Shown: positions 1 to 64,000 of the stretch, in pieces
Position numbering within the stretch: the stretch's first letter is position 1
Layout: every line of letters starts with the position of its first letter
Origin: a virus
Taxonomy: Duplodnaviria > Caudoviricetes
Virus record (IMG/VR): IMGVR_UViG_3300045391_005020
Length of the DNA stretch: 64,000 nucleotides
Strand: one strand, 5' to 3'
Made by a program: the position numbers and the translations under genes
Notes under the pieces: generated by a model
Seen by the model: only the letters and a program-made list of their open reading frames with translations
Databases searched by the model: none
What the model was told of the DNA's origin: nothing

Positions 1-111
1 TCGCTAAAGGTTTGCTCGAGGGCTGTTTGGGCTGCTTCTGGCATCGTGGCTCCGGACTGAGAGCCATCATTTTCTTACAGCAAAGCCAGATAAGCAAGCC
101 CATTGGAGCGA

Positions 112-2016
112 TTAGGGCGTCCCGGGCGGCTTCTTTCCGTAGTGGCCGGTTTGAGCCAGGCTGTCGCCGAAGTTGACGCCGCGGGCCAGCGCCGGCACGA
201 ACGAGGTGCTGTTGGGGTCGGATTCGGCGCCACGCGCGACCGACTTCTGGAACGCACTGGTGGTGTAGAAGCCGGCCAGCTGGGTCTGCCAATCCGGATC
301 CTCGTGGACGCCCAGTAGGCCGCGCTGCATGTGCGGAGCAAACCCCGGTGCTTCCTCGTGGGTGTGGACGTCCTTGATTCCGTAGCGATGCAAGTGGTCC
401 GCGATCTTGCGGGTCACGCGAGTCCCGACCGTGTAATGGAGCGCTGGCTCTTCCAGGTAGCGCCCGATGGCCTGCTTTGGTGGCGCCAACGTCGCAGTTG
501 GGCGCGGCTTATACGCATGGGTGAGCTGGTTATGCGACACGACGTCGTCAACCACGTGGTCGCCGATTCCTTCGTGGTCGGTGACCTTCGCCCAATTCAT
601 GAGTCCGGCCACGACTGCTTCCAGGTTGCGCCGGTGCGTCGAAATACCGGAGTTGTCCAAGGCCTCCTTGAGGAGGTTGGTGTAGACCCGGCGGGCCTCG
701 CCGAGGCCGCGATGGTGCACGAGATCGATCGGGTGCGGGACGCCGTCCGTCAGGTCGTCGCCTTCGTCGACCGTGTCGCCCGGTTTGACCGTCGGGTTCA
801 GGCCGTCGTGCACGTACAGCTTGTGGTCACCAAGCTCGATGTAGTGGCCGCCCTGCGGGGCCTTCTCGACCGACTTGATCTGACCGGCCTGCGGGGCCAG
901 CGGGCCAGCTTCCGGGAATGACTCAGGAGCCTGAATGAGTCGGTTCAGGTATTCGAATCCGTTGCGGTTGATTTTCTCGGTACCGGTCACACCCGAGGTG
1001 TGCTTGGAATTGAGCATGCCCTGGCTGAGCTTCTCGCCGATCGACTGCGCCGCTGCGATCCCGATGTTGTCACCAATCTTGGAGAGGCCGAAGCGGTCGC
1101 GCCGACCGGCAGCGAAGCGGGAGATCCCGCCGTCCGGCGTCGATTCTGTCAGGGGCGAGTGGATCAGGATTTCGTCGACGCCTTTGCTGTCGAGGTCCTT
1201 GAGCATGTGTGAAGTGAGCGTCGTTCCGGCCGCGAGGACTTTGTCCGTGCCAGGAATCGTGATCGGCGCGGCCAAGACGGCGCCGGCGTTGTCACGGTCT
1301 TTCGGGTGCACCGGAAGCCCGACAGGAAGGCGAGTAGCGTCTGGAGCGTCCTTGGTGACGACGAGTCTGTGCGCCGCGTTGACGAGCTGCTTATTTAGAA
1401 ATCCCGCGTCGCCGACAGCGAACTTCGTGCCGATCATACCGCGACGCTGACCGTACAGACCCGCGAAATATTCGACCGGATCCAGGCCTTGCGCGTAACT
1501 ACGCCAAATCGGGACCGGGATGACTTTGCCGGTGTGGTCGCTGGTCAAGAGATCCGCGCCGCGTAGCGAGTTGTAGTCCGACTTCTTGCCGCGGGCTCCG
1601 CTGATGAGCTGCAAGTAGAATGGATTGTTTTCCTGCTTGGCCTCTTCGAACAACGCGTTCTGGAGATCCTGGCCGAGCGGCAGCAGGGTATTCACCACTG
1701 CGTCGTCTTTCTTGTCGGCCGGAATCCGATCGTCGTCGACGATCTGCTGAATCTTCTGCTTCGCCGCCGCGAGCAGCTTTTCCTTCGCGGGCGAAGTCCG
1801 GAGCGACTTCAGGTCCACCGATGTGCCTTCGTCCCACGCGCTCGAGCGCCCAATGTCGTTGAGCTTCTTCAGCACGTCCTTGTAGCGGTCCGGGTAGCGT
1901 TCTGCTACCTCGCGCATCAGCTCCTGCACACCCTTCGAATCAAGAACACGATCTTCGTTCCGGAGATCTTCCGGAAGCGCGTCGTTGAGCAGGAGTCGGC
2001 CAACGCTGGTATCCAT
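112..2016 (-). CDS. Phage RNA polymerase beta' C-terminal subunit (bridge helix/trigger loop half)
   Basis: GQRRGMIGTKFAVGDAGFLNKQLVNAAH resembles the RpoC bridge helix and AAQSIGEKLSQGMLNSKH the trigger loop. Likely start is MDTSVGRLLL at 2016 (ORF track extends to 2079). Confidence 0.9.
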   Translation of the reverse strand: MDTSVGRLLLNDALPEDLRNEDRVLDSKGVQELMREVAERYPDRYKDVLKKLNDIGRSSAWDEGTSVDLKSLRTSPAKEKLLAAAKQKIQQIVDDDRIPADKKDDAVVNTLLPLGQDLQNALFEEAKQENNPFYLQLISGARGKKSDYNSLRGADLLTSDHTGKVIPVPIWRSYAQGLDPVEYFAGLYGQRRGMIGTKFAVGDAGFLNKQLVNAAHRLVVTKDAPDATRLPVGLPVHPKDRDNAGAVLAAPITIPGTDKVLAAGTTLTSHMLKDLDSKGVDEILIHSPLTESTPDGGISRFAAGRRDRFGLSKIGDNIGIAAAQSIGEKLSQGMLNSKHTSGVTGTEKINRNGFEYLNRLIQAPESFPEAGPLAPQAGQIKSVEKAPQGGHYIELGDHKLYVHDGLNPTVKPGDTVDEGDDLTDGVPHPIDLVHHRGLGEARRVYTNLLKEALDNSGISTHRRNLEAVVAGLMNWAKVTDHEGIGDHVVDDVVSHNQLTHAYKPRPTATLAPPKQAIGRYLEEPALHYTVGTRVTRKIADHLHRYGIKDVHTHEEAPGFAPHMQRGLLGVHEDPDWQTQLAGFYTTSAFQKSVARGAESDPNSTSFVPALARGVNFGDSLAQTGHYGKKPPGTP

Positions 2017-2024
2017 CGCGGCCC

Positions 2025-2234
2025 TTACTGTTTGTTGATGATCTGAACCTGCGCGGCCGTGATTCCGAGCTCGCGGCACTGTTGCGCGAAATCTGGCTGA
2101 GCGGCATCGCTCGCAACGATCATCCGTTCATGCTCGTACGCGAGCGCGGCCGGAGTTCCGGCCTCGGTATAGACCACGACTTGGCTGACCGGGATCGTGT
2201 ACGCCCGGCCGTCTTTCACGAACCGGATGAACAT
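2025..2234 (-). CDS. Small hypothetical protein (69 aa)
   Basis: Compact ORF tightly packed between neighbouring genes in the RNAP operon. Confidence 0.6.
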   Translation of the reverse strand: MFIRFVKDGRAYTIPVSQVVVYTEAGTPAALAYEHERMIVASDAAQPDFAQQCRELGITAAQVQIINKQ

Positions 2235-2864
2235 TTACTCGCCTTTGAGAATGCGATTCAGAACTTCGGCAGCGGCGCCGAGTTTCAGTGGACCGCCTTG
2301 CGCGATCGCTGACATGTCGCCGGGCTGGCCCGAGACGGGGCCGGGCATCGAGGCCGGATCAACCGGCGCAGCCGCGGCTGCGCCGCCAGCGCCTGCCGGC
2401 GGCTGGTTCTTCTTGTTCTTTCCGACAGCGGTGAGGGTGCGTTCCACGATATCCATCACGACGCGAGCTTGACCGTGGTTCACGGCGGCGTTCGGGTCGA
2501 TCGGAGCTTCCGGCTCCGGAGCCGGCTGAGCCGCCTGAGCGGCAGCAGTGGGATCGATCGGTGCACCAGTCGAGGGGTCGATCGGGGCGCCTGCGGCCGG
2601 ATCGCTCGGGGCACCGGCGGACGGATCGGCCGGAGCCGCAGCGGCTGCGGGATCCGCCGGAGCTGCGCCGGCAGCGGCCGGATCACCAGCGAGTTGAGCC
2701 ATCGCGTCCATCGGGGCACCGCCGGCAGCAGCCGGATCTGCCGGAGCCGAGGGAGCGCCAGCCTGAGCGGGGCCGCCAACCGGCATACCGTCCGGACCAG
2801 CTTGCTGCTGATCGGGTTGGGCGGGGATGAAGGCGCGCTTGAGGAGACGTTCGTTGAAGCTCAT
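2235..2864 (-). CDS. Pro/Ala-rich low-complexity protein, possible virion protein
   Basis: 209 aa with repeated DPAA motifs. Sits between the two RNAP genes behind a promoter-like AT-rich gap. Confidence 0.65.
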   Translation of the reverse strand: MSFNERLLKRAFIPAQPDQQQAGPDGMPVGGPAQAGAPSAPADPAAAGGAPMDAMAQLAGDPAAAGAAPADPAAAAAPADPSAGAPSDPAAGAPIDPSTGAPIDPTAAAQAAQPAPEPEAPIDPNAAVNHGQARVVMDIVERTLTAVGKNKKNQPPAGAGGAAAAAPVDPASMPGPVSGQPGDMSAIAQGGPLKLGAAAEVLNRILKGE

Positions 2865-2906
2865 AACTCGTGATCTTAGACCGTAACAATAGACCTACAA
2901 GGTAGG

Positions 2907-5900
2907 TTACGGGTGTAAAATTTTGACTGGGTCGCGGACCGAGATCTCGCCGCGTTTGTAGGCCTTGAGGACATCTTCCTTGGTCGCGAACACCCTGGTC
3001 TGCCGGGCTTTGTCGGGCTGGCTAGCCAGGTACAGGCCGGCCAAGTATTCCTGGCTCGGCAACAGGTGGACGTCGAACGAGGCCGGGTGCAGCAAGTTCT
3101 TGGAGGGCAACAGCTTCTCTTTCGCCTCGTCGACGGCCTTGTCGGAAACCGGGAGGTGGACGTTGATGGCGTCGCCGTCGAAGTCGGCGTTCATGCCCTT
3201 CGTGACCGACTGCGAGATCGAGATGCTGGAGTCCTTATTGATCCGGGCGTGGCCGGCGACGTAGTTGAAACGGTGGAGCGACGGCGCGCGGTTGTAGATA
3301 ACCGGTCGGACCTTCATTTCGGCGTCCAGGTGGTGCTTCGCCGCGGGGGTGCGATCCCGAACGGCCTTCACGGCTTCGGCGGCCGGCGTGCCTTCACGAA
3401 CCAAGCGGCGGATCACGAACGGCCGGAACATCCGCCACGCCATATCTTCTGGGATCCCGACCTGGTCCATGTCGAGCTCGGGATCGATCGTGATGACCGA
3501 GCGACCAATGGTGTCGACCGAGTTACCCAGCACCTTGCGCTGGAACCGACTGTACTTGGGCGAATCCTTGACCCCGATCGCGAACCGGAGCATGCCGCGC
3601 ACGCCCTGTTCGGCCGTCTTGGGATTCACCGGATCCGTGAGGCCAGCGACCGCTTTGGCGGCGTTGTACATGGTCAGGTATTCGTCGCCGTTCTCGCCGA
3701 GTTCTTCACCGGCGCCCTGATAGTTCTTGGCTGACTCCATCAGGTCTTTGTAGAGGTAGTTGGCGTCGTGGATCATGTCGACCCCGCGGGCACGCATAAT
3801 CGGGCGATGCTTCGGAGGCAGGACCGCCATCTTGGAGATCATCAGGTCTTCCGGTTTTACCCCTTGGGTCTTGAGTCCCTGGAGGTACCCGAGACGCCGG
3901 ACCGCGTCATCGCGGTTTGACCGCGATGCAGTTCGGACCTGTTGCTTTGCGAGCTCGATCTCACGATCGACGTTGATGGTCTTGAGCGCGTCCTCGATCG
4001 CTTGCGGGCCCGACTTGCCATTGATCTGTTCTTTGCCAGCCAGGATCTGCTCGAACTTCTTGCCGGTGAGTCCGAGGATGCGCGTGATCGGCTCCTCAGC
4101 CATTGGGTTTGGGATCTTGGCTGGCAGCACGATCTTGCTGAAGCGTGTGCCTTCGGCGCCTCCGGTTTTTCCGAGATCGAACAGACCGCCTTCGACCGGC
4201 TTCATGGTGTTGAAGTCGAACGTGTCGGGCTTCGAGATCTCGTGTTGGGCCAGACGATCCACGTCGGCGTCGGTCATGAAGCCGAGCTGCTGACGACCGT
4301 CCGGCTTGTCCTTGATGTTGACGCCGGCCGAGCGGAGGAGATCGAGGAAGTGACCGTTGGCGAACGATTTACCCTGCTGGGCCGGTGTCTGACCTGTTTT
4401 GAGCTGGCGCCAGAAATCGTCGTTACGCTGACCGCGAACCAGTTTCGCATCCTTGAGGAACTCGGTGGCACCGGCGCTCAGAAGGGAGTGGATGTCGAGG
4501 AGCCCAATTCGCTTCGAACCGTCGGGGCCGCCGCGCGCCGGCGACTCGTCTGCCGAATAGCCGCCTGTGTCGCGTGCCGACATTTTCGACTCAGCAGTAT
4601 GGTGGAGCTTCAGGATGTACTGGTTGCCCGTGAAGACGTTCGGGATCCGGCGGCCGTTCCGCGGATCACGCAACGTTTCCGTCTCTTTGACGCCGTGTTT
4701 GTGGGCTTCATTCAGGGCGAAGTCCGCGAGCCCTTCGGGAGTCGAGAAGGACTTCAGGTTGTAGGGTTGTCCGCGCTTCTCGGCTATCTTGCCGAGCAAA
4801 GTGGTGACCAGGCTGGACGGATTAACGCGCGTGATAATACCAGTCGGGGCCATCAGGACGTCCATCGGGCGACCGTCCTCGTCGTGCGGCATCTGATCGT
4901 CCGGGATGATCTTCGAGACCACGCCCTTGTTACCGTACTGTCCGGAGAGCTTGGATCCGACCGACATTGGCTCGTACGATTTGACCGTGACCTTTACGCC
5001 TGAACGGGTACGGGCCACATCGGTCACCACGCCTGGCTGCGGGTGATCCCACACTTGGCTGATGTCCGTGTAGAGCGACTTCGGCCCGTTGGTGAGCGCG
5101 CCTTGTGCGCGGCCCTGACGTTTCCCGATCGCGACCATGACCGGATCGCCTGGATTTATAGTCTGACCGACTTGGACGGTGCCGCTTTCGTCGAGCTTGT
5201 CGTATTGAGCCTTCGAGAACCGATCGCCGTAGATCGCGCGGTAGTCGTTGGTCTTGGTCGAGTGGACTTCATCGCCGAGATCGAGCGAGTGCTTGTACTG
5301 ATGTTCGCTCGACAGCTTCTTCGCGGCCGATTCAGAGATAGCGACCGAGTCGTCGTAGGTCAGACCTTCGCCAGCCAGGTAAGCAACACGGAGATTTCGG
5401 CCAGGTGCCGCATGACCATTTCGATCAGTGAAGTTCGAGTGAGCCAGCAGCTGACCCGGCTGCACCACGTCGCCAGCCTGGACGACCGGTGTGTTGTGGA
5501 GCATGGTTTTGCGCGCGAGCGGGTAGTGGTTGTAGAGCTCATAATGCTTCTGCTGACCGCCCTCATGGAGGACGTCGATTCCATCCGGTGTCACCTTCAC
5601 GACGCGGCCCGGCGCTTCCGAGTGCACCGCGCCGGCGTGGCTGCCCATCTGCTGGTAGAACGATTTGCCTTCGTGGTCGAGCGGATGGACGAGCGGCGCC
5701 TCCGCATCTTTGAGAGGAAGCGCCTGAGTGGTCATACGCGCACCCATTAGGAGACGCTGTGATTTCACGCCTTCGAGGAGGGGGACCATGTTGGACGCGC
5801 GGCTAAACAGGTGGGTCGCATCCGGGAGTTCGTACTTCACCTTCGAGCGGTCGATGTACTGGATCTTGTGCCCGACCATCGCACGAACTTTGCGTTCGCC

Positions 5901-7313
5901 CTTTGCGAGCTCGCCCGGGAAAGCGATCGCGTGGTTCGCCATCTGGCGCGCCGACAGCGTCTCGAGTTTACCGGTCGCGGGATCGCGGAGCGTTGTGTAC
6001 AGCTGACCGTCTGAGCCCTTGAGGGCCGCGTCGGTAACGCGCATGTCGAGGCCGATGTTCGATGACTCCGGGGCGCGCACGCCATCGATGATGCCGAAGT
6101 AACTCGGCTGCACGCCTCGCGCGTCACGCGAGACAGATTGGGTGGAGCTGATTCCGCCCTCGCCCAGGCGCGTGATTGCCTGACGCTGATCGTAGGTCTC
6201 GAACGGGTTGATGTCTTCGACCGCCGAACTGAGTCCGGTGCGGTACAGTGCGTGTACATTCGGGGTCAGGATGCCGGAACGGAGCTTGTCGAGCTTGCCC
6301 GATTTCGCCGCACCCCAAAGGAGCTTGCGCATCTCGCCAGCCTGGTCGCGCTCGAGACGTTCACGGATCAGATCCTCGGCCGAGTGGACCGACTGGAACG
6401 CTTGCGAGTCGCGGTTGTCGCCCTCTTCCTGGTTGTTCGCGACGCGCAGAATTTTCTGCGTCGCCTTCGTGAGCGCGTCGAGTCCTGGGCGATCGTGCTG
6501 ACCGCCGAGCGTGAGCTCACTGACTTCCGGATCGATGCGGGCGCGGTCCAGAATGGTCTGCAGGGCTTTCGGGAGTTCGTGATCGGGAGCTTCGCGCTCA
6601 GCTTGGCGGCCGAGCTTCTGGACAACCTTGCGGAGATCCTGCTGATCGTGACCGCTGACTTCGCGCCAGTTCTGTTTGAACAGCTGTTCGCCCCAAGCCT
6701 GCTTGAGATCTTCGTCTTTGACCCCCAGCGCTTTCAGGAGTGGATACAGACGCGTCTTTGACTGTTCGACCTGGAGGTTGAACACACCAGTTTCGGGATC
6801 CAGGTTGACGCGGAATCCGCGACCAGTGCCGGGCTTCACGTTCACGTGCGCCTCGACGCCGCCATTCTGCTGACGCCGCACGTACACGCCCGGACGCAAC
6901 CGGGCCTGATTCCTGATCGAATAAGGAACACCGTTGTGAATGAAGAGACCGCGCGAGTTCAGGTGCGGCACGTGGGCCAGCACCGCGTTCTGTTCATCCA
7001 GGACCTGGTTGGTCTTGTTGTCGACGAGTCGGATCCGTCCCTTGATCGCGCGCTGGAGACGGCCGCCTTCCAGGAGAGCTTTCTTTTCGTCAGCACGAGT
7101 CGGATTGTAGTCGCCGTCGTAGTCGGCATTCACCAGTTCGATCCGGTGCGTGTCGTTCTGGATCGGAAAACGTGTTCGAACGCCCTCGAGGGCGTTGTCG
7201 TAGATGGCTTGGCGCTGGCCAGCGACGTCGTCAAAGCGACGAAGCGTGACGGGCTTAGGCGGCGTTACCGGCTTAGGCGCGGCGCCGGATAGGGCATCAA
7301 GAAAGTCGGCCAT
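2907..7313 (-). CDS. Phage RNA polymerase, fused beta + N-terminal beta' (catalytic) subunit
   Basis: RpoB motifs GSKLSGQYGNKGVVSKI and LKLHHTAESKMSAR. RpoC motifs follow: KPVEGGLFD, VLPPKHRP, LGNSVDTIGRSVI, NRAPSLHR and the catalytic NADFDGD. Confidence 0.95.
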   Translation of the reverse strand: MADFLDALSGAAPKPVTPPKPVTLRRFDDVAGQRQAIYDNALEGVRTRFPIQNDTHRIELVNADYDGDYNPTRADEKKALLEGGRLQRAIKGRIRLVDNKTNQVLDEQNAVLAHVPHLNSRGLFIHNGVPYSIRNQARLRPGVYVRRQQNGGVEAHVNVKPGTGRGFRVNLDPETGVFNLQVEQSKTRLYPLLKALGVKDEDLKQAWGEQLFKQNWREVSGHDQQDLRKVVQKLGRQAEREAPDHELPKALQTILDRARIDPEVSELTLGGQHDRPGLDALTKATQKILRVANNQEEGDNRDSQAFQSVHSAEDLIRERLERDQAGEMRKLLWGAAKSGKLDKLRSGILTPNVHALYRTGLSSAVEDINPFETYDQRQAITRLGEGGISSTQSVSRDARGVQPSYFGIIDGVRAPESSNIGLDMRVTDAALKGSDGQLYTTLRDPATGKLETLSARQMANHAIAFPGELAKGERKVRAMVGHKIQYIDRSKVKYELPDATHLFSRASNMVPLLEGVKSQRLLMGARMTTQALPLKDAEAPLVHPLDHEGKSFYQQMGSHAGAVHSEAPGRVVKVTPDGIDVLHEGGQQKHYELYNHYPLARKTMLHNTPVVQAGDVVQPGQLLAHSNFTDRNGHAAPGRNLRVAYLAGEGLTYDDSVAISESAAKKLSSEHQYKHSLDLGDEVHSTKTNDYRAIYGDRFSKAQYDKLDESGTVQVGQTINPGDPVMVAIGKRQGRAQGALTNGPKSLYTDISQVWDHPQPGVVTDVARTRSGVKVTVKSYEPMSVGSKLSGQYGNKGVVSKIIPDDQMPHDEDGRPMDVLMAPTGIITRVNPSSLVTTLLGKIAEKRGQPYNLKSFSTPEGLADFALNEAHKHGVKETETLRDPRNGRRIPNVFTGNQYILKLHHTAESKMSARDTGGYSADESPARGGPDGSKRIGLLDIHSLLSAGATEFLKDAKLVRGQRNDDFWRQLKTGQTPAQQGKSFANGHFLDLLRSAGVNIKDKPDGRQQLGFMTDADVDRLAQHEISKPDTFDFNTMKPVEGGLFDLGKTGGAEGTRFSKIVLPAKIPNPMAEEPITRILGLTGKKFEQILAGKEQINGKSGPQAIEDALKTINVDREIELAKQQVRTASRSNRDDAVRRLGYLQGLKTQGVKPEDLMISKMAVLPPKHRPIMRARGVDMIHDANYLYKDLMESAKNYQGAGEELGENGDEYLTMYNAAKAVAGLTDPVNPKTAEQGVRGMLRFAIGVKDSPKYSRFQRKVLGNSVDTIGRSVITIDPELDMDQVGIPEDMAWRMFRPFVIRRLVREGTPAAEAVKAVRDRTPAAKHHLDAEMKVRPVIYNRAPSLHRFNYVAGHARINKDSSISISQSVTKGMNADFDGDAINVHLPVSDKAVDEAKEKLLPSKNLLHPASFDVHLLPSQEYLAGLYLASQPDKARQTRVFATKEDVLKAYKRGEISVRDPVKILHP

Positions 7314-8202
7314 CGAGCCGAGCTTTCAGGTTCGCCCCCAGGGCGGCAGCTTTCGCGAGTGGCTGGGCCGCGGCGATGGGATCCGGTTCAGTCGGCTTTG
7401 GGGCGACCGGTTTGTCGACCACGATCGGTTCGAGTTCCGCATCGGCCGGTTGGACCGCGCGGTTGTTGTAGAACTTCTTGATCGCAGTGGCGGCCTGGCG
7501 GTATTTGTTAGCCTTGTCCGACTTCCGGTATGCACGAATCGCCATGATGGTGCCGAGTAGCGCGACCGGAATTCCGATCGGGGCAATCATGTTGGTGCCG
7601 GCTTCTAGCGCGCCCTTGGCGGCGTCGCCAACCGCATTCCGGAGACCCATGCCGGCGTTCGTGAGAGTACGGTTGATTGGACCCAGGATCGAATCTCCGA
7701 GTCCGGCGTTCTTCGCGAAGTAATGATCTTCAGCGGCCTTCATTTGCGCGTGGAGCGCGATGTCAGTCATGTCCGGCTTGTCGCTCAGGAGTTTCTGGAC
7801 GCGATTGCGCGCGTGATCCAAACGCTTCTTTGCCAGTTCGCGGCGCTGATTGTCGAAGTAGGCGTCGAGACCCTTCCAGCCCGCGTACGCGCCGCCAGCC
7901 AAGAGTCCGCCCGTCAGGATGTTGTCCATTAGACCCGTGATGGCAGCGGCCTTCACGTGTCGAACCTTTTGGCCCTGGGCTTCGAGCTGCGCAGCTTCCT
8001 CGGGCGAGAGTTCGACCGGCATCTTGACGCTCGGACGTTCGATCTTCGGGAGATCGACAGGCGGACGGTAGTCCTTGCCCTTCGCAAGCTCGATGAGGCG
8101 CTTGACCGCGCGGGTGCCGATTCCGGCCCCGACCCCCAACAGACCGGCGCCGAGGATGTCGCCTCGGTCCATGTTGAAAAAGTCTGCGGTCTTCTGGGTC
8201 AT
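7297..8202 (-). CDS. Gly-rich hydrophobic-segment protein, putative internal virion protein
   Basis: Three Gly/Ala-rich hydrophobic helices and repeated K-x-A motifs. Confidence 0.55.
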   Translation of the reverse strand: MTQKTADFFNMDRGDILGAGLLGVGAGIGTRAVKRLIELAKGKDYRPPVDLPKIERPSVKMPVELSPEEAAQLEAQGQKVRHVKAAAITGLMDNILTGGLLAGGAYAGWKGLDAYFDNQRRELAKKRLDHARNRVQKLLSDKPDMTDIALHAQMKAAEDHYFAKNAGLGDSILGPINRTLTNAGMGLRNAVGDAAKGALEAGTNMIAPIGIPVALLGTIMAIRAYRKSDKANKYRQAATAIKKFYNNRAVQPADAELEPIVVDKPVAPKPTEPDPIAAAQPLAKAAALGANLKARLDGRLS

Positions 8203-8519
8203 TGCTCTACTTTATAACTCTTGGTCGCCCATCGCAATAAAGTGACATAGCGGTTATTTTTGGAGTCCCAGTCCGGGCCGTTCTTCTCGCAGAACACCGC
8301 GGAGCCGTCGCAGATCTGCTGCCAAACCGCCTCGCATTCCTTCATCTGCTTCTCGTCCGAGAGGTCGAACAGGCGGTAGTGGGCCGTCCAGATCTCCTGC
8401 GGCTTCTTGCTCTTGGGATCGTTCGGGTGGATCAGCGGTATTTCGGGACCGTTGATCTCGACCAGCTTGGGAGCCTGGTACCGGACCGTTTCCATCTTGT
8501 CGGGAATCTTGACCTGCAT
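8199..8519 (-). CDS. Hypothetical protein (106 aa)
   Basis: Stop overlaps the next start (ATGA-type coupling). Confidence 0.6.
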   Translation of the reverse strand: MQVKIPDKMETVRYQAPKLVEINGPEIPLIHPNDPKSKKPQEIWTAHYRLFDLSDEKQMKECEAVWQQICDGSAVFCEKNGPDWDSKNNRYVTLLRWATKSYKVEQ

Positions 8520-8545
8520 GTTGGAATTACCTGCGTGGAGAACGG

Positions 8546-9205
8546 TTAGGCTTTGAGACGACGCTTATCCAGGATCAATTTGAGAGCGCGGGCGCGGCGC
8601 TGGGATTCGAGGCGATCGCCGGCCTGTTCGAGCTCGCGCTGCTCGAGCAGCATGTTGGTCACATCTTGGTCAGTCTGGTCCATGCCAGCCATCTGGTTCG
8701 CCAGCACGCCGGTGTTGGTCGCCAGGGTGTTGCCGAGGCCGATGCCGGCGTTGATCGGGGCACCGATGACGTCGTGGAGGTTGGCGACCAGGGTCGCCTT
8801 TTTGGAGAACAGGCCCTTCTGGACCGCGCCCTTGGCGAAGCCGTACCGGAACGCGTCGCGACGCTCCTGCTCTGTGTTGTCGCTGCCAGACTTACGCATC
8901 TCGAGTACTCCCGTGTTCATCAAGGTTCCCAAGCCCATTCCGAGGTTCCGGAACGTGGACAGGGTGCCCTGACTCACACCAAACATTTTGCCCATCAGGG
9001 TGCCGACCCCATAGCCGATTCCGGCCCCGACCGCGCCTTTGACCACATCAGCGAGACCGATGGTGCGCTTGTCGGGTGTGTTCGCCTCGTTCTGGAGGGC
9101 GGACATCGCCTTCGCCTTCCCCCACAGACTGAGGGACGGGTCGGCCATGATGTCCTTCTCAGCTTTCTGGAGCGAGAAGCGCGCGACTGCGGAATCGATG
9201 CTCAT
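8546..9205 (-). CDS. Gly-rich putative virion protein
   Basis: 219 aa with GAGIGYGVG hydrophobic segments, coupled to the upstream gene. Confidence 0.55.
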   Translation of the reverse strand: MSIDSAVARFSLQKAEKDIMADPSLSLWGKAKAMSALQNEANTPDKRTIGLADVVKGAVGAGIGYGVGTLMGKMFGVSQGTLSTFRNLGMGLGTLMNTGVLEMRKSGSDNTEQERRDAFRYGFAKGAVQKGLFSKKATLVANLHDVIGAPINAGIGLGNTLATNTGVLANQMAGMDQTDQDVTNMLLEQRELEQAGDRLESQRRARALKLILDKRRLKA

Positions 9206-10116
9206 TGAAGTTTACTCTGCACCCAACCCCAGGCGGTATTGAGCGGATCAGTATAGCCATTGGTCGGCGCTGCGGCCGGAGCGGGCTGGGCCGCCGGGGC
9301 GGGCTGAGCTCCCGGCATCTGGATCCCGAAATGTCCGAGCACGGCCGCGGTTGGGTTCTCGTTGAACTTCTGGACCGCGGCGTCGCCGAATTGCTTCTTG
9401 AGGTCAACGAATCCGCTCGAGCCCACCATCTGGAGTCCCGAAAGGACTGGCGCCCATTTCTTGTCTTCCTCGGGTGACGTCTTTCCTGCGCTGTAACGAG
9501 GAAGGAACTCGGAAAATTCCGGGCTCTTGGCAGCGCTGATGAGCTCGTACGCCTGCTTGCCGCCAAACGCGGTGGCGAGCAACCCGACAATCTGGCCGAG
9601 CCGGTTTCCGGATAGCATGCCGATGATCCCGAGCGGAATCATCAGGAGCGACGGATTGCCCTTCAGCATGTCCATGAATCCGCCGGCACCCTGTTCCTTC
9701 ATGCGTTTCATCGCATCGTCGTGAACTTGCTCACCCTTCTTGCGGGCTTGCTGCTGGAGCCAGTTTTCCTGAGCCGGTTGTTCGGGCTTCGGGGCTTGTT
9801 CCGGTTTCGTGGTCAGATCCGGTTTCGGAGCTTCGCCGGTCGGAGCCGGAGCCGGGGGCTTCTGGGGAGCCGGAGCGGGGGCCGGCGCCGGTGCGGCTGT
9901 GTTCGGAGTTGCCGCCGCTGTGTTCGGAGTTGCCGCCGCTGTGTTCGGAGCTGGGGGCGGAGTGTTCGGAGTTGTTGCCTGCGGCTTGATCGGCTGGACG
10001 GTCACCGGCGACGGAGTCGTGGGCGCGGGTGGCGTCAGGATGGGGCCGTCCTTCGCAACCTTGGTCTGACCACGGGCGCGCTGGAGGGCTTCGATTGCGA
10101 GGTTACGGGTGGACAT
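9202..10116 (-). CDS. Pro-rich protein with hydrophobic hairpin, putative virion protein
   Basis: PNTAAAT repeats, PAPAP tract and two hydrophobic segments. Confidence 0.55.
   Translation of the reverse strand: MSTRNLAIEALQRARGQTKVAKDGPILTPPAPTTPSPVTVQPIKPQATTPNTPPPAPNTAAATPNTAAATPNTAAPAPAPAPAPQKPPAPAPTGEAPKPDLTTKPEQAPKPEQPAQENWLQQQARKKGEQVHDDAMKRMKEQGAGGFMDMLKGNPSLLMIPLGIIGMLSGNRLGQIVGLLATAFGGKQAYELISAAKSPEFSEFLPRYSAGKTSPEEDKKWAPVLSGLQMVGSSGFVDLKKQFGDAAVQKFNENPTAAVLGHFGIQMPGAQPAPAAQPAPAAAPTNGYTDPLNTAWGWVQSKLQ
9893..9950. repeat. 21-bp coding tandem repeat (PNTAAAT)
   Basis: gccgctgtgttcggagttgcc unit, about 2.7 copies. Confidence 0.8.
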
Positions 10117-12418
10117 TCGGGGTGCCGATGGGCTGTACTGGTTTTACCGGTGCGGTGGCCGGATGACCAGCCTGAACGGGCGCCAGGGCCGGTTTGGGCG
10201 CTTGCGGCGCGACCGGAGTAGCCGGTTTCGCCGGCTTGTCGGGAGCCCAGGTGTAGTTGGGAACCCGTCCTGTGCGGTCATATTTGCCCCACAGGTAATC
10301 CTGAATTGGGCCGCCAGCTTTGGTCGCTTCTTCCTGGGTTGCAGGGTGGAACGATTCGTAGAGCTGCTTGCCGACCGCGCCTTCAGGGTCGCGAACCAAG
10401 TCAGTCCCAAAGTGTTGATCACGATAGTTCAGCGCCTGTTCGACGCTGTTGTCCCAGTCCTGCCTGGTGGCTTTCTGGACGTCGTACGTGGGAACCTTGG
10501 TTAGCCCTTCGACAGCCTTGTGAACTTGGTCGCCGTACACCGGTGAACCGCTTTCGATCCCGAGTTGGTCGAGCGTCTGACGCGCCGCAATTTCCGCGCG
10601 TTGCTTGGCGTACTCGGCCTTTCGGTCCTCGGGCAGGTAACGATAGACGGGGTGCTGTTCCAGCATCTTCATCATCTGCTGATAACCAGCTTCTTGGGCC
10701 TGATTGATCGCGATGGTTCGCATCGCGGCCCGGTATGCGTCGGCATTGTTCGAGCCTTCGTTCGCTGTGCCGTATCGTCCGAGCAACGCGCCTTGACCAG
10801 TTGCATCGCGGCGGCCCTGATCAGCACCTGTGACGGCCTTGGCAGATTCCGTTCCCACACCGAGGAACGGCGCGACGCCAGACCACAGCGTACGACCGAC
10901 TCCGGTCGGCTGGCCTTCGGTTTCGAGGACGCGGTTGTAGACGCGGCGCCACTGCTCGTCTCGCACCGGGTCGGTGCCGTTGATCGCCATGCTGCCCAGC
11001 TCGCCGAGCGATTGAGCACCGGAAGCGAGTGTACCGATAATGGCCGTGTTCCGGAGCGCGTTCACGGCCTTTCCTGCGCCAGTGACTGCGGGCGCGACCG
11101 GGCCGATCAATCTACCTGGTAGGGTACGTGAGATGTTCGCGTTGATCGGATTCGTTAAGCCGCTCCATGGTAGCTTGAGACTGTTGACGGTACCGCGGAG
11201 TCCGCGCTGCAGCAAATTGCCGGACGGAGAGAGGGATTCGGTCGTCATTCCGGTCGGAGAGAGCCGACGCAGGAATTCTCCCGTGCCCATAAATTGTCCG
11301 ACCATCGACGCCGAGTTGTTGGCGTCATTGAGCAAAGCGAGTTGTCGCTCCGGTTTGGAGAAGTCGTGATTCTTGAGTCCTTCCCAGGTATCGGCCGCCA
11401 GGGGCAACATGGTCGCAGCAGTCGTGCCCCAGGCGCCGAACCCTTTCGGATTCAAACGATATGGGATGCTCGACGCCACATTACTCGGAACCTGGGACAG
11501 GCTCAGGATCTCGCGGCGCGCAGTGTCGTTTCCGACTACGTTCTGCGGCTGCGTGGCATGGAAGGATTTCAGTTCTTGCCCAACGCTCTGAGCTTCGGGT
11601 GAGTCAGGGCCGTGCTCGGCAACCATCTTTTGATAATTCGCCTGCAGTTCTGCCAGACGTGAATTGCTCTGCAGGCTAGCTGCGTCTTCGGGTTGCAGCT
11701 CACTCGAGTTCCGGTTTGGCAGACGTGCAGCGACGATTGGAGTTACGTTAGATGCAGCGGCGTTGATGGCGCCGCGTGCTAGGCCAGCAAAACGTCCAAC
11801 CCCAGGAATCATGTTGGCAAGTCCGGCTCCGATCGCGGTTACTGGAGCGTCGGTCAGACGGCCGGCGATCGTAGCATTTTCGGCAGAGGGGCTGGATCCC
11901 TGAAGGTGCGCTTGATCGGCGGCGGGTTGGTAGCCGCTTCGACGCAGAACGTGTTCTTGGTTGATCTCGTTGCTGAGATCACGCGCACGCGTGTTCGCCA
12001 GACCGCCGTGACCCTCGGCGGCGCGCGTGTCGGACTCCATCCGGTTCTGCGCCCACGACTTCATGTTCGGATCCGACATGTAGAGCTTGGTCGATTTGAG
12101 AAGCTCGCCTTCGAGTTGCGCTGGATCCAAATCCGACCAGTCGCGATTATTCGCGAGGTAGCTGAGGGTCCACTGGGCCAATGGATCTTTGGTCTTCTGG
12201 AGTGCGGCCTGGAGGGCGGCCTCCATGGACGGGTCGATCGCAAGCTTCTCGAGCGCGTCGACGTACGAACGAGCCCAAGCGACTTTCTGTTTATCGAAGT
12301 CGATCTTGTTCTGCTTGTGCTCTTCGGTGCCCGCGAGATTGACGGTCGGGTAGTGATCCTTCTTGCCGCGCAAATGGAACGAGCGCGGCCGAGTGACCCG
12401 AATGGCCTTCTTGGCCAC
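10103..12418 (-). CDS. Large Ala/Gly-rich protein, putative internal/ejected virion protein
   Basis: 771 aa ORF between the portal-like and RNAP genes, with no recognisable enzyme motif. Confidence 0.55.
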   Translation of the reverse strand: MAKKAIRVTRPRSFHLRGKKDHYPTVNLAGTEEHKQNKIDFDKQKVAWARSYVDALEKLAIDPSMEAALQAALQKTKDPLAQWTLSYLANNRDWSDLDPAQLEGELLKSTKLYMSDPNMKSWAQNRMESDTRAAEGHGGLANTRARDLSNEINQEHVLRRSGYQPAADQAHLQGSSPSAENATIAGRLTDAPVTAIGAGLANMIPGVGRFAGLARGAINAAASNVTPIVAARLPNRNSSELQPEDAASLQSNSRLAELQANYQKMVAEHGPDSPEAQSVGQELKSFHATQPQNVVGNDTARREILSLSQVPSNVASSIPYRLNPKGFGAWGTTAATMLPLAADTWEGLKNHDFSKPERQLALLNDANNSASMVGQFMGTGEFLRRLSPTGMTTESLSPSGNLLQRGLRGTVNSLKLPWSGLTNPINANISRTLPGRLIGPVAPAVTGAGKAVNALRNTAIIGTLASGAQSLGELGSMAINGTDPVRDEQWRRVYNRVLETEGQPTGVGRTLWSGVAPFLGVGTESAKAVTGADQGRRDATGQGALLGRYGTANEGSNNADAYRAAMRTIAINQAQEAGYQQMMKMLEQHPVYRYLPEDRKAEYAKQRAEIAARQTLDQLGIESGSPVYGDQVHKAVEGLTKVPTYDVQKATRQDWDNSVEQALNYRDQHFGTDLVRDPEGAVGKQLYESFHPATQEEATKAGGPIQDYLWGKYDRTGRVPNYTWAPDKPAKPATPVAPQAPKPALAPVQAGHPATAPVKPVQPIGTPNVHP

Positions 12419-12420
12419 GA

Positions 12421-12750
12421 TTACGCCAGACGCGGTTGCGGCTTCTGCTTCTTACGCAGCAGGTGGGAGAGAAGGAGACCGGCGCCAAGGCCGGCGGCGC
12501 CGATGCCCGCCATCTGGTGCGAGGTGTCCCACTTGCGCGGGTCAAGGCTGTTGAAGCCCTTCATGTAGTTGACGCCTTGATCGACGTACGGCTTGGCCGC
12601 GTCGAGGGCCTGATGCCCGAGGGCCAGGCCCTTGTCGGTCATGCTCGGCTCAACCGCCGGAGCCGGGGCAGGCGCTGCGGCCGGAACAGGAGCCGGGATT
12701 TCGGCATGCTTGGTCAGCAGAGTGGACAGGACTTTACGTGCATCGGCCAT
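12421..12750 (-). CDS. Small protein with C-terminal hydrophobic helix
   Basis: GIGAAGLGAGLLL followed by a basic tail. Confidence 0.55.
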   Translation of the reverse strand: MADARKVLSTLLTKHAEIPAPVPAAAPAPAPAVEPSMTDKGLALGHQALDAAKPYVDQGVNYMKGFNSLDPRKWDTSHQMAGIGAAGLGAGLLLSHLLRKKQKPQPRLA

Positions 12751-12775
12751 GACAGAACCTCGTGATCAGTCAATA

Positions 12776-14623
12776 CTATTGGGCAGGAGGCGCTCCGCCA
12801 GCTGGCGGCGACGCCAGCATTTGCTGCTGACCCTGTGAGGCGGCCTGACCCCGGAGTTTTTCCATTTTGGAGGTGACCAGGGCATGCAGGTCCGGGCTCG
12901 ACTCGCGGATCGCTTTAAGCTGCTGCTTGCGATCGTATTCGGGCATCGAGACCAACTGACCCGCGATCTGGTCAGCCTGCTCGGACATACCGCGCAGGGT
13001 CGCGTCGCCCTGTCCGCCACCTGAGCCTGGGAGTCCGCCCATTCCGCCAGCCATGCCGGCGGCCTGGCCTCCGGCAGCTCCACCACCCTGGGCCGCTTGG
13101 GCCATCTGGGACGGGGTTGGGGCGCCGGCGAGAGCGCTGACCGCGCCCATTTCCTGGTCCTTCTGCTGCTGCTCTTCGTGCTCGCGTTGGACCTTCTGGA
13201 CGTGGTCCTGGTGCTTGAAGACCTTCTCGACTTCCTTCTCGGCGTCGACGCCGAAGGGTTCGAGGGCCGTCTGGGGAGAAATCTGGTTGGCAGCCATGAG
13301 CTGAGCCAGGACCTGCTTGCGAGCTTCGTCGTACGCGATCGTGGTGCGCTGCATCACGACGTTGGTTTCTTCGAGCCCGAAGTTGCGGGCCGTGACCTTG
13401 ACGATCCAGGCCAGGATCTGGTTGTAGAGAGCCGGGATCGACTGCCACGCGATCTCGAAGAGCTGCAACGCCATCGGGGCGGCCTGGGTGGTCAGCGACA
13501 TCGAGTGGTACTCGAGCGGGATACCGCATTGGTTCAGGAACTCTTGCTGACGGAACTTCAGCTTGTCGGCCGGCAGTAGGTTCTCGCCTTCGCCGCCCGC
13601 GAACTGGTAGTTCAGCGGATACGGAACTGTATGGATCGTGGTCGGATCCGAGCGGTGCGTCTTGATGATCTCGTTGACGCGACCGACGAAATTCTCCATC
13701 GAGTGCGTGATCATCGGATCACCGCCGCCGGGCGTTTGGGCCGGCGACAACATGCGCATGCCCAGCGTGTAATCCATCGCGATCGCCTGATCGGCGCGGT
13801 TGATGATCTGGGACAACCATGCGGCGCGGAAATTCGCGATCGAACGCGGAATACCCCAACCGCGCGTCTCCATGCCGGAGATGACGGTTTCGTCGAGATG
13901 GAAGATGTGCTCTTCGTCGAATTTCAGATCACCGTTGAGCGCGACCGCTTCCAGAATCTTGAGTGGAGTATCTTCGATGAAGATCGGGGCTTTCGACAGG
14001 ATGTCGCGGCGATCCGTCTGCGGGATCTTCCAGTAGATGTCCTTGCGCTGGCTGAACGGGTTCATCGCCAGCTGGACACTGAACGGGCTGTAGCGTTTCA
14101 ACCGGACCTTCGAGATATCCGGATCCTTGCGGTCCTTACACAGGAACGGACGAGAGTCGCCGCAGTGCGGGCAGTTGCGCCGGCGCTTCCACGTAACGCC
14201 TATGGTGGCGTCAAAGTCGATATCGTAGGGGGCGCGATTGATCGGCTCTTCGAAGCCGCAACCGCGACACACCATGGTGCGCTTGAACGGCAGGTAGAGG
14301 CTGACGAACAGATTGCCGTAGCACAGAAAATCATCAGCGCAGGCCTTGAGCTCGCGCCGGTAGTTCAGGTGCTTGAGGAACAGATCCTCGTAAGCGTTCT
14401 CTTCGTCGGTGTCGAGATCCGGAAACTGGACCGTGGTGATGAAATGATCGGCAACGCGCTGGAAGGCAGCCTTGAAGTTACCGTCGCTGAGCCACAGGTA
14501 CTGGGCCCACCAGAGAATCAGTTCGTGGTTATCCGGGACCGCGGTCGAACCATAGTCGAGCCACGGGAGCTCGACTGGCTTGCTCCCGGGGGAACGGACC
14601 AGGGACGGCGCTAACGTCGACAT
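12776..14623 (-). CDS. Probable portal protein with inserted Zn ribbon
   Basis: 615 aa with portal-like GWGIP...AIAMDY segment, CRGC...CPHC pair and Q/G-rich tail. Lies in the structural gene block. Confidence 0.55.
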   Translation of the reverse strand: MSTLAPSLVRSPGSKPVELPWLDYGSTAVPDNHELILWWAQYLWLSDGNFKAAFQRVADHFITTVQFPDLDTDEENAYEDLFLKHLNYRRELKACADDFLCYGNLFVSLYLPFKRTMVCRGCGFEEPINRAPYDIDFDATIGVTWKRRRNCPHCGDSRPFLCKDRKDPDISKVRLKRYSPFSVQLAMNPFSQRKDIYWKIPQTDRRDILSKAPIFIEDTPLKILEAVALNGDLKFDEEHIFHLDETVISGMETRGWGIPRSIANFRAAWLSQIINRADQAIAMDYTLGMRMLSPAQTPGGGDPMITHSMENFVGRVNEIIKTHRSDPTTIHTVPYPLNYQFAGGEGENLLPADKLKFRQQEFLNQCGIPLEYHSMSLTTQAAPMALQLFEIAWQSIPALYNQILAWIVKVTARNFGLEETNVVMQRTTIAYDEARKQVLAQLMAANQISPQTALEPFGVDAEKEVEKVFKHQDHVQKVQREHEEQQQKDQEMGAVSALAGAPTPSQMAQAAQGGGAAGGQAAGMAGGMGGLPGSGGGQGDATLRGMSEQADQIAGQLVSMPEYDRKQQLKAIRESSPDLHALVTSKMEKLRGQAASQGQQQMLASPPAGGAPPAQ

Positions 14624-14806
14624 ATCGTTATGGTACTGCTAAATCGTTGTGTTGGTAGCAATAGGGTTGACTACCCGTTAAAAACTGTCGTATTTCAGAG
14701 ACTGACCTGGTGTCACGCCCCGGGATGACCGCGAAGACGCGGCTTCCGATCCGGACCACCTGGGCTTTGGACCCAAGTTCCGGAGCTGGCTGGCATTTAC
14801 CTGATG

Positions 14807-15550
14807 TCATTCCAGATCCTGCTGACTGACTTTGACCAGCACGACCCACAGGATGCCGCGGCACTCGAAGGTCCACTCGCCTGAAAGGACCCGGTACTGA
14901 TTGACCTCATCGGTCTTGGGGTCGGTGATCTTGACGTAGAACTCGGCATCGATGTCGGCCTGGGGTGGCTCAACGATCGCCGAGGCGTTGTCGGTGCTGT
15001 ATCCGATCGCGATCACCGATTCGCTGACAACGACTTCCTGACAGTAGGCCGTGATCTTCCCGAACGTCTTGCCGACGAACTGGACCTTGGTCGGCTTCTG
15101 GGCCGATACGGGTTTCACGACCTCTGGTTCGACCACAGGCTTGAGGGCCTTGGCCTTCTTGGCGACTTTCTCGATCACGGTCTGAAGCGACTCTGGCTTT
15201 TCCTCGGGCTCCTGCGGGATCAGGGTCGAGCGCGGCGCTTGCATGGTGTCGTTCGAAGTGGGGCGCGGCGCGAAGTTGTCACCCGGCTGAATTTTGGCGC
15301 TGGAGTGGATCGACGACATGCCACTCAATCCGGTCTCCTCGAGAGGACCCGGCATGATTCCGGTATCGGTGACGTCGACGCGTTGCACCATAATCGGCGA
15401 ATTGCGTTCGACGATGTTTGCGCGGGTCTTCTGGGTTTGATCCTGGTCGTCGGCCCGTTTGGCGCGTGCTCGGTCGCTTAGGACCGGGCTGCGCAGGTTG
15501 GACATTCCAGCGTAATTTTCTGTTGAGGCCTTGGGGTTCTGCTCGGCCAT
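14807..15550 (-). CDS. Hypothetical protein (247 aa)
   Basis: Disordered N-terminus and beta-rich C-terminal domain, with a TTGACT-containing promoter upstream. Confidence 0.6.
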   Translation of the reverse strand: MAEQNPKASTENYAGMSNLRSPVLSDRARAKRADDQDQTQKTRANIVERNSPIMVQRVDVTDTGIMPGPLEETGLSGMSSIHSSAKIQPGDNFAPRPTSNDTMQAPRSTLIPQEPEEKPESLQTVIEKVAKKAKALKPVVEPEVVKPVSAQKPTKVQFVGKTFGKITAYCQEVVVSESVIAIGYSTDNASAIVEPPQADIDAEFYVKITDPKTDEVNQYRVLSGEWTFECRGILWVVLVKVSQQDLE

Positions 15551-15605
15551 GCCGACACTCCGGACCCCCAGAATGACAGATTATTACGCCGAGTCAAATC
15601 TATTG

Positions 15606-18359
15606 TCACGCACTCAATATGGCCGAAACCGGGGCTGGCGTCGGCGCATTTGCGGCCTGTGCAGCGGCCAGGGCTTTCAGGCGCTTGCGGTGCGCACGCA
15701 GGATCACGCGGGCGCGGGCGCGATCGAGATCGCGATAGGGGGCGTTCTGCTTGAGCCCCATCGATCCGTACATTTGTTTGAGGACCTGATCAGGATCCTG
15801 CCAGGACGCGCCCTCGGGGAGCGCCAGATCTGCCGGGGCTTCGGCGGTGTTGAAGCTGAGATTGTAACCGTGCGCGCCGGGTTCGGCGACGCCTTCGGGC
15901 GGAACGTATCGGAGTGATGGCTCGTATGGGGCAGCCGTACCGTTGATTCCCTGCAAGGTCGGGAACCGGAAGCGGCGGTCCTTATCGGGACCGACCAAGA
16001 CTTTGCCTTCCGCATTGAAGTAAAGGTTTTCGGGGCGATCCAGATACGAAAGCGCGTCAGCGGTCTTCTCAGTCGGCTTCTCGATTCGGAGCAGCTTGGT
16101 GACGTGTTGAACAGTATTGGCGGGATCGCGGAAGAATTCGTCGACGTGATGGAATGGAATTCCCGCTGCCTCGGCGGCCTTGCCGTCGTGGTCGTGGGAG
16201 TCTCCGACCATGATGGTGCGCTTCGGATCCAGCCCGAACCGCTTCATTGCGAAGTGGAGCATGGTGGGCGCTGGCTTCAGGACGGATTCGTGCGGCACCG
16301 GCGTGTAAACCACGTCGTCGATGTGCCCGTCCATGAGACCGAGCGTCTCATGCTGGAGTTGGTGAACCATGTCGGGCGTAAGGCCCTTATGTGCACTATC
16401 GGCGTGAGTACTGTGATTCGTCACGCCGATGATGCGCAGTCCTGCAGCCTTCAACGGCTGCAGGGTTTCCTTTCGGTTCGGTAAAATGAACTGACTACCG
16501 ATATTTCGGTAACGACCATCCTCACTCCAGTCTCGTACGGTTCCGTCGAGATCGATTAGCACTGCGGGATCACTGCCCTGCAGGTCTGGCTCGTCTTCAG
16601 CCATTATCGTGGTGCGCGGCCCAGCAGTGATCTGGGCTTTTTCGCCGCGTGCAGCTTCCTCGGCGGGCGAACCCGCTCCGGTCTGCGATGCGACCTTGGC
16701 CAACGACGCATGAACGAGACACAGGCTACGTAGCCTGACATTCTCGTTCACCGCGGCGAGCTTCACGGGTTCCGTGTTGCCCTCCTCGGCGTTCTTTTCC
16801 GCCGCAACGATGCACTCCAGGCGCCGCGCGTTGGCCTCGCGTGCCCAAGCTTGTGCATCATCGTCTATGAGGGATTCCAGGAACTTCTTCGCTTCCGCGA
16901 ATCCGATCCGTTTGAATCCCTCGTTGTCGTCGTGCGTGGTGCCGAGCTCTCCCCCGTCAAGGGCACGGAAGAAGTGTGTGCGCTCGCCATCATACCCGTC
17001 GACCAGCTCTTTGCCTTTCGGCCAAACTGCCTCGACCACGCCAGCTGAGGCGAGGTTGAGTAATTTCCTATCTGCTTCCTCAACGGCTTCCCGGTACACT
17101 GCGCCTTCCGGAGTTTCGCCGTCGTCAATTCCACCACCAGGCATCAAGAGATATCCGTCTTTCTTGATGCCCAAAATTCCCTTGTCGTCGTAGATCACGA
17201 CTTCGCTGCGCGTGCGCAGCTTCGCCGCTTTCGCGGCCTGCTTGGTATCCGGTTCGACGCCCCACTCTTTCATGAGTGCGAGTGCCTGATCTTCCGTTTC
17301 GGTCTTACGACGCGCCATGTTCTGCAGGCGCTGTGTGTAGTTCAGCGCTTTAGTCGTCGCGTTGCGGGCGAGTTCGTGCTTGGCGGCCGTGACGATTGTC
17401 TGTGCGTGTTCGACGGCTGATTTCACGATCCGTCCGAGGCTGTAGCGATCTGGCGCTCCGCCCATTCCGGTCATGAGTTTCCGGTTGGAAGCCTTTCGGG
17501 GGTTTCCACCGGTCTGGGTTTGATGCTCGGGAACGTTTGTGGTTGGCCATGGATCCTTGGGATCTTCGGGTTTGCGGTCGACCGGCATTGTCTTGCAACC
17601 AGCCAGCTTGCCGTGACCAGACATCAGGGACTCGATCAGTTTCTTTTTGCGCGAGCGCTTCCAGAGAACGCCGGCCAAGAGCCCAACGGCGCCTCCGGCC
17701 GCAATACCAGCCAAGCCCCAGCGGCCCGCGTTTACCATCTGGGCGCGGTCGACGTTGAAGCCGAGCGGCATCCGGACGTTCTCGCCGCTTGGCGGAACCG
17801 CGCGGATTCCAATCGCGGAACCGAGGATGCCACCGAGTGTGCCCGCGAACTCAGCACCCATCAGGGGAGCGTTGCGGACGATCCCGTAACGGCGGGCTGC
17901 GTCTTCAACATTCTGGTTCTTCAGGCGTTCACGTAGTTGTGGGTTCGCGTTCTTGAGCGTCTGGAGCGCCAGATTGCGGCGACGCTTCTCGGTCAGGATG
18001 TCGACGGCTTCGAGACCGCCCGCGATCGCGCCTCCCCCGAGTGCGCCCATACCGGCGCCCGAGATGACGGCTCCGAGTGGATCGCGCTGCCCGCCGAAGA
18101 TCAGCCCGAACTTGGACCCAACCCCGAGACCACCGAATCGCGCACCCGCAGCCGCGCTCCCAAGGATGCGACCGAGCCGCGAGTGCTGCTGCTCCTGCCG
18201 GATCTTCGCCAACGAGTCGCGAGCTTCGACGATGTCGGCCGCCTGCTCGGTCGTGGGCTCATCCACGAGCGCACGGTTCGGCAGCACATCCTGGACTTTC
18301 TCGAGGGTGTTGACGAGCGGCGTGACGCCGGTCACGAGTGGCGAAATGGCTTCAGCCAT
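15606..18359 (-). CDS. Multidomain protein: Gly-rich membrane segment + Nudix hydrolase + HAD phosphatase + C-terminal degenerate Nudix-like domain
   Basis: Nudix box PGGGIDDGETPEGAVYREAVEEA. HAD motifs DLDGT, VTNH, KPAP and GDSHDHD. Confidence 0.8.
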   Translation of the reverse strand: MAEAISPLVTGVTPLVNTLEKVQDVLPNRALVDEPTTEQAADIVEARDSLAKIRQEQQHSRLGRILGSAAAGARFGGLGVGSKFGLIFGGQRDPLGAVISGAGMGALGGGAIAGGLEAVDILTEKRRRNLALQTLKNANPQLRERLKNQNVEDAARRYGIVRNAPLMGAEFAGTLGGILGSAIGIRAVPPSGENVRMPLGFNVDRAQMVNAGRWGLAGIAAGGAVGLLAGVLWKRSRKKKLIESLMSGHGKLAGCKTMPVDRKPEDPKDPWPTTNVPEHQTQTGGNPRKASNRKLMTGMGGAPDRYSLGRIVKSAVEHAQTIVTAAKHELARNATTKALNYTQRLQNMARRKTETEDQALALMKEWGVEPDTKQAAKAAKLRTRSEVVIYDDKGILGIKKDGYLLMPGGGIDDGETPEGAVYREAVEEADRKLLNLASAGVVEAVWPKGKELVDGYDGERTHFFRALDGGELGTTHDDNEGFKRIGFAEAKKFLESLIDDDAQAWAREANARRLECIVAAEKNAEEGNTEPVKLAAVNENVRLRSLCLVHASLAKVASQTGAGSPAEEAARGEKAQITAGPRTTIMAEDEPDLQGSDPAVLIDLDGTVRDWSEDGRYRNIGSQFILPNRKETLQPLKAAGLRIIGVTNHSTHADSAHKGLTPDMVHQLQHETLGLMDGHIDDVVYTPVPHESVLKPAPTMLHFAMKRFGLDPKRTIMVGDSHDHDGKAAEAAGIPFHHVDEFFRDPANTVQHVTKLLRIEKPTEKTADALSYLDRPENLYFNAEGKVLVGPDKDRRFRFPTLQGINGTAAPYEPSLRYVPPEGVAEPGAHGYNLSFNTAEAPADLALPEGASWQDPDQVLKQMYGSMGLKQNAPYRDLDRARARVILRAHRKRLKALAAAQAANAPTPAPVSAILSA

Positions 18360-18362
18360 GGC

Positions 18363-18872
18363 TTATTTGGACAACGAATTCTTGGCGAGCGTGGAGGCCA
18401 TCTTGGATAGGCGGTTGGCGATCACGGCTTCGCTGTTGGTGAGTGGGTTCTGGGGCGCACCTGGGCGCTGAAGCGGTCCATTCTTCAGGACGTCCTTGGC
18501 GGTCGGCAGCGTCGGGGTCGCGGCCTGTGGCTGCTGCGGGACGCCGTTGGCGGCCGGCACCGGCGCGGTCTGGGTCGGCGCCGCCGGCTGATTGGTCGGC
18601 CGGGTGGGGGCCTGTTGGGCCTGCGGCTGCTGTCCGGCCGGAACGATCTTCGGGACCGGCGGGGCGCCCGGAATGAGCTGCTGGGTCACTTGCTGGACGG
18701 CCTGCTTGTACAGCCTGGCCTTCACCCGATCGCCCATACGAGCGTCGGCCTTCTTCGATAACCGCTCTGGCAGCTTCTTGTTAGGAGTTTCCGACTCCCA
18801 CTCCTTGCAGTTCCAGTTCGGATCCTTGGCTGCGTAGCACGCACGGCGCTGGGCCTGTGACTTGAACGGCAT
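18363..18872 (-). CDS. Hypothetical phage protein with MPFKSQAQRR N-terminus
   Basis: N-terminal motif of a kind seen in phage proteins, followed by a P/Q-rich region. RBS-like ggag upstream. Confidence 0.6.
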   Translation of the reverse strand: MPFKSQAQRRACYAAKDPNWNCKEWESETPNKKLPERLSKKADARMGDRVKARLYKQAVQQVTQQLIPGAPPVPKIVPAGQQPQAQQAPTRPTNQPAAPTQTAPVPAANGVPQQPQAATPTLPTAKDVLKNGPLQRPGAPQNPLTNSEAVIANRLSKMASTLAKNSLSK

Positions 18873-18938
18873 GACGGAACTCCGCTCCTAGCCTAACACT
18901 AGGACAATAAATTTCCATTCCGGACGCCCGGTGAACAA

Positions 18939-20807
18939 TTACGCCGAGGCGCCGACGATGGTCGGGTCGATGTAACAGTAGGCGTTCAGGGTGTACTTGT
19001 TGAACCCGATTCGGCACTGGACGTTCTCGGCCCGGAGCAGATCGAACACGACTTCCATGCGGCGGACCGTCAGGCCCGTGTCGTTGTTCCAGGTGCTGGA
19101 ATCCGAGACGATGTTGCCGTTCGAACGCGCCGTAATGGTCTTGGTCGCGGTGCCCGAAGCGGCGGCCGGGATCTCGATCTCGAGGCAGAGCTCGTTCGGG
19201 TTGAACTCTCCGTAGATCTTGTACGCGAAGTACATGGTAACGCGCTTGCGGCCGGTTGATGCGAACACAACGGGGATGCCGTTGAACGGGCGCGGCGCGC
19301 AGTACAGGAACGGGCCCGTGGTGTTCGCGACCTTTCCTTCTGCCTTGATCGAGTATGTGACCGCGGAACCGGTCCGGTACGCAGTCGAGATAGACATCTT
19401 GTTCGACAGGTTCTCGGCTCGCCACTGACCCGAGACCCCATTTTCGTTTCGGGCGTAGTACGTCGCGTACTCAGTCGAGCCGACGAAACTCAAGGTCGGG
19501 ATGATGTTGCAGTTGTCGATGAAGAAGCGCGCGTTGTTCGAAAGATCGATCGTGGTTGGACCGCTGTAGGTTCCGGACCCGACGTAGACGATCCCGTTGG
19601 CCGAGACTTCCGCGATCTTCGTACCTTTCGTGAGTGCGTGGGTCGGGACATAGATCTGTTCGTCGAACGTCAAGGTTCCCGAGTTGATCGTGTTGTTGTC
19701 CCACATTTCCACGACGTCGTACGACGCCGCAGTAGTTAAGAGACCGTCCCACGTGATGGTGCAGTCCTTGACGATGAAGTTGACACCGGCGAACAGGACC
19801 GGAACGGTGGCTGACGTGCTGGTCGTCGACTGCGTGATTGTGCAGGATCTGAAGATCAACCTCGTCGTGGTATTGCCCGAGAATAAGTGACCGGTGCCAG
19901 TGGTACCTGATGCTGTCAGCGTGAACGAACAGTTGATGAACGTCGTCAGGGTAGACGTAAAGGTAAAGACCGTTACGTTGCTATTCACTGGCGAATCAAG
20001 GGTGAAGGTGCAGTTTCGCCAGGTCGTGTTGGTCAGGGTCGAACACGTGAACAGAGTCGTATAAGTAGTCAGGTTCGCGTATTTGATCTGAAACGTGCAG
20101 TTGTCGATCAACCAGTCCGTCGACGTGGTGCCGGGTCCCAAGATCGCGTTACTGGAATTGTCCCACACCCTGATATCGGTGTTAACAAGAGTGAAGTTGT
20201 CGGTCGACGCCGAGGTCAAGATCGCTGAGTTGCCCGGTGCATGGATGATGCAGTCAGCCACAGTCGGACTGTTGGTTCCCACCTGGAGTGGAACTCGGTT
20301 GAGGTTCGCCGGCAGAGCGTCCGTGTAATCCGTCGCCTTGATGCGCAGGAAACATTTGCGGATCGTGGGGCGCGTTCCGGTTGCCTGGATAGTTCCTGAC
20401 GTGTTGGCGCCAGCAGTTGTGGTTGTCCGGATCTCGGCGCGTTCCAGAATGAAATCAGTTCCGGTGAAGATTGCGCCGGTGGTGTTGCTCGACATCAAGA
20501 GTGTCGCGTAGTCGGCCGAATCAGCGCCCCACGCGGTCATGACTTCCGCCGGGACAACATCAGCCATCATGTCGACTGACTTTGGGCAGCCCATCACGAT
20601 CACGTAGTTGTTGGCGTTCGAACCTACGGTCCACGACAGTTCGGAAGTAGAGCGGCGTACGATGTACGCCGTGTTGGCCGCCATGGCTGCAACGGTCGGC
20701 ATAGTGGTACGGGCGTTCGTCGGAGTAGAGCCGTCGCCAGTGCCGGTCGCGGTCGGGTCGACGTAGACCGCCGTGTAGGTCTGAAACTGGTAGGTGAACG
20801 TAGTCAT
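18939..20807 (-). CDS. Beta-helix (pectin-lyase-like) tail/adhesin protein
   Basis: Thr-rich 622 aa with periodic NCTF/DCTI beta-helix repeats. Confidence 0.6.
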   Translation of the reverse strand: MTTFTYQFQTYTAVYVDPTATGTGDGSTPTNARTTMPTVAAMAANTAYIVRRSTSELSWTVGSNANNYVIVMGCPKSVDMMADVVPAEVMTAWGADSADYATLLMSSNTTGAIFTGTDFILERAEIRTTTTAGANTSGTIQATGTRPTIRKCFLRIKATDYTDALPANLNRVPLQVGTNSPTVADCIIHAPGNSAILTSASTDNFTLVNTDIRVWDNSSNAILGPGTTSTDWLIDNCTFQIKYANLTTYTTLFTCSTLTNTTWRNCTFTLDSPVNSNVTVFTFTSTLTTFINCSFTLTASGTTGTGHLFSGNTTTRLIFRSCTITQSTTSTSATVPVLFAGVNFIVKDCTITWDGLLTTAASYDVVEMWDNNTINSGTLTFDEQIYVPTHALTKGTKIAEVSANGIVYVGSGTYSGPTTIDLSNNARFFIDNCNIIPTLSFVGSTEYATYYARNENGVSGQWRAENLSNKMSISTAYRTGSAVTYSIKAEGKVANTTGPFLYCAPRPFNGIPVVFASTGRKRVTMYFAYKIYGEFNPNELCLEIEIPAAASGTATKTITARSNGNIVSDSSTWNNDTGLTVRRMEVVFDLLRAENVQCRIGFNKYTLNAYCYIDPTIVGASA

Positions 20808-20810
20808 CGG

Positions 20811-21071
20811 TTAGGCTCCGGGATAGCGCGAGAGCGGTTGGGAATTGAAAGGGGTCGCAGTGGCGAGTCGGGAAACCGGAAGCGTCCCGATCGGGCCCAG
20901 CGGGGTGTCGAAGTTGCCGTACCCGAACCCGCCGCCTGGCGTCTGGCTGGGCGACGGTGCAATGGTCGGATAACCGATGATCTGGCTGTCTGGAAAGCTT
21001 GAGCCGCCACCAGTCGTTGTGGTGGTGGTGTTTCCGTTCAGTGGTCCGGTGACGCGACGATTACGAAGCAT
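20811..21071 (-). CDS. Small tail-associated protein
   Basis: 86 aa, translationally coupled within the tail operon. Confidence 0.5.
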   Translation of the reverse strand: MLRNRRVTGPLNGNTTTTTTGGGSSFPDSQIIGYPTIAPSPSQTPGGGFGYGNFDTPLGPIGTLPVSRLATATPFNSQPLSRYPGA

Positions 21072-21406
21072 TAGCCAAGCCTGTTCACGTGGCCGCCGAC
21101 GTTGACGCCCGAGCTGGACGCATACGCGGCAATGACGCGCGAGTTCGTGATGGTCTTGCCGCCAACCACCAGGTAGTCGCCGGACTTCGCTGGAAGAGAA
21201 ACCACGATGCGATCGCTGGCAGCGGTGCCGCCGAATTCGATCGTGAGATCGACCGCAACCACGTTGGGGTTACAGGCCCACAGCCAAATCTCTTCTTTGA
21301 GGGTCGCGTGCGCGGTATGGATCGCGTTACCAGGCGAGGTCGTGTTGGTGATGGCGATCTGGGCCCCATTGGCGCCGTTGGACAGAAATTCTCTCGTGAC
21401 TGCCAT
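21071..21406 (-). CDS. Small beta-sandwich virion protein
   Basis: 111 aa beta-rich ORF directly after the tail fibre gene. Confidence 0.55.
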   Translation of the reverse strand: MAVTREFLSNGANGAQIAITNTTSPGNAIHTAHATLKEEIWLWACNPNVVAVDLTIEFGGTAASDRIVVSLPAKSGDYLVVGGKTITNSRVIAAYASSSGVNVGGHVNRLG

Positions 21407-21415
21407 AGATACCCC

Positions 21416-23761
21416 TTATCCGCAAAACACTTGAATGGAGAGCAACAGCCCGAGGTCGGATCCGAGTTCGCTCGGGACGACGTCGACATCGACTTCGTTG
21501 TTGGCATTGTCGAGCGTCACCGTGACCTTGTTCGAACCCGCGTTGATATTGCGGAATTCCAGGTCGTAGACGTTCTTCTGCTTGAAGAGCCCGACTCCAC
21601 CCACGCCCACATTCGAAGCCGTGTTGGCTTCGCCGCCGGCTGCGCCTGGTGCAGTGGTCCAGGTACCATTGGCGTTCAGGAACTTGTTCGCCGCGGCGTC
21701 GCCCGCCGCTGGAGCCGGAACGTCGCCCTTAACGCCACCCGATCCAGAGTCGCCCACGAAGGTCGACAGATTTGCTTCCGCAACGTCGATATCGATCTCG
21801 TTGTTGCCGGAATCGTTCGTGACTGTGATCTTGCTCGATCCAGCGTTGATACCGCGGAACTCGAGGTTGACCCCGGTCTTCTGTTTGAAGACGCCTACGC
21901 CGGCGGTGTTGACGTTCGATGCGGTGTTGGTTTCGCCGGTATTCGTGTCGGCCTGCTGGTTCGCCGCGGTCGCAGGGTGGGTGTGCCCAACTGTCTGGAC
22001 CAACGTCACGACGACTCGATCGCTGACGAGAGACCAGGTTACGTTGTGGGAGTGAGCTGAAGTCGTCGAGCTGGCCTTCACGACCGGCGTGCCGCTGATG
22101 ACCGTCGCGGCTTCCGCTTCGGTCAGGGACACCGTGTGAGTGTGACCTGCGCCGCCATCGGAAAGGATCACGTACTGCCATTGGCTGACGAGACCCATGT
22201 TGGCTGGCACGACATCGATATCGATTTCGCTGTTGCCGGTGTCGTCCGTAACGGTGACTTTGGACGAGCCCGCGTTGATTTTCTTGAACTCGAGATTGAC
22301 GCCCGTCTTCTGCTTGAACGGACCGACTCCAGCCGTGCCGACGTTCGACGCGGTGTTGACTTCGCCACCACCTGGCGCCGACGAGAATGTCGGTGCCGCA
22401 CTAGCGCCACCGCTGGTCAGCACAGTTCCGGTTGCCCCGAGCGCGAGCTCCTGAACGTTGCCAGAACCGTCGCTGTAGAACAGCTTCCAGTTGTTGGCAG
22501 TCAGGCTCGTGATCGCTCCCGAGAAGGCCGCGGTCACGTTGATGCGATTGTTGAGCGAATCGTCCGTAACGGTGAAGCCGGTACCGAAGTTGATGATCGG
22601 GCGACGGCCGGTCAGAACGGCCGAGCTCAATACGTCGACACCGAGCCACGTGAGGGCCCGGTCAGCGGTCAGGTCGCCACCGCCCGACAGGTAGCCGCTG
22701 GTGCCGATGACACGCGTGTTCGGGACTGCGTTCGAGCCAGTGAGGTCAAGGGCACCCCAGACATTTCCGGTATTGGAAGCGTTGCGCTGCAGAACCTGGT
22801 AGGCCGAGGTCGCGCCAGAAATATCGTCGGGCGTCAGCGCGCGGTAGCTAACCGGCGTGCTTGCACTGGTACCACTGATCAGAGCGTAGCGGGCCGGCAG
22901 GCTGGCGCCGCTGGCTCCGGTGCCGCCGCGTGCGCGAGATAGCAATCCGGTCGTGATCTGGGTCGCATCAAGTTCGAGCTCGTCGTCGCCACCGGCTTCG
23001 TGGGTTTCGGCGTGTTCTGCCGGAGTAAAACCGGAAGGTGCGCCATCGATGTCGCTGAACGGAATCGTGGCCGAGAATGTCGGGGTACCCGACGCCCACT
23101 TCACGTATCCATCGGCCGTGGTGAGGTCCAGCCCGAAGCCGCCGCGCACTGGCGGGATCGTGCCAGTCTGGATGTCGGCCGCGTCGAGGGCGCGCCAGTC
23201 CGGAATGCCCGCCGCGTTCAGGGGAGCGGCCAGAACCATCTTGGCCGCTTGGCTGACGGTCAGCTTCTGGTGTTGGTCGTAGGTGAAGTGGTAGTGGTCG
23301 CCGATGTCGCCGCCCAGGAGGCCCAGCATGGTCTCGTGGTTCACGGCCGCAGACAGGTCCTGCCAGGATCCGCCCAGGTACAGTTGGAAGATCTGGGCAT
23401 CGAGGTTGTAGAGGACCCAGCCTTCGGACGGCGCCTGGGTTTCCCAAGCGGTACCGGACCACTGGTTGATCGAATCGTCGGTCGAGAGGATGTAGCGATC
23501 GCCGGTGCTCGGGCTGCCCGGTAGAGAGCCTACGATCGACAGAACGGCACCCTGCCAACCCATGTCGCCCGCATTCTTCCTGACCCACTCCCGCGTGGTC
23601 AGGTCGGCATCCGCGAGGGGCGCAACTCCTTGCTGGGGCTGGGTAAACGGAGTCGAGCCGTCGGTCCTGACGACCGAGAGCGGGAGAACCTGGGGATCGA
23701 GATCTTGGTTGCCGACCTGTTTGAGATCGGTTCCCTGGAAGGAGACTGGGCGTACCGGCAT
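21416..23761 (-). CDS. Tail fibre protein with DUF2793-like N-terminal region and three internal ~50-aa repeats
   Basis: GDRYI...WSGTAW..PSEGW motif and RGGTG fibre motifs. GE.NTASNV..GVG.FKQK..NLEF..INAGS.K.TVT.D..N.E.D.DV occurs three times. Confidence 0.7.
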   Translation of the reverse strand: MPVRPVSFQGTDLKQVGNQDLDPQVLPLSVVRTDGSTPFTQPQQGVAPLADADLTTREWVRKNAGDMGWQGAVLSIVGSLPGSPSTGDRYILSTDDSINQWSGTAWETQAPSEGWVLYNLDAQIFQLYLGGSWQDLSAAVNHETMLGLLGGDIGDHYHFTYDQHQKLTVSQAAKMVLAAPLNAAGIPDWRALDAADIQTGTIPPVRGGFGLDLTTADGYVKWASGTPTFSATIPFSDIDGAPSGFTPAEHAETHEAGGDDELELDATQITTGLLSRARGGTGASGASLPARYALISGTSASTPVSYRALTPDDISGATSAYQVLQRNASNTGNVWGALDLTGSNAVPNTRVIGTSGYLSGGGDLTADRALTWLGVDVLSSAVLTGRRPIINFGTGFTVTDDSLNNRINVTAAFSGAITSLTANNWKLFYSDGSGNVQELALGATGTVLTSGGASAAPTFSSAPGGGEVNTASNVGTAGVGPFKQKTGVNLEFKKINAGSSKVTVTDDTGNSEIDIDVVPANMGLVSQWQYVILSDGGAGHTHTVSLTEAEAATVISGTPVVKASSTTSAHSHNVTWSLVSDRVVVTLVQTVGHTHPATAANQQADTNTGETNTASNVNTAGVGVFKQKTGVNLEFRGINAGSSKITVTNDSGNNEIDIDVAEANLSTFVGDSGSGGVKGDVPAPAAGDAAANKFLNANGTWTTAPGAAGGEANTASNVGVGGVGLFKQKNVYDLEFRNINAGSNKVTVTLDNANNEVDVDVVPSELGSDLGLLLSIQVFCG

Positions 23762-23823
23762 ACGGAAAAATTACGCCGTAACAACCCGTTTGCCAGCGGA
23801 GTAAGAGCCGTTATGTCTTCAGG

Positions 23824-24219
23824 TTAGCCTTGCGGTGCGTCCGGGTAGGGGCCCATGTCGCCGTAGTCTGGACCGTCATCTTCCGGATCGAACTCGTCCT
23901 CGCGGTACTCGTCATCCTCGATGGTTTCGATCAGGTGACGGATCTGGATTAGACCCATGATCTCGCGGATCTCGCGATCCGGAATGCCCTTCTCGCGGGC
24001 ACCGTGGAGCAGCGCGTTGATCGTGTACGTGAGCGCGTACAGGCAGTCTGCTTCGTCACCGTGGTAGAACTTCCCGATCAGGCACTGGTCAGTTCCGGTG
24101 GTTTCATCCTGGCGGACGATCCCCATCGCGACCGCGATCTCACGCTTCATCAATTCGTCGATCAACTGGTCGGTGTGGACCATCGCCAAGTTGGGCGCAG
24201 GAGGGGGCGTAAGGTCCAC
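23824..24219 (-). CDS. Hypothetical protein, paralog of 50269-50580 and 59465-59788
   Basis: Shares LIDELMKR.IA....RQDETTGT with the paralogs. Confidence 0.6.
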   Translation of the reverse strand: MDLTPPPAPNLAMVHTDQLIDELMKREIAVAMGIVRQDETTGTDQCLIGKFYHGDEADCLYALTYTINALLHGAREKGIPDREIREIMGLIQIRHLIETIEDDEYREDEFDPEDDGPDYGDMGPYPDAPQG

Positions 24220-24221
24220 GG

Positions 24222-25472
24222 TTATTCCACGTACAGCTGGCCCGACATGGTCTTGCCGCGGACCGCATCGATCCAGAAGCAGGCCTGGCGGGGAGGTTCG
24301 TACGCGGCGCCGATGTTGAGCGCGAACGCGTTGTAGCCGATCAACGAGCCGTTCGAGATGAAGTTGCCGCCGTCGATCAGCTGGTGGAAGTGACCGAACA
24401 CGTCGAGCTCAGCCGGCTTCGCCGAACCGGAGTTCCAGTTCGCGATCTTCTTGCGGACTGGGATCGTGATTCCGCCAACACCCCCGCCGTACCCGATCGC
24501 GTCACCGTGATGGAAACGCACGCGATGGCCGAACAAGTCGACGTTGACGTGGTAGCCCTCGGCGATGTGCCAATCGAGACGCTTCTCGGATTTCCACTCC
24601 TTCTGCATCGTACGATACAGGAGGTATTCGAAGCTGTTGTCAGCTCCGGTGTGGATTCGCGACTTCGGGGTGGTGCGGCCGTGATTGCCGTAACTGCACG
24701 GCAAAATCAGCTTTTTCAGGTTTCCGTTCTTGAGAATGTATTCGATACCGGCGCCCAGCAGTTCCTGACCGAACAGGACTGCCTTGGACGGCGACATGTG
24801 ATTCGACTCCATCAACTCTTCGTGGATGTAGCCAGTAATGATGTCGCCCAGGATCGCCAACACCGCGGTGTCGCACTTCCCGACGTGCCGCCACGCGTCG
24901 AGCATGAACACGTAGCTTTGGAAGAACTTCTTGGCGCGGGCTTCCGCGATCTCGGGGTTGTACTCGTTCTCGTAGCCCGGAACTGACTCCGGTGTGACGT
25001 CTTCTTCGATGTGCCAGTCGGAGGCGACGCCGCAGAAGATACCCTGTCCGTCCGAGTCGTTGTAGGATGGGATCGAGAGGCGGCGCCGGGCACCCTGGCC
25101 TTCCTCGATGTCGAGCATGAGGTTCAGGCGATCCCTGAGTTCCTCGTTCTCCTTCTCGGACTCCTTGAGCTTGAGAGCCGCGTCCTTCTTCTCAGTTTCG
25201 ACGGCCCGCACTTTTCGGTCCGCGGCCAACAGTTCAGCCGGAGCGATTTCACGCTTTACGATCTGGACCTTGGTCTTCTTCGATTCGGCCTTCGCGCGGG
25301 CCTTGGTGGAGGACTTGCTCGGGGTCAGCCCATAGACGTTGATGGCGCGGTCGTGACGGTCTGCCAACGTACGACGCGGGATTCCAAGCTCCCGCGCAGC
25401 GAGCGTTACCGAACCAGTCTTTTCAACGTAATCGAGGGCTTCCTGGCAAATGGACTTGTCGTCTTTTGTCAT
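24222..25472 (-). CDS. HTH + coiled coil + calcineurin-like metallophosphoesterase
   Basis: N-terminal AARELGIPRRTL HTH. SDWH, GD, GNHG, HGD and GHFH metal-binding motifs. Confidence 0.8.
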   Translation of the reverse strand: MTKDDKSICQEALDYVEKTGSVTLAARELGIPRRTLADRHDRAINVYGLTPSKSSTKARAKAESKKTKVQIVKREIAPAELLAADRKVRAVETEKKDAALKLKESEKENEELRDRLNLMLDIEEGQGARRRLSIPSYNDSDGQGIFCGVASDWHIEEDVTPESVPGYENEYNPEIAEARAKKFFQSYVFMLDAWRHVGKCDTAVLAILGDIITGYIHEELMESNHMSPSKAVLFGQELLGAGIEYILKNGNLKKLILPCSYGNHGRTTPKSRIHTGADNSFEYLLYRTMQKEWKSEKRLDWHIAEGYHVNVDLFGHRVRFHHGDAIGYGGGVGGITIPVRKKIANWNSGSAKPAELDVFGHFHQLIDGGNFISNGSLIGYNAFALNIGAAYEPPRQACFWIDAVRGKTMSGQLYVE

Positions 25473-25573
25473 GCAGACAGGACTGTAACAAATCCATTGT
25501 TACGATCCAGTCAAATCTATTGTCTTGATTTAACCACGGGAAAACATACCCTCCCGGGATCAAACGGAGCACT

Positions 25574-26239
25574 ATGCAATACCCTATTATTGGCTGTCTC
25601 GGCCGCGCCAGGGCCGGGAAAGGCACCCTCGCGAGCATCATCACCGACTGGGCGCGTCAAAATGGCTGCCCCAGCCAAATCATCAGTTTCGCCGACCCCA
25701 TCAAGGATTTCCTGACCACCATGGTCGGCGACTCCAGGCCCTTCCGAGGGAACGACCAGGAACGCAATTCCCCGCTGACCGCTTTCCCCTGGCGCTCCTT
25801 TCAGGAGCCGATCTTGGCCGCCGCTCGTCGGATCGGGATCCCGGAAGAGGTCATCGAAAGCGGCGCTCCGACGGGCCGTCAGCTCATGCAGGTCTTCGGG
25901 ACCGACATCATGCGCAATCAGTTCTACGACCGGATCTGGATCCAGATCGCCGCCAACCGGGCCAAGCAATTTGCTGGTATCACCATCGTGGACGACGTCC
26001 GGTTTCCCAACGAGGCCTTACCGCCCAGCGCAGGCGGATTCTTTACCAACGTCTACAAGCTGACCCGGGCCTCGGTTCCCAAGCTCGACCACGCGTCCGA
26101 GACCGCAGTTGATCTGGTGCCAGCTGAGCACATCGCCCATACATTCGCGAACGACTACACGATCGCGCACATGGCCGAAGATGCTCAGACGCTGTTGAAT
26201 CGGACGTTCTATCCGATCTGCCAACGCGCGGCCGGCTGA
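25574..26239 (+). CDS. Deoxynucleoside monophosphate kinase
   Basis: P-loop GRARAGKGT plus FADPIK, RQLMQVFGTD, DDVRFPNE and HASE, typical of phage dNMP kinases. Confidence 0.85.
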   Translation: MQYPIIGCLGRARAGKGTLASIITDWARQNGCPSQIISFADPIKDFLTTMVGDSRPFRGNDQERNSPLTAFPWRSFQEPILAAARRIGIPEEVIESGAPTGRQLMQVFGTDIMRNQFYDRIWIQIAANRAKQFAGITIVDDVRFPNEALPPSAGGFFTNVYKLTRASVPKLDHASETAVDLVPAEHIAHTFANDYTIAHMAEDAQTLLNRTFYPICQRAAG

Positions 26240-26256
26240 TCAGGTCCCTACGTAGG

Positions 26257-26300
26257 TAAAACAGAAGAGCCCGGGGAAATCCCCGGGCTCTTCTGTTTTA
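26257..26300. terminator. Bidirectional intrinsic terminator
   Basis: Perfect 20-bp inverted repeat taaaacagaagagcccgggg-aaat-ccccgggctcttctgtttta between convergent genes. Confidence 0.85.
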
Positions 26301-26552
26301 TTCGAGCGCTACCTGCCGGTATTTTCCGGCCTGAACCGTCGCAAGATCCACGGTAGCGATCCGTGCCTTGCCGTCGACGCTGCTTCGCATGCCAGTGCGC
26401 GCTGTGACGATTGGCGGCATAAGCGCCGCCCAGGGTACGCCATCAAACCAAAATTTCTCGGAGCGGCCGTCCTGGTTCGATACCTGGATGCCGCTAAACG
26501 GCACGCCGTCGAACCAGAATTTCTCACTGCCGTTGGGGTCTTGGTAGCTCAT
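26298..26552 (-). CDS. Small tail-associated protein with duplicated SEKFWFDGVP motif
   Basis: ATG overlaps the upstream stop (TGATG). Internal 10-aa repeat. Confidence 0.6.
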   Translation of the reverse strand: MSYQDPNGSEKFWFDGVPFSGIQVSNQDGRSEKFWFDGVPWAALMPPIVTARTGMRSSVDGKARIATVDLATVQAGKYRQVALE

Positions 26553-28975
26553 CAGGGGCCCCAGTCGTCGACGTTGATCCATCCGGTGGTGCCGTCGCAG
26601 TCGACCATGAACTCGAGGACACCGTGATCAGTGACCGACGGCGATGTTCCCGTAAGGATCACGAAGGCACCGTTTGCCGCGTTCGTTGCGGTCGCCAGCA
26701 CCACATCTGAGTTGATCCCGAGCGCCGCATTGGCTTTCAGGATCAGACGCGGCTGGTTGCCGTTATACGCCGTACCGTCGCCCACAACGGACTTGCGGAC
26801 CTTGACCGAGACCGAGGCTGTACCGCCGCTCGAGACAGCCATCTGTTTAGCGCGGGGATACGCGTACTTGTTCGACGCATTATTCGGCGTCATCCGAGCA
26901 GACGGCGAGGCCGTCGCGAAGATTGAGGTATCGATCGTCATGGTGCCGTATTTCGACCATGACCGGTGGTTGTTCACCGTCGCATCGTGTTTCTGTGAGG
27001 TGATGGTCGATAGCGGAGACAGGAGAGCCTGACCGCTGATCTCCGTGGTCGAACTGAATCGGCAATTGCGGAACCTCGCGTCCACTACCGCGAGAGTGCC
27101 TGATCCGTCATCAGCTATTTGCAGGTCAGCCGTAGCGTGAGTCTGACTAACGCCCATGTTCACCATGTCGAATACGACGTTGACCAAGCAGCTGCGTGAA
27201 CGGATGCTGATGCCAACGGGCTGCAACACCGTTACGCCCGCATCAATGGCGATGTTTTTGAATGAGCAATTCGCCACGGTGGCGTTGGTAAAGGCGATAC
27301 CCGCTGTGCTGTTTCCGAACAGCGTAGCTCCGTTTATGGTGATATTGTGGAATTGCGCATTAGGCGCAGACCCGCTGCCATTGAACGCGATTTGACCACT
27401 CGATCCCCGCCATCCCGTGAAGTTCGTGATGGTGAAATTCGAGATACTGGGGGTGCTGCCGCCAGCCGGAACACCGAGCATGATGCCGCTAGCGCACGAG
27501 TGAGCTAGATTGTTATTGAAGGTAATGCTGGAGCCATCGGACATCGTGAAGTTATAGCCCGAACCGTTGCCGTCACAGATCGAACGATTACCCGTGATGA
27601 CGTGAGCAAAGACGCTGGTAACTTGCATGCAGTGATTGCGGGCCGCTGACACGATGTTGTTAGTGATCGTCGAAGCGAACGAAGTACTAGCCAGAATAGA
27701 ACCGTTGTGATTGGTTCCGCTCGCCTCACTCATGACAGCGCATCCGGTCACTGTCGAGAATTGAGCGACTTCATTGGTCATGTTGCCCGTCGAGTCGGTG
27801 TCGTGGAACACGCAACCGCTCATCGAGCTTCCGCTCAATCCGGACATCCCGCCGCAGAAGTAGAACTCGGTGTTGTTCAACGAATAGTTTCGGTTGTTCC
27901 CAATCGAAAACGCGATCGCAGCCGACGTACCGTGGATCTTCACATTACGCTGGAGATTGACGACCTCGCAACGTGTCGGCGCAGTTCCCGAGTGGGCGAA
28001 AGTAAGGCCCGCCGTGATCGTTGCCGTCGTGGTCGTCACGTCGGCAGATAAGACTTTCTTCTCGAAACTCGAACCCGTGCTTGGTGCTATGGCGATGGTA
28101 TCGCCACTCTTCCAGCCGGTCGGAACAGAATCGAGGGTAAGAGAAGTCGCACTGGACGCCGCATCAGCCGCCAGCGAGACGTAGAGAGTACGCGCCGCGC
28201 CGTAGGTCGTCAGTGTGCCGCTGCCGCCGTCAAAACCGAAGTCCTGCGACGAGGCATTAACGAACCACAGCTCTGCCGTTGAAGTTGATGGAATAGGATT
28301 GGCGAGGTTGCCCATGCGCAACTCACCGCCGTAGAAGCCGAAATTAGCGTTCGTCTTGAACAGGTACGCTGTCGATGCCGCAATGCCGTAATTAAGCAAT
28401 CCGCCATATCCAACCATACTGCGGCCCCATACCGTCGAGGCCGTGTTATCCATCGTAACCGTGAAACTGGTCAACGTATTCGTGTTGTCGAGTTCACCCA
28501 CCGTGAACAAGCTGTCGCCGGAAGCGGCGGTAGCTACATCTGAAGAGTTAAGACGAATCAGTTTGAAGAACTCACTGCCGCCGCTGGTGTGGAAGGTCGA
28601 GTTACCACTAGACGAAGCGCGTACGCGAATCGTCATCGTTGCAAGACCGGTCGAGGTGTACGGTGACGCCCACTTGAAGAAGATCAGCGAAGAGGCAATC
28701 GGCAACGAGGTCGCATTTACGGTAGTCGTAGCAACGACCGATGTGCCATTAAACAATTCAATGGTGATCGTGCCAGTCGTCGATGACTGACGAGCGACCA
28801 TAAGCACGCCGTCAGTGACCTTACCATTCGTGATCGTGAAAGCGGAGGACGATTGGTTGCTCGTCGTGATACTCGTCGAGGAGTTCAGATTCGTCTGCGC
28901 CCCGCCCGTGTCGGCCAAACGCCAACCATTCGTGTCGGTGAAATTAAAGTTTCCGGCTGAAATTAGATTGGCCAT
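26552..28975 (-). CDS. Beta-helix tail spike/adhesin
   Basis: 807 aa, Ser/Thr/Gly/Asn-rich, with beta-helix repeats and a C-terminal beta-sandwich. Confidence 0.6.
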   Translation of the reverse strand: MANLISAGNFNFTDTNGWRLADTGGAQTNLNSSTSITTSNQSSSAFTITNGKVTDGVLMVARQSSTTGTITIELFNGTSVVATTTVNATSLPIASSLIFFKWASPYTSTGLATMTIRVRASSSGNSTFHTSGGSEFFKLIRLNSSDVATAASGDSLFTVGELDNTNTLTSFTVTMDNTASTVWGRSMVGYGGLLNYGIAASTAYLFKTNANFGFYGGELRMGNLANPIPSTSTAELWFVNASSQDFGFDGGSGTLTTYGAARTLYVSLAADAASSATSLTLDSVPTGWKSGDTIAIAPSTGSSFEKKVLSADVTTTTATITAGLTFAHSGTAPTRCEVVNLQRNVKIHGTSAAIAFSIGNNRNYSLNNTEFYFCGGMSGLSGSSMSGCVFHDTDSTGNMTNEVAQFSTVTGCAVMSEASGTNHNGSILASTSFASTITNNIVSAARNHCMQVTSVFAHVITGNRSICDGNGSGYNFTMSDGSSITFNNNLAHSCASGIMLGVPAGGSTPSISNFTITNFTGWRGSSGQIAFNGSGSAPNAQFHNITINGATLFGNSTAGIAFTNATVANCSFKNIAIDAGVTVLQPVGISIRSRSCLVNVVFDMVNMGVSQTHATADLQIADDGSGTLAVVDARFRNCRFSSTTEISGQALLSPLSTITSQKHDATVNNHRSWSKYGTMTIDTSIFATASPSARMTPNNASNKYAYPRAKQMAVSSGGTASVSVKVRKSVVGDGTAYNGNQPRLILKANAALGINSDVVLATATNAANGAFVILTGTSPSVTDHGVLEFMVDCDGTTGWINVDDWGP

Positions 28976-28978
28976 TGG

Positions 28979-29182
28979 TTATTCCTCTTCCTCGGCCGGT
29001 GCGTCCAATTCCGCAGCTACCGCAGCAGCCACGTCGTCGAGAAAGGCCTGATCAACCGTGAACTTGTCGTACTCGAAATTGAACGAGCGCCGCTCGGTGC
29101 GGTCGCCGTCCGTCATGATGAGGTCGATGTCGAGCGAGTAGCCGAGATCCCGCTCATTCACCCATTCCGCATTCCAAGTCAT
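28979..29182 (-). CDS. Small acidic hypothetical protein
   Basis: 67 aa, with tgttataat -10 element upstream. Confidence 0.55.
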   Translation of the reverse strand: MTWNAEWVNERDLGYSLDIDLIMTDGDRTERRSFNFEYDKFTVDQAFLDDVAAAVAAELDAPAEEEE

Positions 29183-29261
29183 TTGTCAGCCTACCAATAC
29201 AGTGAGCCACCATTATAACAGACGGCTTATGGGAATGAAGAATCAGTGCTCTAAGGCCTGG

Positions 29262-31325
29262 TTAGAACTGGCTGAGTTCGATCGAAGTCTCGCCGTAGTG
29301 ACCCTGTTGGGACTTCCCGCGCTTATCGACGGAGACGCGCTTCTTGCCGTCCGTGCCGCGGTTACCCGAGCGAGCCGGGGGCGTGAACCCTCCCGAACGC
29401 GCTGCGAATACCACGTTGGTGTTGCCGTCACCGTCGATCCCATTCGGGGCGTAAAGGGTCTCGCCCGAAAAGACCATGTCGGTGATCGTGCCGGTGCCGA
29501 TGAAGTCAGCGAGTCCGCCAACCTCGATCACACCGTTCACCAGATCGCCGTTCGTGAAGCTGAAGTCACCGTCGACGGTCAGCTTGTTGCCGGACATGCC
29601 AGGTGGGAATGGCGACTCGTTATAGTTGTCAGTGAACGTGGCGTCGACCGCGGTGACGTTCCCCAAAACGTGAAGCTCGGGCACGTAGTCGAAGAACATG
29701 CCGCCGTCCGTAACCGAGAACGACGTGAATTTCGGAACGAAGTTAACCGAGGGCTCCATCCCGGTCGGGTAGGAGCTGAAACCGTTGAAGTAGATGAAGA
29801 CGTCACCGCTGGTTTCAATCGGGGGCCAAACCATGTCGGGATCGCCGCCCTGGACCTCAAAGTACGAGCCTTCGTCGCCGACCGCGGCGATCTTTGCTCC
29901 GGTCGTCCAGGTGATCGTACCCTCGCCGTCATACCCGCCGCTGAGGCGCATGCCGACATCCCGCTGACCGTTATTGTTGAACGTGACGGTCTTGTTACCC
30001 ATCGCGAGCGTGGAACGCGCATTGACCGTGATGTCCTCACCCGCAGTGGTGAGATTGTCTCCAAGGGTCGCGGTGACATCGAAGAAGTTCTGGCCGCCGA
30101 TCTGTAGCCCAGGAACAGCCACGCCGTTCGTGGTGATAGTGCAGTTTCTGTAGATTGCGATATTGACGAAATCCATCGTCATCCCAGCACCGAGCGTGAT
30201 ATCGCCGTACGTGATAGGGCCATTGTAGCTGTTGATATCGAGCAGTCCGGTGAAGCCGGTACACGTCAATGATTTGAACTCTGGTTGTGGGCCGGTCGTG
30301 AAGATCACATCGCCTGGCGCCGATCCGTTGATGACCGCGTGAGTGAGGGCCGTGGGGACGCCGTTAGTCCAGTTTCCGGCTGTGTTCCAGTCGGTATCGA
30401 TCGAGCCAGTCCAGGTGGTCGTTTGAGCCGTGAATACGACGTTGGTGTTTCCACCACCATTGGTGCAGCTGTCAGAAGCGTCGAGGGCAGCGCCGCTGAA
30501 GGTCGCGTACGTGATGGTCGAGTCCGATGCGAACGCCTTGCCTGTGACGTTGAACGTGAAGGCGAAGCCGGTGCCGTCCAGCGTGCAGTTATCGGCAAAG
30601 AAGTTGCCGCCGACCGCAACGGTGTAGTCGAACGTAGCCGTGACGCTGGTCACGTTCGTCAGAGTCATGTTGGCCGAGACGGAGGTGCCTGACCCATCGA
30701 ACAGGAGCGAGCCGCCAGTCTGGGTGTAGGACGAGCAGATAAGGTTTTGCACCGTGACCGCGACGGCGCCCGTGACTACGACAGGAGGCAGAGCGTCAGC
30801 CAAGATGTTCGCCGAGTCACCGGAGAAGATGAACTTACCGCCTTGAATCCAAGTCACCGGCGCTGAGGCCGTGGAGATGACGCTGCCTGATTTGAATGTG
30901 ATGGTGCGCTCATACGTGCTGACCGAAGCGCTGCCGTACGAGTAGAGCTGACACAGCTCCGAGTTATCCATGATCGTCAGGCTACCCGCGTCGATTGCGA
31001 CGTAGTTCAGGCCCGAGGTCAGGGGGACGGCTGGGATCCCGTCGGTAGTCAGGGTTCCGCTCGCATGGTAGGTGAGGGCGTCGATGTAAATGCTCGCGCC
31101 GGCGTCGAGCGTAACGTTGCCGTACGCGTGCAGGTCAGACGCGGTGAAACTCGCCGTGTAGCCAGTGAAGTCGAGTGACAGGAAGCTAGCGGCACCCGTC
31201 GCATCACAGCTCGGTGACGAACCGTTGAACACAGCATCGACCGTCGACGTCGGAACACCGTTGTCCCAGTTCCCGGCGGTGAACCAATTGTTATCGATAG
31301 CGCCAGTGAACGTGGTCGTAGTCAT
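29262..31325 (-). CDS. Adhesin-like beta-solenoid protein with two tandem modules
   Basis: Both modules begin T.TG.ID..W.TAGNW.NGVP. Confidence 0.6.
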   Translation of the reverse strand: MTTTTFTGAIDNNWFTAGNWDNGVPTSTVDAVFNGSSPSCDATGAASFLSLDFTGYTASFTASDLHAYGNVTLDAGASIYIDALTYHASGTLTTDGIPAVPLTSGLNYVAIDAGSLTIMDNSELCQLYSYGSASVSTYERTITFKSGSVISTASAPVTWIQGGKFIFSGDSANILADALPPVVVTGAVAVTVQNLICSSYTQTGGSLLFDGSGTSVSANMTLTNVTSVTATFDYTVAVGGNFFADNCTLDGTGFAFTFNVTGKAFASDSTITYATFSGAALDASDSCTNGGGNTNVVFTAQTTTWTGSIDTDWNTAGNWTNGVPTALTHAVINGSAPGDVIFTTGPQPEFKSLTCTGFTGLLDINSYNGPITYGDITLGAGMTMDFVNIAIYRNCTITTNGVAVPGLQIGGQNFFDVTATLGDNLTTAGEDITVNARSTLAMGNKTVTFNNNGQRDVGMRLSGGYDGEGTITWTTGAKIAAVGDEGSYFEVQGGDPDMVWPPIETSGDVFIYFNGFSSYPTGMEPSVNFVPKFTSFSVTDGGMFFDYVPELHVLGNVTAVDATFTDNYNESPFPPGMSGNKLTVDGDFSFTNGDLVNGVIEVGGLADFIGTGTITDMVFSGETLYAPNGIDGDGNTNVVFAARSGGFTPPARSGNRGTDGKKRVSVDKRGKSQQGHYGETSIELSQF

Positions 31326-31427
31326 GATCTGGGTCCTTGCGGGAGGGAATGGGTCCCCTAATCATAACAATAGGCTTGGAAAATGTAAGAATCAGTGATC
31401 TAAGGGACTATGCCCCCAGCCCTGCGA

Positions 31428-32447
31428 TTACTCGACCGCGCCTGAATCCCAGTGGCCCTGTGGAGAGGTCCGATAGTCCCCGAGCGAGGTACGCCGATGA
31501 CCGTCGCCGTCGTCTCGGTTCCTGGACCTGGCCGGAGGAACGAAGTCACCGAGCAAGACATTCTGGTTTCCGGCGCCAGTGCAGTTGTCGGACGCGTCTA
31601 GCTGGGTTCCGGCGGTGAAGTCGCAGTTGTTGATGGCCGCGTCGTGAGCTACCGCGGTTCCGGTTACGTCGAAGATGCCGCCGTCCAGATCGGTGTTGTC
31701 GGCAACGAAGTTGCCCCCGACCGTACAGGTGTTTCCCGACAGGGTGACCAAGGTGACATCGGTCCACGACAGATTCCCGACCGTGGTTAGGTCAGCGACG
31801 TAGAATTCGAGAGTGCCGCCCGTTTGGGTCCAGGAGTCACAGGTGAGATCGACGCCAGGAATCCAGACGTACGAGTCTCCGACCTCAATCGGCGGAAGCG
31901 CCGCAGTTGAGCTGACTGCCGCCAGGGCTAGGCCGTCGCCAAACACGAATTTGGCACCGGTCGTGTAGGTGAGGAGTCCGCCGTTTGCGATCGAGATACC
32001 GCCGCTGGTAGTGGCCGCGAACGTGATGGTATGGTCTCCCATCGCGAGCGTGTTCGCGTTCTGGACGTTGATATCGGTCAGGGTCAGGTCGTCATTCAGA
32101 GTAACGGTGCCGACGCCATTTTCGTAAATCGCTAACCCGCGGATGGATTGTCCAGCCGACGTGATGGAGCCGGCGGTGTAGAAGATGACACCTGGCGAAT
32201 TGACCATCGTCATTCCGGACGAGAGGGTCAGGTTTCCGCGCATCGCGAAGCCGGTGCCACCCGGATCGAACGAGCCGGTGAAGCCGGTGAAGTCGATGTT
32301 TTTGCCGAGCGCCGTATCGCTCAGGGTGATGGGATTCGATCCCGTGACGATGACGTTATCGGTGTCCTGGTCGGGAACCCCGTTGGTCCAATTAGCAGCG
32401 GTCTGCCAGTCGGTATCGAACGCACCTGTCCAAGAAGTTGTAGTCAT
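31428..32447 (-). CDS. Adhesin-like beta-solenoid protein, single-module paralog of 29262-31325
   Basis: MTTTSWTGAFDTDWQTAANWTNGVP start, with shared LDASD.CT and PPARS C-terminal motifs. Confidence 0.6.
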   Translation of the reverse strand: MTTTSWTGAFDTDWQTAANWTNGVPDQDTDNVIVTGSNPITLSDTALGKNIDFTGFTGSFDPGGTGFAMRGNLTLSSGMTMVNSPGVIFYTAGSITSAGQSIRGLAIYENGVGTVTLNDDLTLTDINVQNANTLAMGDHTITFAATTSGGISIANGGLLTYTTGAKFVFGDGLALAAVSSTAALPPIEVGDSYVWIPGVDLTCDSWTQTGGTLEFYVADLTTVGNLSWTDVTLVTLSGNTCTVGGNFVADNTDLDGGIFDVTGTAVAHDAAINNCDFTAGTQLDASDNCTGAGNQNVLLGDFVPPARSRNRDDGDGHRRTSLGDYRTSPQGHWDSGAVE

Positions 32448-32535
32448 CTGCTGTCCCGTCGGTCGCAAACAAGCGCGACCCAACGTGGATTATAACAGGC
32501 AGATAAGACTACTGGACCGAAACAGATCTAAGGTC

Positions 32536-33225
32536 TTAGGCCAGAACCTTGAGGTCGGTCTGGATCAGCAGGATGGTATCGGTTGCCGCGATACCGACCT
32601 TTGAGGCCGCGGTCACGACTTCCAGATCCGGGGCCGCAGCGCTGTAACGGCCGGGTGTGGCGGTTAGCCAATAGGTGGCGCCGGGCGTTAGGGTTGCGGC
32701 GCCGGTCAGGAGAGTCCAGTCCGAGAGCTCGAGCTGCTGGCCCGGTTTCAAGACTACACCTTCTTCGGTCGCGAGCGTATCTTCGGCTATCAGGCCGATC
32801 ACTTGGTACTGGTCAGACGCCACGTCCGCGGCGGCATATTCGAGCCCGGACGCAGTGGTCCGAACCGCATGACCCTGCAAGAGAGCTGATGCGGCGGTCA
32901 CGCTCAGGGAACCGTCGCCGGCCGGAATCGTGGTGAGACCCGAATCGGTCTGGATCCGGAGGACGACGCCCGAGATCGTGTCTTCGAGCCACACGTCACC
33001 GGTCACCGGCGAAGCGGGCGCGCTGCTCAGGATGTTGAACCACAACCGGCCATCGCCTTTGATCTGGTGGACCGGGACGCCGGCGTTGCGCCATTCGTCC
33101 ATGACGGCCCCGTCATCGAGCGTGATCAGGGTCGTGGTGGTTTCGGCTACCCCGGAACTGCTGGCGAGTTCTGAGATGTTCTTGAGACCGTTGAGCGAGG
33201 TCCCGTGATTCCTACGGACAGTCAT
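32536..33225 (-). CDS. Putative virion structural protein
   Basis: Fibre-like P.TGDVW and LTPGATYWL motifs. Confidence 0.5.
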   Translation of the reverse strand: MTVRRNHGTSLNGLKNISELASSSGVAETTTTLITLDDGAVMDEWRNAGVPVHQIKGDGRLWFNILSSAPASPVTGDVWLEDTISGVVLRIQTDSGLTTIPAGDGSLSVTAASALLQGHAVRTTASGLEYAAADVASDQYQVIGLIAEDTLATEEGVVLKPGQQLELSDWTLLTGAATLTPGATYWLTATPGRYSAAAPDLEVVTAASKVGIAATDTILLIQTDLKVLA

Positions 33226-33234
33226 TCCCTAAGG

Positions 33235-34602
33235 TTACGGGGCGGAATCTGGCCCGCCAGCCGCGTCACGTCCGGTCCAGTATTGCTGGAGGGCCAGGGA
33301 TGAGCAGCGCTCCTGGAACTGGGCCCCGGTGTCGCCGTCTCCGGCAGCCACGCAATCCTCGACGAGGTCTGGGCAGCATTCCAGGATACGGCGCGCGATC
33401 TTGTAGCGGCCGTCGCGAGACAGAGCGCCGAGTTCGATCACGCGGTCGATGCGGCCCGGCCGGGAAGACATCGAGCCGTCCTGGGTCTTGGAGGCGAGGG
33501 CGGGATCGACGGTTTCGATATGGTTGGTGGTGATGATCGTGAAGATCCCTTCGGCGGATTCGACACCAGAGATCGCGTTCAGGAGGCAGTCGAAGGTGAG
33601 CCCGCCCCCGGATTCACCCAGGAGGTTTTCGCGGCCCTCGAAGACCGCGTCGATGTCTTCAATCAGTACCACCGCCGGCGACTGTGCGAGCGCCGTGGTC
33701 CAAGCGTTGATGAACTCTTTGTTGGACATCGAGGCGATGTCCATGATGTAAACCGGAAGATCCAGTTCCTGGGCGAGTGCTTTTACGCACGAGGTCTTGC
33801 CGGTGCCGGGCTTGCCGTGCAGGAGCCAGCCGCGGCGCCACGGAATCTGGCGATCCGCGTACCACTTCTTCGAATCGATCCAGCGGCGTGCTTCCTCGAT
33901 CGCGACTTCCATCGCGGGCGGAAGAGCCAGATAGCTGAACGGTTCCGAAACCGAGACCTGGGGCCCGAGCTCCTCGGGCTTCCACGTGAGGGGGCGGTTC
34001 TCCATCACGTCGTCGAGCCCCATGCTGGACGGAGAACGTAAGCGAGGACCGTCATCGTCGTCGCGGTCGCTGATCATCTTGCGGCCACCAGAGCCAACGC
34101 AGCGGCGGATTGCGAAACGCTTTCCGGCGCCTTCATAGTAGTGGTCGTTCAAGTGCGTGCCCTGCATGTACTGGTTCAACGCCTTGAAGGCGCGCTCGAG
34201 TAAGGCCTCGACTTGGAAGGTGCCGCGGATGAACGTCACGGTGGTCCGGAGATGGCCGTGATCCTTGTCGAGTGGTGCTGATACCACGATAGGGCGCCAG
34301 CCGTCCCAGAACAACGCGGCCTTCTCGGGAAACTGTTCGAACCCGACGGCTTGCTTGCGATCGAGCGGACGCACGTGCATGACGGTTCCGGTAAATTTCC
34401 GGAAGGCGCCGTGGGAACTCTGGAACTCATGCCAGCACAGACGGCCGATCGCCTGAGCGGCGTATCCGACGACTTCCACCCGGATGACCAGGAGACCGAG
34501 CGCGCGTTCGAGCATACCTTTGATGTGACCCCAGCACGCCATCACGACGCCGAGGGCGAGGCCTCCACCAAAAACTCCAGACATGCTGGCAAGATCAATC
34601 AT
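33235..34602 (-). CDS. BCS1-like AAA+ ATPase with N-terminal membrane anchor
   Basis: RRGWLLHGKPGTGKTS Walker A, IEDID Walker B, TFDCLLNAISG and RPGRID. Confidence 0.85.
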   Translation of the reverse strand: MIDLASMSGVFGGGLALGVVMACWGHIKGMLERALGLLVIRVEVVGYAAQAIGRLCWHEFQSSHGAFRKFTGTVMHVRPLDRKQAVGFEQFPEKAALFWDGWRPIVVSAPLDKDHGHLRTTVTFIRGTFQVEALLERAFKALNQYMQGTHLNDHYYEGAGKRFAIRRCVGSGGRKMISDRDDDDGPRLRSPSSMGLDDVMENRPLTWKPEELGPQVSVSEPFSYLALPPAMEVAIEEARRWIDSKKWYADRQIPWRRGWLLHGKPGTGKTSCVKALAQELDLPVYIMDIASMSNKEFINAWTTALAQSPAVVLIEDIDAVFEGRENLLGESGGGLTFDCLLNAISGVESAEGIFTIITTNHIETVDPALASKTQDGSMSSRPGRIDRVIELGALSRDGRYKIARRILECCPDLVEDCVAAGDGDTGAQFQERCSSLALQQYWTGRDAAGGPDSAP

Positions 34603-35009
34603 GTGCGCTCCGCCAAGAACGACTCGTAGTGTTCGATGGCTTTCTTGAGATCACGCGGGTCGAACCAGAGCGTTGGTCCGCGCAGGACGTGACCGTAATC
34701 CCGGACCCCGCAGTCGGTGGTGCCGATCAGGATCACGAGCCGGTTGAGATGGAATTCATCGGTCTCGGACTCCCAGGTGAGTTCGAAGTCGTCCTCGTTG
34801 CGGGTCACGTGCGGAACCACGAGTTCGATTCCGAGCTGCAGGCACGAGAGGGCGAATTGACGGAACCACATCTTGGCATCCTGGACCGCCTCGGGCGGAA
34901 CCGGTGCCGCATAGACTTCGAAGTCGTCGGCCAGGACGGCGGCTTCGCGCCGGATCGCCTGGTCCACATCCGCTATCTTTTGGGTCGTCTCGTCGAGGCC
35001 GTCTGGCAT
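34599..35009 (-). CDS. Hypothetical protein
   Basis: 136 aa, coupled to the AAA gene. Confidence 0.55.
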   Translation of the reverse strand: MPDGLDETTQKIADVDQAIRREAAVLADDFEVYAAPVPPEAVQDAKMWFRQFALSCLQLGIELVVPHVTRNEDDFELTWESETDEFHLNRLVILIGTTDCGVRDYGHVLRGPTLWFDPRDLKKAIEHYESFLAERT

Positions 35010-35224
35010 GATCGAGACAATATGATTGACTAGATGACAGTACAGTAAATTTTACCGCTGTTCCCAGGACTCCCGTTCGAGGCGCCGGCGTTCGGCTTCG
35101 GCGTGCCGGTACAGGGTCTCGAATTCGTTGGAACGATCCGCGAGCCACTTGTTAGTGGAGCGCAGCAGCAGGATCCAGGTGACCAAGGAGCCGATAACGA
35201 GCAGGAGCGCAAACAAGATCCAAA

Positions 35225-35464
35225 TCATCGTGCACTCAGCTCTTTCTCACCATCTTGGGTTAGGGCCCAGCCGGAGCCAACTTGGACGACCAGCTTGTAG
35301 GATTCGAGACGCTCGAGGGTCGTCTTGATCGAGTTTATGTAGCGCCAATTCTGGTTCGGACCCTCTTCGGTTTCGGGCCAGATGTACTCGACGATCTCCG
35401 GAACGGTCGTGAAGCGGTGAGAGAGTGCCTCCAGGATCGCGAGTTCGTTCTGAGTCAGGTTCAT
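35225..35464 (-). CDS. Winged-helix DNA-binding protein (putative)
   Basis: LTQNELAILEAL...TTLERLESYKLV..GWALTQDG wHTH pattern. Confidence 0.5.
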   Translation of the reverse strand: MNLTQNELAILEALSHRFTTVPEIVEYIWPETEEGPNQNWRYINSIKTTLERLESYKLVVQVGSGWALTQDGEKELSAR

Positions 35465-35795
35465 GGTTCGTCCTTGTTCTTGCCGGTCAGGAGCCACACG
35501 TGGCACACTTCGAGTCGGGCGGCCTGTTGAATCACGCCCATGATCGCGCTCTCGCGCTGCTCGGTTACGGTCGCCTTGGTGTAGCGGTGGAACCGGTCCA
35601 GGAAGATCGCGATCTCGTCGTCGACCGTCTGGCGGTTAATCTTGCCCTTCTCCCAGCGGTCAGCGAGCACCAGGTAGAGCCGGACGGCGACCATCAGGAG
35701 TCCGATCTGGAGCGGTGTGTCGAGATTCTTCGACACCACCAGCATGGCCTCGGCTTGCCGGCGCAGGATCGCCGGCGACAGATCGTCCGTCACGT

Positions 35796-36005
35796 TCATT
35801 CGCCAGCGAGATACTTGATGGACCGCTTGGTTACCTGCGCGGCCTTGCGGAGCAGTTTCATAGACGGATTGGAGCGCTGACCGGACTCGATCAGGCTCAG
35901 GTAGGATGTCGAGATTCCCAGCAGAGCGGCGAACTCGGTCTGGTTCTTCTTCATCCGTTGGCGTTGCGCTTGCCAGCGCTTACCGATGACGTTGTCGTCT
36001 GACAT
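35796..36005 (-). CDS. XRE-family HTH regulator
   Basis: NQTEFAALLGISTSYLSLIESGQRSNPS. Confidence 0.85.
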   Translation of the reverse strand: MSDDNVIGKRWQAQRQRMKKNQTEFAALLGISTSYLSLIESGQRSNPSMKLLRKAAQVTKRSIKYLAGE

Positions 36006-36006
36006 C

Positions 36007-39000
36007 TTATTTGGCGCTCCTGCGCGCTTTGGGTTTCGGCTTTCGCGCGGCAACCGGGATGAGCGGCAGCGAGAAGATTCCGAGTTCTTTGAGTCGGTCT
36101 TGAATCGAGGAGATGCGGCGCCGGTCGACGTCGTTCAGCTTGGCGCCTGCGGTCAGGTCACAGATCAGGAGCGCCATGTCGGCAGCCAGGATCGACAGAT
36201 TCGGCGCGGACTTGGGCGGTTCCGGGAGCGTGGCGACCAAGTGCTCGACCGGCGTCGGGGTCGCGGCATCCGGCGGGACCGGAACTTTGGCGCGGCGATC
36301 GTTGATCGGTTTCTGGTCTGGCTTTGTTTCGACCTTCGCCTTCGGGCGAACGACCAGCGAAGTCGCGGCGTTGAACTCGTGGTGGATCTGGGTGAGCCCG
36401 ATCTCGTGCCGCACGCCGTCGCCTGACCACTTGCCTGACTGGTGGTTGTACTTCGGGATCTTGGTGTGGAGCGCCTGCATCCCGTACTTGTCGACCGTGT
36501 AGGCAACCCAGCCCAGGTCGTGGTGCGACCAGTCCATTACGGGTTCCCTTTGAATGCGCGCGATAGCTGCACAGCCGAGAGGGCGATGACCAGGACCGCG
36601 GTAGCAGATCCGACCCCGAGGCTGATCCAGCCCGTTCGGGTCATGGCGCCGTCCGGTCCCGACAGGGCCAAGAACACCAGGAAGGACAGATTCATGAGCA
36701 CGACGGCCCAGGTGACAAAGCGAGCGAGATTCATCGACGGCCTTTCTGAGGCTTGAGCCAAGAAGCGATAAATTCAGTGGTGAGGAGCCAGATGAAGGTC
36801 ATGGCTGCCAACGCGGTGATGGAGGCCGCGATGGTCTGGACCCAGAGCGGTCCGCCGAACACGTAGATTCCCCACACGCTGCAGAGTCCGCCCTCGAGCA
36901 GATGTTTGAGGCGCAGCCGCCAGGTGCCGACACCGTCGTGGATCACATCGCACGCAACCCCGAGACCCCACGTGATGATCCACGTGACGTACAGGGCGGT
37001 CTGGGTCGGAGGCATTGAGTCCAACACGCTCGCGAGCGCGATCGAGGCGATCGAAATCGCCATCAGGATTGGACCAATCAGGTTCAGCTTCAGTTTCATG
37101 TCGGTTCTCCATTAAAAGTCGGGTGCTGGATCGAGGTCGCCATCAAAGCCAACAGCGGTTCGCCGCCGGCCGCACTGGCGATCTGGATCGAGGTAAGGCC
37201 CATGAAAGCCTTGAGGATGCGGTTGAATTCGAGAAGTCGGTTCGGGGCCCGGAACTCCACGTCGCTCAGCAGGATCGCGATCTCGGGCGGAGGCGCGAAC
37301 ATGCGCCCGTAGAAGTACATGGAGTTGTAAGCGCCGGTGGTGTCGAACGGCGGAAGCGTGTCGCGTTCGACGTCGATCATGATGTTTCCGGTCCCGATCC
37401 AGTGATCGAGGCGCACGACGGCGCGCTGACCTGCGAACTGATGTTCCAGGAACGCCTTGATCTCGTTAGCCGAGGCGGTCTCGATGACTGGGCAAAGAAG
37501 TTCACCGACGCCGGTGATCTGCGGGACGGACAGCATGCTTAGGCCTGGGCCGCTCCTTCGGCCGGCGCGGCTTCGGGGGCCGCGGCAGCAGGGGCTTCCT
37601 CAGTTTTCTTGCTCTTGGCGAGTTTGGCTTCCAGGTACGCGATCTTCTCGTCGTCGGTCATGCGGCGCAGCCCGATCTCGGCGAACTGCTCGTCCGACAT
37701 CTCGAGGATGTTCGAACCAGGGTTCATGAACACGAGATCGCACGAGCCGCCGAACATGCCTTTGATCTGCTTGTAGGCGGTCGCCTTGTTGGACACGCCC
37801 CACACGAAGACGATGCGCTTGTTGTTGTCGCCGACGAGCATGGAAAGTTTCATTCTGGATCCTGTGGTTGTGGACGAGTTGAGGGTACTGGGTCAGGAAG
37901 TTCGGTCGGAGTCACGATCGTGATCTCAGGCTGTTCCTCGATGATCTTCTGGGCGGTCGCGCCGATCTCTTCGACCTCGTGGTCTTCCAAGTCGGCCGAG
38001 TAATCCGCGATCTTCGAGGTGTCGACGACGCTGCCGTCGGCGAGCTGATAGAGACCGCTCCCAACCTTCTTCGCGAAGGCGATCCGGGGGTCGTACGGCT
38101 TGCGCTTCGCCGCGAGTTCGCAGCGCTTCTCGTACGTCAGCTCTTTGCCGTCGTCGCCGACCGGCGCCCGAACGGTCTGTTCGGAGTCGACCATGTGGGT
38201 ACCGCGCAACAGCAGGTTGTTCCGGTACGCAGAGAGCGACTGCTGGAGCTTGTGGCTCTTGATCTGCTGGATGTGTGCGATCGGGTCGATGCCCAACGGA
38301 TCGAAGCCGAGCGGATCTTTACTCATCGGTCTTCTCGGCTTCCTCGGTGAGCTTTTTGAATTCTTCGCTGTAGTACTCGCGGACGACCGCCTGGAGCCGG
38401 CGGTACGTGATGAGCGCCCGGATCGTCAGGTAGGTGATCCGCGCGAGCGTGTAACCGAACAACACGACGGTCCCGATCAGCAGGAGCGAGCTTCCGGTTT
38501 CGACCGAGGTAGCGATGACGCTCATTCGATGATCCTGGTATCGATGTCGTCTTGGCTGACCGGTTCGAGCATCGTCTCGGTCTCGATGTCGTTCTGGCAG
38601 ACCTTCCGGGGTCCGCAGGTCCGGTGGCAGCACTTCACTTTGCGGTTGATGCGCCGGATGTCGTACACGACGCCCGCGAACGCGATGACCAGGAGAGCAG
38701 CGAGGATGTAGTACAGCACGTTATTTCCTCCAGTCGTTCCAGAACAGCTTCACCACCGATCCGATGAAGATCAGGGCGGCTGAACCAACGAAGACCCAGT
38801 ACACGGTCACGATTACTTCCGGGTGTACCGACGGGTGACGCGCTTGGCCGGAACTTTGGCCGGGACCATGCGGCGATACGCCGCGCGGATCAGGTGGATG
38901 AGCACGCCGAACAGGGCGCCCAGGCACGCGCCCGTAGCGACGAAAAACAGGCCTTTAAGCAGGATCGGGGACATGTGGGTTTCCGTTGTTGGTTTGTACA

Positions 39001-39031
39001 ACCCACGATAGCCAGGTTTACTCGTAGTCAA
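36007..39031 (-). other. Cluster of short hypothetical and membrane ORFs
   Basis: Abutting minus-strand ORFs (36007, 36537, 36731, 37096, 37539, 37850, 38522, 38813), several hydrophobic. Confidence 0.55.
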
Positions 39032-39054
39032 GACAATGGACTTGACTCATATGT

Positions 39055-39092
39055 AAAAATAAGGAACCCCGGGCTTTTCGGCCCGGGGCTCA
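39055..39092 (-). terminator. Intrinsic terminator downstream of the tRNA operon
   Basis: ccccgggc-loop-gcccgggg hairpin followed by a T-rich tail on the minus strand. Confidence 0.7.
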
Positions 39093-39479
39093 CAATTACC
39101 AATCCAACAACAAGTTAAACCAATCCAACCTGGTCGAAATTACCTACGCAGGGAGAGCGGTCAAACGTCGTCCTCTGTTATATTTCCGCTTGCTTCTGTG
39201 CTTTCCAGGGCATCCAGCGGATCCCTGTGGGGTTTGAGCGCCGGCACAAGGGGACTTTCCTCGGCGGCTGCGTAGATCGCCTCGATCCAGGCCATCGCCC
39301 CGAGACCGTGGTGGATCCTGACCAAAACCCGTATCTTGCACCCCAGGCAGGTGCCTGCTCCATGACAGATACACGTCTTCATACCAAGTCGATTGTGACG
39401 ATCCGGGAACGAAAGTCACGCGCCAGCTTGAGACCCCGTTTCCCGGCTGGGAAACCCAACTGTGGAACAATTCTTTAAG

Positions 39480-39550
39480 TGGCACAGCCCCCAGGTATTG
39501 CACCTGGCCCGCCGGATTTGGAGTTCGGCGCCTCCCTTGGAGAAGGCCAT
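39480..39550 (-). tRNA. tRNA-Trp(CCA), atypical reduced D-arm
   Basis: CTCCAAA loop, T-arm CCAGG/CCTGG and encoded CCA. Weak acceptor stem. Confidence 0.55.
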
Positions 39551-39556
39551 ATGGAA

Positions 39557-39631
39557 TGGTCCGCGCACAGGGAATTGAACCCCGATTCCCTCCTTATCAG
39601 AGAGGTGTCCTGACCGTTGGACGATACGCGA
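39557..39631 (-). tRNA. tRNA-Ile(GAT)
   Basis: CCTCT-CTGATAA-GGAGG anticodon arm, TTCAATT T-loop, CCA. Confidence 0.85.
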
Positions 39632-39638
39632 GTGAAGA

Positions 39639-39713
39639 TGGTGCTCAGCCAGGGAATTGCACCCCAGTCCCACCCATACCAAGGGCGTGTACTGCTGACT
39701 GTACTAGCAGAGC
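39639..39713 (-). tRNA. tRNA-Thr(GGT)
   Basis: CGCCC-TTGGTAT-GGGTG anticodon arm, CCA. Confidence 0.8.
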
Positions 39714-39781
39714 GTGAAACAGCGTCGTAAAGCAAGCGCGTTGCTTCGTGACAATAGACTTGACCAGGACACGATGCGTGC

Positions 39782-40081
39782 GTGATCGATGAAGAATTTG
39801 TAATCGTCGACGGCTCTGTCGAGTCGCCCCTGTTGACCGCTGAGGAGGCTGCGGCCTATCTGCGCTGTCACCCCAAGACGCTTGGTAAGCGTGGGGTGCC
39901 ATATGTCGACCTGGGGCATCGATCACACTTCTACCGGAAAGAGGACCTCGATGCTTGGATCGCGCAGCGGCTCAAGAAGCCGCTCGCATCCGCGCCGGCG
40001 CGCGTGGATGTCCTGGCGCTCGAGCCCGTGCGCGAGTACCTGCCGAAGCGCCGGAAGCGCGCTACGAGTCGAGCTTCCTGA
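39782..40081 (+). CDS. Excisionase-like HTH protein
   Basis: LLTAEEAAAYLRCHPKTL...YRKEDLDAWI, convergent with the integrase. Confidence 0.75.
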   Translation: MIDEEFVIVDGSVESPLLTAEEAAAYLRCHPKTLGKRGVPYVDLGHRSHFYRKEDLDAWIAQRLKKPLASAPARVDVLALEPVREYLPKRRKRATSRAS

Positions 40082-41396
40082 CCACTTCCCTGAACACCGT
40101 GCGCGACGGGTGCGCGTATCGCTCGGTGAGCTTCGTCGAGCTGTGTCCCATGAGTCCCTGGATGTGGTAGATGTCCACGTCCTTCTCGGTCAACCGGGTG
40201 GCGTACGTATGGCGCAGATCGTGGATCCTGAGCGTCGGTTTTCCGAGTTCCTCCCGGACTCGTTCCCACGCCTTGCGGAGCCCGACGGCCGGGCGTGGCC
40301 CGAACCGCTGTTCTTCCGCGGCGAGCCGCATCTTCACTGCTTCTTCGCGGGTCAAGAAAACCCCGAGGTACTTGGGGCGACCGCCGCGGCCACTCCCGAT
40401 CTCGGCGCGGTACCGGATGGCGCCGCCCTTCTGGCGCACCTTGCGGACGCCGAGGATTTGTCCGCCAGGAACCGATCGCTTCGGGAGCCGCGTGTTGCGC
40501 TCGCGATCGAGCCGAGACAGGGTGCCAGCGTGCCACGGAAAGATTGGCTCGGCGGCGCGGGCCTGGGCGACCTGCTTCAACTCCGCGACCGTGGCGACAC
40601 CGGCGCGACGCAGCAGCATGTCGATCGTTCGGTTCCGGAGCGGAACCTCGCGCATCTTATGGTTCTTGGTCACGTACCCCAGCAGACGCACGAACGGCTC
40701 GAGCTTCTCGGTGAACAGGATCGAGCTCCACGTGAGCGCCAAACCTTCACGCCGCCGCGCGCCCGTATCCATCAAGAGCATCGCGTAGTCGCGCAGGTCG
40801 GGCGTTGGCTCGCACAGCGCCAGCAACCGATCCGCTTCGGCCTCGCTCAGGGCCAGGTAGTTCGCAACCCCGACCGGCACCTTTTTGAATTCCGGAACCG
40901 GCATCCCGGCTCCCCAAAACTTGTTCGCGTACCGGCACACCACCGTGACGTTCATGAGCGTGGTGTTCACCGTGTTGGGGGCCAAGCCGGCCGCCAGCAT
41001 GGCGCGTTTGAAATCGCTCAGGCGCTCGGTGGTCACCGCGGTCAGCGGCGTCTTCTCGCCCAGGAACTCGACGATCCGGCCGAACAGAGACGCGCGGGTT
41101 GCCAAGGACTGCTTGTAGGGTCGATCGTGGTAGCAGGGGGCCACCACCTCGACCAGGTAGTCGTCGAACGCTTTCTTGACCGTCAGAGCCGAGCGCTCCG
41201 GCGGTGCCACGGTCACGGCCATGATCGGCACATGCTGGGCCTGGTCGCGCGCCGCCTTCCGGAGATTCACCTTCCACTCGTCCTCGAACTCGCGCGCGTC
41301 GTTCTTGGTCGGGAAGCCGCGCCGCGTGAAGCGTTGGTTCTTAAACTCGAACTGGACGTAGTAGGAATCGGTGCGTTTGTCGAAGCAGGCAGACAT
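40062..41396 (-). CDS. int: Tyrosine integrase with N-terminal arm-binding domain and an inserted AP2-like domain
   Basis: TGARRRE, HDLRHTYAT and LMGHSSTKLTERYAH catalytic motifs. Insertion GVRKVRQ..YRAEI..KYLGVFLTREEA. Confidence 0.92.
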   Translation of the reverse strand: MSACFDKRTDSYYVQFEFKNQRFTRRGFPTKNDAREFEDEWKVNLRKAARDQAQHVPIMAVTVAPPERSALTVKKAFDDYLVEVVAPCYHDRPYKQSLATRASLFGRIVEFLGEKTPLTAVTTERLSDFKRAMLAAGLAPNTVNTTLMNVTVVCRYANKFWGAGMPVPEFKKVPVGVANYLALSEAEADRLLALCEPTPDLRDYAMLLMDTGARRREGLALTWSSILFTEKLEPFVRLLGYVTKNHKMREVPLRNRTIDMLLRRAGVATVAELKQVAQARAAEPIFPWHAGTLSRLDRERNTRLPKRSVPGGQILGVRKVRQKGGAIRYRAEIGSGRGGRPKYLGVFLTREEAVKMRLAAEEQRFGPRPAVGLRKAWERVREELGKPTLRIHDLRHTYATRLTEKDVDIYHIQGLMGHSSTKLTERYAHPSRTVFREVVRKLDS

Positions 41397-41437
41397 GCTA
41401 TTTCTCCCATTGGTGTCACTACGGACTCACAGCACTT

Positions 41438-41765
41438 GGTCACCTGCAAGCCACCGTACCCCCTTTGGGTGCAATTCAAAATAGCGACTGATTGGTTTCG
41501 TTCGATGGTGTCATACACTCGGTATTTACCGATATTCTGTGCATTCCGTGCAGGCGATCCGATCATCGTAACAATAGATTTTAACCAGTGTTAAAACCCA
41601 TCTTTCGTAATTCAGATAGCCACGGTTCGATTAAATTCCCCAACCGCAGCCATTTGCACGACTTGTACCTAACAAAACCGTCTAGCTACTACTCCCGTTC
41701 GAAATCATAAAGGTAGTAAAAGGAGCGATGCGGACTCGCCGGTCACCTGCAAAGTCACCTGCAAA
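41438..41765. repeat. attP-like region with three direct GTCACCTGCAA repeats (putative arm sites)
   Basis: Copies near 41439, 41742 and 41754 in an AT-rich gap next to int. Confidence 0.6.
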
Positions 41766-41793
41766 CTACTGGGTTTATGGATGAAAAACGAAG

Positions 41794-41865
41794 TGCCCAA
41801 GAGAGGGATCGCACCTCCGACCTTTCGCTTACGAAGCGACTGCTCTACTGCTGAGCTACTCGGGC
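41794..41865 (-). tRNA. tRNA-Thr(CGT), no encoded CCA
   Basis: GTCGC-TTCGTAA-GCGAA anticodon arm in a canonical cloverleaf. Confidence 0.85.
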
Positions 41866-41912
41866 GCATGGGCCGCATCGTGCTCAAACGACGCCACGCG
41901 TCTAGGGGTGAC

Positions 41913-41987
41913 TGGTGCCCACGGCCACGAATCGCACGAGCGTCTCCTGAGTACAAAACAGGTGTCCTGCTACTGGACGACGCGGGC
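41913..41987 (-). tRNA. tRNA-Thr(TGT)
   Basis: CCTGT-TTTGTAC-TCAGG, CCA. Bulged T-stem. Confidence 0.7.
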
Positions 41988-41993
41988 ATTGAA

Positions 41994-42069
41994 TGGACTA
42001 CGCGATCGGTGCTGCCCCGACTTGGTCCTGCTTGGAAGGCAGGCGATCTGCTAGATGACCCACGCGTAG
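41994..42069 (-). tRNA. tRNA-Gly(TCC)
   Basis: CCTGC-CTTCCAA-GCAGG with U73. T-loop GGCAGCA. Confidence 0.8.
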
Positions 42070-42076
42070 GTGAAAG

Positions 42077-42334
42077 TTAGATTGGTTCGCCGTGCAGCTG
42101 AATCAGCGCATGGCATCGATGGGTGAGTTCGAAGCACGCCATCGCGGTCTGGTTGGCGACCTCATGGGGAACGTAGAGACGACCCCGTTCGGGATCGAAG
42201 TGCGCGCCGCGCAGCCACGGCATCTCGGTTAGGATCGGAACACCGATCGCCATCAGCTCGTCGTAGGTGAGCCAGTACCGGTACGGCCAGCTCAGAGTGG
42301 CGGGTGCTTCAGGTGTCTCTTGGCCGTCGGGCAT
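42077..42334 (-). CDS. Hypothetical protein
   Basis: 85 aa ORF in a tRNA spacer. Confidence 0.45.
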   Translation of the reverse strand: MPDGQETPEAPATLSWPYRYWLTYDELMAIGVPILTEMPWLRGAHFDPERGRLYVPHEVANQTAMACFELTHRCHALIQLHGEPI

Positions 42335-42531
42335 GAGATCTGGAATCCGATCGGAGCCGGACGGTTCAGGATGTCGTCGTGGCGGGCTTCGTCTTCTTCG
42401 CGGGCGCAGCGAGCGGCCCGGATCTCGTTGATCAGGAACATGATGGCGGCTCCTACCAGGAAACCGGCCGCGAATCCGACGGAGAGTATGATTGGCACAC
42501 CCGGATCATAACGAGTCAAGTCTATTGTCAA

Positions 42532-42606
42532 TGGTGCTGGCCCAGGGAATTGAACCCCGGTCTGAGCGGTACGAAGGCCCTGTTCTGCTAACTAAACTAG
42601 GCCAGC
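42532..42606 (-). tRNA. tRNA-Thr(CGT), second copy
   Basis: GCTGGCC/GGCCAGC acceptor stem, TTCGTAC loop, CCA. Confidence 0.7.
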
Positions 42607-42660
42607 ATGGCGAGACAATAGATTTGACTGACAGTGTAATATTACATACAGTCGGCCGGT

Positions 42661-43431
42661 ATGCGTACCGCCCTCCTGCTGTTACTATTCGGAACTCTGT
42701 CGGCCGCGGTCCCGGGAATCCCTGAGCCGCCGGCGCCGGGCCCGATCCCGGAAGTGACGCTCGGGTGGTTCAACGACTGGCACGCGATCCCGACCACGCA
42801 CTCGGATGATCACCGGACCAACGCGTTCATCGTGGGGATCCGGATCGACGACTGGGTCTACCAAGTCGACGACTCGATGCTCACGTCGCGCGAGCTCGGG
42901 GTCAGGAACGACGAACTCTCGCTGACCGCAGGCTACATCATCGCGAACGACGAGTCGGCCTCGATCGTCCTCGGCGGCGGGGTTCGGCTCCGCGGAGACT
43001 ATGGCGGCGAGTCCACCCAGAACTGGTGGCATTCGCAGTGGCGCGATTACCCGGTCCACCTTGCGTACGAAGACTCGGTTCCGAGCCCGATTCTCTACAT
43101 GATGAATCACCTGCGGACGTTTCCGCTCAACGATCATTCGCTCGAGATCATCGCGGACGGTGAAGTCCTGTCGGACGCGCTCGCCGTCGATCTCGGGCTG
43201 CGCGACGTCGTGTTCCTGAATGACGCCGGTGACATCCGTATCTGGTTCGGCCCGCGCTGGCAGTTCCGCGAAGATTGGCAGGACAATCAGATCGGTCCCG
43301 AGATCGCTCGATTCGAACGAGGTCTCTGGATCGACTACGGGATCCAGATCGGTCACTTCAGCCTCGGAGAACGCCATGCGATCGGGCGCTCCGAAGGCAT
43401 GGGCACGATCAGCTGGAGCTGTGGATTCTAA
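42661..43431 (+). CDS. Outer-membrane beta-barrel, lipid A deacylase LpxR-like
   Basis: Signal peptide, ND...DD.RTNA motif, QNWWH, amphipathic strands and terminal Phe. TTGACT-17-TACAGT promoter upstream. Confidence 0.55.
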   Translation: MRTALLLLLFGTLSAAVPGIPEPPAPGPIPEVTLGWFNDWHAIPTTHSDDHRTNAFIVGIRIDDWVYQVDDSMLTSRELGVRNDELSLTAGYIIANDESASIVLGGGVRLRGDYGGESTQNWWHSQWRDYPVHLAYEDSVPSPILYMMNHLRTFPLNDHSLEIIADGEVLSDALAVDLGLRDVVFLNDAGDIRIWFGPRWQFREDWQDNQIGPEIARFERGLWIDYGIQIGHFSLGERHAIGRSEGMGTISWSCGF

Positions 43432-43601
43432 TGACCAAAGTACCTCTTTCGCCCTGGACGCGCCTCACGAGTCGCTCCGAACTGGAGTCTGACGCGCGCT
43501 ACTTCAAGCTGCTCGACGAAAACGGCCGGAAGCATCTGACCGCAGAAACAAAGAAGCGCATCGACGCACTCCGGATGATGTACGGCGACGACGCCTGATG
43601 A

Positions 43602-43679
43602 TGGTCGGCGCCGTGGGAGTCGAACCCACCTGTGACCGCTTATAAGACGGCTTGCGACTGAACCGGTCGCGTGACGCCA
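43602..43679 (-). tRNA. tRNA-Ile(TAT)
   Basis: GCCGT-CTTATAA-GCGGT anticodon arm, TTCGACT T-loop, CCA. Confidence 0.75.
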
Positions 43680-43682
43680 CTG

Positions 43683-44468
43683 TTATGGTTCAGGGGCCCA
43701 GGTGACCGAGCTGAACTCGATGTGCCTGGTAGAGTCTGGATTCCAGACGTCGAACACTTTGACGCCGGTTCCTTCGTCCATCGGGATATAGGCGTCCGCG
43801 GCGCTCACGTTGGTGAGCGGGCTTGGCGGGTTCGACTGATACGTTACCGCATAGAAGTTTCGCATGTAACCGTTGATTCCCGGGTTGTCGTAGCCGACGC
43901 GCATCCCGAGGAGACCAGCGCCCGTCGTGATGTTCGCCCCGACTGTTCCAGAGACCACTGAGACTCCGTTGAGAAACACAGCCGTTACGCGAGACGTGTT
44001 GACGGTGATCCTGATTGTGTTCCACGCACCGAAGTTGAATAGACCGGGAGCTGAGCTGTTCTGGAAGGCTCCGCCCGCCCATTGTGCTTGCCAGCGCAAC
44101 GATCCGTCACCCATCACCCGTAACTCATACCCGTAATTTGAGACGTTCCACGGTGCCCCGAAAGAGAACAAGCCAGCGGATCCAGAGGCGTGATTGACTT
44201 CGAACTCCCACGTGCGGGCCTGGAGACCGCCGGCCGCGATGTGCCACATCGTGTTTCCGCGCCCGTAGAACGCCTGGTTGGTGCTGCCGAGGCTCTGGAG
44301 GTTGGTGTCGAACGGCCGATCGTAAATCGTTTCCGGCATGCGCCCGCCCTGGACGGCTTCAACATGCGAGAGAGCCTCGGTCTTCCGGAACCTGTCTTGC
44401 TCGATCTGGTTCTGCTGGCCAGCTGGAGTTCGACTCTTACCGTTGTCGGTTACGCGGAATTTAGGCAT
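43683..44468 (-). CDS. Concanavalin A/LamG-like lectin domain protein
   Basis: Beta-sandwich pattern WNTIRITV..VFLNG..INGYMRNF and YIPMDEGTG..VFD. Confidence 0.6.
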   Translation of the reverse strand: MPKFRVTDNGKSRTPAGQQNQIEQDRFRKTEALSHVEAVQGGRMPETIYDRPFDTNLQSLGSTNQAFYGRGNTMWHIAAGGLQARTWEFEVNHASGSAGLFSFGAPWNVSNYGYELRVMGDGSLRWQAQWAGGAFQNSSAPGLFNFGAWNTIRITVNTSRVTAVFLNGVSVVSGTVGANITTGAGLLGMRVGYDNPGINGYMRNFYAVTYQSNPPSPLTNVSAADAYIPMDEGTGVKVFDVWNPDSTRHIEFSSVTWAPEP

Positions 44469-44506
44469 ACCACAGAGTTTATGGTTGCCATGTCGGCATA
44501 CTAGGG

Positions 44507-44582
44507 TGGCGTCGCGGGGTGGGCTCGAACCACCAGCCTCCAGCTTCGGAGGCTGGTGCTCGTCCGATCGAGCTGCCGCGAC
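44507..44582 (-). tRNA. tRNA-Arg(CCG)
   Basis: CCAGC-CTCCGAA-GCTGG, CCA. Confidence 0.85.
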
Positions 44583-44586
44583 AAAA

Positions 44587-44661
44587 TGGAACGCATGCTG
44601 GGAATCGCACCCAGATCCTCTCGCTGGCAGCGAGACGTCTTAGCTGTTAGACGACACACGC
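44587..44661 (-). tRNA. tRNA-Gly(GCC)
   Basis: TCTCG-CTGCCAG-CGAGA, U73, CCA. Confidence 0.8.
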
Positions 44662-44667
44662 GTGAAA

Positions 44668-45096
44668 CTAAAGAAGCGGAAGCTGTCCCGTCACGGGATC
44701 GATCTCGTGGTCCCAGTGTGGACCGATCGCCAGACACGTCTTGGTCGGAACCCCGTTGAACTCGGTGAGGCCGCGGTCTTCGATCAGATGACACCGTAGC
44801 CCACGAGCCTTCGCGGCCAGCTCGATGTCGAGCAAGGCCTGCTCGGACTCAACGTAGCAGCAGATCTTCCGGAAGTTGCCGAAGTACCAGGCTTGCTCGG
44901 CCGGATCCAGGAAGATCCCGTCGAGCTCGATTTTGACGTCGTTGTCCTTCAGGCCTGGACGGCTCTCGCGCGGCCCGAACACTTTGAGCATCAGGGCTGC
45001 GATGCTGGCATGAGATCCCTGAGCGATCATCTTACCCTTGCGCATATTGAGGTCCTTGCGGACCACGATCACTTGCTTAACCGAGTTGACTGACAT
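44668..45096 (-). CDS. pth2: Peptidyl-tRNA hydrolase, Pth2 family
   Basis: KQVIVVRKDLNMRKGKMIAQGSHA and DRGLTE..TCLAIGP. Confidence 0.92.
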   Translation of the reverse strand: MSVNSVKQVIVVRKDLNMRKGKMIAQGSHASIAALMLKVFGPRESRPGLKDNDVKIELDGIFLDPAEQAWYFGNFRKICCYVESEQALLDIELAAKARGLRCHLIEDRGLTEFNGVPTKTCLAIGPHWDHEIDPVTGQLPLL

Positions 45097-45135
45097 GGCA
45101 GCACTGTACAGAGTCCTTGTTGGGTTGGAAGGAAA

Positions 45136-45212
45136 TGGTCCGCCGCGTAGGACGTGCGCCTACATCCCCCGGTTAAGAGCCGGGTGCATCTGTCTGTTTA
45201 TGCTTGCAGCGA
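45136..45212 (-). tRNA. tRNA-Lys(CTT)
   Basis: CCCGG-CTCTTAA-CCGGG, CCA. Atypical T-loop CGCACGT. Confidence 0.8.
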
Positions 45213-45218
45213 ATGAAG

Positions 45219-45293
45219 TGGTTGACCACCACGGGGTCGATCCGTGTTCCCTCGGTTAAAAGCCGAGTGCATCAGCCCTAATGCTTGTGATCT
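45219..45293 (-). tRNA. tRNA-Lys(TTT)
   Basis: CTCGG-CTTTTAA-CCGAG, CCA. Confidence 0.8.
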
Positions 45294-45299
45294 GTGAAA

Positions 45300-45373
45300 T
45301 GGAGGCGCGAGGAGGAATCAAACCTCCGTGGACAGGGTTGCAATCTGCCGCCTGGTCACTCGGCCATCGCGTC
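45300..45373 (-). tRNA. tRNA-Cys(GCA)
   Basis: TTGCAAC loop, U73, CCA. Confidence 0.85.
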
Positions 45374-45470
45374 TTGAAAAGTAAAGGGTGCCCGTTCTTC
45401 CTATTGGTAGAAGAACGGGACTTGTTGGTGTCACGCGTGATGACACCACGGGTACGGTCGTCCGGCCCAG

Positions 45471-45758
45471 TCAGGCGACTTCTGGAGTTCGCTGCTCCGG
45501 GAGACCGAGGAACGCATTGCGCATGTTCTCGATGCGCGACTCTGGCGACCGGTGCGCCGTCGGCTTACCGCGGATCACAAGCGAGAGGTCGTGAAGGGTG
45601 CTGATCAGGAGCGCGTTGTAGTGCGCCTGAGACTGCGCGACGCGAGCTGCGTTGCTCACGTGTGGCTCGTGCGTGACCGCCTTGAAGGCGACCTGCATGG
45701 CAACGAGCTTCTTGAGCTCGCACCGTATTTTGTAGACGTCGTCGGAGATCTGGGACAT
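45471..45758 (-). CDS. Hypothetical helical protein downstream of the Pth2-like gene
   Basis: 95 aa with RBS aaagg, directly following the Pth2-like gene. Confidence 0.55.
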   Translation of the reverse strand: MSQISDDVYKIRCELKKLVAMQVAFKAVTHEPHVSNAARVAQSQAHYNALLISTLHDLSLVIRGKPTAHRSPESRIENMRNAFLGLPEQRTPEVA

Positions 45759-45761
45759 TGG

Positions 45762-46097
45762 TTACCTTTCAGGATTCCAGAGTTTGTGGTGACGAAACAG
45801 TTTCCTGGCCTCGCCCGAGATGGGCGCGGTCGCGAGCGCGGTAGCGGCGTTGCCGATATCGGGCTCTCGGAAGAGAGTGAGAGGAATGCCGGCCCCGGTG
45901 AGCCGCTCAGCTTCCTGGAGAAGCTCGAGCTCAGACGGGACACCGATCACGATCAGGTGGCTGATCTGGTCGGTCTGGTACGGGTGGAGGAGTGCGACCT
46001 CGTGGGTCGCGTGGGCAGCCTGAACAAGCTGCTGGGCCAATGGCAGGTCTAGCCTGACAAGGCAGTAGACGTAGCCGGGTAGCTAGGCGTTCTTCAT
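45762..46097 (-). CDS. Pth2-like protein interrupted by in-frame TAG at codon 5 (readthrough candidate)
   Basis: ATG AAG AAC GCC TAG CTA CCC GGC TAC GTC TAC... reads MKNA*LPGYVYCLVRLDLPLAQQLVQAAHA...FREPDIGNAATALAT. Confidence 0.75.
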
Positions 46098-46138
46098 GGT
46101 AACGATTTCACCAAGCTGACCAGGGCGGTCAAGGCTAT

Positions 46139-46372
46139 TCAATCTTCGTAATCCAGCTTCTGGAGCTCGTCCAGATCGCGGTCACTCAGGTGCTCTTCGG
46201 GCGAGGGCGTGTTCAGCAAGGTGACGCCGTTGATCGCGGTCACGTGCTTCATGTAGCGCTTCAGGAGCTCTTTGTAGTCGGGCTCAGCCTGCTGGACCAT
46301 AACGGCAAGCCGGTTATTCGACTTACCGATCTGGCGCAGGTTGGCTTTGAAGGTATCGGACGCTTTAGTCAT
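46139..46372 (-). CDS. Hypothetical protein (77 aa)
   Basis: Strong RBS aggag, between the suppressor tRNA and the Pth2-like gene. Confidence 0.55.
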   Translation of the reverse strand: MTKASDTFKANLRQIGKSNNRLAVMVQQAEPDYKELLKRYMKHVTAINGVTLLNTPSPEEHLSDRDLDELQKLDYED

Positions 46373-46384
46373 GGCTGGCTCCTA

Positions 46385-46460
46385 TGGTGCCCCCGGTGGG
46401 ATTCTCGCCCACAACCGCCGGGTTTAGAATCCGCCGCTCTTGATATTGAGCTACGGGGGC
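46385..46460 (-). tRNA. Amber suppressor tRNA (anticodon CTA)
   Basis: 76 nt: GCCCCCG TA GCTC AATATCAA GAGC G GCGGA TTCTAAA CCCGG CGGTT GTGGG CGAGAAT CCCAC CGGGGGC A CCA, with CTA at positions 34-36. Confidence 0.8.
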
Positions 46461-46467
46461 ATGGGGG

Positions 46468-46496
46468 ACTATGGCACAATATAACGCCACAGTCAA
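46468..46496 (-). promoter_or_regulatory. Sigma70-like promoter for the suppressor tRNA
   Basis: TTGACT-17 bp-CATAGT with TG extension. Confidence 0.6.
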
Positions 46497-46517
46497 GGCC
46501 ATTGTCACGAATCGGAC

Positions 46518-47411
46518 CTACTCCTGGCCCTCGCGCTTGTATTCATTCATCTTACTGATCTTCAGGTTGACCTCTTCGACTGCCTGCTTCTTCTGCTTGG
46601 TCTTGGCACCTTTACGGGCGCTGGCAGAGCGTTCGTCGATCATGCGGTCTCTGGTGTTGCCGAGCAGGTCCTCGGTGGCGCTGAACAGACGCTTAACCGA
46701 TTTGTCTTCGCGCCACTGCTCTATCGCCCAGGTGCAGTTCCAGTAGTTGTCGCTGGAGCCCGAACCGATGCGATCACCCAGCACCGCGTTGCGGAGGACC
46801 AAGATCGGACTGCCTTCAGGCAGATCCGTGCCGGCCAGGTATGAGTCGATGAACTCCTCGGCCTTCCGAGGATAGAAGTGATGGAAAACCACCATTGCCG
46901 CCGCGATGGTCGCGCGGGTTAAACGAGCACGTTTCGTGTTGAATTTCCCGGTCACGAACTCGAACGACGCAGACATCTTGAGGAAAGTGTCCTCGAGTTC
47001 GTCGATCGTCGGGCGGTGGTGGACGCCGGTGCACTTCAGATACTGGCTAACGATCTGATTGCAGAGACGGTTATGGGCCGGGTCATTCAGAAGTTTGAGG
47101 CACTCGAAGCTGGTACGATTGCGACCGCGGTCCGTATGCTTAGCGATTTCAGGACTACCGCCGCGCATGACGTACATCCACTGCCCTTTGCCAGTAATGA
47201 CGATCGCGGCGAGTCGGTGTTGGCCGTCGAGTACTTCACCGTCTTTACCGATGCAGATACCCTGATGGGTCGTCATGAACTCATCGTTCATAATAAGCCG
47301 GACGAAGTAATCGGTATTGGCCGGCGTCATCGGGCGCGCGTTGTTGTGGTTGTGGTTTTTTAGCAAGTCCTCGGCTATTTCCTTGGACACGTATTCTCGG
47401 TTGTACGACAT
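46518..47411 (-). CDS. ParB/Srx-like (DGQHR) domain protein
   Basis: N-terminal NARP..THQGI..LDGQHRLAAI. Confidence 0.7.
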   Translation of the reverse strand: MSYNREYVSKEIAEDLLKNHNHNNARPMTPANTDYFVRLIMNDEFMTTHQGICIGKDGEVLDGQHRLAAIVITGKGQWMYVMRGGSPEIAKHTDRGRNRTSFECLKLLNDPAHNRLCNQIVSQYLKCTGVHHRPTIDELEDTFLKMSASFEFVTGKFNTKRARLTRATIAAAMVVFHHFYPRKAEEFIDSYLAGTDLPEGSPILVLRNAVLGDRIGSGSSDNYWNCTWAIEQWREDKSVKRLFSATEDLLGNTRDRMIDERSASARKGAKTKQKKQAVEEVNLKISKMNEYKREGQE

Positions 47412-47525
47412 AGGATCTTTCCCGCCCGCTGTGGGCCATTTCGTAGACAGTGTAAATTCGCGTTACCGAGGCCAAATATACGAGCTGTTGCACACAGTCA
47501 AGATCATTGTATTGATCGTACTAAA

Positions 47526-47603
47526 TGGTCGGGATGGCGGGATTTGAACCCACGATCTCCTGGTCCCAAGCCAGGCGGAGTAACCAGACTCTCCTACACC
47601 CCT
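47526..47603 (-). tRNA. tRNA-Pro(TGG)
   Basis: CCTGG-CTTGGGA-CCAGG, CCA. Confidence 0.85.
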
Positions 47604-47610
47604 ATGAAAA

Positions 47611-47687
47611 TGGTCAGAGTGGTTGGATTTGAACCAACGATCTCCTGGATCCGAACCAGGCAGAATACCAAGCTTTCCCACACTCTG
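47611..47687 (-). tRNA. tRNA-Pro(CGG)
   Basis: CCTGG-TTCGGAT-CCAGG, CCA. Confidence 0.85.
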
Positions 47688-47692
47688 AAAAA

Positions 47693-47767
47693 TGGCGCCC
47701 CCACGCGGTGCTGCCCCGCGCTCTCCTGATAGACAATCAGGCGTCTTAGCTGATGGACGATGAGAGC
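47693..47767 (-). tRNA. tRNA-Asp(GTC)
   Basis: CCTGA-TTGTCTA-TCAGG, G73. T-loop GGCAGCA. Confidence 0.75.
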
Positions 47768-47771
47768 AAAA

Positions 47772-47866
47772 GCCCGCGCTTTATTCGACCGCCTTCGCGG
47801 CCACCCGTTCAACCGACGGGCAGGTCAGCCTTACGGCTGCGCGGAACCTGATTGCCTTGCGGCACG
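47772..47866 (-). ncRNA. Structured, pseudoknot-capable RNA in a tRNA spacer
   Basis: Four hairpins (two with GNRA loops) plus crossing pairings CAGGTT/GACCTG and CCGCGC/GCGCGG. Confidence 0.5.
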
Positions 47867-47868
47867 AA

Positions 47869-47943
47869 TGGTGGATCCGAGGTGACTCGCACACCTATCC
47901 CTCTGCTTGCAAAGCAGCCGCTCTTCTTTGGAGCTACGAACCC
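47869..47943 (-). tRNA. tRNA-Ala(TGC)
   Basis: TTTGCAA loop, G3:U70, A73, CCA. Confidence 0.85.
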
Positions 47944-48005
47944 GAAAAACATGCAGATAACGCGCTGGTTCCCGCGGCCTATTGATTTGCTATTCCGCCC
48001 GGACG

Positions 48006-48110
48006 GGAGCGGTTGCTGGCTCGAGCACAGCGGCGGCGTGTTACCAATTACACTAACCGGAGCAACCCGGCCGGGCGTCGAACCCGATTTCCGCAAGAGG
48101 TGACCGCTCC
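48006..48110 (-). ncRNA. Circularly permuted tRNA-like RNA (Y RNA/YrlA-like)
   Basis: Terminal stem GGAGCGGT/ACCGCTCC encloses, in order, a T-arm (GGGTTCGACGCCC), a loop-closed acceptor-like stem and a D-arm (GTGT AATTGGTA ACAC). Confidence 0.55.
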
Positions 48111-48234
48111 ATGCCTGGTACGGGTTGAGCGCGATCTCGAGCAGCGCTGCAGCGTGGCTCGATGTTTCGCTCGGTCATTCTCGTCCTAAGGGGACGGGTG
48201 GCCCGTAGAGGATTTGATCCTCAGCGATCATGAA

Positions 48235-48311
48235 TGGAGGGAGAAGGCGGAATCGAACCGTCTTGCGAGCGCGCCCGCATCGAGCCCAGGTATCCCTGTT
48301 CGAATTCTCCC
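48235..48311 (-). ncRNA. tRNA-like RNA with acceptor stem, T-arm and CCA but no canonical D/anticodon arms
   Basis: GGGAGAA/TTCTCCC acceptor, GGTTCGATTCC T-arm and two non-standard hairpins. Confidence 0.55.
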
Positions 48312-48316
48312 ATGAA

Positions 48317-48405
48317 TGGCGGGGTGAGATGGGTTCTATACCACCGACCTCTCATTGGCCGACATTGCTGTCGGCGAATAAGTGCTCTCGCTGAGCTACC
48401 ACCCC
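48317..48405 (-). ncRNA. tRNA-like RNA whose anticodon loop is replaced by an extended GNRA-capped helix
   Basis: Normal acceptor, D and T arms and CCA. Anticodon arm reads CTTATT-C-GCCGACA-GCAA-TGTCGGC-C-AATGAG. Confidence 0.65.
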
Positions 48406-48470
48406 AAAGAGGATCCGTCGGTCACGAACACTGATGAGGTGCTCGATTCGGTCATCAGCCGACCGACGGC

Positions 48471-48813
48471 GTTAAGTTGTTTGAAGCGAGCTCGAGTGAG
48501 GGGTTACAATTCCCTGACTTATCTCCGCAATCACGTATTCGACCATCCTGCCTCATCCGTGCCCGAACGGCCGTTCGGGACACCGGGTCAACAGCAGGAG
48601 GAGGACTCTCACCTCCACACGCTCGCCTTCTAGTCGTTATATTTGGCTACCAAGCGTGGCTCTCGAGTTGCGCACCGATGAACACCCAATGCGTCTCGAT
48701 CGTCGTCTTGCGCTTTCGCGTTCTTTCGTACCTCTTTATGTTCTCAAGAGTGCCTTGGTCCCCGAAGGACGGGTTGGCTCGGCCACACGCGGGCGCGCTT
48801 CAATCAACTTAAC
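48471..48813 (-). ncRNA. ~340-nt structured ncRNA closed by a long terminal helix
   Basis: GTTAAGTTG-A-TTGAAGCG pairs with CGCTTCAA-A-CAACTTAAC. Internal hairpins include the T-arm-like GGAGGTGAGAGTCCTCC. No credible ORF. Confidence 0.55.
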
Positions 48814-48820
48814 AAACTGG

Positions 48821-48832
48821 ATTTCAAAGATC
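48821..48832 (-). promoter_or_regulatory. boxA-like antitermination element
   Basis: GATCTTTGAAAT directly upstream of the ncRNA helix, resembling rRNA leader boxA. Confidence 0.5.
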
Positions 48833-48884
48833 GAAGCACAGATAATCCGGTCCCGGCCATGATAGTCAAGGCCATTGTTATGAT

Positions 48885-48961
48885 TGGTTGCGAGTCTTGG
48901 AATTGCACCAAGCTACTTGGCTTATGAGACCAGGCAGGATCTATCTCCTGTCGAACTCGCA
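48885..48961 (-). tRNA. tRNA with CAT anticodon (Met or Ile2)
   Basis: CTGGT-CTCATAA-GCCAA, TGCGAGT/ACTCGCA acceptor, CCA. Confidence 0.75.
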
Positions 48962-48966
48962 TTGAA

Positions 48967-49042
48967 TGGTACGCGACGATGGATTCGAACCACCGGTCTT
49001 CTCGATGTCACCGAGTTGCTCTGGCCGCTGAGCTAGTCGCGT
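48967..49042 (-). tRNA. tRNA-Val(GAC)
   Basis: GTGACAT loop, canonical arms, CCA. Confidence 0.85.
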
Positions 49043-49047
49043 ATGAA

Positions 49048-49122
49048 TGGTGGTCAGCCAGGGACTCGAACCCTGATTCTCCGGGTGTAGGCCGGGCGTT
49101 CTTGCCGTTGAACTAGCCGACG
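49048..49122 (-). tRNA. tRNA-Val(TAC)
   Basis: CCTACAC loop (C33), TTCGAGT T-loop, CCA. Confidence 0.75.
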
Positions 49123-49127
49123 ATGAA

Positions 49128-49201
49128 TGGCACCCACTGATGGAATTGAACCACCGCCTGAACGTTCGTAGCGTCCCGGTCTTCCGTTAGCCTAAGCGGG
49201 C
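49128..49201 (-). tRNA. tRNA-Arg(ACG)
   Basis: GGACG-CTACGAA-CGTTC, CCA. Confidence 0.85.
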
Positions 49202-49224
49202 GTGTCCCTACCTGCGCAGGGAAA

Positions 49225-49299
49225 TGGTACTCGGTCAGGGTTCTGCCCCCTGTTCTCGCGGATGAAAGCCGCGGATCTTAGCTAGTGGACGAACCGAGC
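49225..49299 (-). tRNA. tRNA-Glu(TTC)
   Basis: CGCGG-CTTTCAT-CCGCG, CCA. Confidence 0.8.
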
Positions 49300-49304
49300 A
49301 TGAA

Positions 49305-49380
49305 TGGGCCAAGAGACCGGATTCGCACCGGCATCACGGGAGACACAATCCCGCATCCTCACTGTTGGACGACTCTAGGC
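49305..49380 (-). tRNA. tRNA-His(GTG)
   Basis: CGGGA-TTGTGTC-TCCCG, G-1:C73, CCA. Confidence 0.8.
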
Positions 49381-49385
49381 ATGAA

Positions 49386-49460
49386 TGGGTGACCCGCGAG
49401 GATTCGAACCTCGAGCAGCGAGATCCAAAGTCTCGCGTTCTACCATTGAACTACAGGTCA
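49386..49460 (-). tRNA. tRNA-Gln(TTG)
   Basis: CGAGA-CTTTGGA-TCTCG, U1-A72, CCA. Confidence 0.85.
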
Positions 49461-49470
49461 GTGAAAAAGG

Positions 49471-49611
49471 TCAGGCGCTCTTCCGGGTTAAGCTAGCAAG
49501 ACAAGGGCCTGGGCGCATGGCGTCGATCGCCGCTTCCGCGCTGTTCCGCGAGTGTCGTCGAGGCCTCGACGACTGCTCTTCTTGGACGGGATTCGAACCC
49601 GCATCTCCTGA
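49471..49611 (-). ncRNA. Second circularly permuted tRNA-like element with a large insert in the acceptor arm
   Basis: TCAGG AGAT GCGGG TTCGAAT CCCGT CCAAGA ...insert... TCTTGC TA GCTT AACCCGGAA GAGC G CCTGA. Confidence 0.5.
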
Positions 49612-49614
49612 GAG

Positions 49615-49689
49615 TGGTAGTCCTACTGTGTGCTGCCCACAGTTTGTCCGGCTGAGAACCGGGTGTACTAGCTGGTGTACGATAGGACC
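49615..49689 (-). tRNA. tRNA-Glu(CTC)
   Basis: CCCGG-TTCTCAG-CCGGA, T-loop GGCAGCA, CCA. Confidence 0.75.
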
Positions 49690-49784
49690 AAGAAAAAGGA
49701 GTCGGCCAGGTCAGCTGGCATTGATATCTGCGTAGGTCGGAATACCCGGCGCACCGGGGCGACATCGCATACGACTCCGAAGAT

Positions 49785-49860
49785 TGGCGGCGCCGACAGG
49801 ACTCGAACCTGTCGCCTTCCCGTTAGGACCGGGACGCTCTACCGGATGAGCTACGGCGCT
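49785..49860 (-). tRNA. tRNA-Arg(CCT)
   Basis: TCCCG-GTCCTAA-CGGGA, CCA. Confidence 0.85.
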
Positions 49861-49900
49861 CTGACCGCGCGCACGAAATGTGGCTCGCGCGCACGGAATG

Positions 49901-49974
49901 TGGCTGGACCGGAGGGATTCGAACCCTCACGCCCGCGTTTAGAAGGCGCGGCTCTGATCCGATCAGGCGGTCCC
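49901..49974 (-). tRNA. tRNA-Arg(TCT), atypical short D-loop
   Basis: CGCGC-CTTCTAA-ACGCG, canonical T-arm, D-stem CTGAT/ATCAG with a 3-nt loop. Confidence 0.55.
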
Positions 49975-49986
49975 GAAACTTGACAC

Positions 49987-50268
49987 ATGAGCCAGAATTC
50001 GTCTGCTCTGACCCGAAAGGATTTACTCATGCCCATGAGTCGAGCAGGACGGGCCGCGGTCGCGGCAGCAGCCAAGAAGCGTTGGAGGCTGATCAAGGCT
50101 GGAAAGATCCGGAAGCCGAAGGTCGGCCGCAAGGCCGGCGGACGCAACAGTGCAAAATTATCGATCAAGTCGTCCGGTCAGTCCGGGCTCAAAGAAACCG
50201 TGAAGGCGTTGAAACAGCTCGGGGCCGCGGCGGGATGCCGGGTCGAAGTGACGCTCGTCCCGAAGTAG
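49987..50268 (+). CDS. Small Lys/Arg-rich nucleic-acid-binding protein
   Basis: MSRAGRAAVAAAAKKRW motif, highly basic. Confidence 0.5.
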   Translation: MSQNSSALTRKDLLMPMSRAGRAAVAAAAKKRWRLIKAGKIRKPKVGRKAGGRNSAKLSIKSSGQSGLKETVKALKQLGAAAGCRVEVTLVPK

Positions 50269-50580
50269 TTACTTGGTCCAGTGAGGGGTGTTAAGCATCA
50301 TCGCATGCGCCTCGGTCTGGATATCGCTGAACTCGCGCTCACTCATTCCGGACTTGATGGCCTCGATCTGGAGTCTCGCCAACAGAGCGGCTGCGAGGCC
50401 TAGGCAGGTCTTGAGTGGACCGCGATGGAAGGTTCCGAATAGGGCCTCGTTGGTCCCGGTCGTCTCGTCTTGTTTGACCATCGAGATCACGCACGCGATT
50501 CCGCGGCTCTGGAGCTCCGAGATCAATTCGCGATCGGGTACGAGTTTCAGATTCATGACGGTTTTGTAGCCAGACCGCAA
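50269..50580 (-). CDS. Hypothetical protein, paralog of 23824-24219
   Basis: LISELQSRGIACVISMVKQDETTGT. Confidence 0.6.
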   Translation of the reverse strand: MRSGYKTVMNLKLVPDRELISELQSRGIACVISMVKQDETTGTNEALFGTFHRGPLKTCLGLAAALLARLQIEAIKSGMSEREFSDIQTEAHAMMLNTPHWTK

Positions 50581-50597
50581 TGCGATCCAGCCAGAAA

Positions 50598-50671
50598 TGG
50601 CAGCCAGGCAGGGAATCGAACCCCGATATCGTGGTTAACAGCCACGTGTAATACCGTTATACGACCCGACT
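50598..50671 (-). tRNA. tRNA-Asn(GTT)
   Basis: CGTGG-CTGTTAA-CCACG, G73, CCA. Confidence 0.85.
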
Positions 50672-50733
50672 AAATGTCGGCCGTCCTCGACCTCTGCCGA
50701 GGACGGCCCACAAGAATTGTTCCACAGTATAGA

Positions 50734-50748
50734 GTTTTCAAAGACAGC
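50734..50748 (-). promoter_or_regulatory. boxA-like antitermination element at the head of the tRNA operon
   Basis: GCTGTCTTTGAAAAC. Confidence 0.6.
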
Positions 50749-50759
50749 CTGAAACGCAT

Positions 50760-50786
50760 GAACCCCAGGCTTTTGGCCTGGGGTTC
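50760..50786 (-). terminator. Attenuator terminator hairpin
   Basis: GAACCCCAGGC-CAAAA-GCCTGGGGTTC perfect 11-bp stem with a weak U tail. Confidence 0.6.
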
Positions 50787-50813
50787 GGGAGAGTCAGCGC
50801 AGAAGATGCTGTG

Positions 50814-50948
50814 TTACTCTCGGACCCCCAGGATATCGCCATTACCGCGTTCAGTACCGACACAAATTCCCGTAGTCACGGCTTGCGGTTTGGCATGCCA
50901 TGTGGGCTTGGTCATCGCGGCTGGATTTCTGAGGGCTATAGAAAGCAT
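50814..50948 (-). CDS. Putative 44-aa attenuator leader peptide
   Basis: MLSIALRNPAAMTKPTWHAKPQAVTTGICVGTERGNGDILGVRE*. Its 3' end overlaps the antiterminator strand. Confidence 0.55.
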   Translation of the reverse strand: MLSIALRNPAAMTKPTWHAKPQAVTTGICVGTERGNGDILGVRE

Positions 50949-50977
50949 GATGTCCTGGCGTCCCAAGATAACGCCCA

Positions 50978-51235
50978 TCACTTGGAAGTCAAGCTAACGG
51001 GCGAGTTCTTCCAGACGCCGCGGATACTGGTGGCGATCCAGACAACCTGCAGTGCCACAATCGCCCACGCGCTGGTCTCCCAGCCATAGATGGCCAAGAA
51101 AATGTCGCTGACGATGAACCACACGAAGCCCCACATGCGGGTGCGGGAGACCTGGCTGGCGACCAACAGGGCGCCGAGCAAACCGGCCGCGGCAGCCGGC
51201 CACTGGCACAAGAGCGCGATGTCGTGCCAGGTCAC
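50978..51235 (-). CDS. Small three-helix membrane protein
   Basis: Hydrophobic segments and GFVWFIVSD motif. Confidence 0.55.
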   Translation of the reverse strand: MTWHDIALLCQWPAAAAGLLGALLVASQVSRTRMWGFVWFIVSDIFLAIYGWETSAWAIVALQVVWIATSIRGVWKNSPVSLTSK

Positions 51236-51516
51236 TTCTGGAGTCCTCGGCGGGCTTGTTCGATCAGGTACTGAACCATCCTCGGATCGAACGCGGCGAT
51301 AAATCTCCGGATCTCATTCGCTTCCGGTCTTGATGGGCTCACTTCACATACCGAACCGTCGTCCTCGCCATGATATTCATGGCGCTCCTCGAGGTACACG
51401 CGCTCTTGCTGATCCTGCGACTGCGCGAGACGCCAGTCGCGATCGTGCACTGCTGAACAGATGTTCTCCAGCCAATCGAGTTCTTGAGCCGACAACAAGT
51501 CTTCCATTGGAGATCC

Positions 51517-52641
51517 TTATTCGGAGACGCAGCTCGGATAGTCCGTCACTTCACCAGGCAGATACGTCCCGGTGTAGCCTGGGTAATTCCACGCTGCGTA
51601 GTATGACATCGTGTAGGCATCGAGCGTCAGACTCTTGGTCGTGGTGACCGTTGGGTACGTGACCGACCAATCCGTCACCGTGACCGCGAGCAACCACGGC
51701 CCCGATGGTATGCTCGCCGCATCGAGGAAGTAGTTCGAGGGCAAGCCCGTCGCGTGTGTATTCTGGTACGCGGTCACGCCGCTAACGGTTACCAGACTGG
51801 TTCCCGAGAACGGGATCGCGGTGATGGTGTTCGCCGATCCAGTGGTCAGAACAGTAACGTTTGGCGATGCGTTGATAGCACCCGGGAACGTGAGCATCAC
51901 CAGCGAGAGTTTGTAGCTGACGATAAATCGGGCGGTCGTGCCGCCGCTTGATGTCGCCCAGATGACGGAACGAAGGGTCGTCGGCAGCTTCACCAGATAT
52001 CCTGGATGCTGACCGCCTGGCAGCGTCGTGTACGAGCTAAGACCGCGACCACCAAGGTAACTGTCGTTCGCAAAGCCGCTCGATGATAGACCGGTAGCAG
52101 CGGCGAGCTGACGCGTGATGAAGTTGTCGCCGAAGTCATGGACCGCCATGAGCATCAGGTTGTTTCTGGTGATCGAGGTCCTGCCGGAAGACGGAGCGAA
52201 GTTCTGGGTGTTGCCGTATGCGATGCCGTCGCCCCACTGACCGTAGAGCTCGTTGGTGACGTAGTCGGACGGTGCAAGCACTGTCGACGTGTTGGTATGG
52301 AAGATGCTCGAACAACTGCGCACGTCGTATGCGCCGGCACCAGACGCGACCCAGCGAGACATGACATTGTTGTCATCAGCCGGCGTTCCGAATCCGCACG
52401 CGTTTGGCGGGTTGATGCCGGTAGCCGTCATGTTGTCGATCGCGCACACGCTGGCCGCGTTGGTGACCAACCGCAGTATGTTCCCTACCGCGTCCGCGAA
52501 TGTCGACGTTGGGGTCTGGCCCGCTGCGCTGAAGTTCAGCAGGTAGTTCGCGCGCTGCGAAATTCTCGGAAGCTTCCCGATGAAGTTCGTCGGCGAAGTC
52601 CCCGGGATCTTGATGTATTCGCCAGCATGATCGGTCGGCAT
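51517..52641 (-). CDS. Thr/Ser-rich putative virion protein
   Basis: 374 aa beta-rich ORF. Confidence 0.5.
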   Translation of the reverse strand: MPTDHAGEYIKIPGTSPTNFIGKLPRISQRANYLLNFSAAGQTPTSTFADAVGNILRLVTNAASVCAIDNMTATGINPPNACGFGTPADDNNVMSRWVASGAGAYDVRSCSSIFHTNTSTVLAPSDYVTNELYGQWGDGIAYGNTQNFAPSSGRTSITRNNLMLMAVHDFGDNFITRQLAAATGLSSSGFANDSYLGGRGLSSYTTLPGGQHPGYLVKLPTTLRSVIWATSSGGTTARFIVSYKLSLVMLTFPGAINASPNVTVLTTGSANTITAIPFSGTSLVTVSGVTAYQNTHATGLPSNYFLDAASIPSGPWLLAVTVTDWSVTYPTVTTTKSLTLDAYTMSYYAAWNYPGYTGTYLPGEVTDYPSCVSE

Positions 52642-52644
52642 GGT

Positions 52645-53403
52645 TTACGACAGCCAGACGGGCGTCTGCATGAAGAATTCTGAACCGACCTGGTAGACCA
52701 CGACCCATGTCCCAGAAGGAATGGTTTCCGATCCACTAATCTGCAGCTGCTTCACTGAAACAGTCCTGGTCGACGCGCTAGTCGAACCGTTCTCGAACAG
52801 GTTGACGTTGTAGGTGTTGCCAGAACCGGAACTGATCTGGCCAGGAACAGTGAACCCGCTGTTGGCTGGAGGCGATACGACCCACGCGTATTGCTGAGGG
52901 CCGCCGCTAATGCGGCAGCGCGTAGTCAGCACTACGGGCGTGTCGATCGCGAGCGTCGAGACGCCGGCGCTCACGTTCGGGAACACGCCCAGCTTGCCGG
53001 TCGCAGAGCCAGATATGGGCGCATAGATGTCGAGACTAGCGTAGCCTCCGCGAGCGACCGGAGTCGTCAGGGCTCCCCACGTTCCCTTCGAGACGCCGTT
53101 GAGGATCGGCTGCACCACCGCGGTCAGGCATGTCTGCCCGGAGTCCGTGTCGCGCCGGACGATGACCTTCCGCTTGCTGGATTGATCCGAGCCTGACGTG
53201 GTGTCGTAGCACAGCAGCTTGGCCGCGTACGCCGGACACGGCACATCGTTCGGGAGCAGGAGCTTCACCTTCAGGACCGAATTGGCACCCGCGAGGTCGT
53301 CGACTTGGACGCTGGCGAGACAGCCAGGATCACCCGTGTTGGTGTCCGATGAATCGGTCTCGAAGTGGCCCGTCAGGAGCCCGCGGAAGAGAGTTTGGCC
53401 CAT
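52645..53403 (-). CDS. Putative virion protein
   Basis: 252 aa with a C-terminal beta-rich domain ending MQTPVWLS. Confidence 0.5.
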   Translation of the reverse strand: MGQTLFRGLLTGHFETDSSDTNTGDPGCLASVQVDDLAGANSVLKVKLLLPNDVPCPAYAAKLLCYDTTSGSDQSSKRKVIVRRDTDSGQTCLTAVVQPILNGVSKGTWGALTTPVARGGYASLDIYAPISGSATGKLGVFPNVSAGVSTLAIDTPVVLTTRCRISGGPQQYAWVVSPPANSGFTVPGQISSGSGNTYNVNLFENGSTSASTRTVSVKQLQISGSETIPSGTWVVVYQVGSEFFMQTPVWLS

Positions 53404-55174
53404 GGTGTTAAATTACCTAGCCGAACTCGCCCAGATAGCCCCGGATCATCTGGAAGTTGTCGATTTCGTATTCGGTGAACTCGTCCGTGATGGCGTCGTA
53501 ACCCAGCGCCATGTCCCGCTCTCCATCCAGGCTGAAGATCAGGGTGATGTCCCGGGCGCCACGCTGGAACTTCACGTACATGGCCTCGTCGTCCTCGAAC
53601 CAGACATGGTTCGGCCGCATCTGGACCTGGTTCATCATCGCTTCGGCGTGACCGAACAGCTGGCCGTAAAACGGGTACTGAGCGTACAGACCTTCGAAGG
53701 TGTCCCGAATGTCGTCGGGGTGCATCTGGGGCCAGTGATCGTCGTACTCGTTCACGACTGGTCCTCGTCGTCGGCCGCGTCGGCCAAGCCTTGGTCGGCC
53801 TGCCACTTCTGGTCCTCGGACATGAAGCTGCGGTGGTACTCGACGATGTCCTTGAGGCGTTCGACCGCAGCGTGGAGCTCGGCCACGTAGGACATGAACT
53901 CTTCCGGCGTCTTGCAGTCGTACCGCTTCGCCAGGTTGCGCCACTTCTCTCGAGCGACCCACAGGGCCTCGCGGGCGGTGAACTCTTCGACCAGGAGGTC
54001 GAACACGTCTTTCTGACCGGCGGTCCCGGCCTGTCCGCACAAGTCCTTGGCGCGCTCCCAGAGGGCGGAGCATCGCCGGCACGGACGCGACTCCAGCGGG
54101 GAGCCGGTCACGGTCGGGATCTTGCCGGTGCCCTTACATTCCGGGCACAGCGGATCGATCGGTTCCCAACTCACCAAACGCCGCCTTGCCGCTCTTCCGC
54201 GACGGGGCCGTACTGGATGATGGTCGGGCTATACATGAGGTACAGGTCAGAACCATTCTCGGAGTTGGTCTTCTCGACCGCGTCAGCCAACGCGTCGTCG
54301 CGGGATTCTCCGAATCCCAGGACAGTTCCGTCGCAGGCTTCACAGATAAAGATGCGCTTCTCAAGATTCATCGTCGTCTCCGTCTTGATCGAAGGTGGGA
54401 TAGATGTCGTAGGGGCCCGGAGTCTGATCGCGTTCCTCGATGTCGACCTGGATCGGGAACTGCTGGATCGCCAGCTGCTGTTCGGCTGCTTCGCAGAGTT
54501 GGTCGATCGTGCTGTCCAGCTGAACCCCGACCATCTGATGGAGTCCACCCATGCGACCCGTCACCCAGACGGCTGCGGTTGGGAACATGGTTTTGCACCC
54601 AAGCGCAACGGTCGCGGCTTCGTGGAAACTGGAATCGAACCCCTGATCGATCGTGATCAGCATCGTGGCTACTTCGTGATCTCAGTGATCGCCGTACCTT
54701 CGCCGGAGTTGTTGACGACAAGCCAGCGACGACCGGTCGCGTTCTCGGTAAGCTCGAACACGTAGGTGAATCCGACGCCCGGATGTCCGGTAGCAACCAA
54801 CTCCAGCGTGAAGCCAGTCTGGTCGCCCAGAGTCGGACGGTTCTTCACCCGGACGACTTTCATCTGGAACTCACCGCGACCCATCATGAACAGGTACACG
54901 GTCCCGTCCGGCATCGTGCAGGTGAAGCTCGGGAGCGGGATCATCCTGTCAGCGGGAGTGCCGGCCTTGATCTCAGTATTGGTGAATTGGGCCTGCGCTT
55001 CTTTGGCGATCTCGGCGCATACTTCTTCAGTATGGGTGTTGAGGCCCTGAGCATCGGCGTTGGCCACGAGCTTTCCGATTACGTCACCGACTTCGTCGGG
55101 ACCTTTGGGATCGTGGGGTTTGTCGGCCCCGAAACAGAAACAGGAGAACAGAGCCAGCAGTGCGAGAAAACGCA

Positions 55175-56011
55175 TCAGGTATCCTTCGATTCGTACATGC
55201 CCATGTCCTGGGCTTCTTGGGTGAGGTCGGAGAGGATTTCTTTCCGGTGCCACAGATCTTTCTTGAGGAGGCAACGGCAGACGGCGAGTTGGGCGGTGTC
55301 ACCGAACGAGTGGATCGGCTTCTCGCCCATGATGCGCCAGCCCGTGAAGCTGCAGCGCCAGGGAGGTGGGCAGAAGCAATCGCCGTCGAAACTCAGGTGG
55401 GCGCCGCCGTGGATGTCGTTCGCGATCTCCTGCATGACCTCTTGGGCCTGCTCGAAGTCGCGTGACGGGCGCCACACTTCGAAACCCTTGTACCACTTGC
55501 GGCGCACCAGAATCGGAAGCTCGTCGGATTCGGTCGCCTGCATGTATCGGAGACGGTTCGCCGGATTGTGCTCGAAGTCGTTGACCAGGAGATCGGTCAG
55601 GTGCGTAATGTCGCGCGGAACCAGGACCTCGACGAACGTCGGCGTGTAGCGACCGCGCTGCACGATCGCGAGCGCGACCAGGTGATCCATCTCGGTTCCG
55701 GCCGGCATCGCGTTGAACCCAGTTGGATACTGGCGCTCGTAGTCTTCCTCGTGATCTTCCACGATCTGGTTGATCGCGCACTCGATGTTGACGTCAGAGT
55801 AACCGTAGCTGACCGCGACTGAGCGATTGTCACCACTGCCGTAGATGTGATACAGACGCGCCGAGTAATGACCCTTGTCGATGATGCACAGGACATCGAC
55901 GACCTTGCCTGCAATCAGGGCGTGGCGCCACACGGTGAGCTCAACGTCGGCGAGTTCCTTCGCGATCTCGGCGTCCAAGATCGCGTCTCGGTTGACGGGT
56001 TCTTGGATCAC
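55175..56011 (-). CDS. Phage ABA-sandwich-like domain protein
   Basis: AGTEMDHLVA...PSRDFEQAQEVM...GDTAQLAVCRCLL. Confidence 0.5.
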   Translation of the reverse strand: MIQEPVNRDAILDAEIAKELADVELTVWRHALIAGKVVDVLCIIDKGHYSARLYHIYGSGDNRSVAVSYGYSDVNIECAINQIVEDHEEDYERQYPTGFNAMPAGTEMDHLVALAIVQRGRYTPTFVEVLVPRDITHLTDLLVNDFEHNPANRLRYMQATESDELPILVRRKWYKGFEVWRPSRDFEQAQEVMQEIANDIHGGAHLSFDGDCFCPPPWRCSFTGWRIMGEKPIHSFGDTAQLAVCRCLLKKDLWHRKEILSDLTQEAQDMGMYESKDT

Positions 56012-56391
56012 TTCTGTTTCCCGGACCGCTTCTTTTTCTTCTCGGCCTTTTGGGCGGTGTTGTAGAGTTCGATGTAGTTCAGGACCACGCGCTCGCTCAC
56101 GACGTTGTAGGGGATCTTGCGGGCGACAGCCTCGCGGGCGAAATCGCGAAACAGCTCCTCGTCGGTCTCTGGAGCCTTCTTGTCAGCCAGCAGGTAATTC
56201 ATCATCAGACGCTCTACCAGGTGGTTGAACGTGATGTTCAGCTCGTGGGCCCGCTTGGCGAGAACCAGGAAGTCCTGATCGGAGATGTCGATCTTGACCT
56301 CTTTTTCGGACTCATGGAGGGGAACGCGACGGGGCTTCATGTGCCCCTACATCGTGCAGAAATTTACCAGCAGTCAACCCTATTGTTACGA

Positions 56392-57168
56392 TCAGATCTC
56401 GACCAAGAGCTGGCTTGAGAACCCGGGGTTCTCGGCGTCCGAGTAACCACGGGGGTTACAGACGAGGCGGGTCGGTCCAACCTGGACGTCGGCACTGGTA
56501 TGGGTGTGACCGAACAGCCACGCCTTCAGGTTGGGGACCATCAGGTCTTCACAGTTGCTGCAGAAGTAAGGGTTGAGGGGGCGGCCATTCTGGAGCCAGT
56601 ACGGGCTGATGGCCTGCACACTGGGCATGAAGTGCGTCACCGCCACGACCTCGGGGTACTCCTCGACCATGACGATTTCCTGGATGTAGGACTTGGTGCG
56701 AGCATGTATGTGGACTAGATCTGTCGGATCCAGCAGGCGTCCCTCGTGACCAATGCAGCCGACGAAGTCACTGATACCGCGCCGCGCGTAGTGCATGGCG
56801 TGATTGGCTGGAATATCCGGATCGAACAGCTGGAAGTCGGTCCAGAGCGTGCCGCCCACGAACATGACGTCGCCGACCATGTGGCTGGACTCGTCCAGCA
56901 GATGCACATTCGGGAACTCGGTAAGGAGCTCCTTCCAGGCCTGCTTGGTGTCAGCGAAGGTGCTGTAGTAGTAGTCGTGGTTACCGAGCACGATCATAGT
57001 CGGGGTATTCCGCGTCGCTTGCAGAACTTGTCTGATGCGCGGCAGAACCTTCGGGCCCGGGAGCGGACCGAAGTCGCCGGCGATCACGATCGCGTCGGCC
57101 TTCTGGTTCCGTTTGAACGTGAACGCCCGGAACTCGAGGTGGAGGTCACTGACTAGCTGAATTTTCAT
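56392..57168 (-). CDS. Calcineurin-like metallophosphoesterase
   Basis: SDLH, AGD, GNHD, TH..P, GHTH, NPRGY. Confidence 0.9.
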   Translation of the reverse strand: MKIQLVSDLHLEFRAFTFKRNQKADAIVIAGDFGPLPGPKVLPRIRQVLQATRNTPTMIVLGNHDYYYSTFADTKQAWKELLTEFPNVHLLDESSHMVGDVMFVGGTLWTDFQLFDPDIPANHAMHYARRGISDFVGCIGHEGRLLDPTDLVHIHARTKSYIQEIVMVEEYPEVVAVTHFMPSVQAISPYWLQNGRPLNPYFCSNCEDLMVPNLKAWLFGHTHTSADVQVGPTRLVCNPRGYSDAENPGFSSQLLVEI

Positions 57169-57358
57169 GGCTCGCGCGGATCCAGGAACTGGATCAGGTC
57201 ACCGATGTCCAGAGCGTTGTACGCCTTGAGGACGATCCGTTCCGATTCCTTCTGGTCGCCCCGGTGCTTCGCTGCTGCGGCGGCCCCGAACAACTCCTTG
57301 GCGGCCAGCTGGCGCGTCTCGAACTCGGACATGGCTTGGTCGTAAGTGAGTTTGCGTT

Positions 57359-57982
57359 TCATGGCTGGTAGACCTTGTCTGCTAGGCCGAGCTCAACAGC
57401 TTCTTCGGCGGTCAGGATGGTGTCGAACAAGTTCATCTCTCTGAATGTCTTGCCTTTGAACTTGGGATGCTTCTCGCGGATGCGCGTCATCAGGATGGCG
57501 TCCAGTGCGGCGCAGTACCTTTCGTTGAAGTGAACCCACTTCCGAACGATCTGCGGATGATTGACCGCGTGGCCTTCATAGCCCTCGTGGAACATCACGA
57601 CGGCGTGCGGCATCAGGATCCGTTCGTCGGCCGCCTGGAGGATGATGCAGCCCATCGAGCAGGCGTCGCCGTACACCGTGATGGTGACGTGATTCCTGCA
57701 GGCCTTGATGGCGTCGTAGATCGCCATCCCGTGGACCTCGCTGCCGCCTGGATTCGACATGATGATGCGGATCGGTTTGTCGCCGCTTGGGGCGGCCGTC
57801 TCGAGCAAGTGGATCGCCTTGATAAAGCGCTCCGCCATCAAGAAGTCGACCCCAGTCTCGCTGCCGTCCTCTTGGTCGTAGCCTGCGCTGTTGAGGTAGA
57901 CCGTTCGGTTGTCGAGGTCTAGCCCGTAGTCGAAGAACTTGTCGATGTGGTCTTTGTTAACCCTGGACATACTCAGTACCAA
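57359..57982 (-). CDS. clpP: ClpP-family serine protease
   Basis: SNPGGSE, GDACSMG, VMFHE, AEEAVELGLAD. Confidence 0.88.
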   Translation of the reverse strand: MVLSMSRVNKDHIDKFFDYGLDLDNRTVYLNSAGYDQEDGSETGVDFLMAERFIKAIHLLETAAPSGDKPIRIIMSNPGGSEVHGMAIYDAIKACRNHVTITVYGDACSMGCIILQAADERILMPHAVVMFHEGYEGHAVNHPQIVRKWVHFNERYCAALDAILMTRIREKHPKFKGKTFREMNLFDTILTAEEAVELGLADKVYQP

Positions 57983-58207
57983 TCTGGGAGTGGAGGCAGC
58001 ATCTTGCGAAGTCCGTCGATCGCGGCTTGGCGGGATTTGCCGCTGAAGTAGCAGTCGAAGCCCTGGCTCCCGAAGGCCCAGTTTGCGACCCAGCCATTGT
58101 GGTTCTGCGAGACCGTGATGATCACCGGCTTGCCGTCGTGGCAGATCACGACGCGCTCGTAGGGACCAAATTCATCCTGGACCGGAATGACCTCGAGTTC
58201 ATCGCCG

Positions 58208-58561
58208 TCATTCATCTGCGTGGACCGCCTGCACGTCGACCAACTGGCCGTCCGTGAACTTCAATCGGAGGTCGACCCAATAGGAATCGACGTACCCGTA
58301 GGCGTTGATGTAGCCGTGGTAGTTCGCATCGCGCTCACCGATCTGGATTGCCCGGATGGCGCCGAACGACGGGAACCTCTGGTTTGGCCGCTCTTCCAGC
58401 GGGACGTCCTCGTACCGATACATCGGCTGGATCAGCCGGCCGGCCTGGTTGACGCTGTATCGAGTGAGTGCGCACTCGAGATCCTTGGTCTGCCAGCCGC
58501 CGCTCGGATATCCGTGCGGAAGCCAGTCCTTGTGGATCTCGATGTCGTCGAACATCCCCAC
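58208..58561 (-). CDS. Hypothetical phage protein
   Basis: MGMFD..QTKDLECAL..FTDGQL pattern, resembling phage hypothetical proteins (from memory, not searched). Confidence 0.55.
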   Translation of the reverse strand: MGMFDDIEIHKDWLPHGYPSGGWQTKDLECALTRYSVNQAGRLIQPMYRYEDVPLEERPNQRFPSFGAIRAIQIGERDANYHGYINAYGYVDSYWVDLRLKFTDGQLVDVQAVHADE

Positions 58562-59464
58562 GCTAGATTCCGATCTTGAACATGAACCAAGACAGGAACC
58601 CGATGCCGCTGAACATGGTCAGGACACCGCCGAAGCACAGGTGCTTGAAGTACACCGGATCGTGCCGACCCAGGTAGAAGGCGCTGGCGTAGAATACGGT
58701 CGCGCCAACGACCATCAGGGCGACGCCGATACGCATCGCAGCCATCGGGCTCAAACCCGGGATGCGTGCCAGCATGGCGAAGCGGATGTAGAACCACGCG
58801 TCGAGCGCGAGATTCTTGAGCCAAGAAAGAAACTTCATTGGTTGATGTCCTTGAGTACTTGAAAGAGGGAGCTGAGGATCAGGCAGCAGCAGAGAGCCAG
58901 ACCGCCCACGCACATCGCGACGCCGACCCAGTAGTCGCTGTAGACGACGTTGGTGCCGACGATCGCGCATGCCAAAGACAGAGCCGCGATCGAAAGCTTG
59001 AGCCCGAAGGTGCACTCGTTCACGCGACCCTCGCGAAGGTCATGGAGCGATAGCTCGGGAGAGCGCCGCACCGGCGCAGCAGGGATTCGAGCTCGGCCAT
59101 CGCTCGTTCGGCGGTCTTGGCCTGGCCCACGTAGGCGCGGTCACCGTGCGTGTAGCTGGCGCGCCACGGCGAGACTTCCCACTTCTTCAGGGCGGCCTGC
59201 TTGCTCAGGATCACTCCGAGCCGCTGGGTGCCGTTTTGGATCCAAACGAGTCCGGATTCAGTCTTGGTATTCATGACCGTTTCTCCTCTTCGAATGAGTT
59301 AGCGAACGAACAGACAAGCAGGAAAAGCATCACGAGCGTTCCGATGATCGGGCCGGCGATCGCCGGCGTCTTCCAGGCGTCGAACATCGCAACGGCCCAC
59401 CAGCCGCTCGTGTAGATCGCGGAGACGATCATGAAGAACATGATTCGGATAATCTGACGGGAGT

Positions 59465-59788
59465 TCATTCTTGGTCTTCTTCCGGATCTTTGGTCTGCTG
59501 CGCGATGTCGCGCATCTCGTGGATGAATTGCAGCATGGAGGTATTGGCGAATCGCCCGCGCACGTCGGGATTCGCGTGTAGGTAACGCGACAGCGCATCG
59601 CCGAGCAGGATCAGTTCAGAACCCTCGCCCTTCATGGTGAGGACGTGTTCGCCCAAATCGGGGCCGGTGTAGTAGTGGCAACCGATCACGCACGCGAAGC
59701 AGCGCGATTCGAGTTCGTCCATCAGGTCCGGTATCGATGCGAGATTGATTTCCATACAGGCCTCAGTTCTGGGCCGCGAAGCGGTCAC
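59465..59788 (-). CDS. Hypothetical protein, distant paralog of 23824 and 50269
   Basis: LMDELESRCFACVIG. Confidence 0.5.
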   Translation of the reverse strand: MTASRPRTEACMEINLASIPDLMDELESRCFACVIGCHYYTGPDLGEHVLTMKGEGSELILLGDALSRYLHANPDVRGRFANTSMLQFIHEMRDIAQQTKDPEEDQE

Positions 59789-60266
59789 GAATTTGTTCGA
59801 AGCTCACCGGCGCGTAGTCCCAGCAGTCGACGCCGACGTCGAGCGACTTGCCAACGCCAGCTACTGAGCCGTGGCTGTGTCCGAAGAGATGCCAGGCGCC
59901 GTGGTGCCGATGCGGCCAGACCTGATGGCTGTAGTGGGACAGCCAAATCGTCTGGTCCTCGACGGTCACGAGGTTCACTTCCTTGATCCAGCCGAACCAA
60001 CCGCCGCGGTGATAGGTGGACTTCCAGCGCTCGTCGTGGTTGCCCAGGATCAGGAACTTGCGGCCGTTCAGGCGGTTCATGACTTCCGTGGGGGCGTAGA
60101 ACGCTACGTCGCCGAGGAAGTACACGTGGTCCGTCTTCCCGACTCGCTCGTTGTGACGCTCGATCAGGGCCTCGTTCATCTGGGTCACCGAGTCGAACGG
60201 ACGGCCGCAATATCCAAGGATGTTGGTGTGGCCGTAGTGCTGATCGGAGGTGAACCAGGTACTCAT
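59763..60266 (-). CDS. Metallophosphoesterase (phage type)
   Basis: TSDQHYGH, LGD, GNHD, SHY, GHSH, DVGVD. TTGACT-17-TACTCT promoter upstream. Confidence 0.9.
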   Translation of the reverse strand: MSTWFTSDQHYGHTNILGYCGRPFDSVTQMNEALIERHNERVGKTDHVYFLGDVAFYAPTEVMNRLNGRKFLILGNHDERWKSTYHRGGWFGWIKEVNLVTVEDQTIWLSHYSHQVWPHRHHGAWHLFGHSHGSVAGVGKSLDVGVDCWDYAPVSFEQIRDRFAAQN

Positions 60267-60724
60267 TGGGATTGCGGGAGAGTACCTGTTATTTTACCAG
60301 CAGTCAACCGGATTGTACCGATACAGTCCAGTTGATTGTAACGATCTGGCATTCCCTACGCGGGGAAATTGGCCGAGACCAAGCAGGGCTCCAAGCGCCG
60401 ACGCATCTGGATGTCTTTCCACAGCACCGCGGTCAGGAGCAGAATCAGGAGGGCCGCGATCCCGGCGCCCAGGAAGATCACGAGCCAACTGGACATAGGC
60501 ATCCGGGGCTTGTCGGTCACGCCTGGTCCTTCTGGGCCTCGAGGGCAGCTTCGGCCGCAATCAGGCGCTCACAGAGTTCGACCAGCGCCTCGGCCGTCAG
60601 GGCCTTGCGGAGCGGGGTGTAGTCGAGCCCCAGGTTGCTGAACCCTTCCCAGGTGCTCCCTTTGTACATCTGGGAGACCGATCGGCGCCTGGCCAACTTG
60701 GCAAGCTTCAGGATCTTCTCGGGA

Positions 60725-61099
60725 TCAACCATCGTGCTCTGCTGCCGGAATGTCGTACCTGACTACGATCGCGAGTTTTCCCGCCTGCTTCATGGTCTGG
60801 ATCATGTTCTTGGTGCCCTTGGATTCGCCGTCCCAGAAGGCGACCAGAACGTCCGCGTATTGGGCCATCTCGGCGTTCCGGATCGGCCCCGCCCGTAATC
60901 CGTGCTTCTGCCAGTCGGCCGGGAAGCAGCGGGTCGGGATCCGGCTCGCCAGCGCCCAAGCCTCGCCGAGCATGTCAGCGCCCTTCGCGCCGCCGTGCAC
61001 GATCTCGGTGATGTCGAAGTTGGTCCGCACCGTGTCCATGAACTCGGTCAAGAGCCCCATGTCTTCGAAGTACCGGCCGCCGGCGATGATGACCCTCAT
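60725..61099 (-). CDS. SLOG-superfamily (DUF2493/YspA-like) protein
   Basis: MRVIIAGGR, HGGAKGAD, AGPIRNAEM, SKGTKNM. Confidence 0.85.
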   Translation of the reverse strand: MRVIIAGGRYFEDMGLLTEFMDTVRTNFDITEIVHGGAKGADMLGEAWALASRIPTRCFPADWQKHGLRAGPIRNAEMAQYADVLVAFWDGESKGTKNMIQTMKQAGKLAIVVRYDIPAAEHDG

Positions 61100-61431
61100 G
61101 TGGTCGTCCCGTACTTCATGAGCAGGAGACCAACGATCGTGACGGCCAACCCGATCAGCGCAGTTCCAGAGAACCGGATCCCGTAGCACAAAACCGGAAT
61201 CAGAAACGTCGACGCCGTGATGAGGGTGTCCCACCAGAGTCCATAGTAGATCAGCCGACCATTATCGATCGTGGCCCGAGCGAGCAGCACCCAGAGCAGG
61301 TTGCCCACTAGGGCGCAACCGAGACCGGCATAGATGATCCAGGGCTTCGTCTTCAGGGCAGGATTGAACACGAGCCACGAGTAGAGCCCGTAGATCACCA
61401 CTACGCTCAAGAGGAAGCAGAGGATCTTCAC
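61096..61431 (-). CDS. Four-helix membrane protein (DMT/SMR-like)
   Basis: Four hydrophobic segments in 111 aa. Confidence 0.55.
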   Translation of the reverse strand: MKILCFLLSVVVIYGLYSWLVFNPALKTKPWIIYAGLGCALVGNLLWVLLARATIDNGRLIYYGLWWDTLITASTFLIPVLCYGIRFSGTALIGLAVTIVGLLLMKYGTTT

Positions 61432-61798
61432 GCGCCAGCCACGACGCCGCGTTGGCGCATCCGGGTGGTGCCCGTGAAGGCGATTCCGTACTGTTCGGTT
61501 TCGGTCTGGGGCTCCATGTAGAGGTGCGCGACCTGGTAACAGCCCTGGGTGTTCTCCATTGGTTTGATTCCGGTCCCGAGGTACACCATGCCATCGGGAA
61601 TCTGGCCATACTCGCTCACAATGTGAAAGCGCCTGGGAGCGTACTCGCAGTTCATCGAGTCGTATTCATACCAGATCGCGAGACCCGAACCCACGTAGGG
61701 ACCATAGTCGACACGAAGAATCCGCATCTGTTTAGGAAGATCTGGCGACGATGCGAAATCAGTTCCGTTGCCGAATATGTAGTTGCTGATCGACCGAC

Positions 61799-62656
61799 TC
61801 ATTCATTCCCGTTCGTGACGTAGTAGGTTTCGCCTGGCTTCGGGCCGCCACCGCTCGAGACGTTGATCCCAGCGTCGCGGCATGCCTGCTCTGCTTCGCG
61901 CTGCTTCCTGAGCACCATGTCCCAGTAGCCCTCGCGGATTGCTTCGGTCTGCTTTTCGAGCTTCTCATTCATGGCCACCAGAGCGGCCCGGAGCGCTGCG
62001 TTTTCTTTGGACAGTTCGCCGTTCTCGGTTTCGGCTTCACGGAGGCGTTCCTGAACCAGGTCCAGGACGGCCTCGTAATCTTCCGCACTCATGGGCGGAA
62101 GTTCCGGCTCGGAGTCGGTGGTCTCGGGTTCCTGGGTACTTTCGCCGAACAGCGGTTTCCCGTCGGGGCCGACATACATCGGACAATGGGAGGACGTCAC
62201 GACGGTCTCGTAATCGATCTTGGGCGCACCTGGGCAGTTGTGGATCAGGGGCTTCTCGATCGTGCCGCACGAGGCACCGCAGGTTCCGCACGTGACCGGA
62301 AGATGCCCTTGGCCATTCCGGATCGCCTGCTCGCGCCGCTCCTGGTTCCGCATGTCGGTCGCGACGATCTGGAGTTCGTCTGAACCCCACAGCGCAGCCG
62401 AGAGCTTGTCGCCGCAGCCTACGACGCTGACGTAGTCGCCGCCCATCCCGTAGCCGTCGTCGGTCCAGAAGATGTCGTGCCCGAGTTCACGGTCGGGTTT
62501 GAAATGACGCCAGTCGTGGCCGGTCCAGAACGAGATCGTGTCGCCGACCTGGTACACGTCGCCCGCGTACGGATGCTCAGGGAGTGCGTCAGCCCGCCTG
62601 GGCGTCATGTTCGGGTATTGGGCGTAGAAGCCCGAGTGTTGGAAATCTTCAGACAT
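61799..62656 (-). CDS. Hypothetical protein with CxxC and coiled coil
   Basis: 285 aa ORF in the minus-strand operon. Confidence 0.5.
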   Translation of the reverse strand: MSEDFQHSGFYAQYPNMTPRRADALPEHPYAGDVYQVGDTISFWTGHDWRHFKPDRELGHDIFWTDDGYGMGGDYVSVVGCGDKLSAALWGSDELQIVATDMRNQERREQAIRNGQGHLPVTCGTCGASCGTIEKPLIHNCPGAPKIDYETVVTSSHCPMYVGPDGKPLFGESTQEPETTDSEPELPPMSAEDYEAVLDLVQERLREAETENGELSKENAALRAALVAMNEKLEKQTEAIREGYWDMVLRKQREAEQACRDAGINVSSGGGPKPGETYYVTNGNE

Positions 62657-63074
62657 GGTTCACCAGTAGCGATAGATGACGTGGTAGTACTTGGTCACGA
62701 AGTGGAAGATCACGTAGATCAGGAACCCGATGATCGCCAGGTTCAGGATCGAGCCGATCAGGGTGAACGTGCTCGAGAGCACGTTCACGACGGTCCCGGC
62801 CAGTGAGCGTTTCTTCCGCTTTTTCACAGGATCGCCGGCACTTCCGGAATCGCTCCCAACGCGTGGATGTCTTTCCACCGGAACTCAGTCTTGCCGGTGA
62901 GCGGATCGACCACGACCCATTCGGCGTAGCCGCGCTTGATCGCTTCAGTCCGGAGTTGGTTTTCGGTCGCGCTCGGCCGGAGCTGCAGGGCTAAAACGAA
63001 ACCGAGCACCACGCCGATTCCGGCGAACACGAAACCGCTCCAAGCTGGGAGACATCGGTCGTGGGTGTAGTCTG

Positions 63075-63422
63075 TCATCGGTTGTCGCCTTCGCCGTGCA
63101 TGGTTCCGCGGTCGGTGCGGTCTTGGAGCTTCGCGATGTTGTCTTGCGCGATCCCCGAGAGCTTGAGACCGTAGTCGTCCGCGATCGCGGTGATGTACCA
63201 GAGCGCGTCCCCGAGTTCCTTCGAGAGCGCCACGACGTCGATCGGGTTGCCGTCCCGCCATGACTTCTTGAACTTGCCCAAGACTTCGCCGGCCTCTTCG
63301 CCGAGGCCAACAACGTGCACGACCTTCGCTTCTTGGGTTCGGCCACCGGCGTCGTACGCGAGAGCCCGGTCCTGGTAGTCGTCCAGAGTCATGGGCGTCG
63401 GGTAGTAGGTTTTGCGCGACAT
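63075..63422 (-). CDS. MazG-like nucleotide pyrophosphohydrolase
   Basis: GLGEEAGEV, KELGDALWY, NIAKLQDR..RG...GEGDNR. Confidence 0.88.
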   Translation of the reverse strand: MSRKTYYPTPMTLDDYQDRALAYDAGGRTQEAKVVHVVGLGEEAGEVLGKFKKSWRDGNPIDVVALSKELGDALWYITAIADDYGLKLSGIAQDNIAKLQDRTDRGTMHGEGDNR

Positions 63423-64000
63423 CACAGAGTCCTGATCAGGTACCACGCCAGCACCCACAGGATCGCCATGATCCAGGTGCCCTGCGCATCGACACGGAAC
63501 TTGGGATCTTTGCCCAAGCTCGCGAGCGCGTGGAACGCGGTGAGCTTCGCGACGAACTCGCATACGTGGTTGAACGAGTGGACGATCGCGAGGCTGAAGA
63601 CCACGAGAGCGGCAAGAAGATGAAGGACGGCAAATATCATTCTGATTCCTATTCGGTGATGATTGGGGCCGCAGGAGCGACTATGGGTGAGTAAGCCATC
63701 CGGAGTCGACGCTCTGCGCCCCGTATTTCGGCTTGATCCATTTGGACCCGGATCTCGGGCGGATTTTCTCTGGCCTGTCTCTCCAGGTGTTCCGCGAGAG
63801 CGGCCTGCTCGGCCGCAGTGTTGGTGGTGCGCAGAGGCATGATCGGACCCGGCGACGTCAGCAGGGCCGTGAGTCGCGCGACCTCTTGGCGCAGCTCCGT
63901 GATCTCAGTCTGCATAGCATCGACGCGGGCGGTGAACTCAGGCGCGAGCCCGATAGCGCCATCGCGGGTTTCGAGCCCGCCGCCAACCCGAAGTTCGTCC

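What the first reader, a model, noticed from the sequence alone, without database searches (positions are those of the whole stretch)
112..7313. Phage multisubunit RNAP with a re-drawn subunit boundary (beta-beta'N fusion + beta'C) and both Zn sites lost
Seen: one 1468-aa ORF runs from a shortened beta directly into beta' as far as NADFDGD and SQEYLAGLY. The rest of beta' starts at TSVGR in a separate gene, with two small ORFs in between. The clamp Zn-binding region is reduced to GLFDLGKTGGAEGTRF. The second Zn site reads SPLTESTPDGGISRFAAG, with no Cys. Established: both catalytic barrels are therefore in one chain. The split lies near the cyanobacterial rpoC1/rpoC2 break, and phiKZ-type RNAPs are split differently and are far more diverged. 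Inference: a distinct bacterial-derived phage RNAP lineage, possibly virion-packaged given its neighbours.
Basis: partly seen in the sequence, partly recalled or inferred. Interest (0 to 1): 0.75.

Follow-up and report, generated by a model that had tools for sequence, protein, structure and literature searches.

The report
Re-cut phage RNA polymerase with sigma
A large uncultured phage encodes a cell-type RNA polymerase whose two big subunits are joined into one chain and cut at a different place; a cultured relative's particles contain the same two pieces and a sigma-like factor, so the enzyme probably starts phage transcription without the host's polymerase.

Summary
Real, not an artefact. 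ORF 2907-7313 is beta (E. coli 25-1340) joined to beta' ~17-552; beta' 570-1359 is a separate 634-aa gene starting at 2016. Catalytic residues are intact and neither chain has a cysteine. The layout recurs in 77 of 80 related viral loci and in cultured Salmonella phage Arash and three Vibrio phages; independent sequencing runs bridge both boundaries. The sister group encodes the whole enzyme as one ~2,000-aa chain with the same junction and the same deletion of the clamp zinc domain, so fusion probably came first and the cut second. The second zinc site was lost later, only in some split members. The post-barrel cut is not unique (cyanobacteria, phiKZ/AR9, RP13); the fusion is. The clade lies outside sampled bacteria; its exact origin is unresolved. 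No alpha N-terminal domain was found in 27 genomes; a sigma-like gene was found in 28 of 29. The Arash orthologues of both chains and of the sigma are in its virion proteome. Best reading: an alpha-less, virion-packaged polymerase with its own sigma; activity is untested. I found no paper describing the family. This scan has already noted the single-chain form on other DNA many times.

The parts
4305..7313 (-). beta-like part of the 1468-aa chain (residues 1-1003), with D655, K788, K796, R829, H905 = E. coli D814, K1065, K1073, R1106, H1237
   Evidence: fold matches bacterial beta
4290..4310 (-). fusion junction: last beta strand, short turn, first beta' strand, modelled as two adjacent strands
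   Evidence: AlphaFold2 model pLDDT 87, pTM 0.79; bridged by an independent contig
2907..4304 (-). beta' N-terminal part of the same chain (E. coli beta' ~17-552): clamp, lid, clamp helices, rudder, catalytic barrel; ends at a hairpin turn
4140..4187 (-). remnant of the clamp zinc-binding domain (about 32 residues with all four Cys deleted)
   Evidence: 79 of 79 split members; single-chain relatives
3720..3767 (-). first clamp helix (sigma-binding surface), acidic where bacteria are basic
3171..3191 (-). catalytic NADFDGD motif (residues 1375-1381)
   Evidence: three Asp invariant in 79 of 79
2235..2864 (-). 209-aa Pro/Ala/Gly-rich ORF, positionally conserved; no known family; more like a head-associated protein than a polymerase subunit (inference)
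2025..2234 (-). 69-aa conserved ORF (five strands, one helix), no known fold or family; candidate accessory protein, role open
112..2016 (-). beta' C-terminal gene, 634 aa (E. coli beta' 570-1359): funnel, bridge helix, trigger loop, jaw, C-terminal clamp
1105..1158 (-). Cys-free second zinc site (residues 287-304; the fourth ligand position is P225 at 1342-1344)
1000..1023 (-). trigger loop, Q332 and H339 (E. coli Q929, H936) invariant; F935 replaced by an invariant Lys
12776..14623 (-). portal-protein homologue (context: the polymerase genes lie in the head module)
   Evidence: BLASTP to Arash gp204, E 3e-56

Best explanation
The two long genes encode the complete catalytic core of a phage two-barrel RNA polymerase. 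One chain carries beta plus the beta' clamp and catalytic barrel; the other supplies bridge helix, trigger loop and jaw. They re-join by re-forming a beta-hairpin that is a simple turn in single-chain relatives. SHOWN: domain layout, intact catalytic residues, family-wide conservation, purifying pattern of strain differences, no alpha N-terminal domain, a single-copy sigma-like core gene in the baseplate module, and presence of all three Arash orthologues in a virion proteome. INFERRED: the covalent beta-beta' link replaces the alpha dimer as assembly platform. The core and the sigma-like protein are packed into the particle, injected, and transcribe early genes independently of the host enzyme and of rifampicin. 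An acidic clamp helix paired with a basic sigma region 2.2 keeps host sigmas off. History (inferred by parsimony): fusion and loss of the clamp zinc domain in a single-chain ancestor, then fission at beta' ~552/570, then loss of the second zinc site in some split members.
For: Catalytic residues invariant or nearly so in 79 long chains and 89 short chains. Same layout in 77 of 80 IMG/VR loci and in Arash, D69, D148, D181. Over 100 clusters of single-chain relatives share the junction and the zinc-domain deletion; split and single-chain forms make one clade, 100/1. Outgroups mostly have an intact beta'. No alpha match beyond the C-terminal domain in 27 genomes. Sigma-like orthologue in 28 of 29 genomes, homologous to Arash gp10 (E 4e-14). 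Arash virion proteome: gp206 3516 spectra, gp216 1210, gp10 467 (PMC10585845); divided by length (1525, 606, 234 aa) these give 2.3, 2.0 and 2.0 per residue, roughly equimolar (my arithmetic). The second Arash sigma, gp196, is not in the listed rows. One beta barrel gene per genome in Arash and D69, one beta' barrel gene here. Sigma position equivalent to sigma70 E407 is Arg/Lys in 24 of 27 and beta' R271 is Asp/Glu in 27 of 27. Rifampicin pocket altered, I572 to Asp in 79 of 79.
Against: No activity has been measured for any member. The Arash proteome lists 116 proteins including ribonucleotide reductases and ligases, and its authors allow that abundant enzymes co-purify. Arash is only 32% and 24% identical to this phage's chains, so packaging here is transferred by homology. 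The charge swap arose once in related genomes, so 27 genomes are not 27 independent tests; Arash and D69 do not show it. The flap tip that docks sigma region 4 is shortened although the sigma-like protein keeps a region 4. This genome is 74% complete, so absences rest on relatives. One versus two fissions is unresolved (AU p 0.25).
Confidence: 0.72

Rival explanations
1. The enzyme is a non-virion polymerase made during infection for middle or late genes; early genes use the host polymerase, and the Arash signal is carry-over.
For: The Arash preparation holds many metabolic enzymes. Arash has a second, RpoS-like sigma. Only one polymerase per genome, so it need not be the early one.
Against: The genes sit among portal and head genes here, in Arash and in single-chain relatives. 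gp206 has the most spectra in the particle, and the three parts are roughly equimolar. The sigma-like gene lies in the baseplate module.
Confidence: 0.13
2. The phage chains are not self-sufficient and borrow host alpha/omega or a host sigma; the sigma-like protein serves the host polymerase or has become a structural part.
For: The beta' segment that touches alpha in bacteria (about 527-550, own knowledge) is kept at the end of the long chain. Phage sigmas commonly redirect the host core (PMC7598289).
Against: The bacterial basic clamp helix is invariant in 10 bacteria and not kept in any of 30 phage sequences. phiKZ/AR9 cores work without alpha (PMC7598289). The sigma-like gene co-occurs with the polymerase in 28 of 29 genomes.
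Confidence: 0.1
3. The order of events was the reverse: beta' was already cut (as in phiKZ, RP13, cyanobacteria), beta fused to the front half, and the single-chain forms re-joined later.
For: The region is a recurrent cut site in phage polymerases. Split and single-chain groups are sisters, so neither is nested in the other with strong support.
Against: Needs three events instead of two. Bacteria, mReC-size enzymes, Carin-5, TM30, Va2 and 1.031.O have an intact beta', and RP13/IME392 branch among them. Single-chain forms keep the more cell-like trigger loop and second zinc site; one of them (L272) branches basally in the beta' tree.
Confidence: 0.15
4. Assembly or frameshift artefact of an ordinary rpoBC pair.
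For: None found.
Against: 840 nt with two conserved ORFs separate the genes; 77 loci and four cultured phages share the layout; independent contigs bridge both boundaries.
Confidence: 0.01

Closest known systems
Salmonella phage Arash gp206 + gp216 + gp10 (OQ632216; PMC10585845) and Vibrio phages D69, D148, D181
   Same: Same fusion, same cut, same clamp zinc deletion, same head-module position, homologous sigma-like gene in the baseplate module; 30-32% identity over 97% of the long chain.
   Different: Annotated simply as beta and beta' (or hypothetical); in the passages read the paper does not note the re-drawn boundary. They keep the second zinc site, have no detectable 69-aa ORF homologue, have Lys for beta H1237, and lack the sigma/clamp charge swap.
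Uncultured single-chain beta-beta' phage polymerases (~2,000 aa; L170, L212-L214, L260, L261, L266, L272, P0241-P0360)
   Same: Same junction, same zinc-domain deletion, next to the same portal gene; sister clade.
   Different: One chain; second zinc site kept in 74 of 74; trigger loop cell-like. No paper found; noted repeatedly by this scan.
mReC phage polymerases (Weinheimer and Aylward 2020, PMC7481178)
   Same: Phage-encoded, alignable to cellular beta and beta', branching outside sampled bacteria; phage enzymes group together 99.6/1 in my tree.
   Different: The listed mReC have separate beta and beta' of 800 aa or more; mReC-size enzymes mostly keep the clamp zinc Cys and form their own clade; their capsid matches PF07068, this one does not.
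phiKZ/AR9 virion and non-virion polymerases (PMC7598289, PMC7824862)
   Same: No alpha or omega; beta' cut after the barrel; one form is virion-packaged.
   Different: Beta is also split, nothing is fused, two enzymes per genome, no recognisable sigma; far more diverged (22-51 bits to a bacterial beta' profile for phiKZ-size beta' pieces against about 200 for this family's).
Cyanobacterial/plastid RpoC1 + RpoC2
   Same: beta' cut in the same region after the barrel.
   Different: Cut about 20-35 residues further on; beta separate; alpha, omega and both zinc sites present (own knowledge).
Natural RpoB-RpoC fusions of Helicobacter and Wolbachia (own knowledge, not tested here)
   Same: beta C-terminus joined to beta' N-terminus.
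   Different: Full-length ordinary bacterial subunits that still use alpha, omega and both zinc sites.
crAss-like phi14:2 gp66 and P23-45 gp96 virion polymerases
   Same: Both barrels in one virion-packaged chain.
   Different: Only weak fold likeness (Z 6.4-7.0 against 29.6 for a bacterial beta); a different lineage.

Membership tests
Two-barrel multisubunit-type RNA polymerase | beta' barrel with DxDGD triad | tested here: met
   three Asp invariant in 79 of 79
Two-barrel multisubunit-type RNA polymerase | beta barrel with two catalytic Lys and conserved Asp/Arg | tested here: met
   K1065, K1073, D814, R1106, R678 equivalents invariant
Two-barrel multisubunit-type RNA polymerase | bridge helix and trigger loop | tested here: met
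   R780, G794, Q929, H936 equivalents invariant in 89 of 89
Two-barrel multisubunit-type RNA polymerase | DNA-dependent RNA synthesis | not testable with these tools
   no assay exists for any member that I could find
Bacterial RNA polymerase core | nests among bacterial RpoB/RpoC | tested here: not met
   bacteria monophyletic 100/1; grouping with Planctomycetota, Proteobacteria or Bacillota rejected, AU p < 1e-17; only 10-12 bacteria sampled, no cyanobacteria
Bacterial RNA polymerase core | alpha subunit gene with assembly domain | tested here: not met
   27 related genomes, only C-terminal-domain matches in 7; a very diverged alpha is not excluded
Bacterial RNA polymerase core | two beta' zinc sites | tested here: not met
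mReC | separate beta and beta' proteins of at least 800 aa | tested here: not met
mReC | falls in the deep phage clade | tested here: inconclusive
   all phage enzymes 99.6/1, but sister-to-Bacteria not rejected (p 0.085); mReC rows identified by size and layout, not by published accession; long branches
mReC | PF07068 major capsid protein | tested here: not met
   no Pfam hit for this capsid; the Arash capsid has a weak PF05065 hit
phiKZ/AR9-type polymerase | beta' cut after the barrel | tested here: met
phiKZ/AR9-type polymerase | beta split into separate chains, two paralogous enzymes, no sigma | tested here: not met
Arash-type beta-beta'N + beta'C polymerase (unnamed) | same junction, same cut, clamp zinc deletion, one clade | tested here: met
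   (split clade 98/1)
Virion-packaged polymerase | present in purified particles | not testable with these tools
   reported for the Arash orthologues only
omega or alpha substitute (69-aa ORF) | fold or sequence likeness to a polymerase subunit | tested here: inconclusive
   confident model, best Z 2.4, no E < 0.001 match

The most novel reading that the evidence does not exclude
A large, undescribed phage group carries a minimal three-part holoenzyme in the particle: a fused, re-cut, alpha-less, entirely zinc-free cell-type core plus its own sigma, made orthogonal to the host's by a charge-swapped sigma-clamp interface. It branched before the sampled bacterial phyla, and a cultured member (Arash) makes the split core and its sigma testable at the bench.
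Probability: 0.35. Interest if true: 0.82.

Novelty: new variant of a known kind. Interest (0 to 1): 0.63.

Why it matters
How cell-type RNA polymerases assemble without alpha, and what the two beta' zinc sites are for, are open questions. This family is a natural series (single chain, cut chain, with or without the second zinc) that stays close enough to bacterial enzymes for residue-by-residue comparison. Unlike phiKZ-type enzymes it seems to keep a recognisable sigma and to carry it in the particle. A cultured member exists, so the main claims can be tested now. A compact, host-independent, probably rifampicin-insensitive polymerase with its own sigma could also serve as an orthogonal transcription tool.

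Tried and rejected
Complex prediction of the 69-aa protein with the beta' halves gave no answer (not evidence either way). The idea that the 69-aa protein replaces the second zinc was rejected: it occurs in members with and without the four Cys. Likeness to Sac7d/Sso7d has the same strand-helix order but feature score 0.78, TM about 0.3 and rmsd 8-9 A: a lead only. No 69-aa homologue rang in three single-chain genomes, without a positive control. No promoter motif was found by a gapped-word search of the genome or the sigma70 scan. Pfam sigma region 2, alpha and omega searches of the own genome were blank; the sigma-like gene was found only through relatives. No RNA holder was listed. A seemingly separate beta'C in L279 is one 2019-aa frame with two TGA, so it is a single-chain form. 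All 16 hits in prokaryote genomes were contigs in metagenome bins of unrelated taxa: no host can be read from them. Independent multiple losses of the second zinc are suggested by the ML tree, but a single loss is not rejected (AU p 0.30). Ten literature searches found no description of the family; subscription journals are mostly not covered. Trees used LG+G only, with fast search and few outgroups, and left out phiKZ-type sequences and 19 near-redundant rows.
Full report
Source. The window lies on a 148,649-bp viral record, about 74% complete; an identical protein is on record on a 215-kb contig. Matching DNA occurs in soil and groundwater metagenomes. The host is unknown. Eleven genes match Salmonella myovirus Arash, among them portal, capsid, two other head-module genes, baseplate-region genes and a sigma-like gene.

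The observation. Profile alignment against bacterial subunits places residues 16-1003 of the long chain on E. coli beta 25-1340 and the rest on beta' ~17-552; the short chain covers beta' 570-1359. Only about 17 residues of beta' are missing at the cut. An AlphaFold2 model of residues 290-1468 is confident (pLDDT 87, pTM 0.79) and shows the last beta strand and first beta' strand side by side across a short turn. Its best fold matches are bacterial and plastid beta, then beta'. All catalytic residues are present and invariant or nearly so across the family. Neither chain has a cysteine.

Not an artefact. The short chain has 313 homologues and the long chain at least 120 that carry both barrels. 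Of 80 viral loci fetched with the short chain, 77 have the long gene within the fetched DNA. Arash and Vibrio phages D69, D148 and D181 have the same layout. Contigs from runs of other studies bridge the junction, the stop of the long gene and the start of the short gene, and strain differences are almost all at third codon positions.

The single-chain sister group. A motif scan of viral contigs turned up single ORFs of about 2,000-2,200 aa that match both chains, and a protein search gave over 100 such clusters. They share the junction and the deletion of the clamp zinc domain, several lie beside the same portal gene, and at the cut site they have a short turn. In the tree, split and single-chain forms are one clade (100/1), split forms are one clade (98/1), and sampled bacteria are a separate clade (100/1). 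Most outgroups have an intact beta', so fusion followed by fission is the shorter history; two fissions are not rejected.

The zinc sites. The clamp site is deleted in all 79 split members and in the single-chain members aligned. The second site keeps its four Cys in 74 of 74 single-chain proteins, in Arash and D69, and in a dozen split relatives. 'Both lost' is therefore true for this phage but is the sum of an old and a later event. Two earlier notes of this scan report Cys-free single-chain members (e1-5362264, e1-5403705); I did not test those.

The cut. It is not special by itself. Cyanobacterial gamma still aligns to E. coli 578, so its break is further on. phiKZ and AR9 enzymes cut beta' after the barrel too (PMC7598289), as do RP13 and IME392. 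What sets this family apart is the beta-beta' fusion with the zinc-domain deletion.

Origin. Grouping with Planctomycetota, Proteobacteria or Bacillota is rejected; sister to all bacteria (p 0.085) or to mReC-size enzymes (p 0.48) is not. The listed mReC have two separate large subunits, so this is a different architecture even if the two share an ancestor. Long branches and thin sampling limit this result.

Partners. No alpha assembly domain was found in 27 related, mostly complete genomes. A sigma-like gene in the baseplate module is present once in 28 of 29 genomes and is homologous to Arash gp10. In this phage's clade the first clamp helix has acidic residues where all ten bacteria are basic (271: 27 of 27; 274: 24 of 27), and the facing sigma position is basic in 24 of 27; Arash, D69 and one single-chain phage keep Glu there (sigma70 numbering and the contact itself from own knowledge). 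This is one evolutionary event and so only a lead. The 69-aa ORF has homologues in 78 of the first 85 loci, nearly always between the two genes and in 54 of 84 cases within 30 nt of the short gene's start. It folds confidently but matches nothing and was not detected in Arash or D69, so it is probably not an obligatory core subunit. The 209-aa ORF is low-complexity and positionally conserved.

How it most likely works. In Arash, gp206 is the protein with most spectra in the particle, and gp216 and gp10 are present at similar spectra per residue (PMC10585845). The authors note possible carry-over, and in the passages I read they do not describe the fusion or cut. I infer a packaged, injected, alpha-less core with its own sigma for early transcription, insensitive to rifampicin because the pocket is remodelled. 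Confidence 0.72; the rivals are a non-virion enzyme (0.13) and dependence on host subunits (0.10).

Novelty. The chemistry and fold are those of known two-barrel polymerases, and the cultured relative's genes are already annotated as polymerase subunits. The architecture, the single-chain sister group and the sigma partner are not described in any paper I could search. This scan has noted the single-chain form on other DNA many times (208 notes hold the search words); I read those notes only after my own analyses, and they agree. Verdict: new variant of a known kind, interest 0.63.

Noticed in passing
G000:C1:128367-129233 (outside the window; L283:12368-13234): 288-aa sigma70-family-like gene (regions 3 and 4 over Pfam cut-off, diverged region 2) inside the baseplate module; orthologue of Arash gp10; single copy in 28 of 29 related genomes.
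   Followed up: yes
G000:C1:87895-93651 (downstream of beta'C, outside the window): Three head-module proteins are enriched in a Lys-x-Ala motif (z 3.6-4.2 against shuffles); possibly maturation cleavage sites. The polymerase chains are not enriched.
   Followed up: partly
L016, L017, L019, L026, L028, L075, L080, L096: beta'C carries a 440-830-residue C-terminal tail, mostly Pro/Ala/Gly-rich, unrelated to anything in this genome.
   Followed up: partly
L001, L002, L005, L017, L075; many of P0017-P0117 and P0124-P0345: Both chains are frequent targets of inteins and homing-endonuclease insertions; in Vibrio D181 and D148 the long gene is interrupted by a homing endonuclease, probably an intron.
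   Followed up: no
G063:C1:83436-89432: Single-chain polymerase in a complete 210-kb phage reads through two TGA codons: probable stop-codon reassignment.
   Followed up: partly
G024, G028, G036, G037, G040, G042, G043: Stand-alone proteins matching only the alpha C-terminal domain, four tandem copies in one 380-aa frame of G040; perhaps modulators of host transcription.
   Followed up: no
alignment of the long chain, residue 1375: The beta' N458 position, which selects ribose in bacteria (own knowledge), is Gly in 44, Asn in 28 and Ala in 6 of 79 members; trigger-loop F935 is Lys in all 89 split members.
   Followed up: no
window about 39550-50680, minus strand (G000:C1:34003-45117): Cluster of 20 tRNA genes; Arash has 21.
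   Followed up: no
G047 (L292, L293): An mReC-size contig with two polymerase pairs (1014+893 and 1379+1010 aa), the second without clamp zinc Cys, like a published mReC contig.
   Followed up: partly
L086, L090, L092: Cultured phages RP13, IME392 and Ab3098 encode beta' in pieces cut between E. coli ~515 and ~566, with no beta detectable by Pfam.
   Followed up: partly

Follow-up and report, generated by a model that had tools for sequence, protein, structure and literature searches.

The closest described counterparts of the locus presented here are the rRNA (rrn) operons of bacteria. In the leaders of the E. coli rrn operons the order of elements is hairpin, boxA and 5′ helix strand, and a model in which a boxA-anchored leader awaits the trailer has been described (PMC10250234). 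The resulting leader-trailer helices are 25-40 bp long, and in E. coli the 5′ strand contains boxC, UCUGUGUGGG (PMC10250234). Among phages, a literature search returned no description of a boxA leader or an end-to-end helix around tRNAs. The tRNA cluster of phage T4 is phage-encoded and gives rise to a multi-tRNA precursor that is cut by host RNases; to our knowledge, it has not been described as having a boxA leader or an end-to-end helix.

We analyzed a window of 64,000 nucleotides from the 148,649-bp record of a large uncultured phage. The sequence ACTGTGGAACAATTCTT at 39459-39475 is the exact reverse complement of 50712-50728, as the preliminary description had reported, and every tRNA gene detected in the 148.6-kb record falls between these two 17-mers. 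All of the tRNAs are encoded on the minus strand, so the copy at 50712-50728, ACUGUGGAACAAUUCUU, is the 5′ (leader) arm and the copy at 39459-39475, AAGAAUUGUUCCACAGU, is the 3′ (trailer) arm; the features below are also on the minus strand unless indicated otherwise. The two copies are inverted relative to each other, as pairing within one strand requires. The whole-genome search that had been proposed found these two copies only, with no others at up to 2 mismatches in the 148,649-bp record and none at up to 3 mismatches within the 64-kb window (0.05 expected). The core 17-bp duplex has a calculated energy of -24.8 kcal/mol and, being perfect, carries no G-U signal. When the two ends are cofolded the 17-bp helix forms (21 bp counting a 3-nt bulge), and both leader hairpins and the tRNA-like fold are retained. 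We put at about even the chance that the 17-mers pair with each other in the RNA, forming a long-range helix around the tRNA block comparable to the leader-trailer helices around pre-rRNA.

The leader contains the features expected of the rrn type, with boxA on the transcribed strand, a promoter-like site upstream and an adjoining stem-loop. The promoter-like site P1 (TTGACT-16-TATCTT, 50965-50992) is located ~220 nt upstream of the boxA-like motif TGTCTTTGAAAACT (50746-50733), whose core, CTTTGAAAACT, occurs once in the 148.6-kb record. A stable hairpin with an 11-bp stem, GAACCCCAGGC/GCCTGGGGTTC (50786-50760), occupies the boxB position 13 nt upstream of boxA, and a G+C-rich hairpin, also with an 11-bp stem, lies between the leader arm and tRNA-Asn (50679-50708). 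boxA and most of the leader arm form an unpaired linker flanked by these two very stable hairpins (z = -5.8 for the whole leader fold, both hairpins jointly). The arm was said to lie just after boxA and before tRNA-Asn, and indeed starts 4 nt downstream of boxA; it is mostly single-stranded in the local fold, with 5 bases in a weak 5-bp hairpin. The promoter-like sites at the locus are of the -35/-10 type, in keeping with transcription by the polymerase of the host and the use of its Nus factors. Searches of the 148.6-kb record for phage genes encoding RNase III or NusB found neither, and host enzymes would therefore be required.

Comparison with the rrn leader-trailer helix (hLT), with its boxB-boxA-boxC and antitermination complex (NusA/B/E/G, SuhB, and S4), revealed the same order of promoter, hairpin, boxA, 5′ strand, and a partner past the last RNA gene. 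The phage boxA and arm are likewise unpaired in the local fold, and the arm begins with ACUGUGG, which weakly resembles boxC. The phage locus also displays clear differences. Its helix encloses tRNAs and protein genes rather than rRNA, spans 11.2 kb instead of ~1.6-3 kb, and has 17 bp compared with 25-40 bp. The arm is 4 nt past boxA, whereas the distance to boxC in Enterobacteriaceae is 18-19 nt, and a tRNA, and thus an RNase P site, follows the 5′ arm by 40 nt. No role in ribosome assembly is conceivable for the phage helix. The lambda nut sites (boxA-boxB) offer a second comparison: there a phage boxA element recruits host Nus factors, as the element described here presumably does as well, but in lambda the hairpin follows boxA, whereas here it precedes boxA, as in rrn, and the target would be a tRNA block with a closing helix. 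No N-like protein came to light here in the course of the other searches.

At the far end of the block, the trailer arm starts 4 nt (CTTA) downstream of the CCA at 39482-39480. This is the spacing given in the preliminary description, although the tRNA-Trp named there as the last tRNA of the array is less secure. The tRNA-Trp(CCA)-like element (39480-39550) is below standard thresholds, with an Rfam score of 15.3 bits compared with a cut-off of 29, and is called by ARAGORN at a relaxed setting only. Its CUCCAAA anticodon loop, its encoded CCA, and an unusual TGC T loop that is common to 6 confident tRNAs of the array suggest that it is probably a real but atypical tRNA. As in rrn operons, the sequence that follows boxA finds its complement just beyond the last enclosed RNA gene, here over 17 perfect base pairs. 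A small hairpin, GTTTCCC-AGCC-GGGAAAC (39438-39455), is found directly 3′ of the trailer arm. Approximately 370 nt past the arm there is a strong intrinsic terminator with 11 pairs and a T-rich tail (39064-39091), which is likely the end of the minus-strand unit.

By its length alone a 17-nt inverted repeat is not exceptional, as the genome contains four distant perfect inverted repeats of at least 17 nt. At least two of the four are plainly fortuitous and located within coding sequence, which speaks for regarding the arms as a chance match. The arms described here are both non-coding, however, and lie less than 100 nt from the ends of the tRNA array. When the 300 nt before the first tRNA were compared with the 300 nt after the last tRNA, the best complement was 17 nt at this locus and 7-10 nt in 23 array loci from other phages (20 without three duplicate loci, some of those remaining being close relatives). 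The best complement did not exceed 13 nt in 552 mismatched leader/trailer pairs, or when the downstream 11.5 kb were dinucleotide-shuffled 200 times. It is the placement of the arms, not their length, that is far beyond chance. Alternatively, the tRNA block might be carried by a mobile element, with the arms as its terminal inverted repeats. A check for target-site duplications, suggested beforehand, found none at either flank (GGAAACCCA and TATAGAGTT differ), no transposase was detected among the scanned ORFs of the block, and there are no other copies. A transposon with terminal inverted repeats was rejected on the first two of these grounds, and we consider an origin by chance or by such an element very improbable. 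Sampling of other phage tRNA arrays revealed no comparable helix, and the boxA/arm layout is missing from three distant relatives of the phage; both results speak against a leader-trailer helix.

Complementarity beyond the 17-bp core is not significant. The duplex energy is equal to the shuffle mean, and extension past the core by local alignment gave p ~0.19. The flanks of the arms have a weak colinear resemblance, in which the blocks CGTTTC, GGCTG, and AAAC(T/C)C fall outside the core and the block GTGG within it, as would be expected of an inverted duplication of ~50 nt that has since decayed. tRNA arrays are often rearranged, and the 17-nt repeat might be a functionless leftover, the junction or seed of an earlier rearrangement (an inverted duplication or an inversion) by which part of the leader reached the opposite end of the array. 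We do not believe that this is likely. The p-value given above applies equally to the flank resemblance; with flanks decayed to background, 17 unbroken matches would not be expected to survive unconstrained (0.7^17 ~0.002), and the exact placement beside boxA and the last CCA would be left unexplained.

In the bracketed block (39557-50671) tRNAs are mixed with protein genes. ARAGORN detects 20 tRNAs and Rfam alone adds two (41916-41987 and 46388-46460). The protein genes include a tyrosine integrase (Phage_integrase) with an HNH-endonuclease-like insertion (40062-41396) and, on the plus strand, an excisionase-like HTH_17 gene (xis, 39782-40081) with its own promoter motif at 39750-39765. An exact copy of the phage promoter motif (42614-42629) precedes a second plus-strand ORF (42661-43431, GC3 0.81) with no assigned function. 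If this is the gene that had been labeled LpxR-like, the label has no support from Pfam or PHROGs. Beside the integrase gene is an attP-like site (41439-41764, plus strand), a stretch of 45% G+C surrounded by three exact copies of GTCACCTGCAA; it falls within the bracket and is unrelated to the 17-nt arms.

The presence of an integrase and an excisionase-like gene within the bracket, and of a perfect inverted repeat in exactly two copies, would fit a role for the 17-mers as DNA. They could be two identical protein-binding sites, serving either a regulator for looping or insulation of the tRNA block or a recombinase capable of inverting the 11.2-kb segment with respect to the promoter and boxA outside it. 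Invertible segments such as those of the Hin, Gin, and Fim systems have inverted sites. The integrase, however, already has a conventional attP-like site whose three arm-type repeats have nothing in common with the 17-mers, and the 17-mer is not palindromic as recombinase core sites are. Binding sites on DNA would also account neither for the 4-nt spacing to boxA and to the last CCA nor for the second boxA-like motif of the block, which is accompanied by its own pair of complementary arms, unlike the 17-mers in sequence. A function at the DNA level is in our judgment unlikely. Inversion of the segment was rejected as a candidate, given that the only recombinase found in the block has its separate site.

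The RNA helix presupposes that both arms are transcribed. They share one strand, and the strong terminator appears only past the trailer (39091-39064). Judged by its sequence, the block is nonetheless not a simple operon. A single 11-kb precursor is not assured owing to the minus-strand promoter-like sites inside the block (48869, 46496, and ~42529), a terminator-like hairpin between convergent units (43553-43572), the two opposite-strand genes, and the attP-like site. The rRNA-style precursor proposed in the preliminary description agrees with the boxA-adjacent arm on the transcribed strand, unpaired between hairpins and in rrn order, but is weakened by the internal promoter-like sites, the terminator-like site, the genes on the opposite strand, and the attP-like site. 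The further proposal made there, that the helix marks the limits of an ancestral operon with later insertions, is conjectural on the basis of one genome. As the promoter-like and terminator-like sites split the block into two or more units on the minus strand, pairing could instead be intermolecular. A leader fragment released by RNase P would then resemble a small RNA in its action on a downstream transcript with its own start, such as one from the promoter motif near 42529, and no 11-kb precursor would be needed. The energy of the core duplex is ample for pairing between molecules, and the arm is mostly free in the leader fold. We regard pairing in trans as quite improbable, given that in such a mechanism the position next to boxA would serve no obvious purpose and that a second frame, of 510 nt, looks intramolecular.

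This second, smaller frame begins with an internal promoter-like site, P2 (TTGACT-16-GATTAT, 48869-48842), followed by the second boxA-like motif, TCTTTGAAAT (48830-48821; 48821-48869 with P2). The 5′ arm (48787-48799) is located 21 nt past this motif, and its 3′ partner (48268-48280) pairs with it over 13 bp, including one G-U. The pairing closes a stretch of ~510 nt in the minimum-energy fold, and has a p of ~0.01 in shuffles. The second frame is an internal replicate of the promoter/boxA/arm order with a different sequence.

We favor the leader-trailer helix because the 17-mers are present in two copies only, in inverted orientation and with a placement beyond chance, next to a unique boxA and in an unpaired linker. 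The rrn-like order, the second frame, and the -35/-10 type of the promoters also argue for it. The sequences, their uniqueness and placement, the local folds, and the second frame were observed directly, and from them we infer how the helix would operate. Host RNA polymerase would start at the sigma-70-like promoter, at ~50992, and would transcribe the stable hairpin, boxA, and the 5′ arm in that order. Host NusB/NusE and their partners could then load on boxA, make the polymerase termination-resistant over the long untranslated RNA, and hold the leader close to the RNA exit channel while transcription continues through the whole block. The 3′ arm, emerging 4 nt after the last CCA, would pair with the leader arm held there. 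The helix might signal to a double-strand-specific nuclease, e.g. host RNase III, where the tRNA block ends, and/or protect the ends. An RNase P cut at tRNA-Asn, which follows the arm by 40 nt, would detach the leader well ahead of the synthesis of the trailer, and pairing therefore needs a leader fragment that is either tethered or free.

A more elaborate version of this mechanism can be envisaged, although we think it rather doubtful. The boxA-bound leader would ride with the host polymerase for 11 kb despite its release from the first tRNA by RNase P, and would anneal to the trailer as it emerges. The helix would act as the stop mark of an antiterminated phage tRNA factory, triggering both cleavage by RNase III and release of the Nus complex, such that the terminator 370 nt further on can work. 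Because the attP-like site lies between the arms, the frame would be intact only in replicating genomes and would be split in the prophage.

Should the pairing prove real, it would mean that phages have taken over the design of rRNA transcription and processing, boxA antitermination together with an end-to-end helix, for the production of large sets of tRNAs. This would offer an explanation for a possible escape of long untranslated tRNA arrays from Rho-dependent termination. The locus would also allow the 'anchored leader' model of the rrn antitermination complex to be tested in nature, over a distance several times the length of any rRNA and with an RNase P site immediately after the leader. 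In metagenomes, the combination of boxA and a closing helix would be of help in setting the limits of phage operons for tRNAs and non-coding RNAs.

The boxA-like sequence itself has a close bacterial match. A pattern that extended into the start of the arm was absent from the 301 Acidobacteriota genomes searched. Relative to the boxA in the 16S-23S spacer of an Acidobacteriaceae rrn operon (locus L169), the phage sequence TCTTTGAAAACT is identical over 12 contiguous bases. In both, ATACT is found two bases later, after which the sequences diverge.

The two 17-mers of the preliminary description (39459-39475 and 50712-50728) were confirmed on the sequence to be exact reverse complements. A search for further copies returned none, either in the window with up to three mismatches or in the whole source record with up to two; this record, a virus contig, comprises 148,649 bp at 60% G+C and has an estimated completeness of 74%. 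ARAGORN predicts 20 tRNAs in the entire record, all 20 of which lie between the two 17-mers, or arms, and Rfam adds two that ARAGORN missed (41916-41987, minus strand, 41.9 bits; 46388-46460, minus strand, 50.4 bits). Because the minus strand carries all of the tRNA genes, 50728-50712 (minus strand; ACUGUGGAACAAUUCUU when read on the RNA strand) is the leader arm and 39475-39459 (minus strand) is the trailer arm on the RNA. The trailer arm begins 4 nt past the CCA of an element at 39550-39480 that had been described as a tRNA-Trp. As a tRNA call this is weak, with an Rfam score of 15.3 bits and detection by ARAGORN at a relaxed threshold only, but the element does have tRNA features: a CUCCAAA anticodon loop, an encoded CCA, and an unusual TGC T loop common to it and six confident array tRNAs. 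It is probably an atypical tRNA-Trp. Those six are Thr-GGT, Thr-CGT, Gly, Ala, His, and the Rfam-only tRNA at 41916; their T loop has TGC in place of TTC, which puts a G at position 55.

The genome contains four perfect distant inverted repeats of at least 17 nt, one in a promoter motif family and two representing G+C-rich matches within coding sequence. The length of the repeat by itself is not decisive; the weight lies in where it is placed. When the 300 nt ahead of the first tRNA are compared with the 300 nt that follow the last confident tRNA, the best complement is 17 nt in this phage and 7-10 nt at 23 array loci of other phages (20 without three duplicate loci; some of the remainder are close relatives, and all are linked to PTH2, a peptidyl-tRNA hydrolase gene). 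Controls gave at most 13 nt, both for 552 mismatched pairings of leader and trailer and for 200 dinucleotide shuffles of the entire downstream 11.5 kb. A chance match or a transposon is effectively excluded by this geometry and by the absence of a target-site duplication at the 17-mers, of a transposase among the scanned ORFs of the block, and of other copies. A longer helix (global duplex of -126 kcal/mol) was rejected, as the energy of the flanks equals the mean of dinucleotide shuffles; a second control, local alignment of the flanks, gave p ~0.19. The secure part of the helix is the 17-bp core (-24.8 kcal/mol); past a 3-nt bulge in the modeled duplex, four further pairs may come from GTGG/CCAC. 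That the 17-mers are a functionless relic is unlikely, since the 17 matches are unbroken even though the flanks are at background similarity.

The layout is not general among the sampled phage arrays. No leader-trailer complement was present at any of the 23 PTH2-linked array loci, and two candidate 16-17-nt repeats were rejected, one being a coding segment and the other AT-rich promoter text. The exact 17-mer has three matches in IMG/VR, in unrelated low-GC coding DNA, while patterns that combine the arm with boxA, the rRNA-type antitermination motif, had no matches in IMG/VR and 22 in JGI metagenomes, all unrelated and with no tRNA or other Rfam family nearby. Comparison of the tRNA block and leader with GenBank phages revealed nothing similar. 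Protein searches with an upstream 374-aa phage protein, used to seek relatives, returned only one (47% identity), encoded on a Logan/ENA contig of 213,586 bp together with a PTH2 that is 76% identical to that of the phage. No close relatives were found in IMG/VR, or in GTDB genome contigs queried with a PTH2 alignment; the PTH2-anchored loci from these sources are at most 57% identical, and those from IMG/VR, compared directly, do not have the leader. In more distant relatives (RNA polymerase 44% and ATPase 41% identical), the tRNA clusters are small and do not have the layout. A literature search did not turn up any published account of phage tRNA arrays framed in this way.

On the minus strand the leader begins with a promoter-like site, TTGACT-16-TATCTT (50992-50965), followed by an 11-bp hairpin (50786-50760), the boxA-like motif TGTCTTTGAAAACT (50746-50733), four bases and then the leader arm. 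A G+C-rich 11-bp hairpin (50708-50679) separates the arm from tRNA-Asn (from 50671), the first tRNA after the leader. The predicted fold of the leader contains two hairpins (z = -5.8) and leaves boxA and most of the arm in an unpaired linker. When leader and trailer are cofolded, the 17-bp helix forms and both hairpins and the tRNA-like fold are kept. In E. coli rrn leaders a boxB hairpin is followed by boxA and then by boxC, which lies within the 5' strand of the leader-trailer helix, and the rrn model proposes that NusB-bound boxA keeps the leader at the RNA exit channel for as long as the trailer has not emerged (PMC10250234). The phage leader has the same order of hairpin, boxA, and 5' strand of the helix. 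An rRNA-style reading, with the arms as the two strands of a long-range RNA helix that frames the tRNA block, is in our view the best available explanation of these sequence features, and has about an even chance of being correct. A strong terminator (39091-39064, minus strand) ~370 nt past the trailer arm agrees with a unit whose end lies shortly past the frame.

The boxA core, CTTTGAAAACT, occurs once in the record. Over 12 bases it is identical to an Acidobacteriaceae boxA, which lies in the 16S-23S spacer of an rrn operon, past the tRNAs and ahead of the 23S gene. Many Gram-positive rrn operons likewise have a boxA that this core matches. Mimicry of host rRNA was rejected: the boxA core matches, but searches for the arm in five test genomes and 301 Acidobacteriota had no hits. 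A LamG protein considered as a clue to the host had viral neighbours only. Upstream of boxA, a 44-codon 'leader peptide' ORF (50814-50948, minus strand) has no coding signature, with a GC3 of 0.51 compared to 0.73-0.85 in the well-supported genes checked. A plus-strand 83-codon ORF ending in the trailer arm is also without a coding signature.

A second frame lies inside the first. Behind P2, an internal promoter-like site with -35 and -10 elements (48869-48842), there is a second boxA-like motif, TCTTTGAAAT (48830-48821), and twenty-one bases after it a 5' arm (48799-48787) whose 3' partner is ~510 nt downstream (48280-48268; all minus strand). The 13-bp pairing, with one G-U pair, is the closing helix in the minimum-energy fold of the stretch, and its 11-nt perfect core has a p value of 0.01 against dinucleotide shuffles. 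As evidence the second frame is modest; it matters because the same layout recurs here with a different sequence, as predicted by the RNA reading and not by a DNA-site reading. A DNA-level role for the 17-mers, as protein sites or in inversion, is less likely: no fitting recombinase was found in the block, and their placement would be unexplained. A promoter common to both 17-mer copies was rejected, as TTGAAA-17-AATTCT, read from the sequence, overlaps the leader copy only. At genome position 89692 there is a third boxA-like match, apparently within coding sequence as judged by eye. The ~510-nt stretch behind P2 that the second frame encloses (48280-48787, minus strand) has no convincing ORF, a fold z of -2.3, a tRNA-like acceptor/D-arm start (GGGGUGGUAGCUCAG), a CCA end, and no Rfam match; it may be a novel structured RNA.

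The tRNA block is a mosaic, contrary to a simple 11-kb precursor. The 16-nt motif GACAATAGAYTTGACT, which comprises a conserved upstream element and a -35 hexamer, has 17 copies in the record, mostly upstream of genes and on the coding strand (15592, 25509, 42514, 42614, 46491, 56372, and others), and probably represents a phage promoter class. Copies within the bracket are at 46506-46491 and 42529-42514 on the minus strand and at 42614-42629 and 39750-39765 on the plus strand. Downstream of the copy at 42614-42629 is a plus-strand ORF (42661-43431), identified by its GC3 of 0.81 as the real gene, with the minus-strand ORF as its shadow; the copy at 39750-39765 precedes a plus-strand excisionase-like HTH_17 gene (39782-40081). 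A terminator-like hairpin (43572-43553, minus strand) lies between convergent units. With these internal promoter-like sites, plus-strand genes and terminator-like hairpin, and with RNase P expected to cut 40 nt past the leader arm, long before the trailer would be synthesized, pairing in vivo would need either read-through and a tethered leader or pairing between separate molecules, a trans-acting version that we regard as a live variant of the RNA reading.

The block also contains a tyrosine integrase (40062-41396, minus strand) with a Phage_integrase match in two stretches. Integrase residues ~300-372 match HNH-endonuclease PHROGs, suggesting an HNH-like domain inserted within the catalytic region. 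Adjoining the integrase, a stretch of 45% G+C is surrounded by three exact direct repeats of GTCACCTGCAA (41439-41764). The arrangement is a conventional attP-like site set amid the tRNA block, and an integration event at this point would divide the bracket. The phage in which this site occurs exceeds 148 kb and has an RNA polymerase gene of its own. Within the block there are also a full PTH2 (44668-45096, minus strand) and a second ORF with a weak PTH2 match (E = 0.007; 45762-46040, minus strand). The tRNA-Thr at 42532-42606 is flanked by GACAATAGAYTTGACT copies in inverted orientation, and the Rfam-only tRNA at 46388-46460 (minus strand) lies directly behind a promoter-like site, TTGACT-17-CATAGT. 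Outside the bracket, a perfect 21-bp palindrome with a 2-nt loop between convergent genes (26257-26300) is likely a bidirectional terminator.

What the first reader, a model, noticed from the sequence alone, without database searches (positions are those of the whole stretch)
45762..46496. Amber-suppressor tRNA(CUA) upstream of a Pth2-like gene that needs UAG readthrough at codon 5
Seen: a 76-nt tRNA (46385-46460) has CTA at positions 34-36 and its own TTGACT-17-CATAGT promoter. About 290 nt downstream on the same strand is ATG AAG AAC GCC TAG CTA..., and the family N-terminal strand YVYCLVRLDL lies between the TAG and the first alternative start (TTG 46040). TAG still ends other genes here (int, canonical pth2), and no long gene is broken by TAG, so this is not genome-wide recoding. 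Established: Pth2 recycles peptidyl-tRNA, and prfB uses an internal stop as an autoregulatory sensor. Inference: this is a stop-codon-gated switch. The second hydrolase would be made only when the suppressor outcompetes RF1, i.e. when termination is failing or the phage operon is active.
Basis: partly seen in the sequence, partly recalled or inferred. Interest (0 to 1): 0.92.

Follow-up and report, generated by a model that had tools for sequence, protein, structure and literature searches.

The report
Suppressor-tRNA-gated phage Pth2-like gene
A large soil phage that otherwise uses the normal genetic code has a UAG-reading tRNA 290 bases upstream of a small tRNA-hydrolase-like gene whose fifth codon is UAG; dozens of distant phages share this pairing, with stop codon and anticodon changing together, so it looks like a natural translational gate, not a broken gene.

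Summary
A 76-nt tRNA with anticodon CUA lies at 46385-46460(-) (Rfam 50.4 bits; ARAGORN misses it at its default threshold). 288 nt downstream is ATG + 3 codons + TAG + a 106-codon frame.

Read through, the frame gives a 111-aa protein. It models confidently (pLDDT 91) as a Pth2 fold. Its first core strand lies between the TAG and the only alternative start.

A second metagenome carries the same gene region. Three diverged lineages (80, 72 and 57% identity) keep an in-frame TAG at codons 4-6.

Among 71 distinct IMG/VR loci:
- 47 have ATG, 1-7 sense codons, then TAG.
- 40 of the 47 have a same-strand tRNA(CUA) within 10 kb.
- The three TGA versions with a suppressor nearby have tRNA(UCA) (Fisher p = 8e-5). 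On the protein tree the TGA forms arose separately.
- Shine-Dalgarno motifs precede the leader ATG.

This genome is not recoded: TAG ends about 9 genes and no other gene needs readthrough.

Best reading (0.7): the hydrolase is made only when the phage suppressor decodes UAG. Its purpose is not shown.

I found no published description. This scan has reported the same cassette on other DNA.

The parts
46468..46496 (-). Sigma-70-like promoter candidate (TTGACT, 17 nt, TG-CATAGT) ending 7 nt before the tRNA
   Evidence: It is the only promoter-like site in 44400-47600, but 1.2 are expected by chance, so it counts for its position only.
46385..46460 (-). tRNA with anticodon CUA (amber-suppressor type) and an encoded CCA end. 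Atypical: three-pair anticodon stem, D-loop without GG, T-loop CGAGAAU.
   Evidence: Rfam RF00005 50.4 bits. ARAGORN finds it only at 90% thresholds. L002 carries it with one base change that still allows the pair.
46139..46372 (-). 77-aa ORF between the tRNA and the gated gene, with AGGAG 6 nt before its ATG, starting 12 nt after the tRNA. Probably co-transcribed. Not a conserved partner of the module.
   Evidence: tblastn finds it only in L002. Weak match to phrog_21984.
46086..46097 (-). Leader of four sense codons, ATG AAG AAC GCC (M-K-N-A), preceded by GGTGA 10 nt upstream
   Evidence: Leaders of 2-8 codons, with Shine-Dalgarno motifs before their ATG, recur in relatives.
46083..46085 (-). 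In-frame TAG, codon 5 of the Pth2-like gene (the gate)
   Evidence: TAG is conserved at codons 4-6 in L003-L007 and at codons 3-9 in 47 of 71 distinct viral loci.
46041..46082 (-). Fourteen codons after the TAG that encode the family's first beta-strand (YVYCLVR) and the R-x-D-L motif. No canonical start codon among them.
   Evidence: Alignments. The AlphaFold model puts strand 1 at residues 9-15. Arg is AGG in two lineages and CGC in two.
45762..46097 (-). Whole gated gene: 111-aa Pth2-fold protein if the TAG is decoded. Gene callers report only the 92-aa TTG 46040 form.
45471..45758 (-). 95-aa ORF directly downstream, conserved only in the closest lineage. Context, not part of the module.
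   Evidence: 58% identity in L003-L005, absent elsewhere. No family match.
44668..45096 (-). Canonical PTH2 gene (142 aa), ungated. It ends in TAG with a TAA six codons later. Context: the phage has two Pth2-fold genes.
   Evidence: Pfam PF01981 100.4 bits. It is the only full PTH2 match in the genome..

Best explanation
This is one copy of a widespread two-part phage module: a stop-codon-reading tRNA and a small Pth2-fold gene that carries the matching stop codon a few codons after its start.

Proposed mechanism in this window:
1. Transcription from about 46496 makes the tRNA(CUA) first and continues into orf77 and the Pth2-like gene.
2. Ribosomes start at ATG 46097 and meet UAG at codon 5.
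3. Without a charged suppressor, RF1 releases (or the ribosome drops) a tetrapeptide, and no hydrolase is made.
4. With charged tRNA(CUA), the UAG is decoded and the full 111-aa protein is made, including its first core strand.

Hydrolase output therefore follows suppressor activity. This is a feed-forward gate.

What is shown by comparison: the module exists, the stop is conserved, stop and anticodon co-vary, initiation signals sit at the leader ATG, the product has a Pth2 fold, and the genome is not recoded.

What is inferred:
- The tRNA is expressed and charged, probably with Lys or Gln. That guess rests on my recollection that E. coli amber suppressors built from class I tRNAs often insert those residues.
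- The protein hydrolyses an ester bond on tRNA.
- Its job is to clear peptidyl-tRNA or other by-products that readthrough creates.
For: 1. Conservation of the stop.
- L002 is identical. L003-5, L006 and L007 (80, 72 and 57% identity) have ATG + 3-5 codons + TAG in frame with the conserved strand.
- Of 71 distinct IMG/VR loci, 47 have leader-TAG. In 44 of those there is no start codon between the stop and the strand.

2. Stop and anticodon co-vary.
- TAG with cta in 40 loci, TGA with tca in 3, and no crossed pairs; Fisher p = 8.1e-5.
- On the protein tree the TGA forms need 4 separate changes.

3. Linkage. All 40 tRNAs are on the gene's strand, 31 of 40 lie within about 1 kb, and the tRNA is often the only one in 20 kb.

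4. Initiation. A Shine-Dalgarno match of 5 nt or more precedes the leader ATG in 23 of 51 gated loci, against 1 of 51 and 5 of 51 at control offsets.

5. Context. The base after TAG is A or G in 45 of 47 loci. 54 of 64 suppressors have A37 A38.

6. The region after the TAG codes for protein.
- Strand 1 is residues 9-15 of a model with pLDDT 91 and Pth2 fold. Foldseek gives TM about 0.75 to 2zv3, 1wn2, 1q7s and 1xty.
- Synonymous AGG/CGC Arg codons occur in the strand.

7. No recoding.
- Stop use is TGA 99, TAA 70, TAG 13. Frames after TAG terminators are non-coding. No other gene needs TAG readthrough.
- Low-GC relatives show no excess of TAG-split frames.
Against: - Nothing here is experimental.
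- This window's tRNA is structurally poor: a three-pair anticodon stem, no G18G19 and no T54-psi55-C56. It may be a weak decoder.
- The base after this window's TAG is C, the rare context (2 of 47).
- TAG ends about 16% of ORFs of 100 aa or more near cassette tRNAs, and back-up stops are not enriched after them. So a strong constitutive suppressor is unlikely.
- One complete 360-kb genome (G003, locus L049) has the gated gene but no tRNA(CUA) that I could find.
- In Bxz1-type mycobacteriophages a GTG follows ATG-TAG directly, so the gate is not obligatory everywhere.
- Twelve loci keep the tRNA(CUA) next to a gene with an ordinary start. The link between tRNA and hydrolase is therefore broader than the gate.
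- The family scores below the Pfam PTH2 cut-off, and the motif lysine aligns to glutamine.
Confidence: 0.7

Rival explanations
1. Homeostat rather than feed-forward. The gate works as described, but the hydrolase acts back on the suppressor by deacylating aminoacyl- or peptidyl-tRNA(CUA). Suppression then limits itself at a low set point, as RF2 limits its own synthesis through the in-frame UGA of prfB.
For: - The tRNA and hydrolase stay linked even where the gate is absent (12 loci).
- TAG remains a common terminator with no back-up stops. That fits suppression held low.
- The active site differs from canonical Pth2, and a canonical PTH2 is also present here. A different substrate is therefore plausible.
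Against: The partner tRNAs are very diverse: different acceptor stems and discriminators, class I and class II bodies. A 95-111-aa domain cannot reach both the acceptor end and the anticodon (inference from tRNA geometry). It is therefore hard to see how it would single out CUA tRNAs. No test of substrate was possible.
Confidence: 0.15
2. Leader mini-ORF without suppression. Ribosomes terminate at the UAG, and the hydrolase is made by re-initiation (here at TTG 46040 or a non-canonical codon). The neighbouring tRNA(CUA) serves another purpose.
For: - Very short ORFs can couple to downstream starts.
- Bxz1 has ATG-TAG-GTG.
- L030, L035 and L060 have a start codon soon after the stop.
Against: - 44 of 47 TAG loci have no ATG, GTG or TTG between the stop and the strand, and the stop is always in frame with the domain.
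- The stop type follows the tRNA anticodon.
- A start at TTG 46040 deletes core strand 1.
Confidence: 0.08
3. The gate is read by host near-cognate tRNAs at a low basal rate. This window's degenerate tRNA(CUA) is a decaying or non-decoding tRNA-like element.
For: - Three-pair anticodon stem, no G18G19 and no T-psi-C.
- ARAGORN rejects it at default thresholds.
- The +4 base is C.
- G003 has a gated gene without a detectable suppressor.
Against: - The tRNA is intact in an independent sample, with a change that still allows the pair.
- It scores 50.4 bits, mid-range for this phage's tRNAs.
- It has an encoded CCA and a well-placed promoter-like site.
- Unpaired 31-39 is itself typical of these suppressors: 18 of 64 against 26 of 373 other tRNAs, p = 5e-6.
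Confidence: 0.1
4. Pseudogene or sequencing error, or genome-wide TAG reassignment (code 15).
For: A single in-frame stop is what a nonsense mutation looks like. Recoded phages do carry CUA tRNAs (Borges et al., bioRxiv 10.1101/2021.08.26.457843).
Against: - The sequence is identical in a second sample, and the stop is conserved in diverged lineages and dozens of phages.
- TAG terminates about 9 plus-strand genes here, with non-coding sequence after it, and no other gene is interrupted.
Confidence: 0.02

Closest known systems
Stop-codon-recoded phages with phage-encoded suppressor tRNAs (TAG read as Gln, 'code 15'; crAss-like, Lak and others; Borges et al., bioRxiv 10.1101/2021.08.26.457843; Peters et al., PMC9523058)
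   Same: A phage-encoded CUA (or UCA) tRNA is proposed to decode in-frame stops, so that certain genes are made only after the tRNA appears.
   Different: In those phages many late and lysis genes are interrupted, and TAG is rare as a terminator. Here a single small gene carries one stop at a fixed place next to its start, the rest of the genome uses TAG as a stop, and GC is 60%. The Borges text does not contain the word 'hydrolase'.
prfB (RF2) autoregulation through an early in-frame UGA
   Same: A conserved early in-frame stop in a translation-factor gene makes its synthesis depend on the state of stop-codon decoding.
   Different: prfB needs a +1 frameshift and senses its own product. Here the frame is unchanged and the sensed factor is a separate tRNA gene. 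Feedback by the product is not shown.
bldA tRNA(UUA) and TTA-containing regulators such as adpA in Streptomyces (PMC10732093, listed; details from my own knowledge)
   Same: One dedicated tRNA gates translation of a few target genes through a codon that is otherwise avoided.
   Different: bldA reads a rare sense codon. Here the codon is a stop in normal use elsewhere in the genome, and tRNA and target are physically linked.
Synthetic suppressor-tRNA feed-forward loops (PMC7969014, listed)
   Same: Same logic as the engineered circuit: an amber codon early in the target plus a co-regulated suppressor tRNA.
   Different: That circuit was designed. This one is natural and is conserved across phage lineages.
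Orphan suppressor tRNAs of standard-code phages (XacN1, PMC5852040; Summit, PMC9022506)
   Same: These phages have CUA tRNAs and standard coding. XacN1 also carries a member of this protein family.
   Different: The authors report that they could not identify target genes (abstract). The module described here offers a conserved target.
Lambda bar minigenes and peptidyl-tRNA drop-off (from my own knowledge, not checked in a paper here)
   Same: The leader is an ORF of two to a few codons followed by a stop. ORFs of that kind provoke peptidyl-tRNA drop-off and depend on Pth.
   Different: Here the mini-ORF is in frame with, and fused to, a Pth2-like coding region.

Membership tests
Pth2 peptidyl-tRNA hydrolase (Pfam PF01981) | Scores above the curated Pfam gathering cut-off (23 bits) | tested here: not met
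   19.2 bits for the 106-aa form and 17.0 for the 92-aa form. The window's canonical PTH2 scores 100.4.
Pth2 peptidyl-tRNA hydrolase (Pfam PF01981) | Pth2 alpha/beta fold | tested here: met
   AlphaFold2 model with pLDDT 91.0 and pTM 0.84. The top 11 Foldseek hits are Pth2 or Bit1 structures (2zv3, 1wn2, 1q7s, 1xty, 3erj, 1rlk), TM 0.73-0.76, probability 1.00. The family profile hits 2zv3 at E = 0.0015.
Pth2 peptidyl-tRNA hydrolase (Pfam PF01981) | Catalytic Lys of the GKxxAQxxHA motif and the catalytic Asp (residues recalled from the S. solfataricus work, not re-read here) | tested here: inconclusive
   The Lys column aligns to Gln21 of the AQQ motif. The Q..HA part, R-x-D-L and an acidic E-P-D block are invariant in the family. 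The active site is related but not the same.
Pth2 peptidyl-tRNA hydrolase (Pfam PF01981) | Hydrolyses peptidyl-tRNA | not testable with these tools
   Needs an enzyme assay.
Amber suppressor tRNA | tRNA cloverleaf above the Rfam gathering score, with U33, C34-U35-A36 and a purine at 37 | tested here: met
   RF00005 scores 50.4 bits against 29. The loop is UU-CUA-AA. ARAGORN at 90% thresholds reads cta.
Amber suppressor tRNA | Canonical elbow elements (G18 G19; T54 psi55 C56) and a five-pair anticodon stem | tested here: not met
   D-loop AAUAUCAA. T-loop CGAGAAU. 27-43 is G.G and 31-39 is A.C.
Amber suppressor tRNA | Is aminoacylated and suppresses UAG | not testable with these tools
   Needs tRNA sequencing or acid gels, and a reporter assay.
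Genome-wide TAG reassignment (code 15 phage) | Many genes interrupted by in-frame TAG, and TAG not used as a terminator | tested here: not met
   TAG ends 13 of 182 modelled genes, with non-coding sequence after it. Only the Pth2-like gene shows ATG-leader-TAG followed by a coding frame.
Suppressor-tRNA / stop-gated Pth2-like cassette (as defined by this comparison) | Leader ATG, 1-7 sense codons, an in-frame stop and no start codon before the conserved strand | tested here: met
   Window: 4 codons, then TAG, then 14 codons to the first start. The same pattern occurs in 44 of 71 distinct loci.
Suppressor-tRNA / stop-gated Pth2-like cassette (as defined by this comparison) | A tRNA whose anticodon matches the gate, on the same strand and nearby | tested here: met
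   Window: the CUA tRNA ends 288 nt upstream of the ATG on the same strand. Relatives: 40 of 40 on the same strand and 31 of 40 within about 1 kb.
prfB-type autoregulatory stop | The gene product itself acts on the in-frame stop (feedback) | not testable with these tools
   There is no evidence either way. See the homeostat rival.

The most novel reading that the evidence does not exclude
The pair is a self-limiting suppression homeostat. The phage needs a low, controlled level of UAG readthrough, for a purpose still unknown. It measures that level with the UAG at the start of the hydrolase gene. The hydrolase then removes the charged or peptidyl form of the suppressor, or the toxic products of readthrough. 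This would be a natural closed-loop controller of stop-codon decoding, carried as a mobile two-gene unit.
Probability: 0.15. Interest if true: 0.92.

Novelty: new variant of a known kind. Interest (0 to 1): 0.84.

Why it matters
Suppressor tRNAs in phages that use the standard code have been an open puzzle. The XacN1 and Summit papers state that no target genes could be found. This module gives those tRNAs a conserved, linked target.

It also shows a natural circuit in which one gene is switched by stop-codon decoding, with independent TAG-to-TGA switches matched by anticodon switches.

There is a practical consequence. Gene callers truncate or miss the gene: a 92-aa call here, no CDS in RsoM2USA, and two fragments in Salmonella phage Arash. 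The partner tRNA is also mislabelled: 'tRNA-OTHER' in Bxz1 and 'tRNA-Phe' in Arash.

Cultured phages of Mycobacterium smegmatis, Ralstonia and Salmonella carry the pair, so the idea can be tested at the bench.

Tried and rejected
- blastn of the region against 50,697 phage records found no match.
- An exact-pattern scan of IMG/VR for this tRNA's anticodon and T arm found no match. So I could not ask whether its odd D- and T-loops are conserved beyond L002.
- Genome-wide recoding is rejected.
- A count of same-frame open segments split by one stop was too noisy in GC-rich loci. In low-GC loci it showed no TAG excess.
- Back-up stops after TAG terminators:
  - In this genome 5 of 9 have a second stop within 6 codons, against 26-27% after TAA and TGA.
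  - This did not hold across cassette-bearing loci: 30% after TAG against 42%.
  - There is therefore no signature of strong suppression.
- orf77 and orf95 are not conserved partners of the module.
- No RF-1-domain gene is present in the 148.6 kb held, so there is no 'code-change module' of the Borges type.
- Pyrrolysine: ARAGORN's 'Pyl' label only reflects the anticodon. I did not search for pyl genes, and the stop/anticodon switches to TGA/UCA argue against a Pyl system.
- Five literature searches for suppressor tRNA together with Pth2 or peptidyl-tRNA hydrolase in phages found no description of the pairing. The held library lacks most subscription journals.
- The amino acid inserted at codon 5 could not be determined. 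The tRNA is not a recent copy of any other tRNA in the window (at most 51 of 76 bases identical).

Full report
**The sequence**

The window is the minus strand of a 148,649-base IMG/VR virus record. The record is about 74% complete with GC near 0.60, and nearly all its genes lie on one strand. The phage encodes multisubunit-RNA-polymerase-like proteins. It has a tRNA cluster of 20 ARAGORN genes between 39.5 and 50.7 kb.

Rfam adds two tRNAs that ARAGORN misses. One is a tRNA-Thr(UGU) at 41916-41987. The other, at 46388-46460, is the tRNA in the finding.
- It scores 50.4 bits against a gathering score of 29, and the alignment places CUA at positions 34-36.
- ARAGORN returns it as 'cta' once its thresholds are lowered to 90%.
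- It has an encoded CCA and a seven-pair GC-rich acceptor stem.
- It is atypical. Only three Watson-Crick pairs hold the anticodon stem (27-43 is G.G, 31-39 is A.C). The D-loop has no GG. The T-loop reads CGAGAAU.

The promoter-like TTGACT-17-CATAGT ends 7 nt before the tRNA. It is the only such site in 3.2 kb, but about one is expected by chance.

Twelve bases after the tRNA a 77-aa ORF starts, behind an AGGAG motif. After that ORF come, in order:
- ATG 46097 plus three sense codons;
- TAG 46085-46083;
- fourteen codons with no ATG, GTG or TTG;
- TTG 46040;
- the stop at 45764-45762.

**Not an error and not a dead gene**

A contig from an independent soil metagenome (L002) has the same gene region. 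Its tRNA differs at one T-stem base, which changes U50-A64 to U50.G64.

The three closest diverged lineages are L003-5, L006 and L007, at 80, 72 and 57% protein identity. Gene callers start all three at or inside the conserved region. Their DNA shows ATG, then 3 to 5 codons, then TAG, in frame with the family's first strand.
- The leader peptides differ: MKNA, MSTNL, MTAL, MSC.
- The strand after the stop is conserved as protein. Arg is AGG in two lineages and CGC in two.

**The family-wide picture**

A scan of IMG/VR with the family alignment gave 80 loci, 71 of them distinct. Most come from contigs of 100-500 kb, and GC ranges from 0.29 to 0.66.
- In 47 loci the gene has a leader of 2-8 codons counting the ATG (2 codons in 25 loci), then TAG.
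- In 44 of those there is no canonical start before the strand.
- ARAGORN finds a tRNA(CUA) within 10 kb in 40 of the 47. All 40 are on the gene's strand, 31 lie within about 1 kb, and the tRNA is often the only one in the 20-kb locus.
- Three loci with TGA in the same place (L018, L036, L040) have a tRNA(UCA) instead. There are no crossed combinations (Fisher p = 8.1e-5).
- On a maximum-likelihood tree of the protein the TGA forms fall in four separate places. The co-switches are therefore independent events.
- A Shine-Dalgarno match of five or more bases precedes the leader ATG in 23 of 51 gated loci, against 1 and 5 at control offsets. The exceptions are AT-rich phages.
- The base after TAG is a purine in 45 of 47 loci. 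The residue before it is Thr in 20.
- Most partner tRNAs have the loop CU-CUA-AA. An unpaired 31-39 position is enriched among them: 18 of 64 against 26 of 373 other tRNAs in the same loci, p = 5e-6. This window's tRNA shares that feature.

**Gated loci without a nearby suppressor**

I searched the whole record for several of these.
- A tRNA(CUA) turned up 40 kb away in G001.
- One turned up elsewhere in G002.
- One lies 13 kb away in Ralstonia phage RsoM2USA.
- G006 has one with a 31-39 mismatch.
- None turned up in the complete 360-kb genome G003. That case is unexplained.

**The protein**

Pfam PTH2 matches below its cut-off, at 19.2 bits against 23. The match reaches profile position 5 only when the residues after the TAG are included. 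A profile of the family finds archaeal Pth2 structures at E = 0.0015.

The AlphaFold2 model (pLDDT 91, pTM 0.84) has a beta-alpha-beta core. Its first strand is residues 9-15, which lie upstream of TTG 46040. Foldseek's top hits are Pth2 and human Bit1, at TM about 0.75. A protein started at TTG would lack a core strand.

The lysine of the canonical GKxxAQxxHA motif aligns to glutamine. R-x-D-L, Q..HA and an E-P-D block are invariant. It is a distinct small branch of the Pth2 fold, and its substrate is open. The phage also has a canonical, ungated PTH2 one kilobase downstream.

**This genome is not recoded**

In a simple codon-usage gene model, stops are TGA 99, TAA 70 and TAG 13. Nine plus-strand genes end in TAG with non-coding sequence behind them. 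They include the 297-aa gene just upstream of the tRNA and the canonical PTH2.

A scan of every TAG followed by a coding-like frame finds only the Pth2-like gene with the leader-stop pattern. Low-GC relatives show no excess of TAG-split frames.

Back-up stops are not enriched after TAG terminators in cassette-bearing loci. That argues against strong constitutive suppression. No release-factor gene is present in the held sequence.

**Cultured phages and the literature**

The family occurs in 242 GenBank phage records. Of these, 204 are Mycobacterium phages; every one listed is of the Bxz1 type.
- Bxz1 has ATG-TAG-GTG at the start of gp154. A CUA tRNA lies 300 nt downstream, annotated 'tRNA-OTHER'.
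- RsoM2USA has M-L-TAG and no annotated CDS.
- Salmonella phage Arash has M-L-TAG. Its gene is split into two CDS, and a CUA tRNA one kilobase downstream is annotated tRNA-Phe.
- XacN1 carries the domain fused to a longer N-terminal region. Its authors wrote that they could not identify genes targeted by its two CUA tRNAs.

Borges et al. do not mention a hydrolase. Five searches found no paper that pairs suppressor tRNAs with Pth2.

This scan's own notes report the same cassette in at least 53 other genomes. I treated them as leads only and re-derived the counts above independently.

Four MAG contigs attributed to bacteria also hold the family. Two of them show the leader-TAG pattern together with a CUA tRNA. 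A third has a CUA tRNA nearby, but its N-terminus was not examined.

**Reading**

Most likely (0.7), ribosomes start at ATG 46097, and the full protein is made only when the phage's CUA tRNA decodes the UAG at codon 5. Hydrolase output would then follow suppressor activity.

The purpose is inferred, not shown. Two options are:
- clearing peptidyl-tRNA or other by-products of readthrough;
- feeding back on the suppressor itself (0.15).

Twelve loci keep the tRNA beside an ungated gene. This suggests that the tRNA-hydrolase partnership is the older relationship and the gate a later addition.

Noticed in passing
window 41916-41987 (-): A second tRNA that ARAGORN misses: tRNA-Thr(UGU) by my reading of the loop, Rfam 41.9 bits, also with a mismatched 31-39 pair.
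   Followed up: partly
window 2907-7313 (-) and 112-2079 (-): A 1468-aa protein combines RNA polymerase beta (Rpb2 domain 6) and beta' (Rpb1 domains 1-2) segments. The next gene has Rpb1 domain 5. This is a jumbo-phage-type multisubunit RNA polymerase.
   Followed up: no
L011:9967-10010: In the closest IMG/VR relative (55% identity), the leader (ATG + 6 codons + TAG) is one base out of frame with the Pth2-like domain, at a run of five C. It is either an assembly indel or a real frameshift requirement. A CUA tRNA lies about 200 nt upstream.
   Followed up: partly
G003 (record of L049), whole 360,451-base genome: A complete genome with a TAG-gated Pth2-like gene (M-K-D-T-TAG) in which I found no tRNA(CUA) among about 53 tRNAs. 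A tRNA-like minihelix (acceptor and T arm only) lies at about 190.3 kb.
   Followed up: partly
64 suppressor tRNAs of L008-L087: Position 31-39 is unpaired in 18 of 64 suppressor tRNAs against 26 of 373 other tRNAs of the same loci (Fisher p = 5e-6). Two partners are class II tRNAs with long variable arms (L050, L056), so the inserted residue probably differs between phages.
   Followed up: partly
L088 (Bxz1), L090 (RsoM2USA), L091 (Salmonella phage Arash): Public annotation is affected. The CUA tRNA is labelled 'tRNA-OTHER' in Bxz1 and 'tRNA-Phe' in Arash. The gated gene has no CDS in RsoM2USA and is split into two CDS in Arash.
   Followed up: yes
L041:9430-10300 and L089 (XacN1 ORF364): The Pth2-like domain is fused behind a region of about 180 residues; an HD-like motif by eye in L041, not run through Pfam. 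In L041 an M-S-F-T-TAG leader still sits in frame at the far N-terminus of the fusion.
   Followed up: no
L029:8761-8836: One relative has a tRNA with anticodon UUA (ochre type) 1.1 kb upstream of a Pth2-like gene that has an ordinary ATG start.
   Followed up: no
P0001 against PHROGs: phrog_34073 is a 77-position profile that matches only residues 44-107. It was probably built from gene calls truncated by the in-frame stop.
   Followed up: no
window 46518-46520 (-): The 297-aa gene just upstream of the tRNA (weak ParB/GmrSD_N-like match; not an integrase by Pfam or PHROGs) ends in TAG. Readthrough would add 50 residues before a TAA.
   Followed up: partly

Follow-up and report, generated by a model that had tools for sequence, protein, structure and literature searches.

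A candidate rRNA-operon-style leader at the head of a phage tRNA array

Arrays of tRNA genes are common in large phages and, to our knowledge, it is largely unknown how such long, mostly untranslated blocks avoid premature Rho termination and how they are processed; our literature search found no description of either boxA or leader-trailer closure for phage tRNA arrays. Among the closest described systems is the ribosomal RNA (rrn) operon, whose antitermination complex, rrnTAC, comprises NusA, NusB, NusE, NusG, S4 and SuhB. The Bacillus subtilis rrn boxA, AUGAUCUUUGAAA, is a direct binding site of NusB and follows closely on a small hairpin (PMC13753749), and the gammaproteobacterial boxA consensus is GYTCTTTAANA (PMC5725501). 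A further leader element, boxC, belongs to the 5' strand of the helix that rrn leader and trailer form, and Nus factors bound at boxA are thought to keep the leader strand with the polymerase up to the emergence of the trailer (PMC10250234). boxA is also known ahead of CRISPR arrays, which are long non-coding arrays too (PMC7862264, citing Stringer 2020).

We here describe the stretch that precedes a phage tRNA array, lying in a window of 64,000 nt (the whole stretch of DNA analysed) from a 148.6-kb IMG/VR phage contig of 60% G+C; the elements studied are on the minus strand. On the evidence of its sequence, we give about an even chance to the reading that a unit for transcribing and processing the phage tRNA genes, built in the style of an rRNA operon, begins with this stretch. 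As in an rrn leader, a hairpin is followed by boxA and then by a GU-rich boxC-like element, the last of these in a strand able to pair with sequence directly past the last mature RNA; no base of the boxA core differs from the Bacillus-type and deltaproteobacterial rrn boxA, and a long stable-RNA block follows. Unlike rrn operons, however, in which one rRNA of 1.5-2.9 kb is enclosed by a helix of 25-40 bp, the phages would enclose about 22 tRNA genes together with protein genes, over 11.2 kb, with a helix of 14-21 bp, and the resulting 11-kb loop far exceeds any that we know to be enclosed by leader-trailer helices. The phage boxA also lies about 215 nt from its putative transcription start, past a short open reading frame (ORF) and a strong hairpin, and the array has internal promoters, in both respects unlike rrn operons.

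With the boxA elements of CRISPR arrays and suhB the putative boxA of the phage shares a position ahead of a long, repetitive array of non-coding sequence, whose distal genes would be starved if transcription ended prematurely (PMC5725501, PMC7862264); those elements, however, follow the gammaproteobacterial consensus and have no leader-trailer helix. The nut sites of lambda (boxA-boxB, with the N protein) offer a further parallel, i.e. a phage boxA that would modify host polymerase, but here the hairpin precedes boxA, as in rrn leaders, and the target is a tRNA array and not the delayed-early genes.

The array, its promoters and one relative

The setting is defined by the following features, of which the first two are separated by a gap of 306 nt.

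Stop at 50978, minus strand: upstream gene for an 85-aa PnuC-like membrane protein, the last of a protein-gene cluster
50598..50671, minus strand: tRNA-Asn(GUU), with which the array opens; 97% identical in the relative
42500..48892, minus strand: four internal promoters of the phage consensus type, with ACAAT starts at 48878, 47510, 46505 and 42528
40062-41396, minus strand: 444-aa tyrosine recombinase (PF00589, E 3.9e-20), inside the tRNA array

The array comprises at least 20 (about 22) tRNA genes, together with protein genes, spread over about 11 kb. A search of 5.8 billion proteins returned a single homologue of the 374-aa protein encoded nearby; its contig, of 213.6 kb, is from Hainich groundwater, and this relative has the same gene order around the array. 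Its flanking genes are 65-71% identical to those of our phage at the nucleotide level and 49-78% identical as proteins; Pth2 is 76% identical, and the tyrosine recombinase at the far end of the array only 32%. No match was found in phage GenBank, searched with the DNA and with the 374-aa protein, or in IMG/VR, searched with three neighbouring proteins; a pattern scan of IMG/VR gave no occurrence of the element, and one of the JGI metagenomes gave the same single relative and chance matches only. All conservation figures below therefore compare two genomes, this phage and the one relative. A protein index lists a 214,858-nt contig with the same proteins, i.e. a more complete assembly of this phage exists.

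The contig contains some 18 copies of a promoter-like consensus, consisting of atcgtaACAAT, 4 nt, TTGACT, about 15 nt and a TACAGT-like box, e.g. at 72650, 70304, 65237, 60316, 56386, 48878, 47510, 46505 and 42528 on the minus strand and at 35017, 39033, 39751 and 42615 on the plus strand, and the same type is found inside the array of the relative. Its short spacing, together with the ACAAT box ahead of it, points to a dedicated sigma factor or to an UP-like element. Since four copies lie on the sense strand inside the array, the leader cannot be the sole control of the 11 kb, and the proposal of an earlier, model-generated reading of this DNA (the first-pass annotation) that it controls the whole 11-kb operon does not hold. 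Transcripts from these internal promoters would be without the leader, which likewise counts against an rrn-style reading.

boxA, boxC and the leader-trailer complement

The elements on which the comparison with rrn operons turns are given below in the order in which they would be transcribed.

50760..50786, minus strand: hairpin A, a perfect 11-bp G+C-rich stem with a CAAAA loop (-23.1 kcal/mol)
50734..50744, minus strand: boxA-like TCTTTGAAAAC, within an 18-nt block (50744-50727) identical at 18/18 positions in the relative
50707..50728, minus strand: leader strand of the complement, 17 nt at 50728-50712 and then GTGG
50715-50707, minus strand: boxC-like TCTTGTGGG, inside the leader strand
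50679..50708, minus strand: hairpin 2, an 11-bp stem ending 7 nt before tRNA-Asn
39483-39550, minus strand: tRNA-like element with anticodon CCA (Trp), sub-threshold at 15.3 bits, with an encoded CCA end, following tRNA-Ile
39459..39482, minus strand: trailer strand, i.e. CCAC, a 3-nt bulge and the exact 17-nt complement at 39475-39459
39064..39091, minus strand: hairpin B with a good T-tract, a predicted intrinsic terminator closing the array region, which passes the terminator scan

The strongest constraint in the gap is on the non-coding block from hairpin A to GTGGG, whose 80 nt are 91-96% identical in the relative, i.e. conserved like the tRNA itself; the 53 nt directly past hairpin A are 91% identical, and conservation of the block from the hairpin to boxC exceeds chance. 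Within it, the identification of TCTTTGAAAAC as an rrn-type boxA, which the first-pass annotation had already made, is well supported by its sequence, position and conservation and by its matches to real rrn leaders. The motif lies on the sense strand between the promoter and the long stable-RNA region. Its UCUUUGAAA core equals the B. subtilis rrn consensus over 9-10 contiguous bases and the motif does not fit the gammaproteobacterial one, either of which may not be the consensus of the host; the two bases preceding TCTTT differ between this phage and the relative. TCTTTGAAA occurs three times in the phage genome against 0.3 expected. In E. coli the elements of the rrnH leader follow one another in the same way, with ACAATCTGTGTGGGC at the matching place and a boxC region alike at 12/15 bases.

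Real rrn leaders were sought in one genome per species (185,579 genomes) as boxA followed by TGTGGG within 5-30 nt. This gave 120 stretches. In seven of these, against about 0.04 expected, a 16S or 23S gene starts 20-126 nt downstream; the seven belong to Geomonas, Desulfuromonadales, Desulfobacterales, two other deltaproteobacterial MAGs, Gemmatimonadota and a Bacteroidetes MAG. In the only one with a whole 16S gene, the bases directly after boxA pair 15/15 with the 16S trailer. The same boxA 12-mer is found upstream of 16S genes in six bacterial genomes. These matches hint, weakly, at a Desulfuromonadota-like host.

Other boxA-like motifs were considered. One at 48830, with a closing helix, was rejected, being unconserved and overlapping tRNA-like sequence. 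This second TCTTTGAAAT sits 12 nt past the -10 box of the internal promoter at 48878 (region 48230-48840, minus strand) and is followed by a 29-nt imperfect complement (48799-48771/48296-48268) that closes a structured region of about 520 nt; the region holds cryptic tRNA-like sequences (about 48407-48313 and 48309-48232) and is not conserved in the relative. Among 21 distant phage tRNA arrays found through Pth2 no enrichment of boxA was seen, and at 15 distant arrays the complement described below was not found, so that boxA or leader-trailer pairing as a general feature of phage tRNA arrays was rejected. In one distant phage, on a 188-kb IMG/VR contig (L015, 2746-2756), the array is preceded, 15 nt ahead of its first tRNA, by GTTCTTTAACA, which fits the gammaproteobacterial consensus perfectly.

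The second line of evidence is a complement, detected by k-mer and repeat search, between the two ends of the array. The 17-nt leader strand begins 5 nt after the boxA motif (one base past the 18-nt conserved block), and the trailer strand is found 11.2 kb away, 4 nt past the CCA end of the final tRNA-like element. The 17 bp compare with a null maximum of 11 for the leader against any other 500-nt window of the region, and the 14 bp of the relative with a null maximum of 10. The two strands are placed alike in both phages, one 38 nt ahead of tRNA-Asn and the other 81 nt past tRNA-Ile, and the complement is supplemented by a helix of 3-4 bp (GTGG with CCAC) across a 3-nt bulge; a 12-nt core is common to both, and the complement is extended on a different side in each. 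Because this core is identical in the two phages, the helix is without compensatory changes, and because two other exact 17-nt inverted repeats in the phage genome look like chance, it is only by position and conservation that chance alone is excluded. The RNAduplex energy was dropped as a statistic for the long-range helix, long inputs making it uninformative.

Hairpin 2 has changed its stem letters between the phages and kept its pairing, with several compensatory changes involving both sides; it could be a 5' processing or stabilising element. At the far end of the array, the tRNA-like element recurs in the relative (L088 12576-12643, 20.8 bits) and is missed by ARAGORN. The relative has a T-tract at the place of hairpin B too, behind a stem of different sequence. 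In this phage hairpins A and B nearly duplicate each other, one pair having changed in a compensatory way, and in the relative they are unrelated; the likeness is probably lineage-specific, and an origin of the two hairpins as att-site duplicates was rejected on the same ground.

It is unlikely, though the best of the alternatives, that the gap holds only ordinary gene-end and gene-start signals, in which case the ORF would be a minor gene or empty, hairpin A a leaky terminator of the upstream cluster, and the next 50 nt a tRNA promoter or operator whose 12-nt core, present at both ends of the array, binds a DNA regulator. The upstream genes are co-stranded, with no terminator before hairpin A, and the core, GGAACAATTCTT, which has a GAA-3 nt-TTC dyad, is conserved as sequence and not just as complementarity. 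TTGAAA-17 nt-AATTCT is readable as a weak promoter (8/12) with its start at hairpin 2, and the arm of the relative carries TACAGT, the consensus -10 box of the phage. However, TTGAAA/AATTCT falls below the scan threshold and is without the invariant ACAAT/TTGACT signature of the phage. Moreover, this reading explains neither why rrn boxA and boxC are matched, and in the correct order, nor why the complement is extended beyond the core in each phage, an extension that in this phage amounts to five extra perfect pairs (chance about 0.002).

The leader reading frame and hairpin A

Upstream of the conserved block lie the following features, including three of the four segments between which alternative pairings had been proposed; hairpin A is the pairing of segments 3 and 4.

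50965..50992, minus strand: predicted sigma-70-like promoter, TTGACT-16 nt-TATCTT, both hexamers identical in the relative
50963-50949, minus strand: segment 1, spanning the ribosome-binding site and start region
50814..50948, minus strand: 44-codon ORF, possibly translated, with ATG at 50948 and TAA at 50816-50814
50837-50822, minus strand: segment 2, near the end of the ORF
50793-50777, minus strand: segment 3, overlapping the 5' arm of hairpin A

The promoter has its -35 box within the last codons of the upstream gene and its -10 box beyond the stop of that gene, and 7/16 bases of its spacer differ in the relative, with the hexamers unchanged. The 44-codon ORF is as first annotated, using 18 amino acids with Phe and Tyr absent, and it is without codon runs; AGGA at 50956-50953 is placed 5 nt upstream. 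The counterpart in the relative has 47 codons, in the same frame and with the same stop context (CGAGAGTAA), and begins with an ATG 7 nt after the -10 box (possibly leaderless); the stop lies 26-27 nt from hairpin A in both phages. Because frame, stop context and hairpin distance are kept, the ORF may well be translated. A 55-codon version, with a GTG start overlapping the upstream stop, was rejected as not conserved.

The statistics of the frame are less distinctive. The 42 aligned codons comprise 18 identical ones, 7 with synonymous differences only and 17 with non-synonymous differences; the differences by codon position (13/10/20) are most frequent at the third, a bias that is not significant, and indels are in frame. 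The ORF diverges about as fast as its neighbours (71% nucleotide identity). Its coding score (0.05) and GC3 (0.58) are the lowest among the neighbouring genes, its coding scores are those expected for an open non-coding frame, and a 44-codon open frame is unremarkable at 60% G+C. The CAI-like value, 0.47, falls in the lowest 1.4% of gene windows. Codons read by phage tRNAs make up 63% of the leader and 56% genome-wide, a difference that is not significant, 25% of gene windows reaching 63%. Word-based and full profile searches for homologues of the leader peptide gave no small-protein family and one marginal match, to a 629-aa protein, and the ORF was not called by the source gene callers. A perfect 10-bp palindrome, TGGCATGCCA, at 50891-50900 (minus strand) lies inside the ORF in a 14-nt block identical in the relative, and may serve as a site for protein binding or form the stem of a small, conserved hairpin.

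The first-pass annotation had combined boxA with a trp/his-type leader-peptide attenuator, and of this combination the boxA part stood and the attenuator part is weak. In such a device a ribosome at the stop would cover segment 2, so that hairpin A terminates transcription, and a slowed ribosome would allow the 2:3 pairing and readthrough into the tRNA genes. We regard a translation-sensing attenuator of this kind as a minority possibility, and a doubtful one. Its best evidence is the arrangement itself, i.e. a conserved promoter directly upstream of the ORF, start signals in both phages, the conserved frame, stop context and hairpin distance with in-frame indels, and a rare-codon bias that would slow translation. 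As in the trp, his and thr attenuators, about 27 nt separate the end of a short ORF from a G+C-rich hairpin whose 5' arm can pair with a segment at the end of the ORF: in the best truncated-transcript folds of both phages, CCCCAG of the hairpin is paired with CUGGGG, which directly precedes the stop. The three pairings were recovered at their annotated places, the perfect 11-bp hairpin included, and folding reproduces the scheme, a transcript ending before segment 4 forming 2:3 and one including segment 4 forming 1:2 and 3:4.

Against this, the alternative pairing is at chance level. The best fold of 50975-50730 has z = -2.9 for a stretch that contains the strong hairpin A. In 400 dinucleotide-preserving shuffles of the leader, with the hairpin kept intact, the 2:3 gain of 4.9 kcal/mol compares with 4.2 +/- 2.4, 34% of shuffles matching or exceeding it, and 43% of shuffles pair at least 7/11 of the hairpin-arm bases. 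In the relative the gain (2.5 against 4.0 +/- 2.5 in shuffles) is below the shuffle mean, 71% of shuffles doing as well. Segment 1 is absent there, segment 2 folding with another upstream partner. As segment 1 here comprises the ribosome-binding site and start, a ribosome stalled in mid-ORF would not mask it or free segment 2, contrary to the earlier proposal that stalling at almost any codon would do so. The phage leader is thus unlike those of the trp, his and thr operons in having no regulatory codon runs and a segment 1 that is neither conserved nor under the stalling ribosome, as well as a weak U-tract. Rfam at E up to 1 gave only tRNAs and no leader family, the internal promoters would bypass the device, and neither the codon-position bias nor the coding scores argue for translation. 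Sensed-codon enrichment, an antiterminator beyond chance and a segment 1 under the stalled ribosome were, in sum, each found to be lacking.

The terminator itself is equivocal. The stem of hairpin A is identical in the relative; its tail in this phage, ATGCGTTT (ATGCGTTTC), fails the terminator scan, and the tail of the relative, TTGCGTTT, passes, a point in favour of attenuation. U-tract scores are 0.83 in this phage and 2.14 in the relative, against 2.15 and 3.68 for the array-end terminator. In our reading hairpin A resembles boxB and would at most terminate leakily.

It is highly improbable that the 17-bp inverted repeats are instead recombination sites at which the tyrosine recombinase flips the tRNA array as an on/off switch: inversion is suggested by the Phage_integrase-family gene inside the 11.2-kb segment that the perfect repeats bound, by the same layout in the relative and by a repeat length (about 17 bp) typical of invertons, but the recombinases are only 32% identical between phages that have an unchanged repeat core, a single orientation is seen in this contig and in the contigs of the relative spanning the repeats or array (L083/L088, L084, L085, L089, L090), the left arm sits in a block resembling an rrn leader, and the other two 17-nt inverted repeats of the genome are chance-like.

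A putative rRNA-operon-style unit

The rRNA-operon-style reading starts from established sequences, their conservation and their likeness to rrn leaders; every RNA-level and protein-binding step in it is one that we infer. Host-type RNA polymerase would start at the TTGACT/TATCTT promoter, or read in from the upstream genes, and cross the short, possibly translated ORF. It would then transcribe in turn hairpin A, boxA and the boxC-like GU-rich element, i.e. the boxB-boxA-boxC order of rrn leaders, and hairpin A may also stop some unmodified polymerases as a leaky terminator. boxA would recruit NusB/NusE and other Nus factors, making the polymerase processive and Rho-resistant over the largely untranslated array. 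The boxC-bearing leader strand would remain tethered to the polymerase and pair with its complement as this emerges past the last tRNA, 11.2 kb downstream; by the tethered-leader logic of rrn operons, a loop of 11 kb could likewise close here. The array would thereby be enclosed in a leader-trailer helix, a likely substrate of RNase III.

A combination of this reading with attenuation, in which translation of the ORF gates passage of hairpin A and those polymerases that pass meet boxA, become Nus-modified and close the array, is in our view very unlikely. Were it true, the tRNA supply of the phage would respond to the state of translation and be made by way of borrowed rRNA-synthesis machinery.

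If the rRNA-operon-style reading of the locus is correct, the phage borrows the antitermination and folding machinery of host rRNA synthesis, i.e. boxA, boxC and a helix that encloses 11 kb, for its own tRNAs. The biology of boxA would then reach beyond rRNA, suhB and CRISPR arrays, and the locus would test the reach of the 'tethered leader' model of the rrn antitermination complex.
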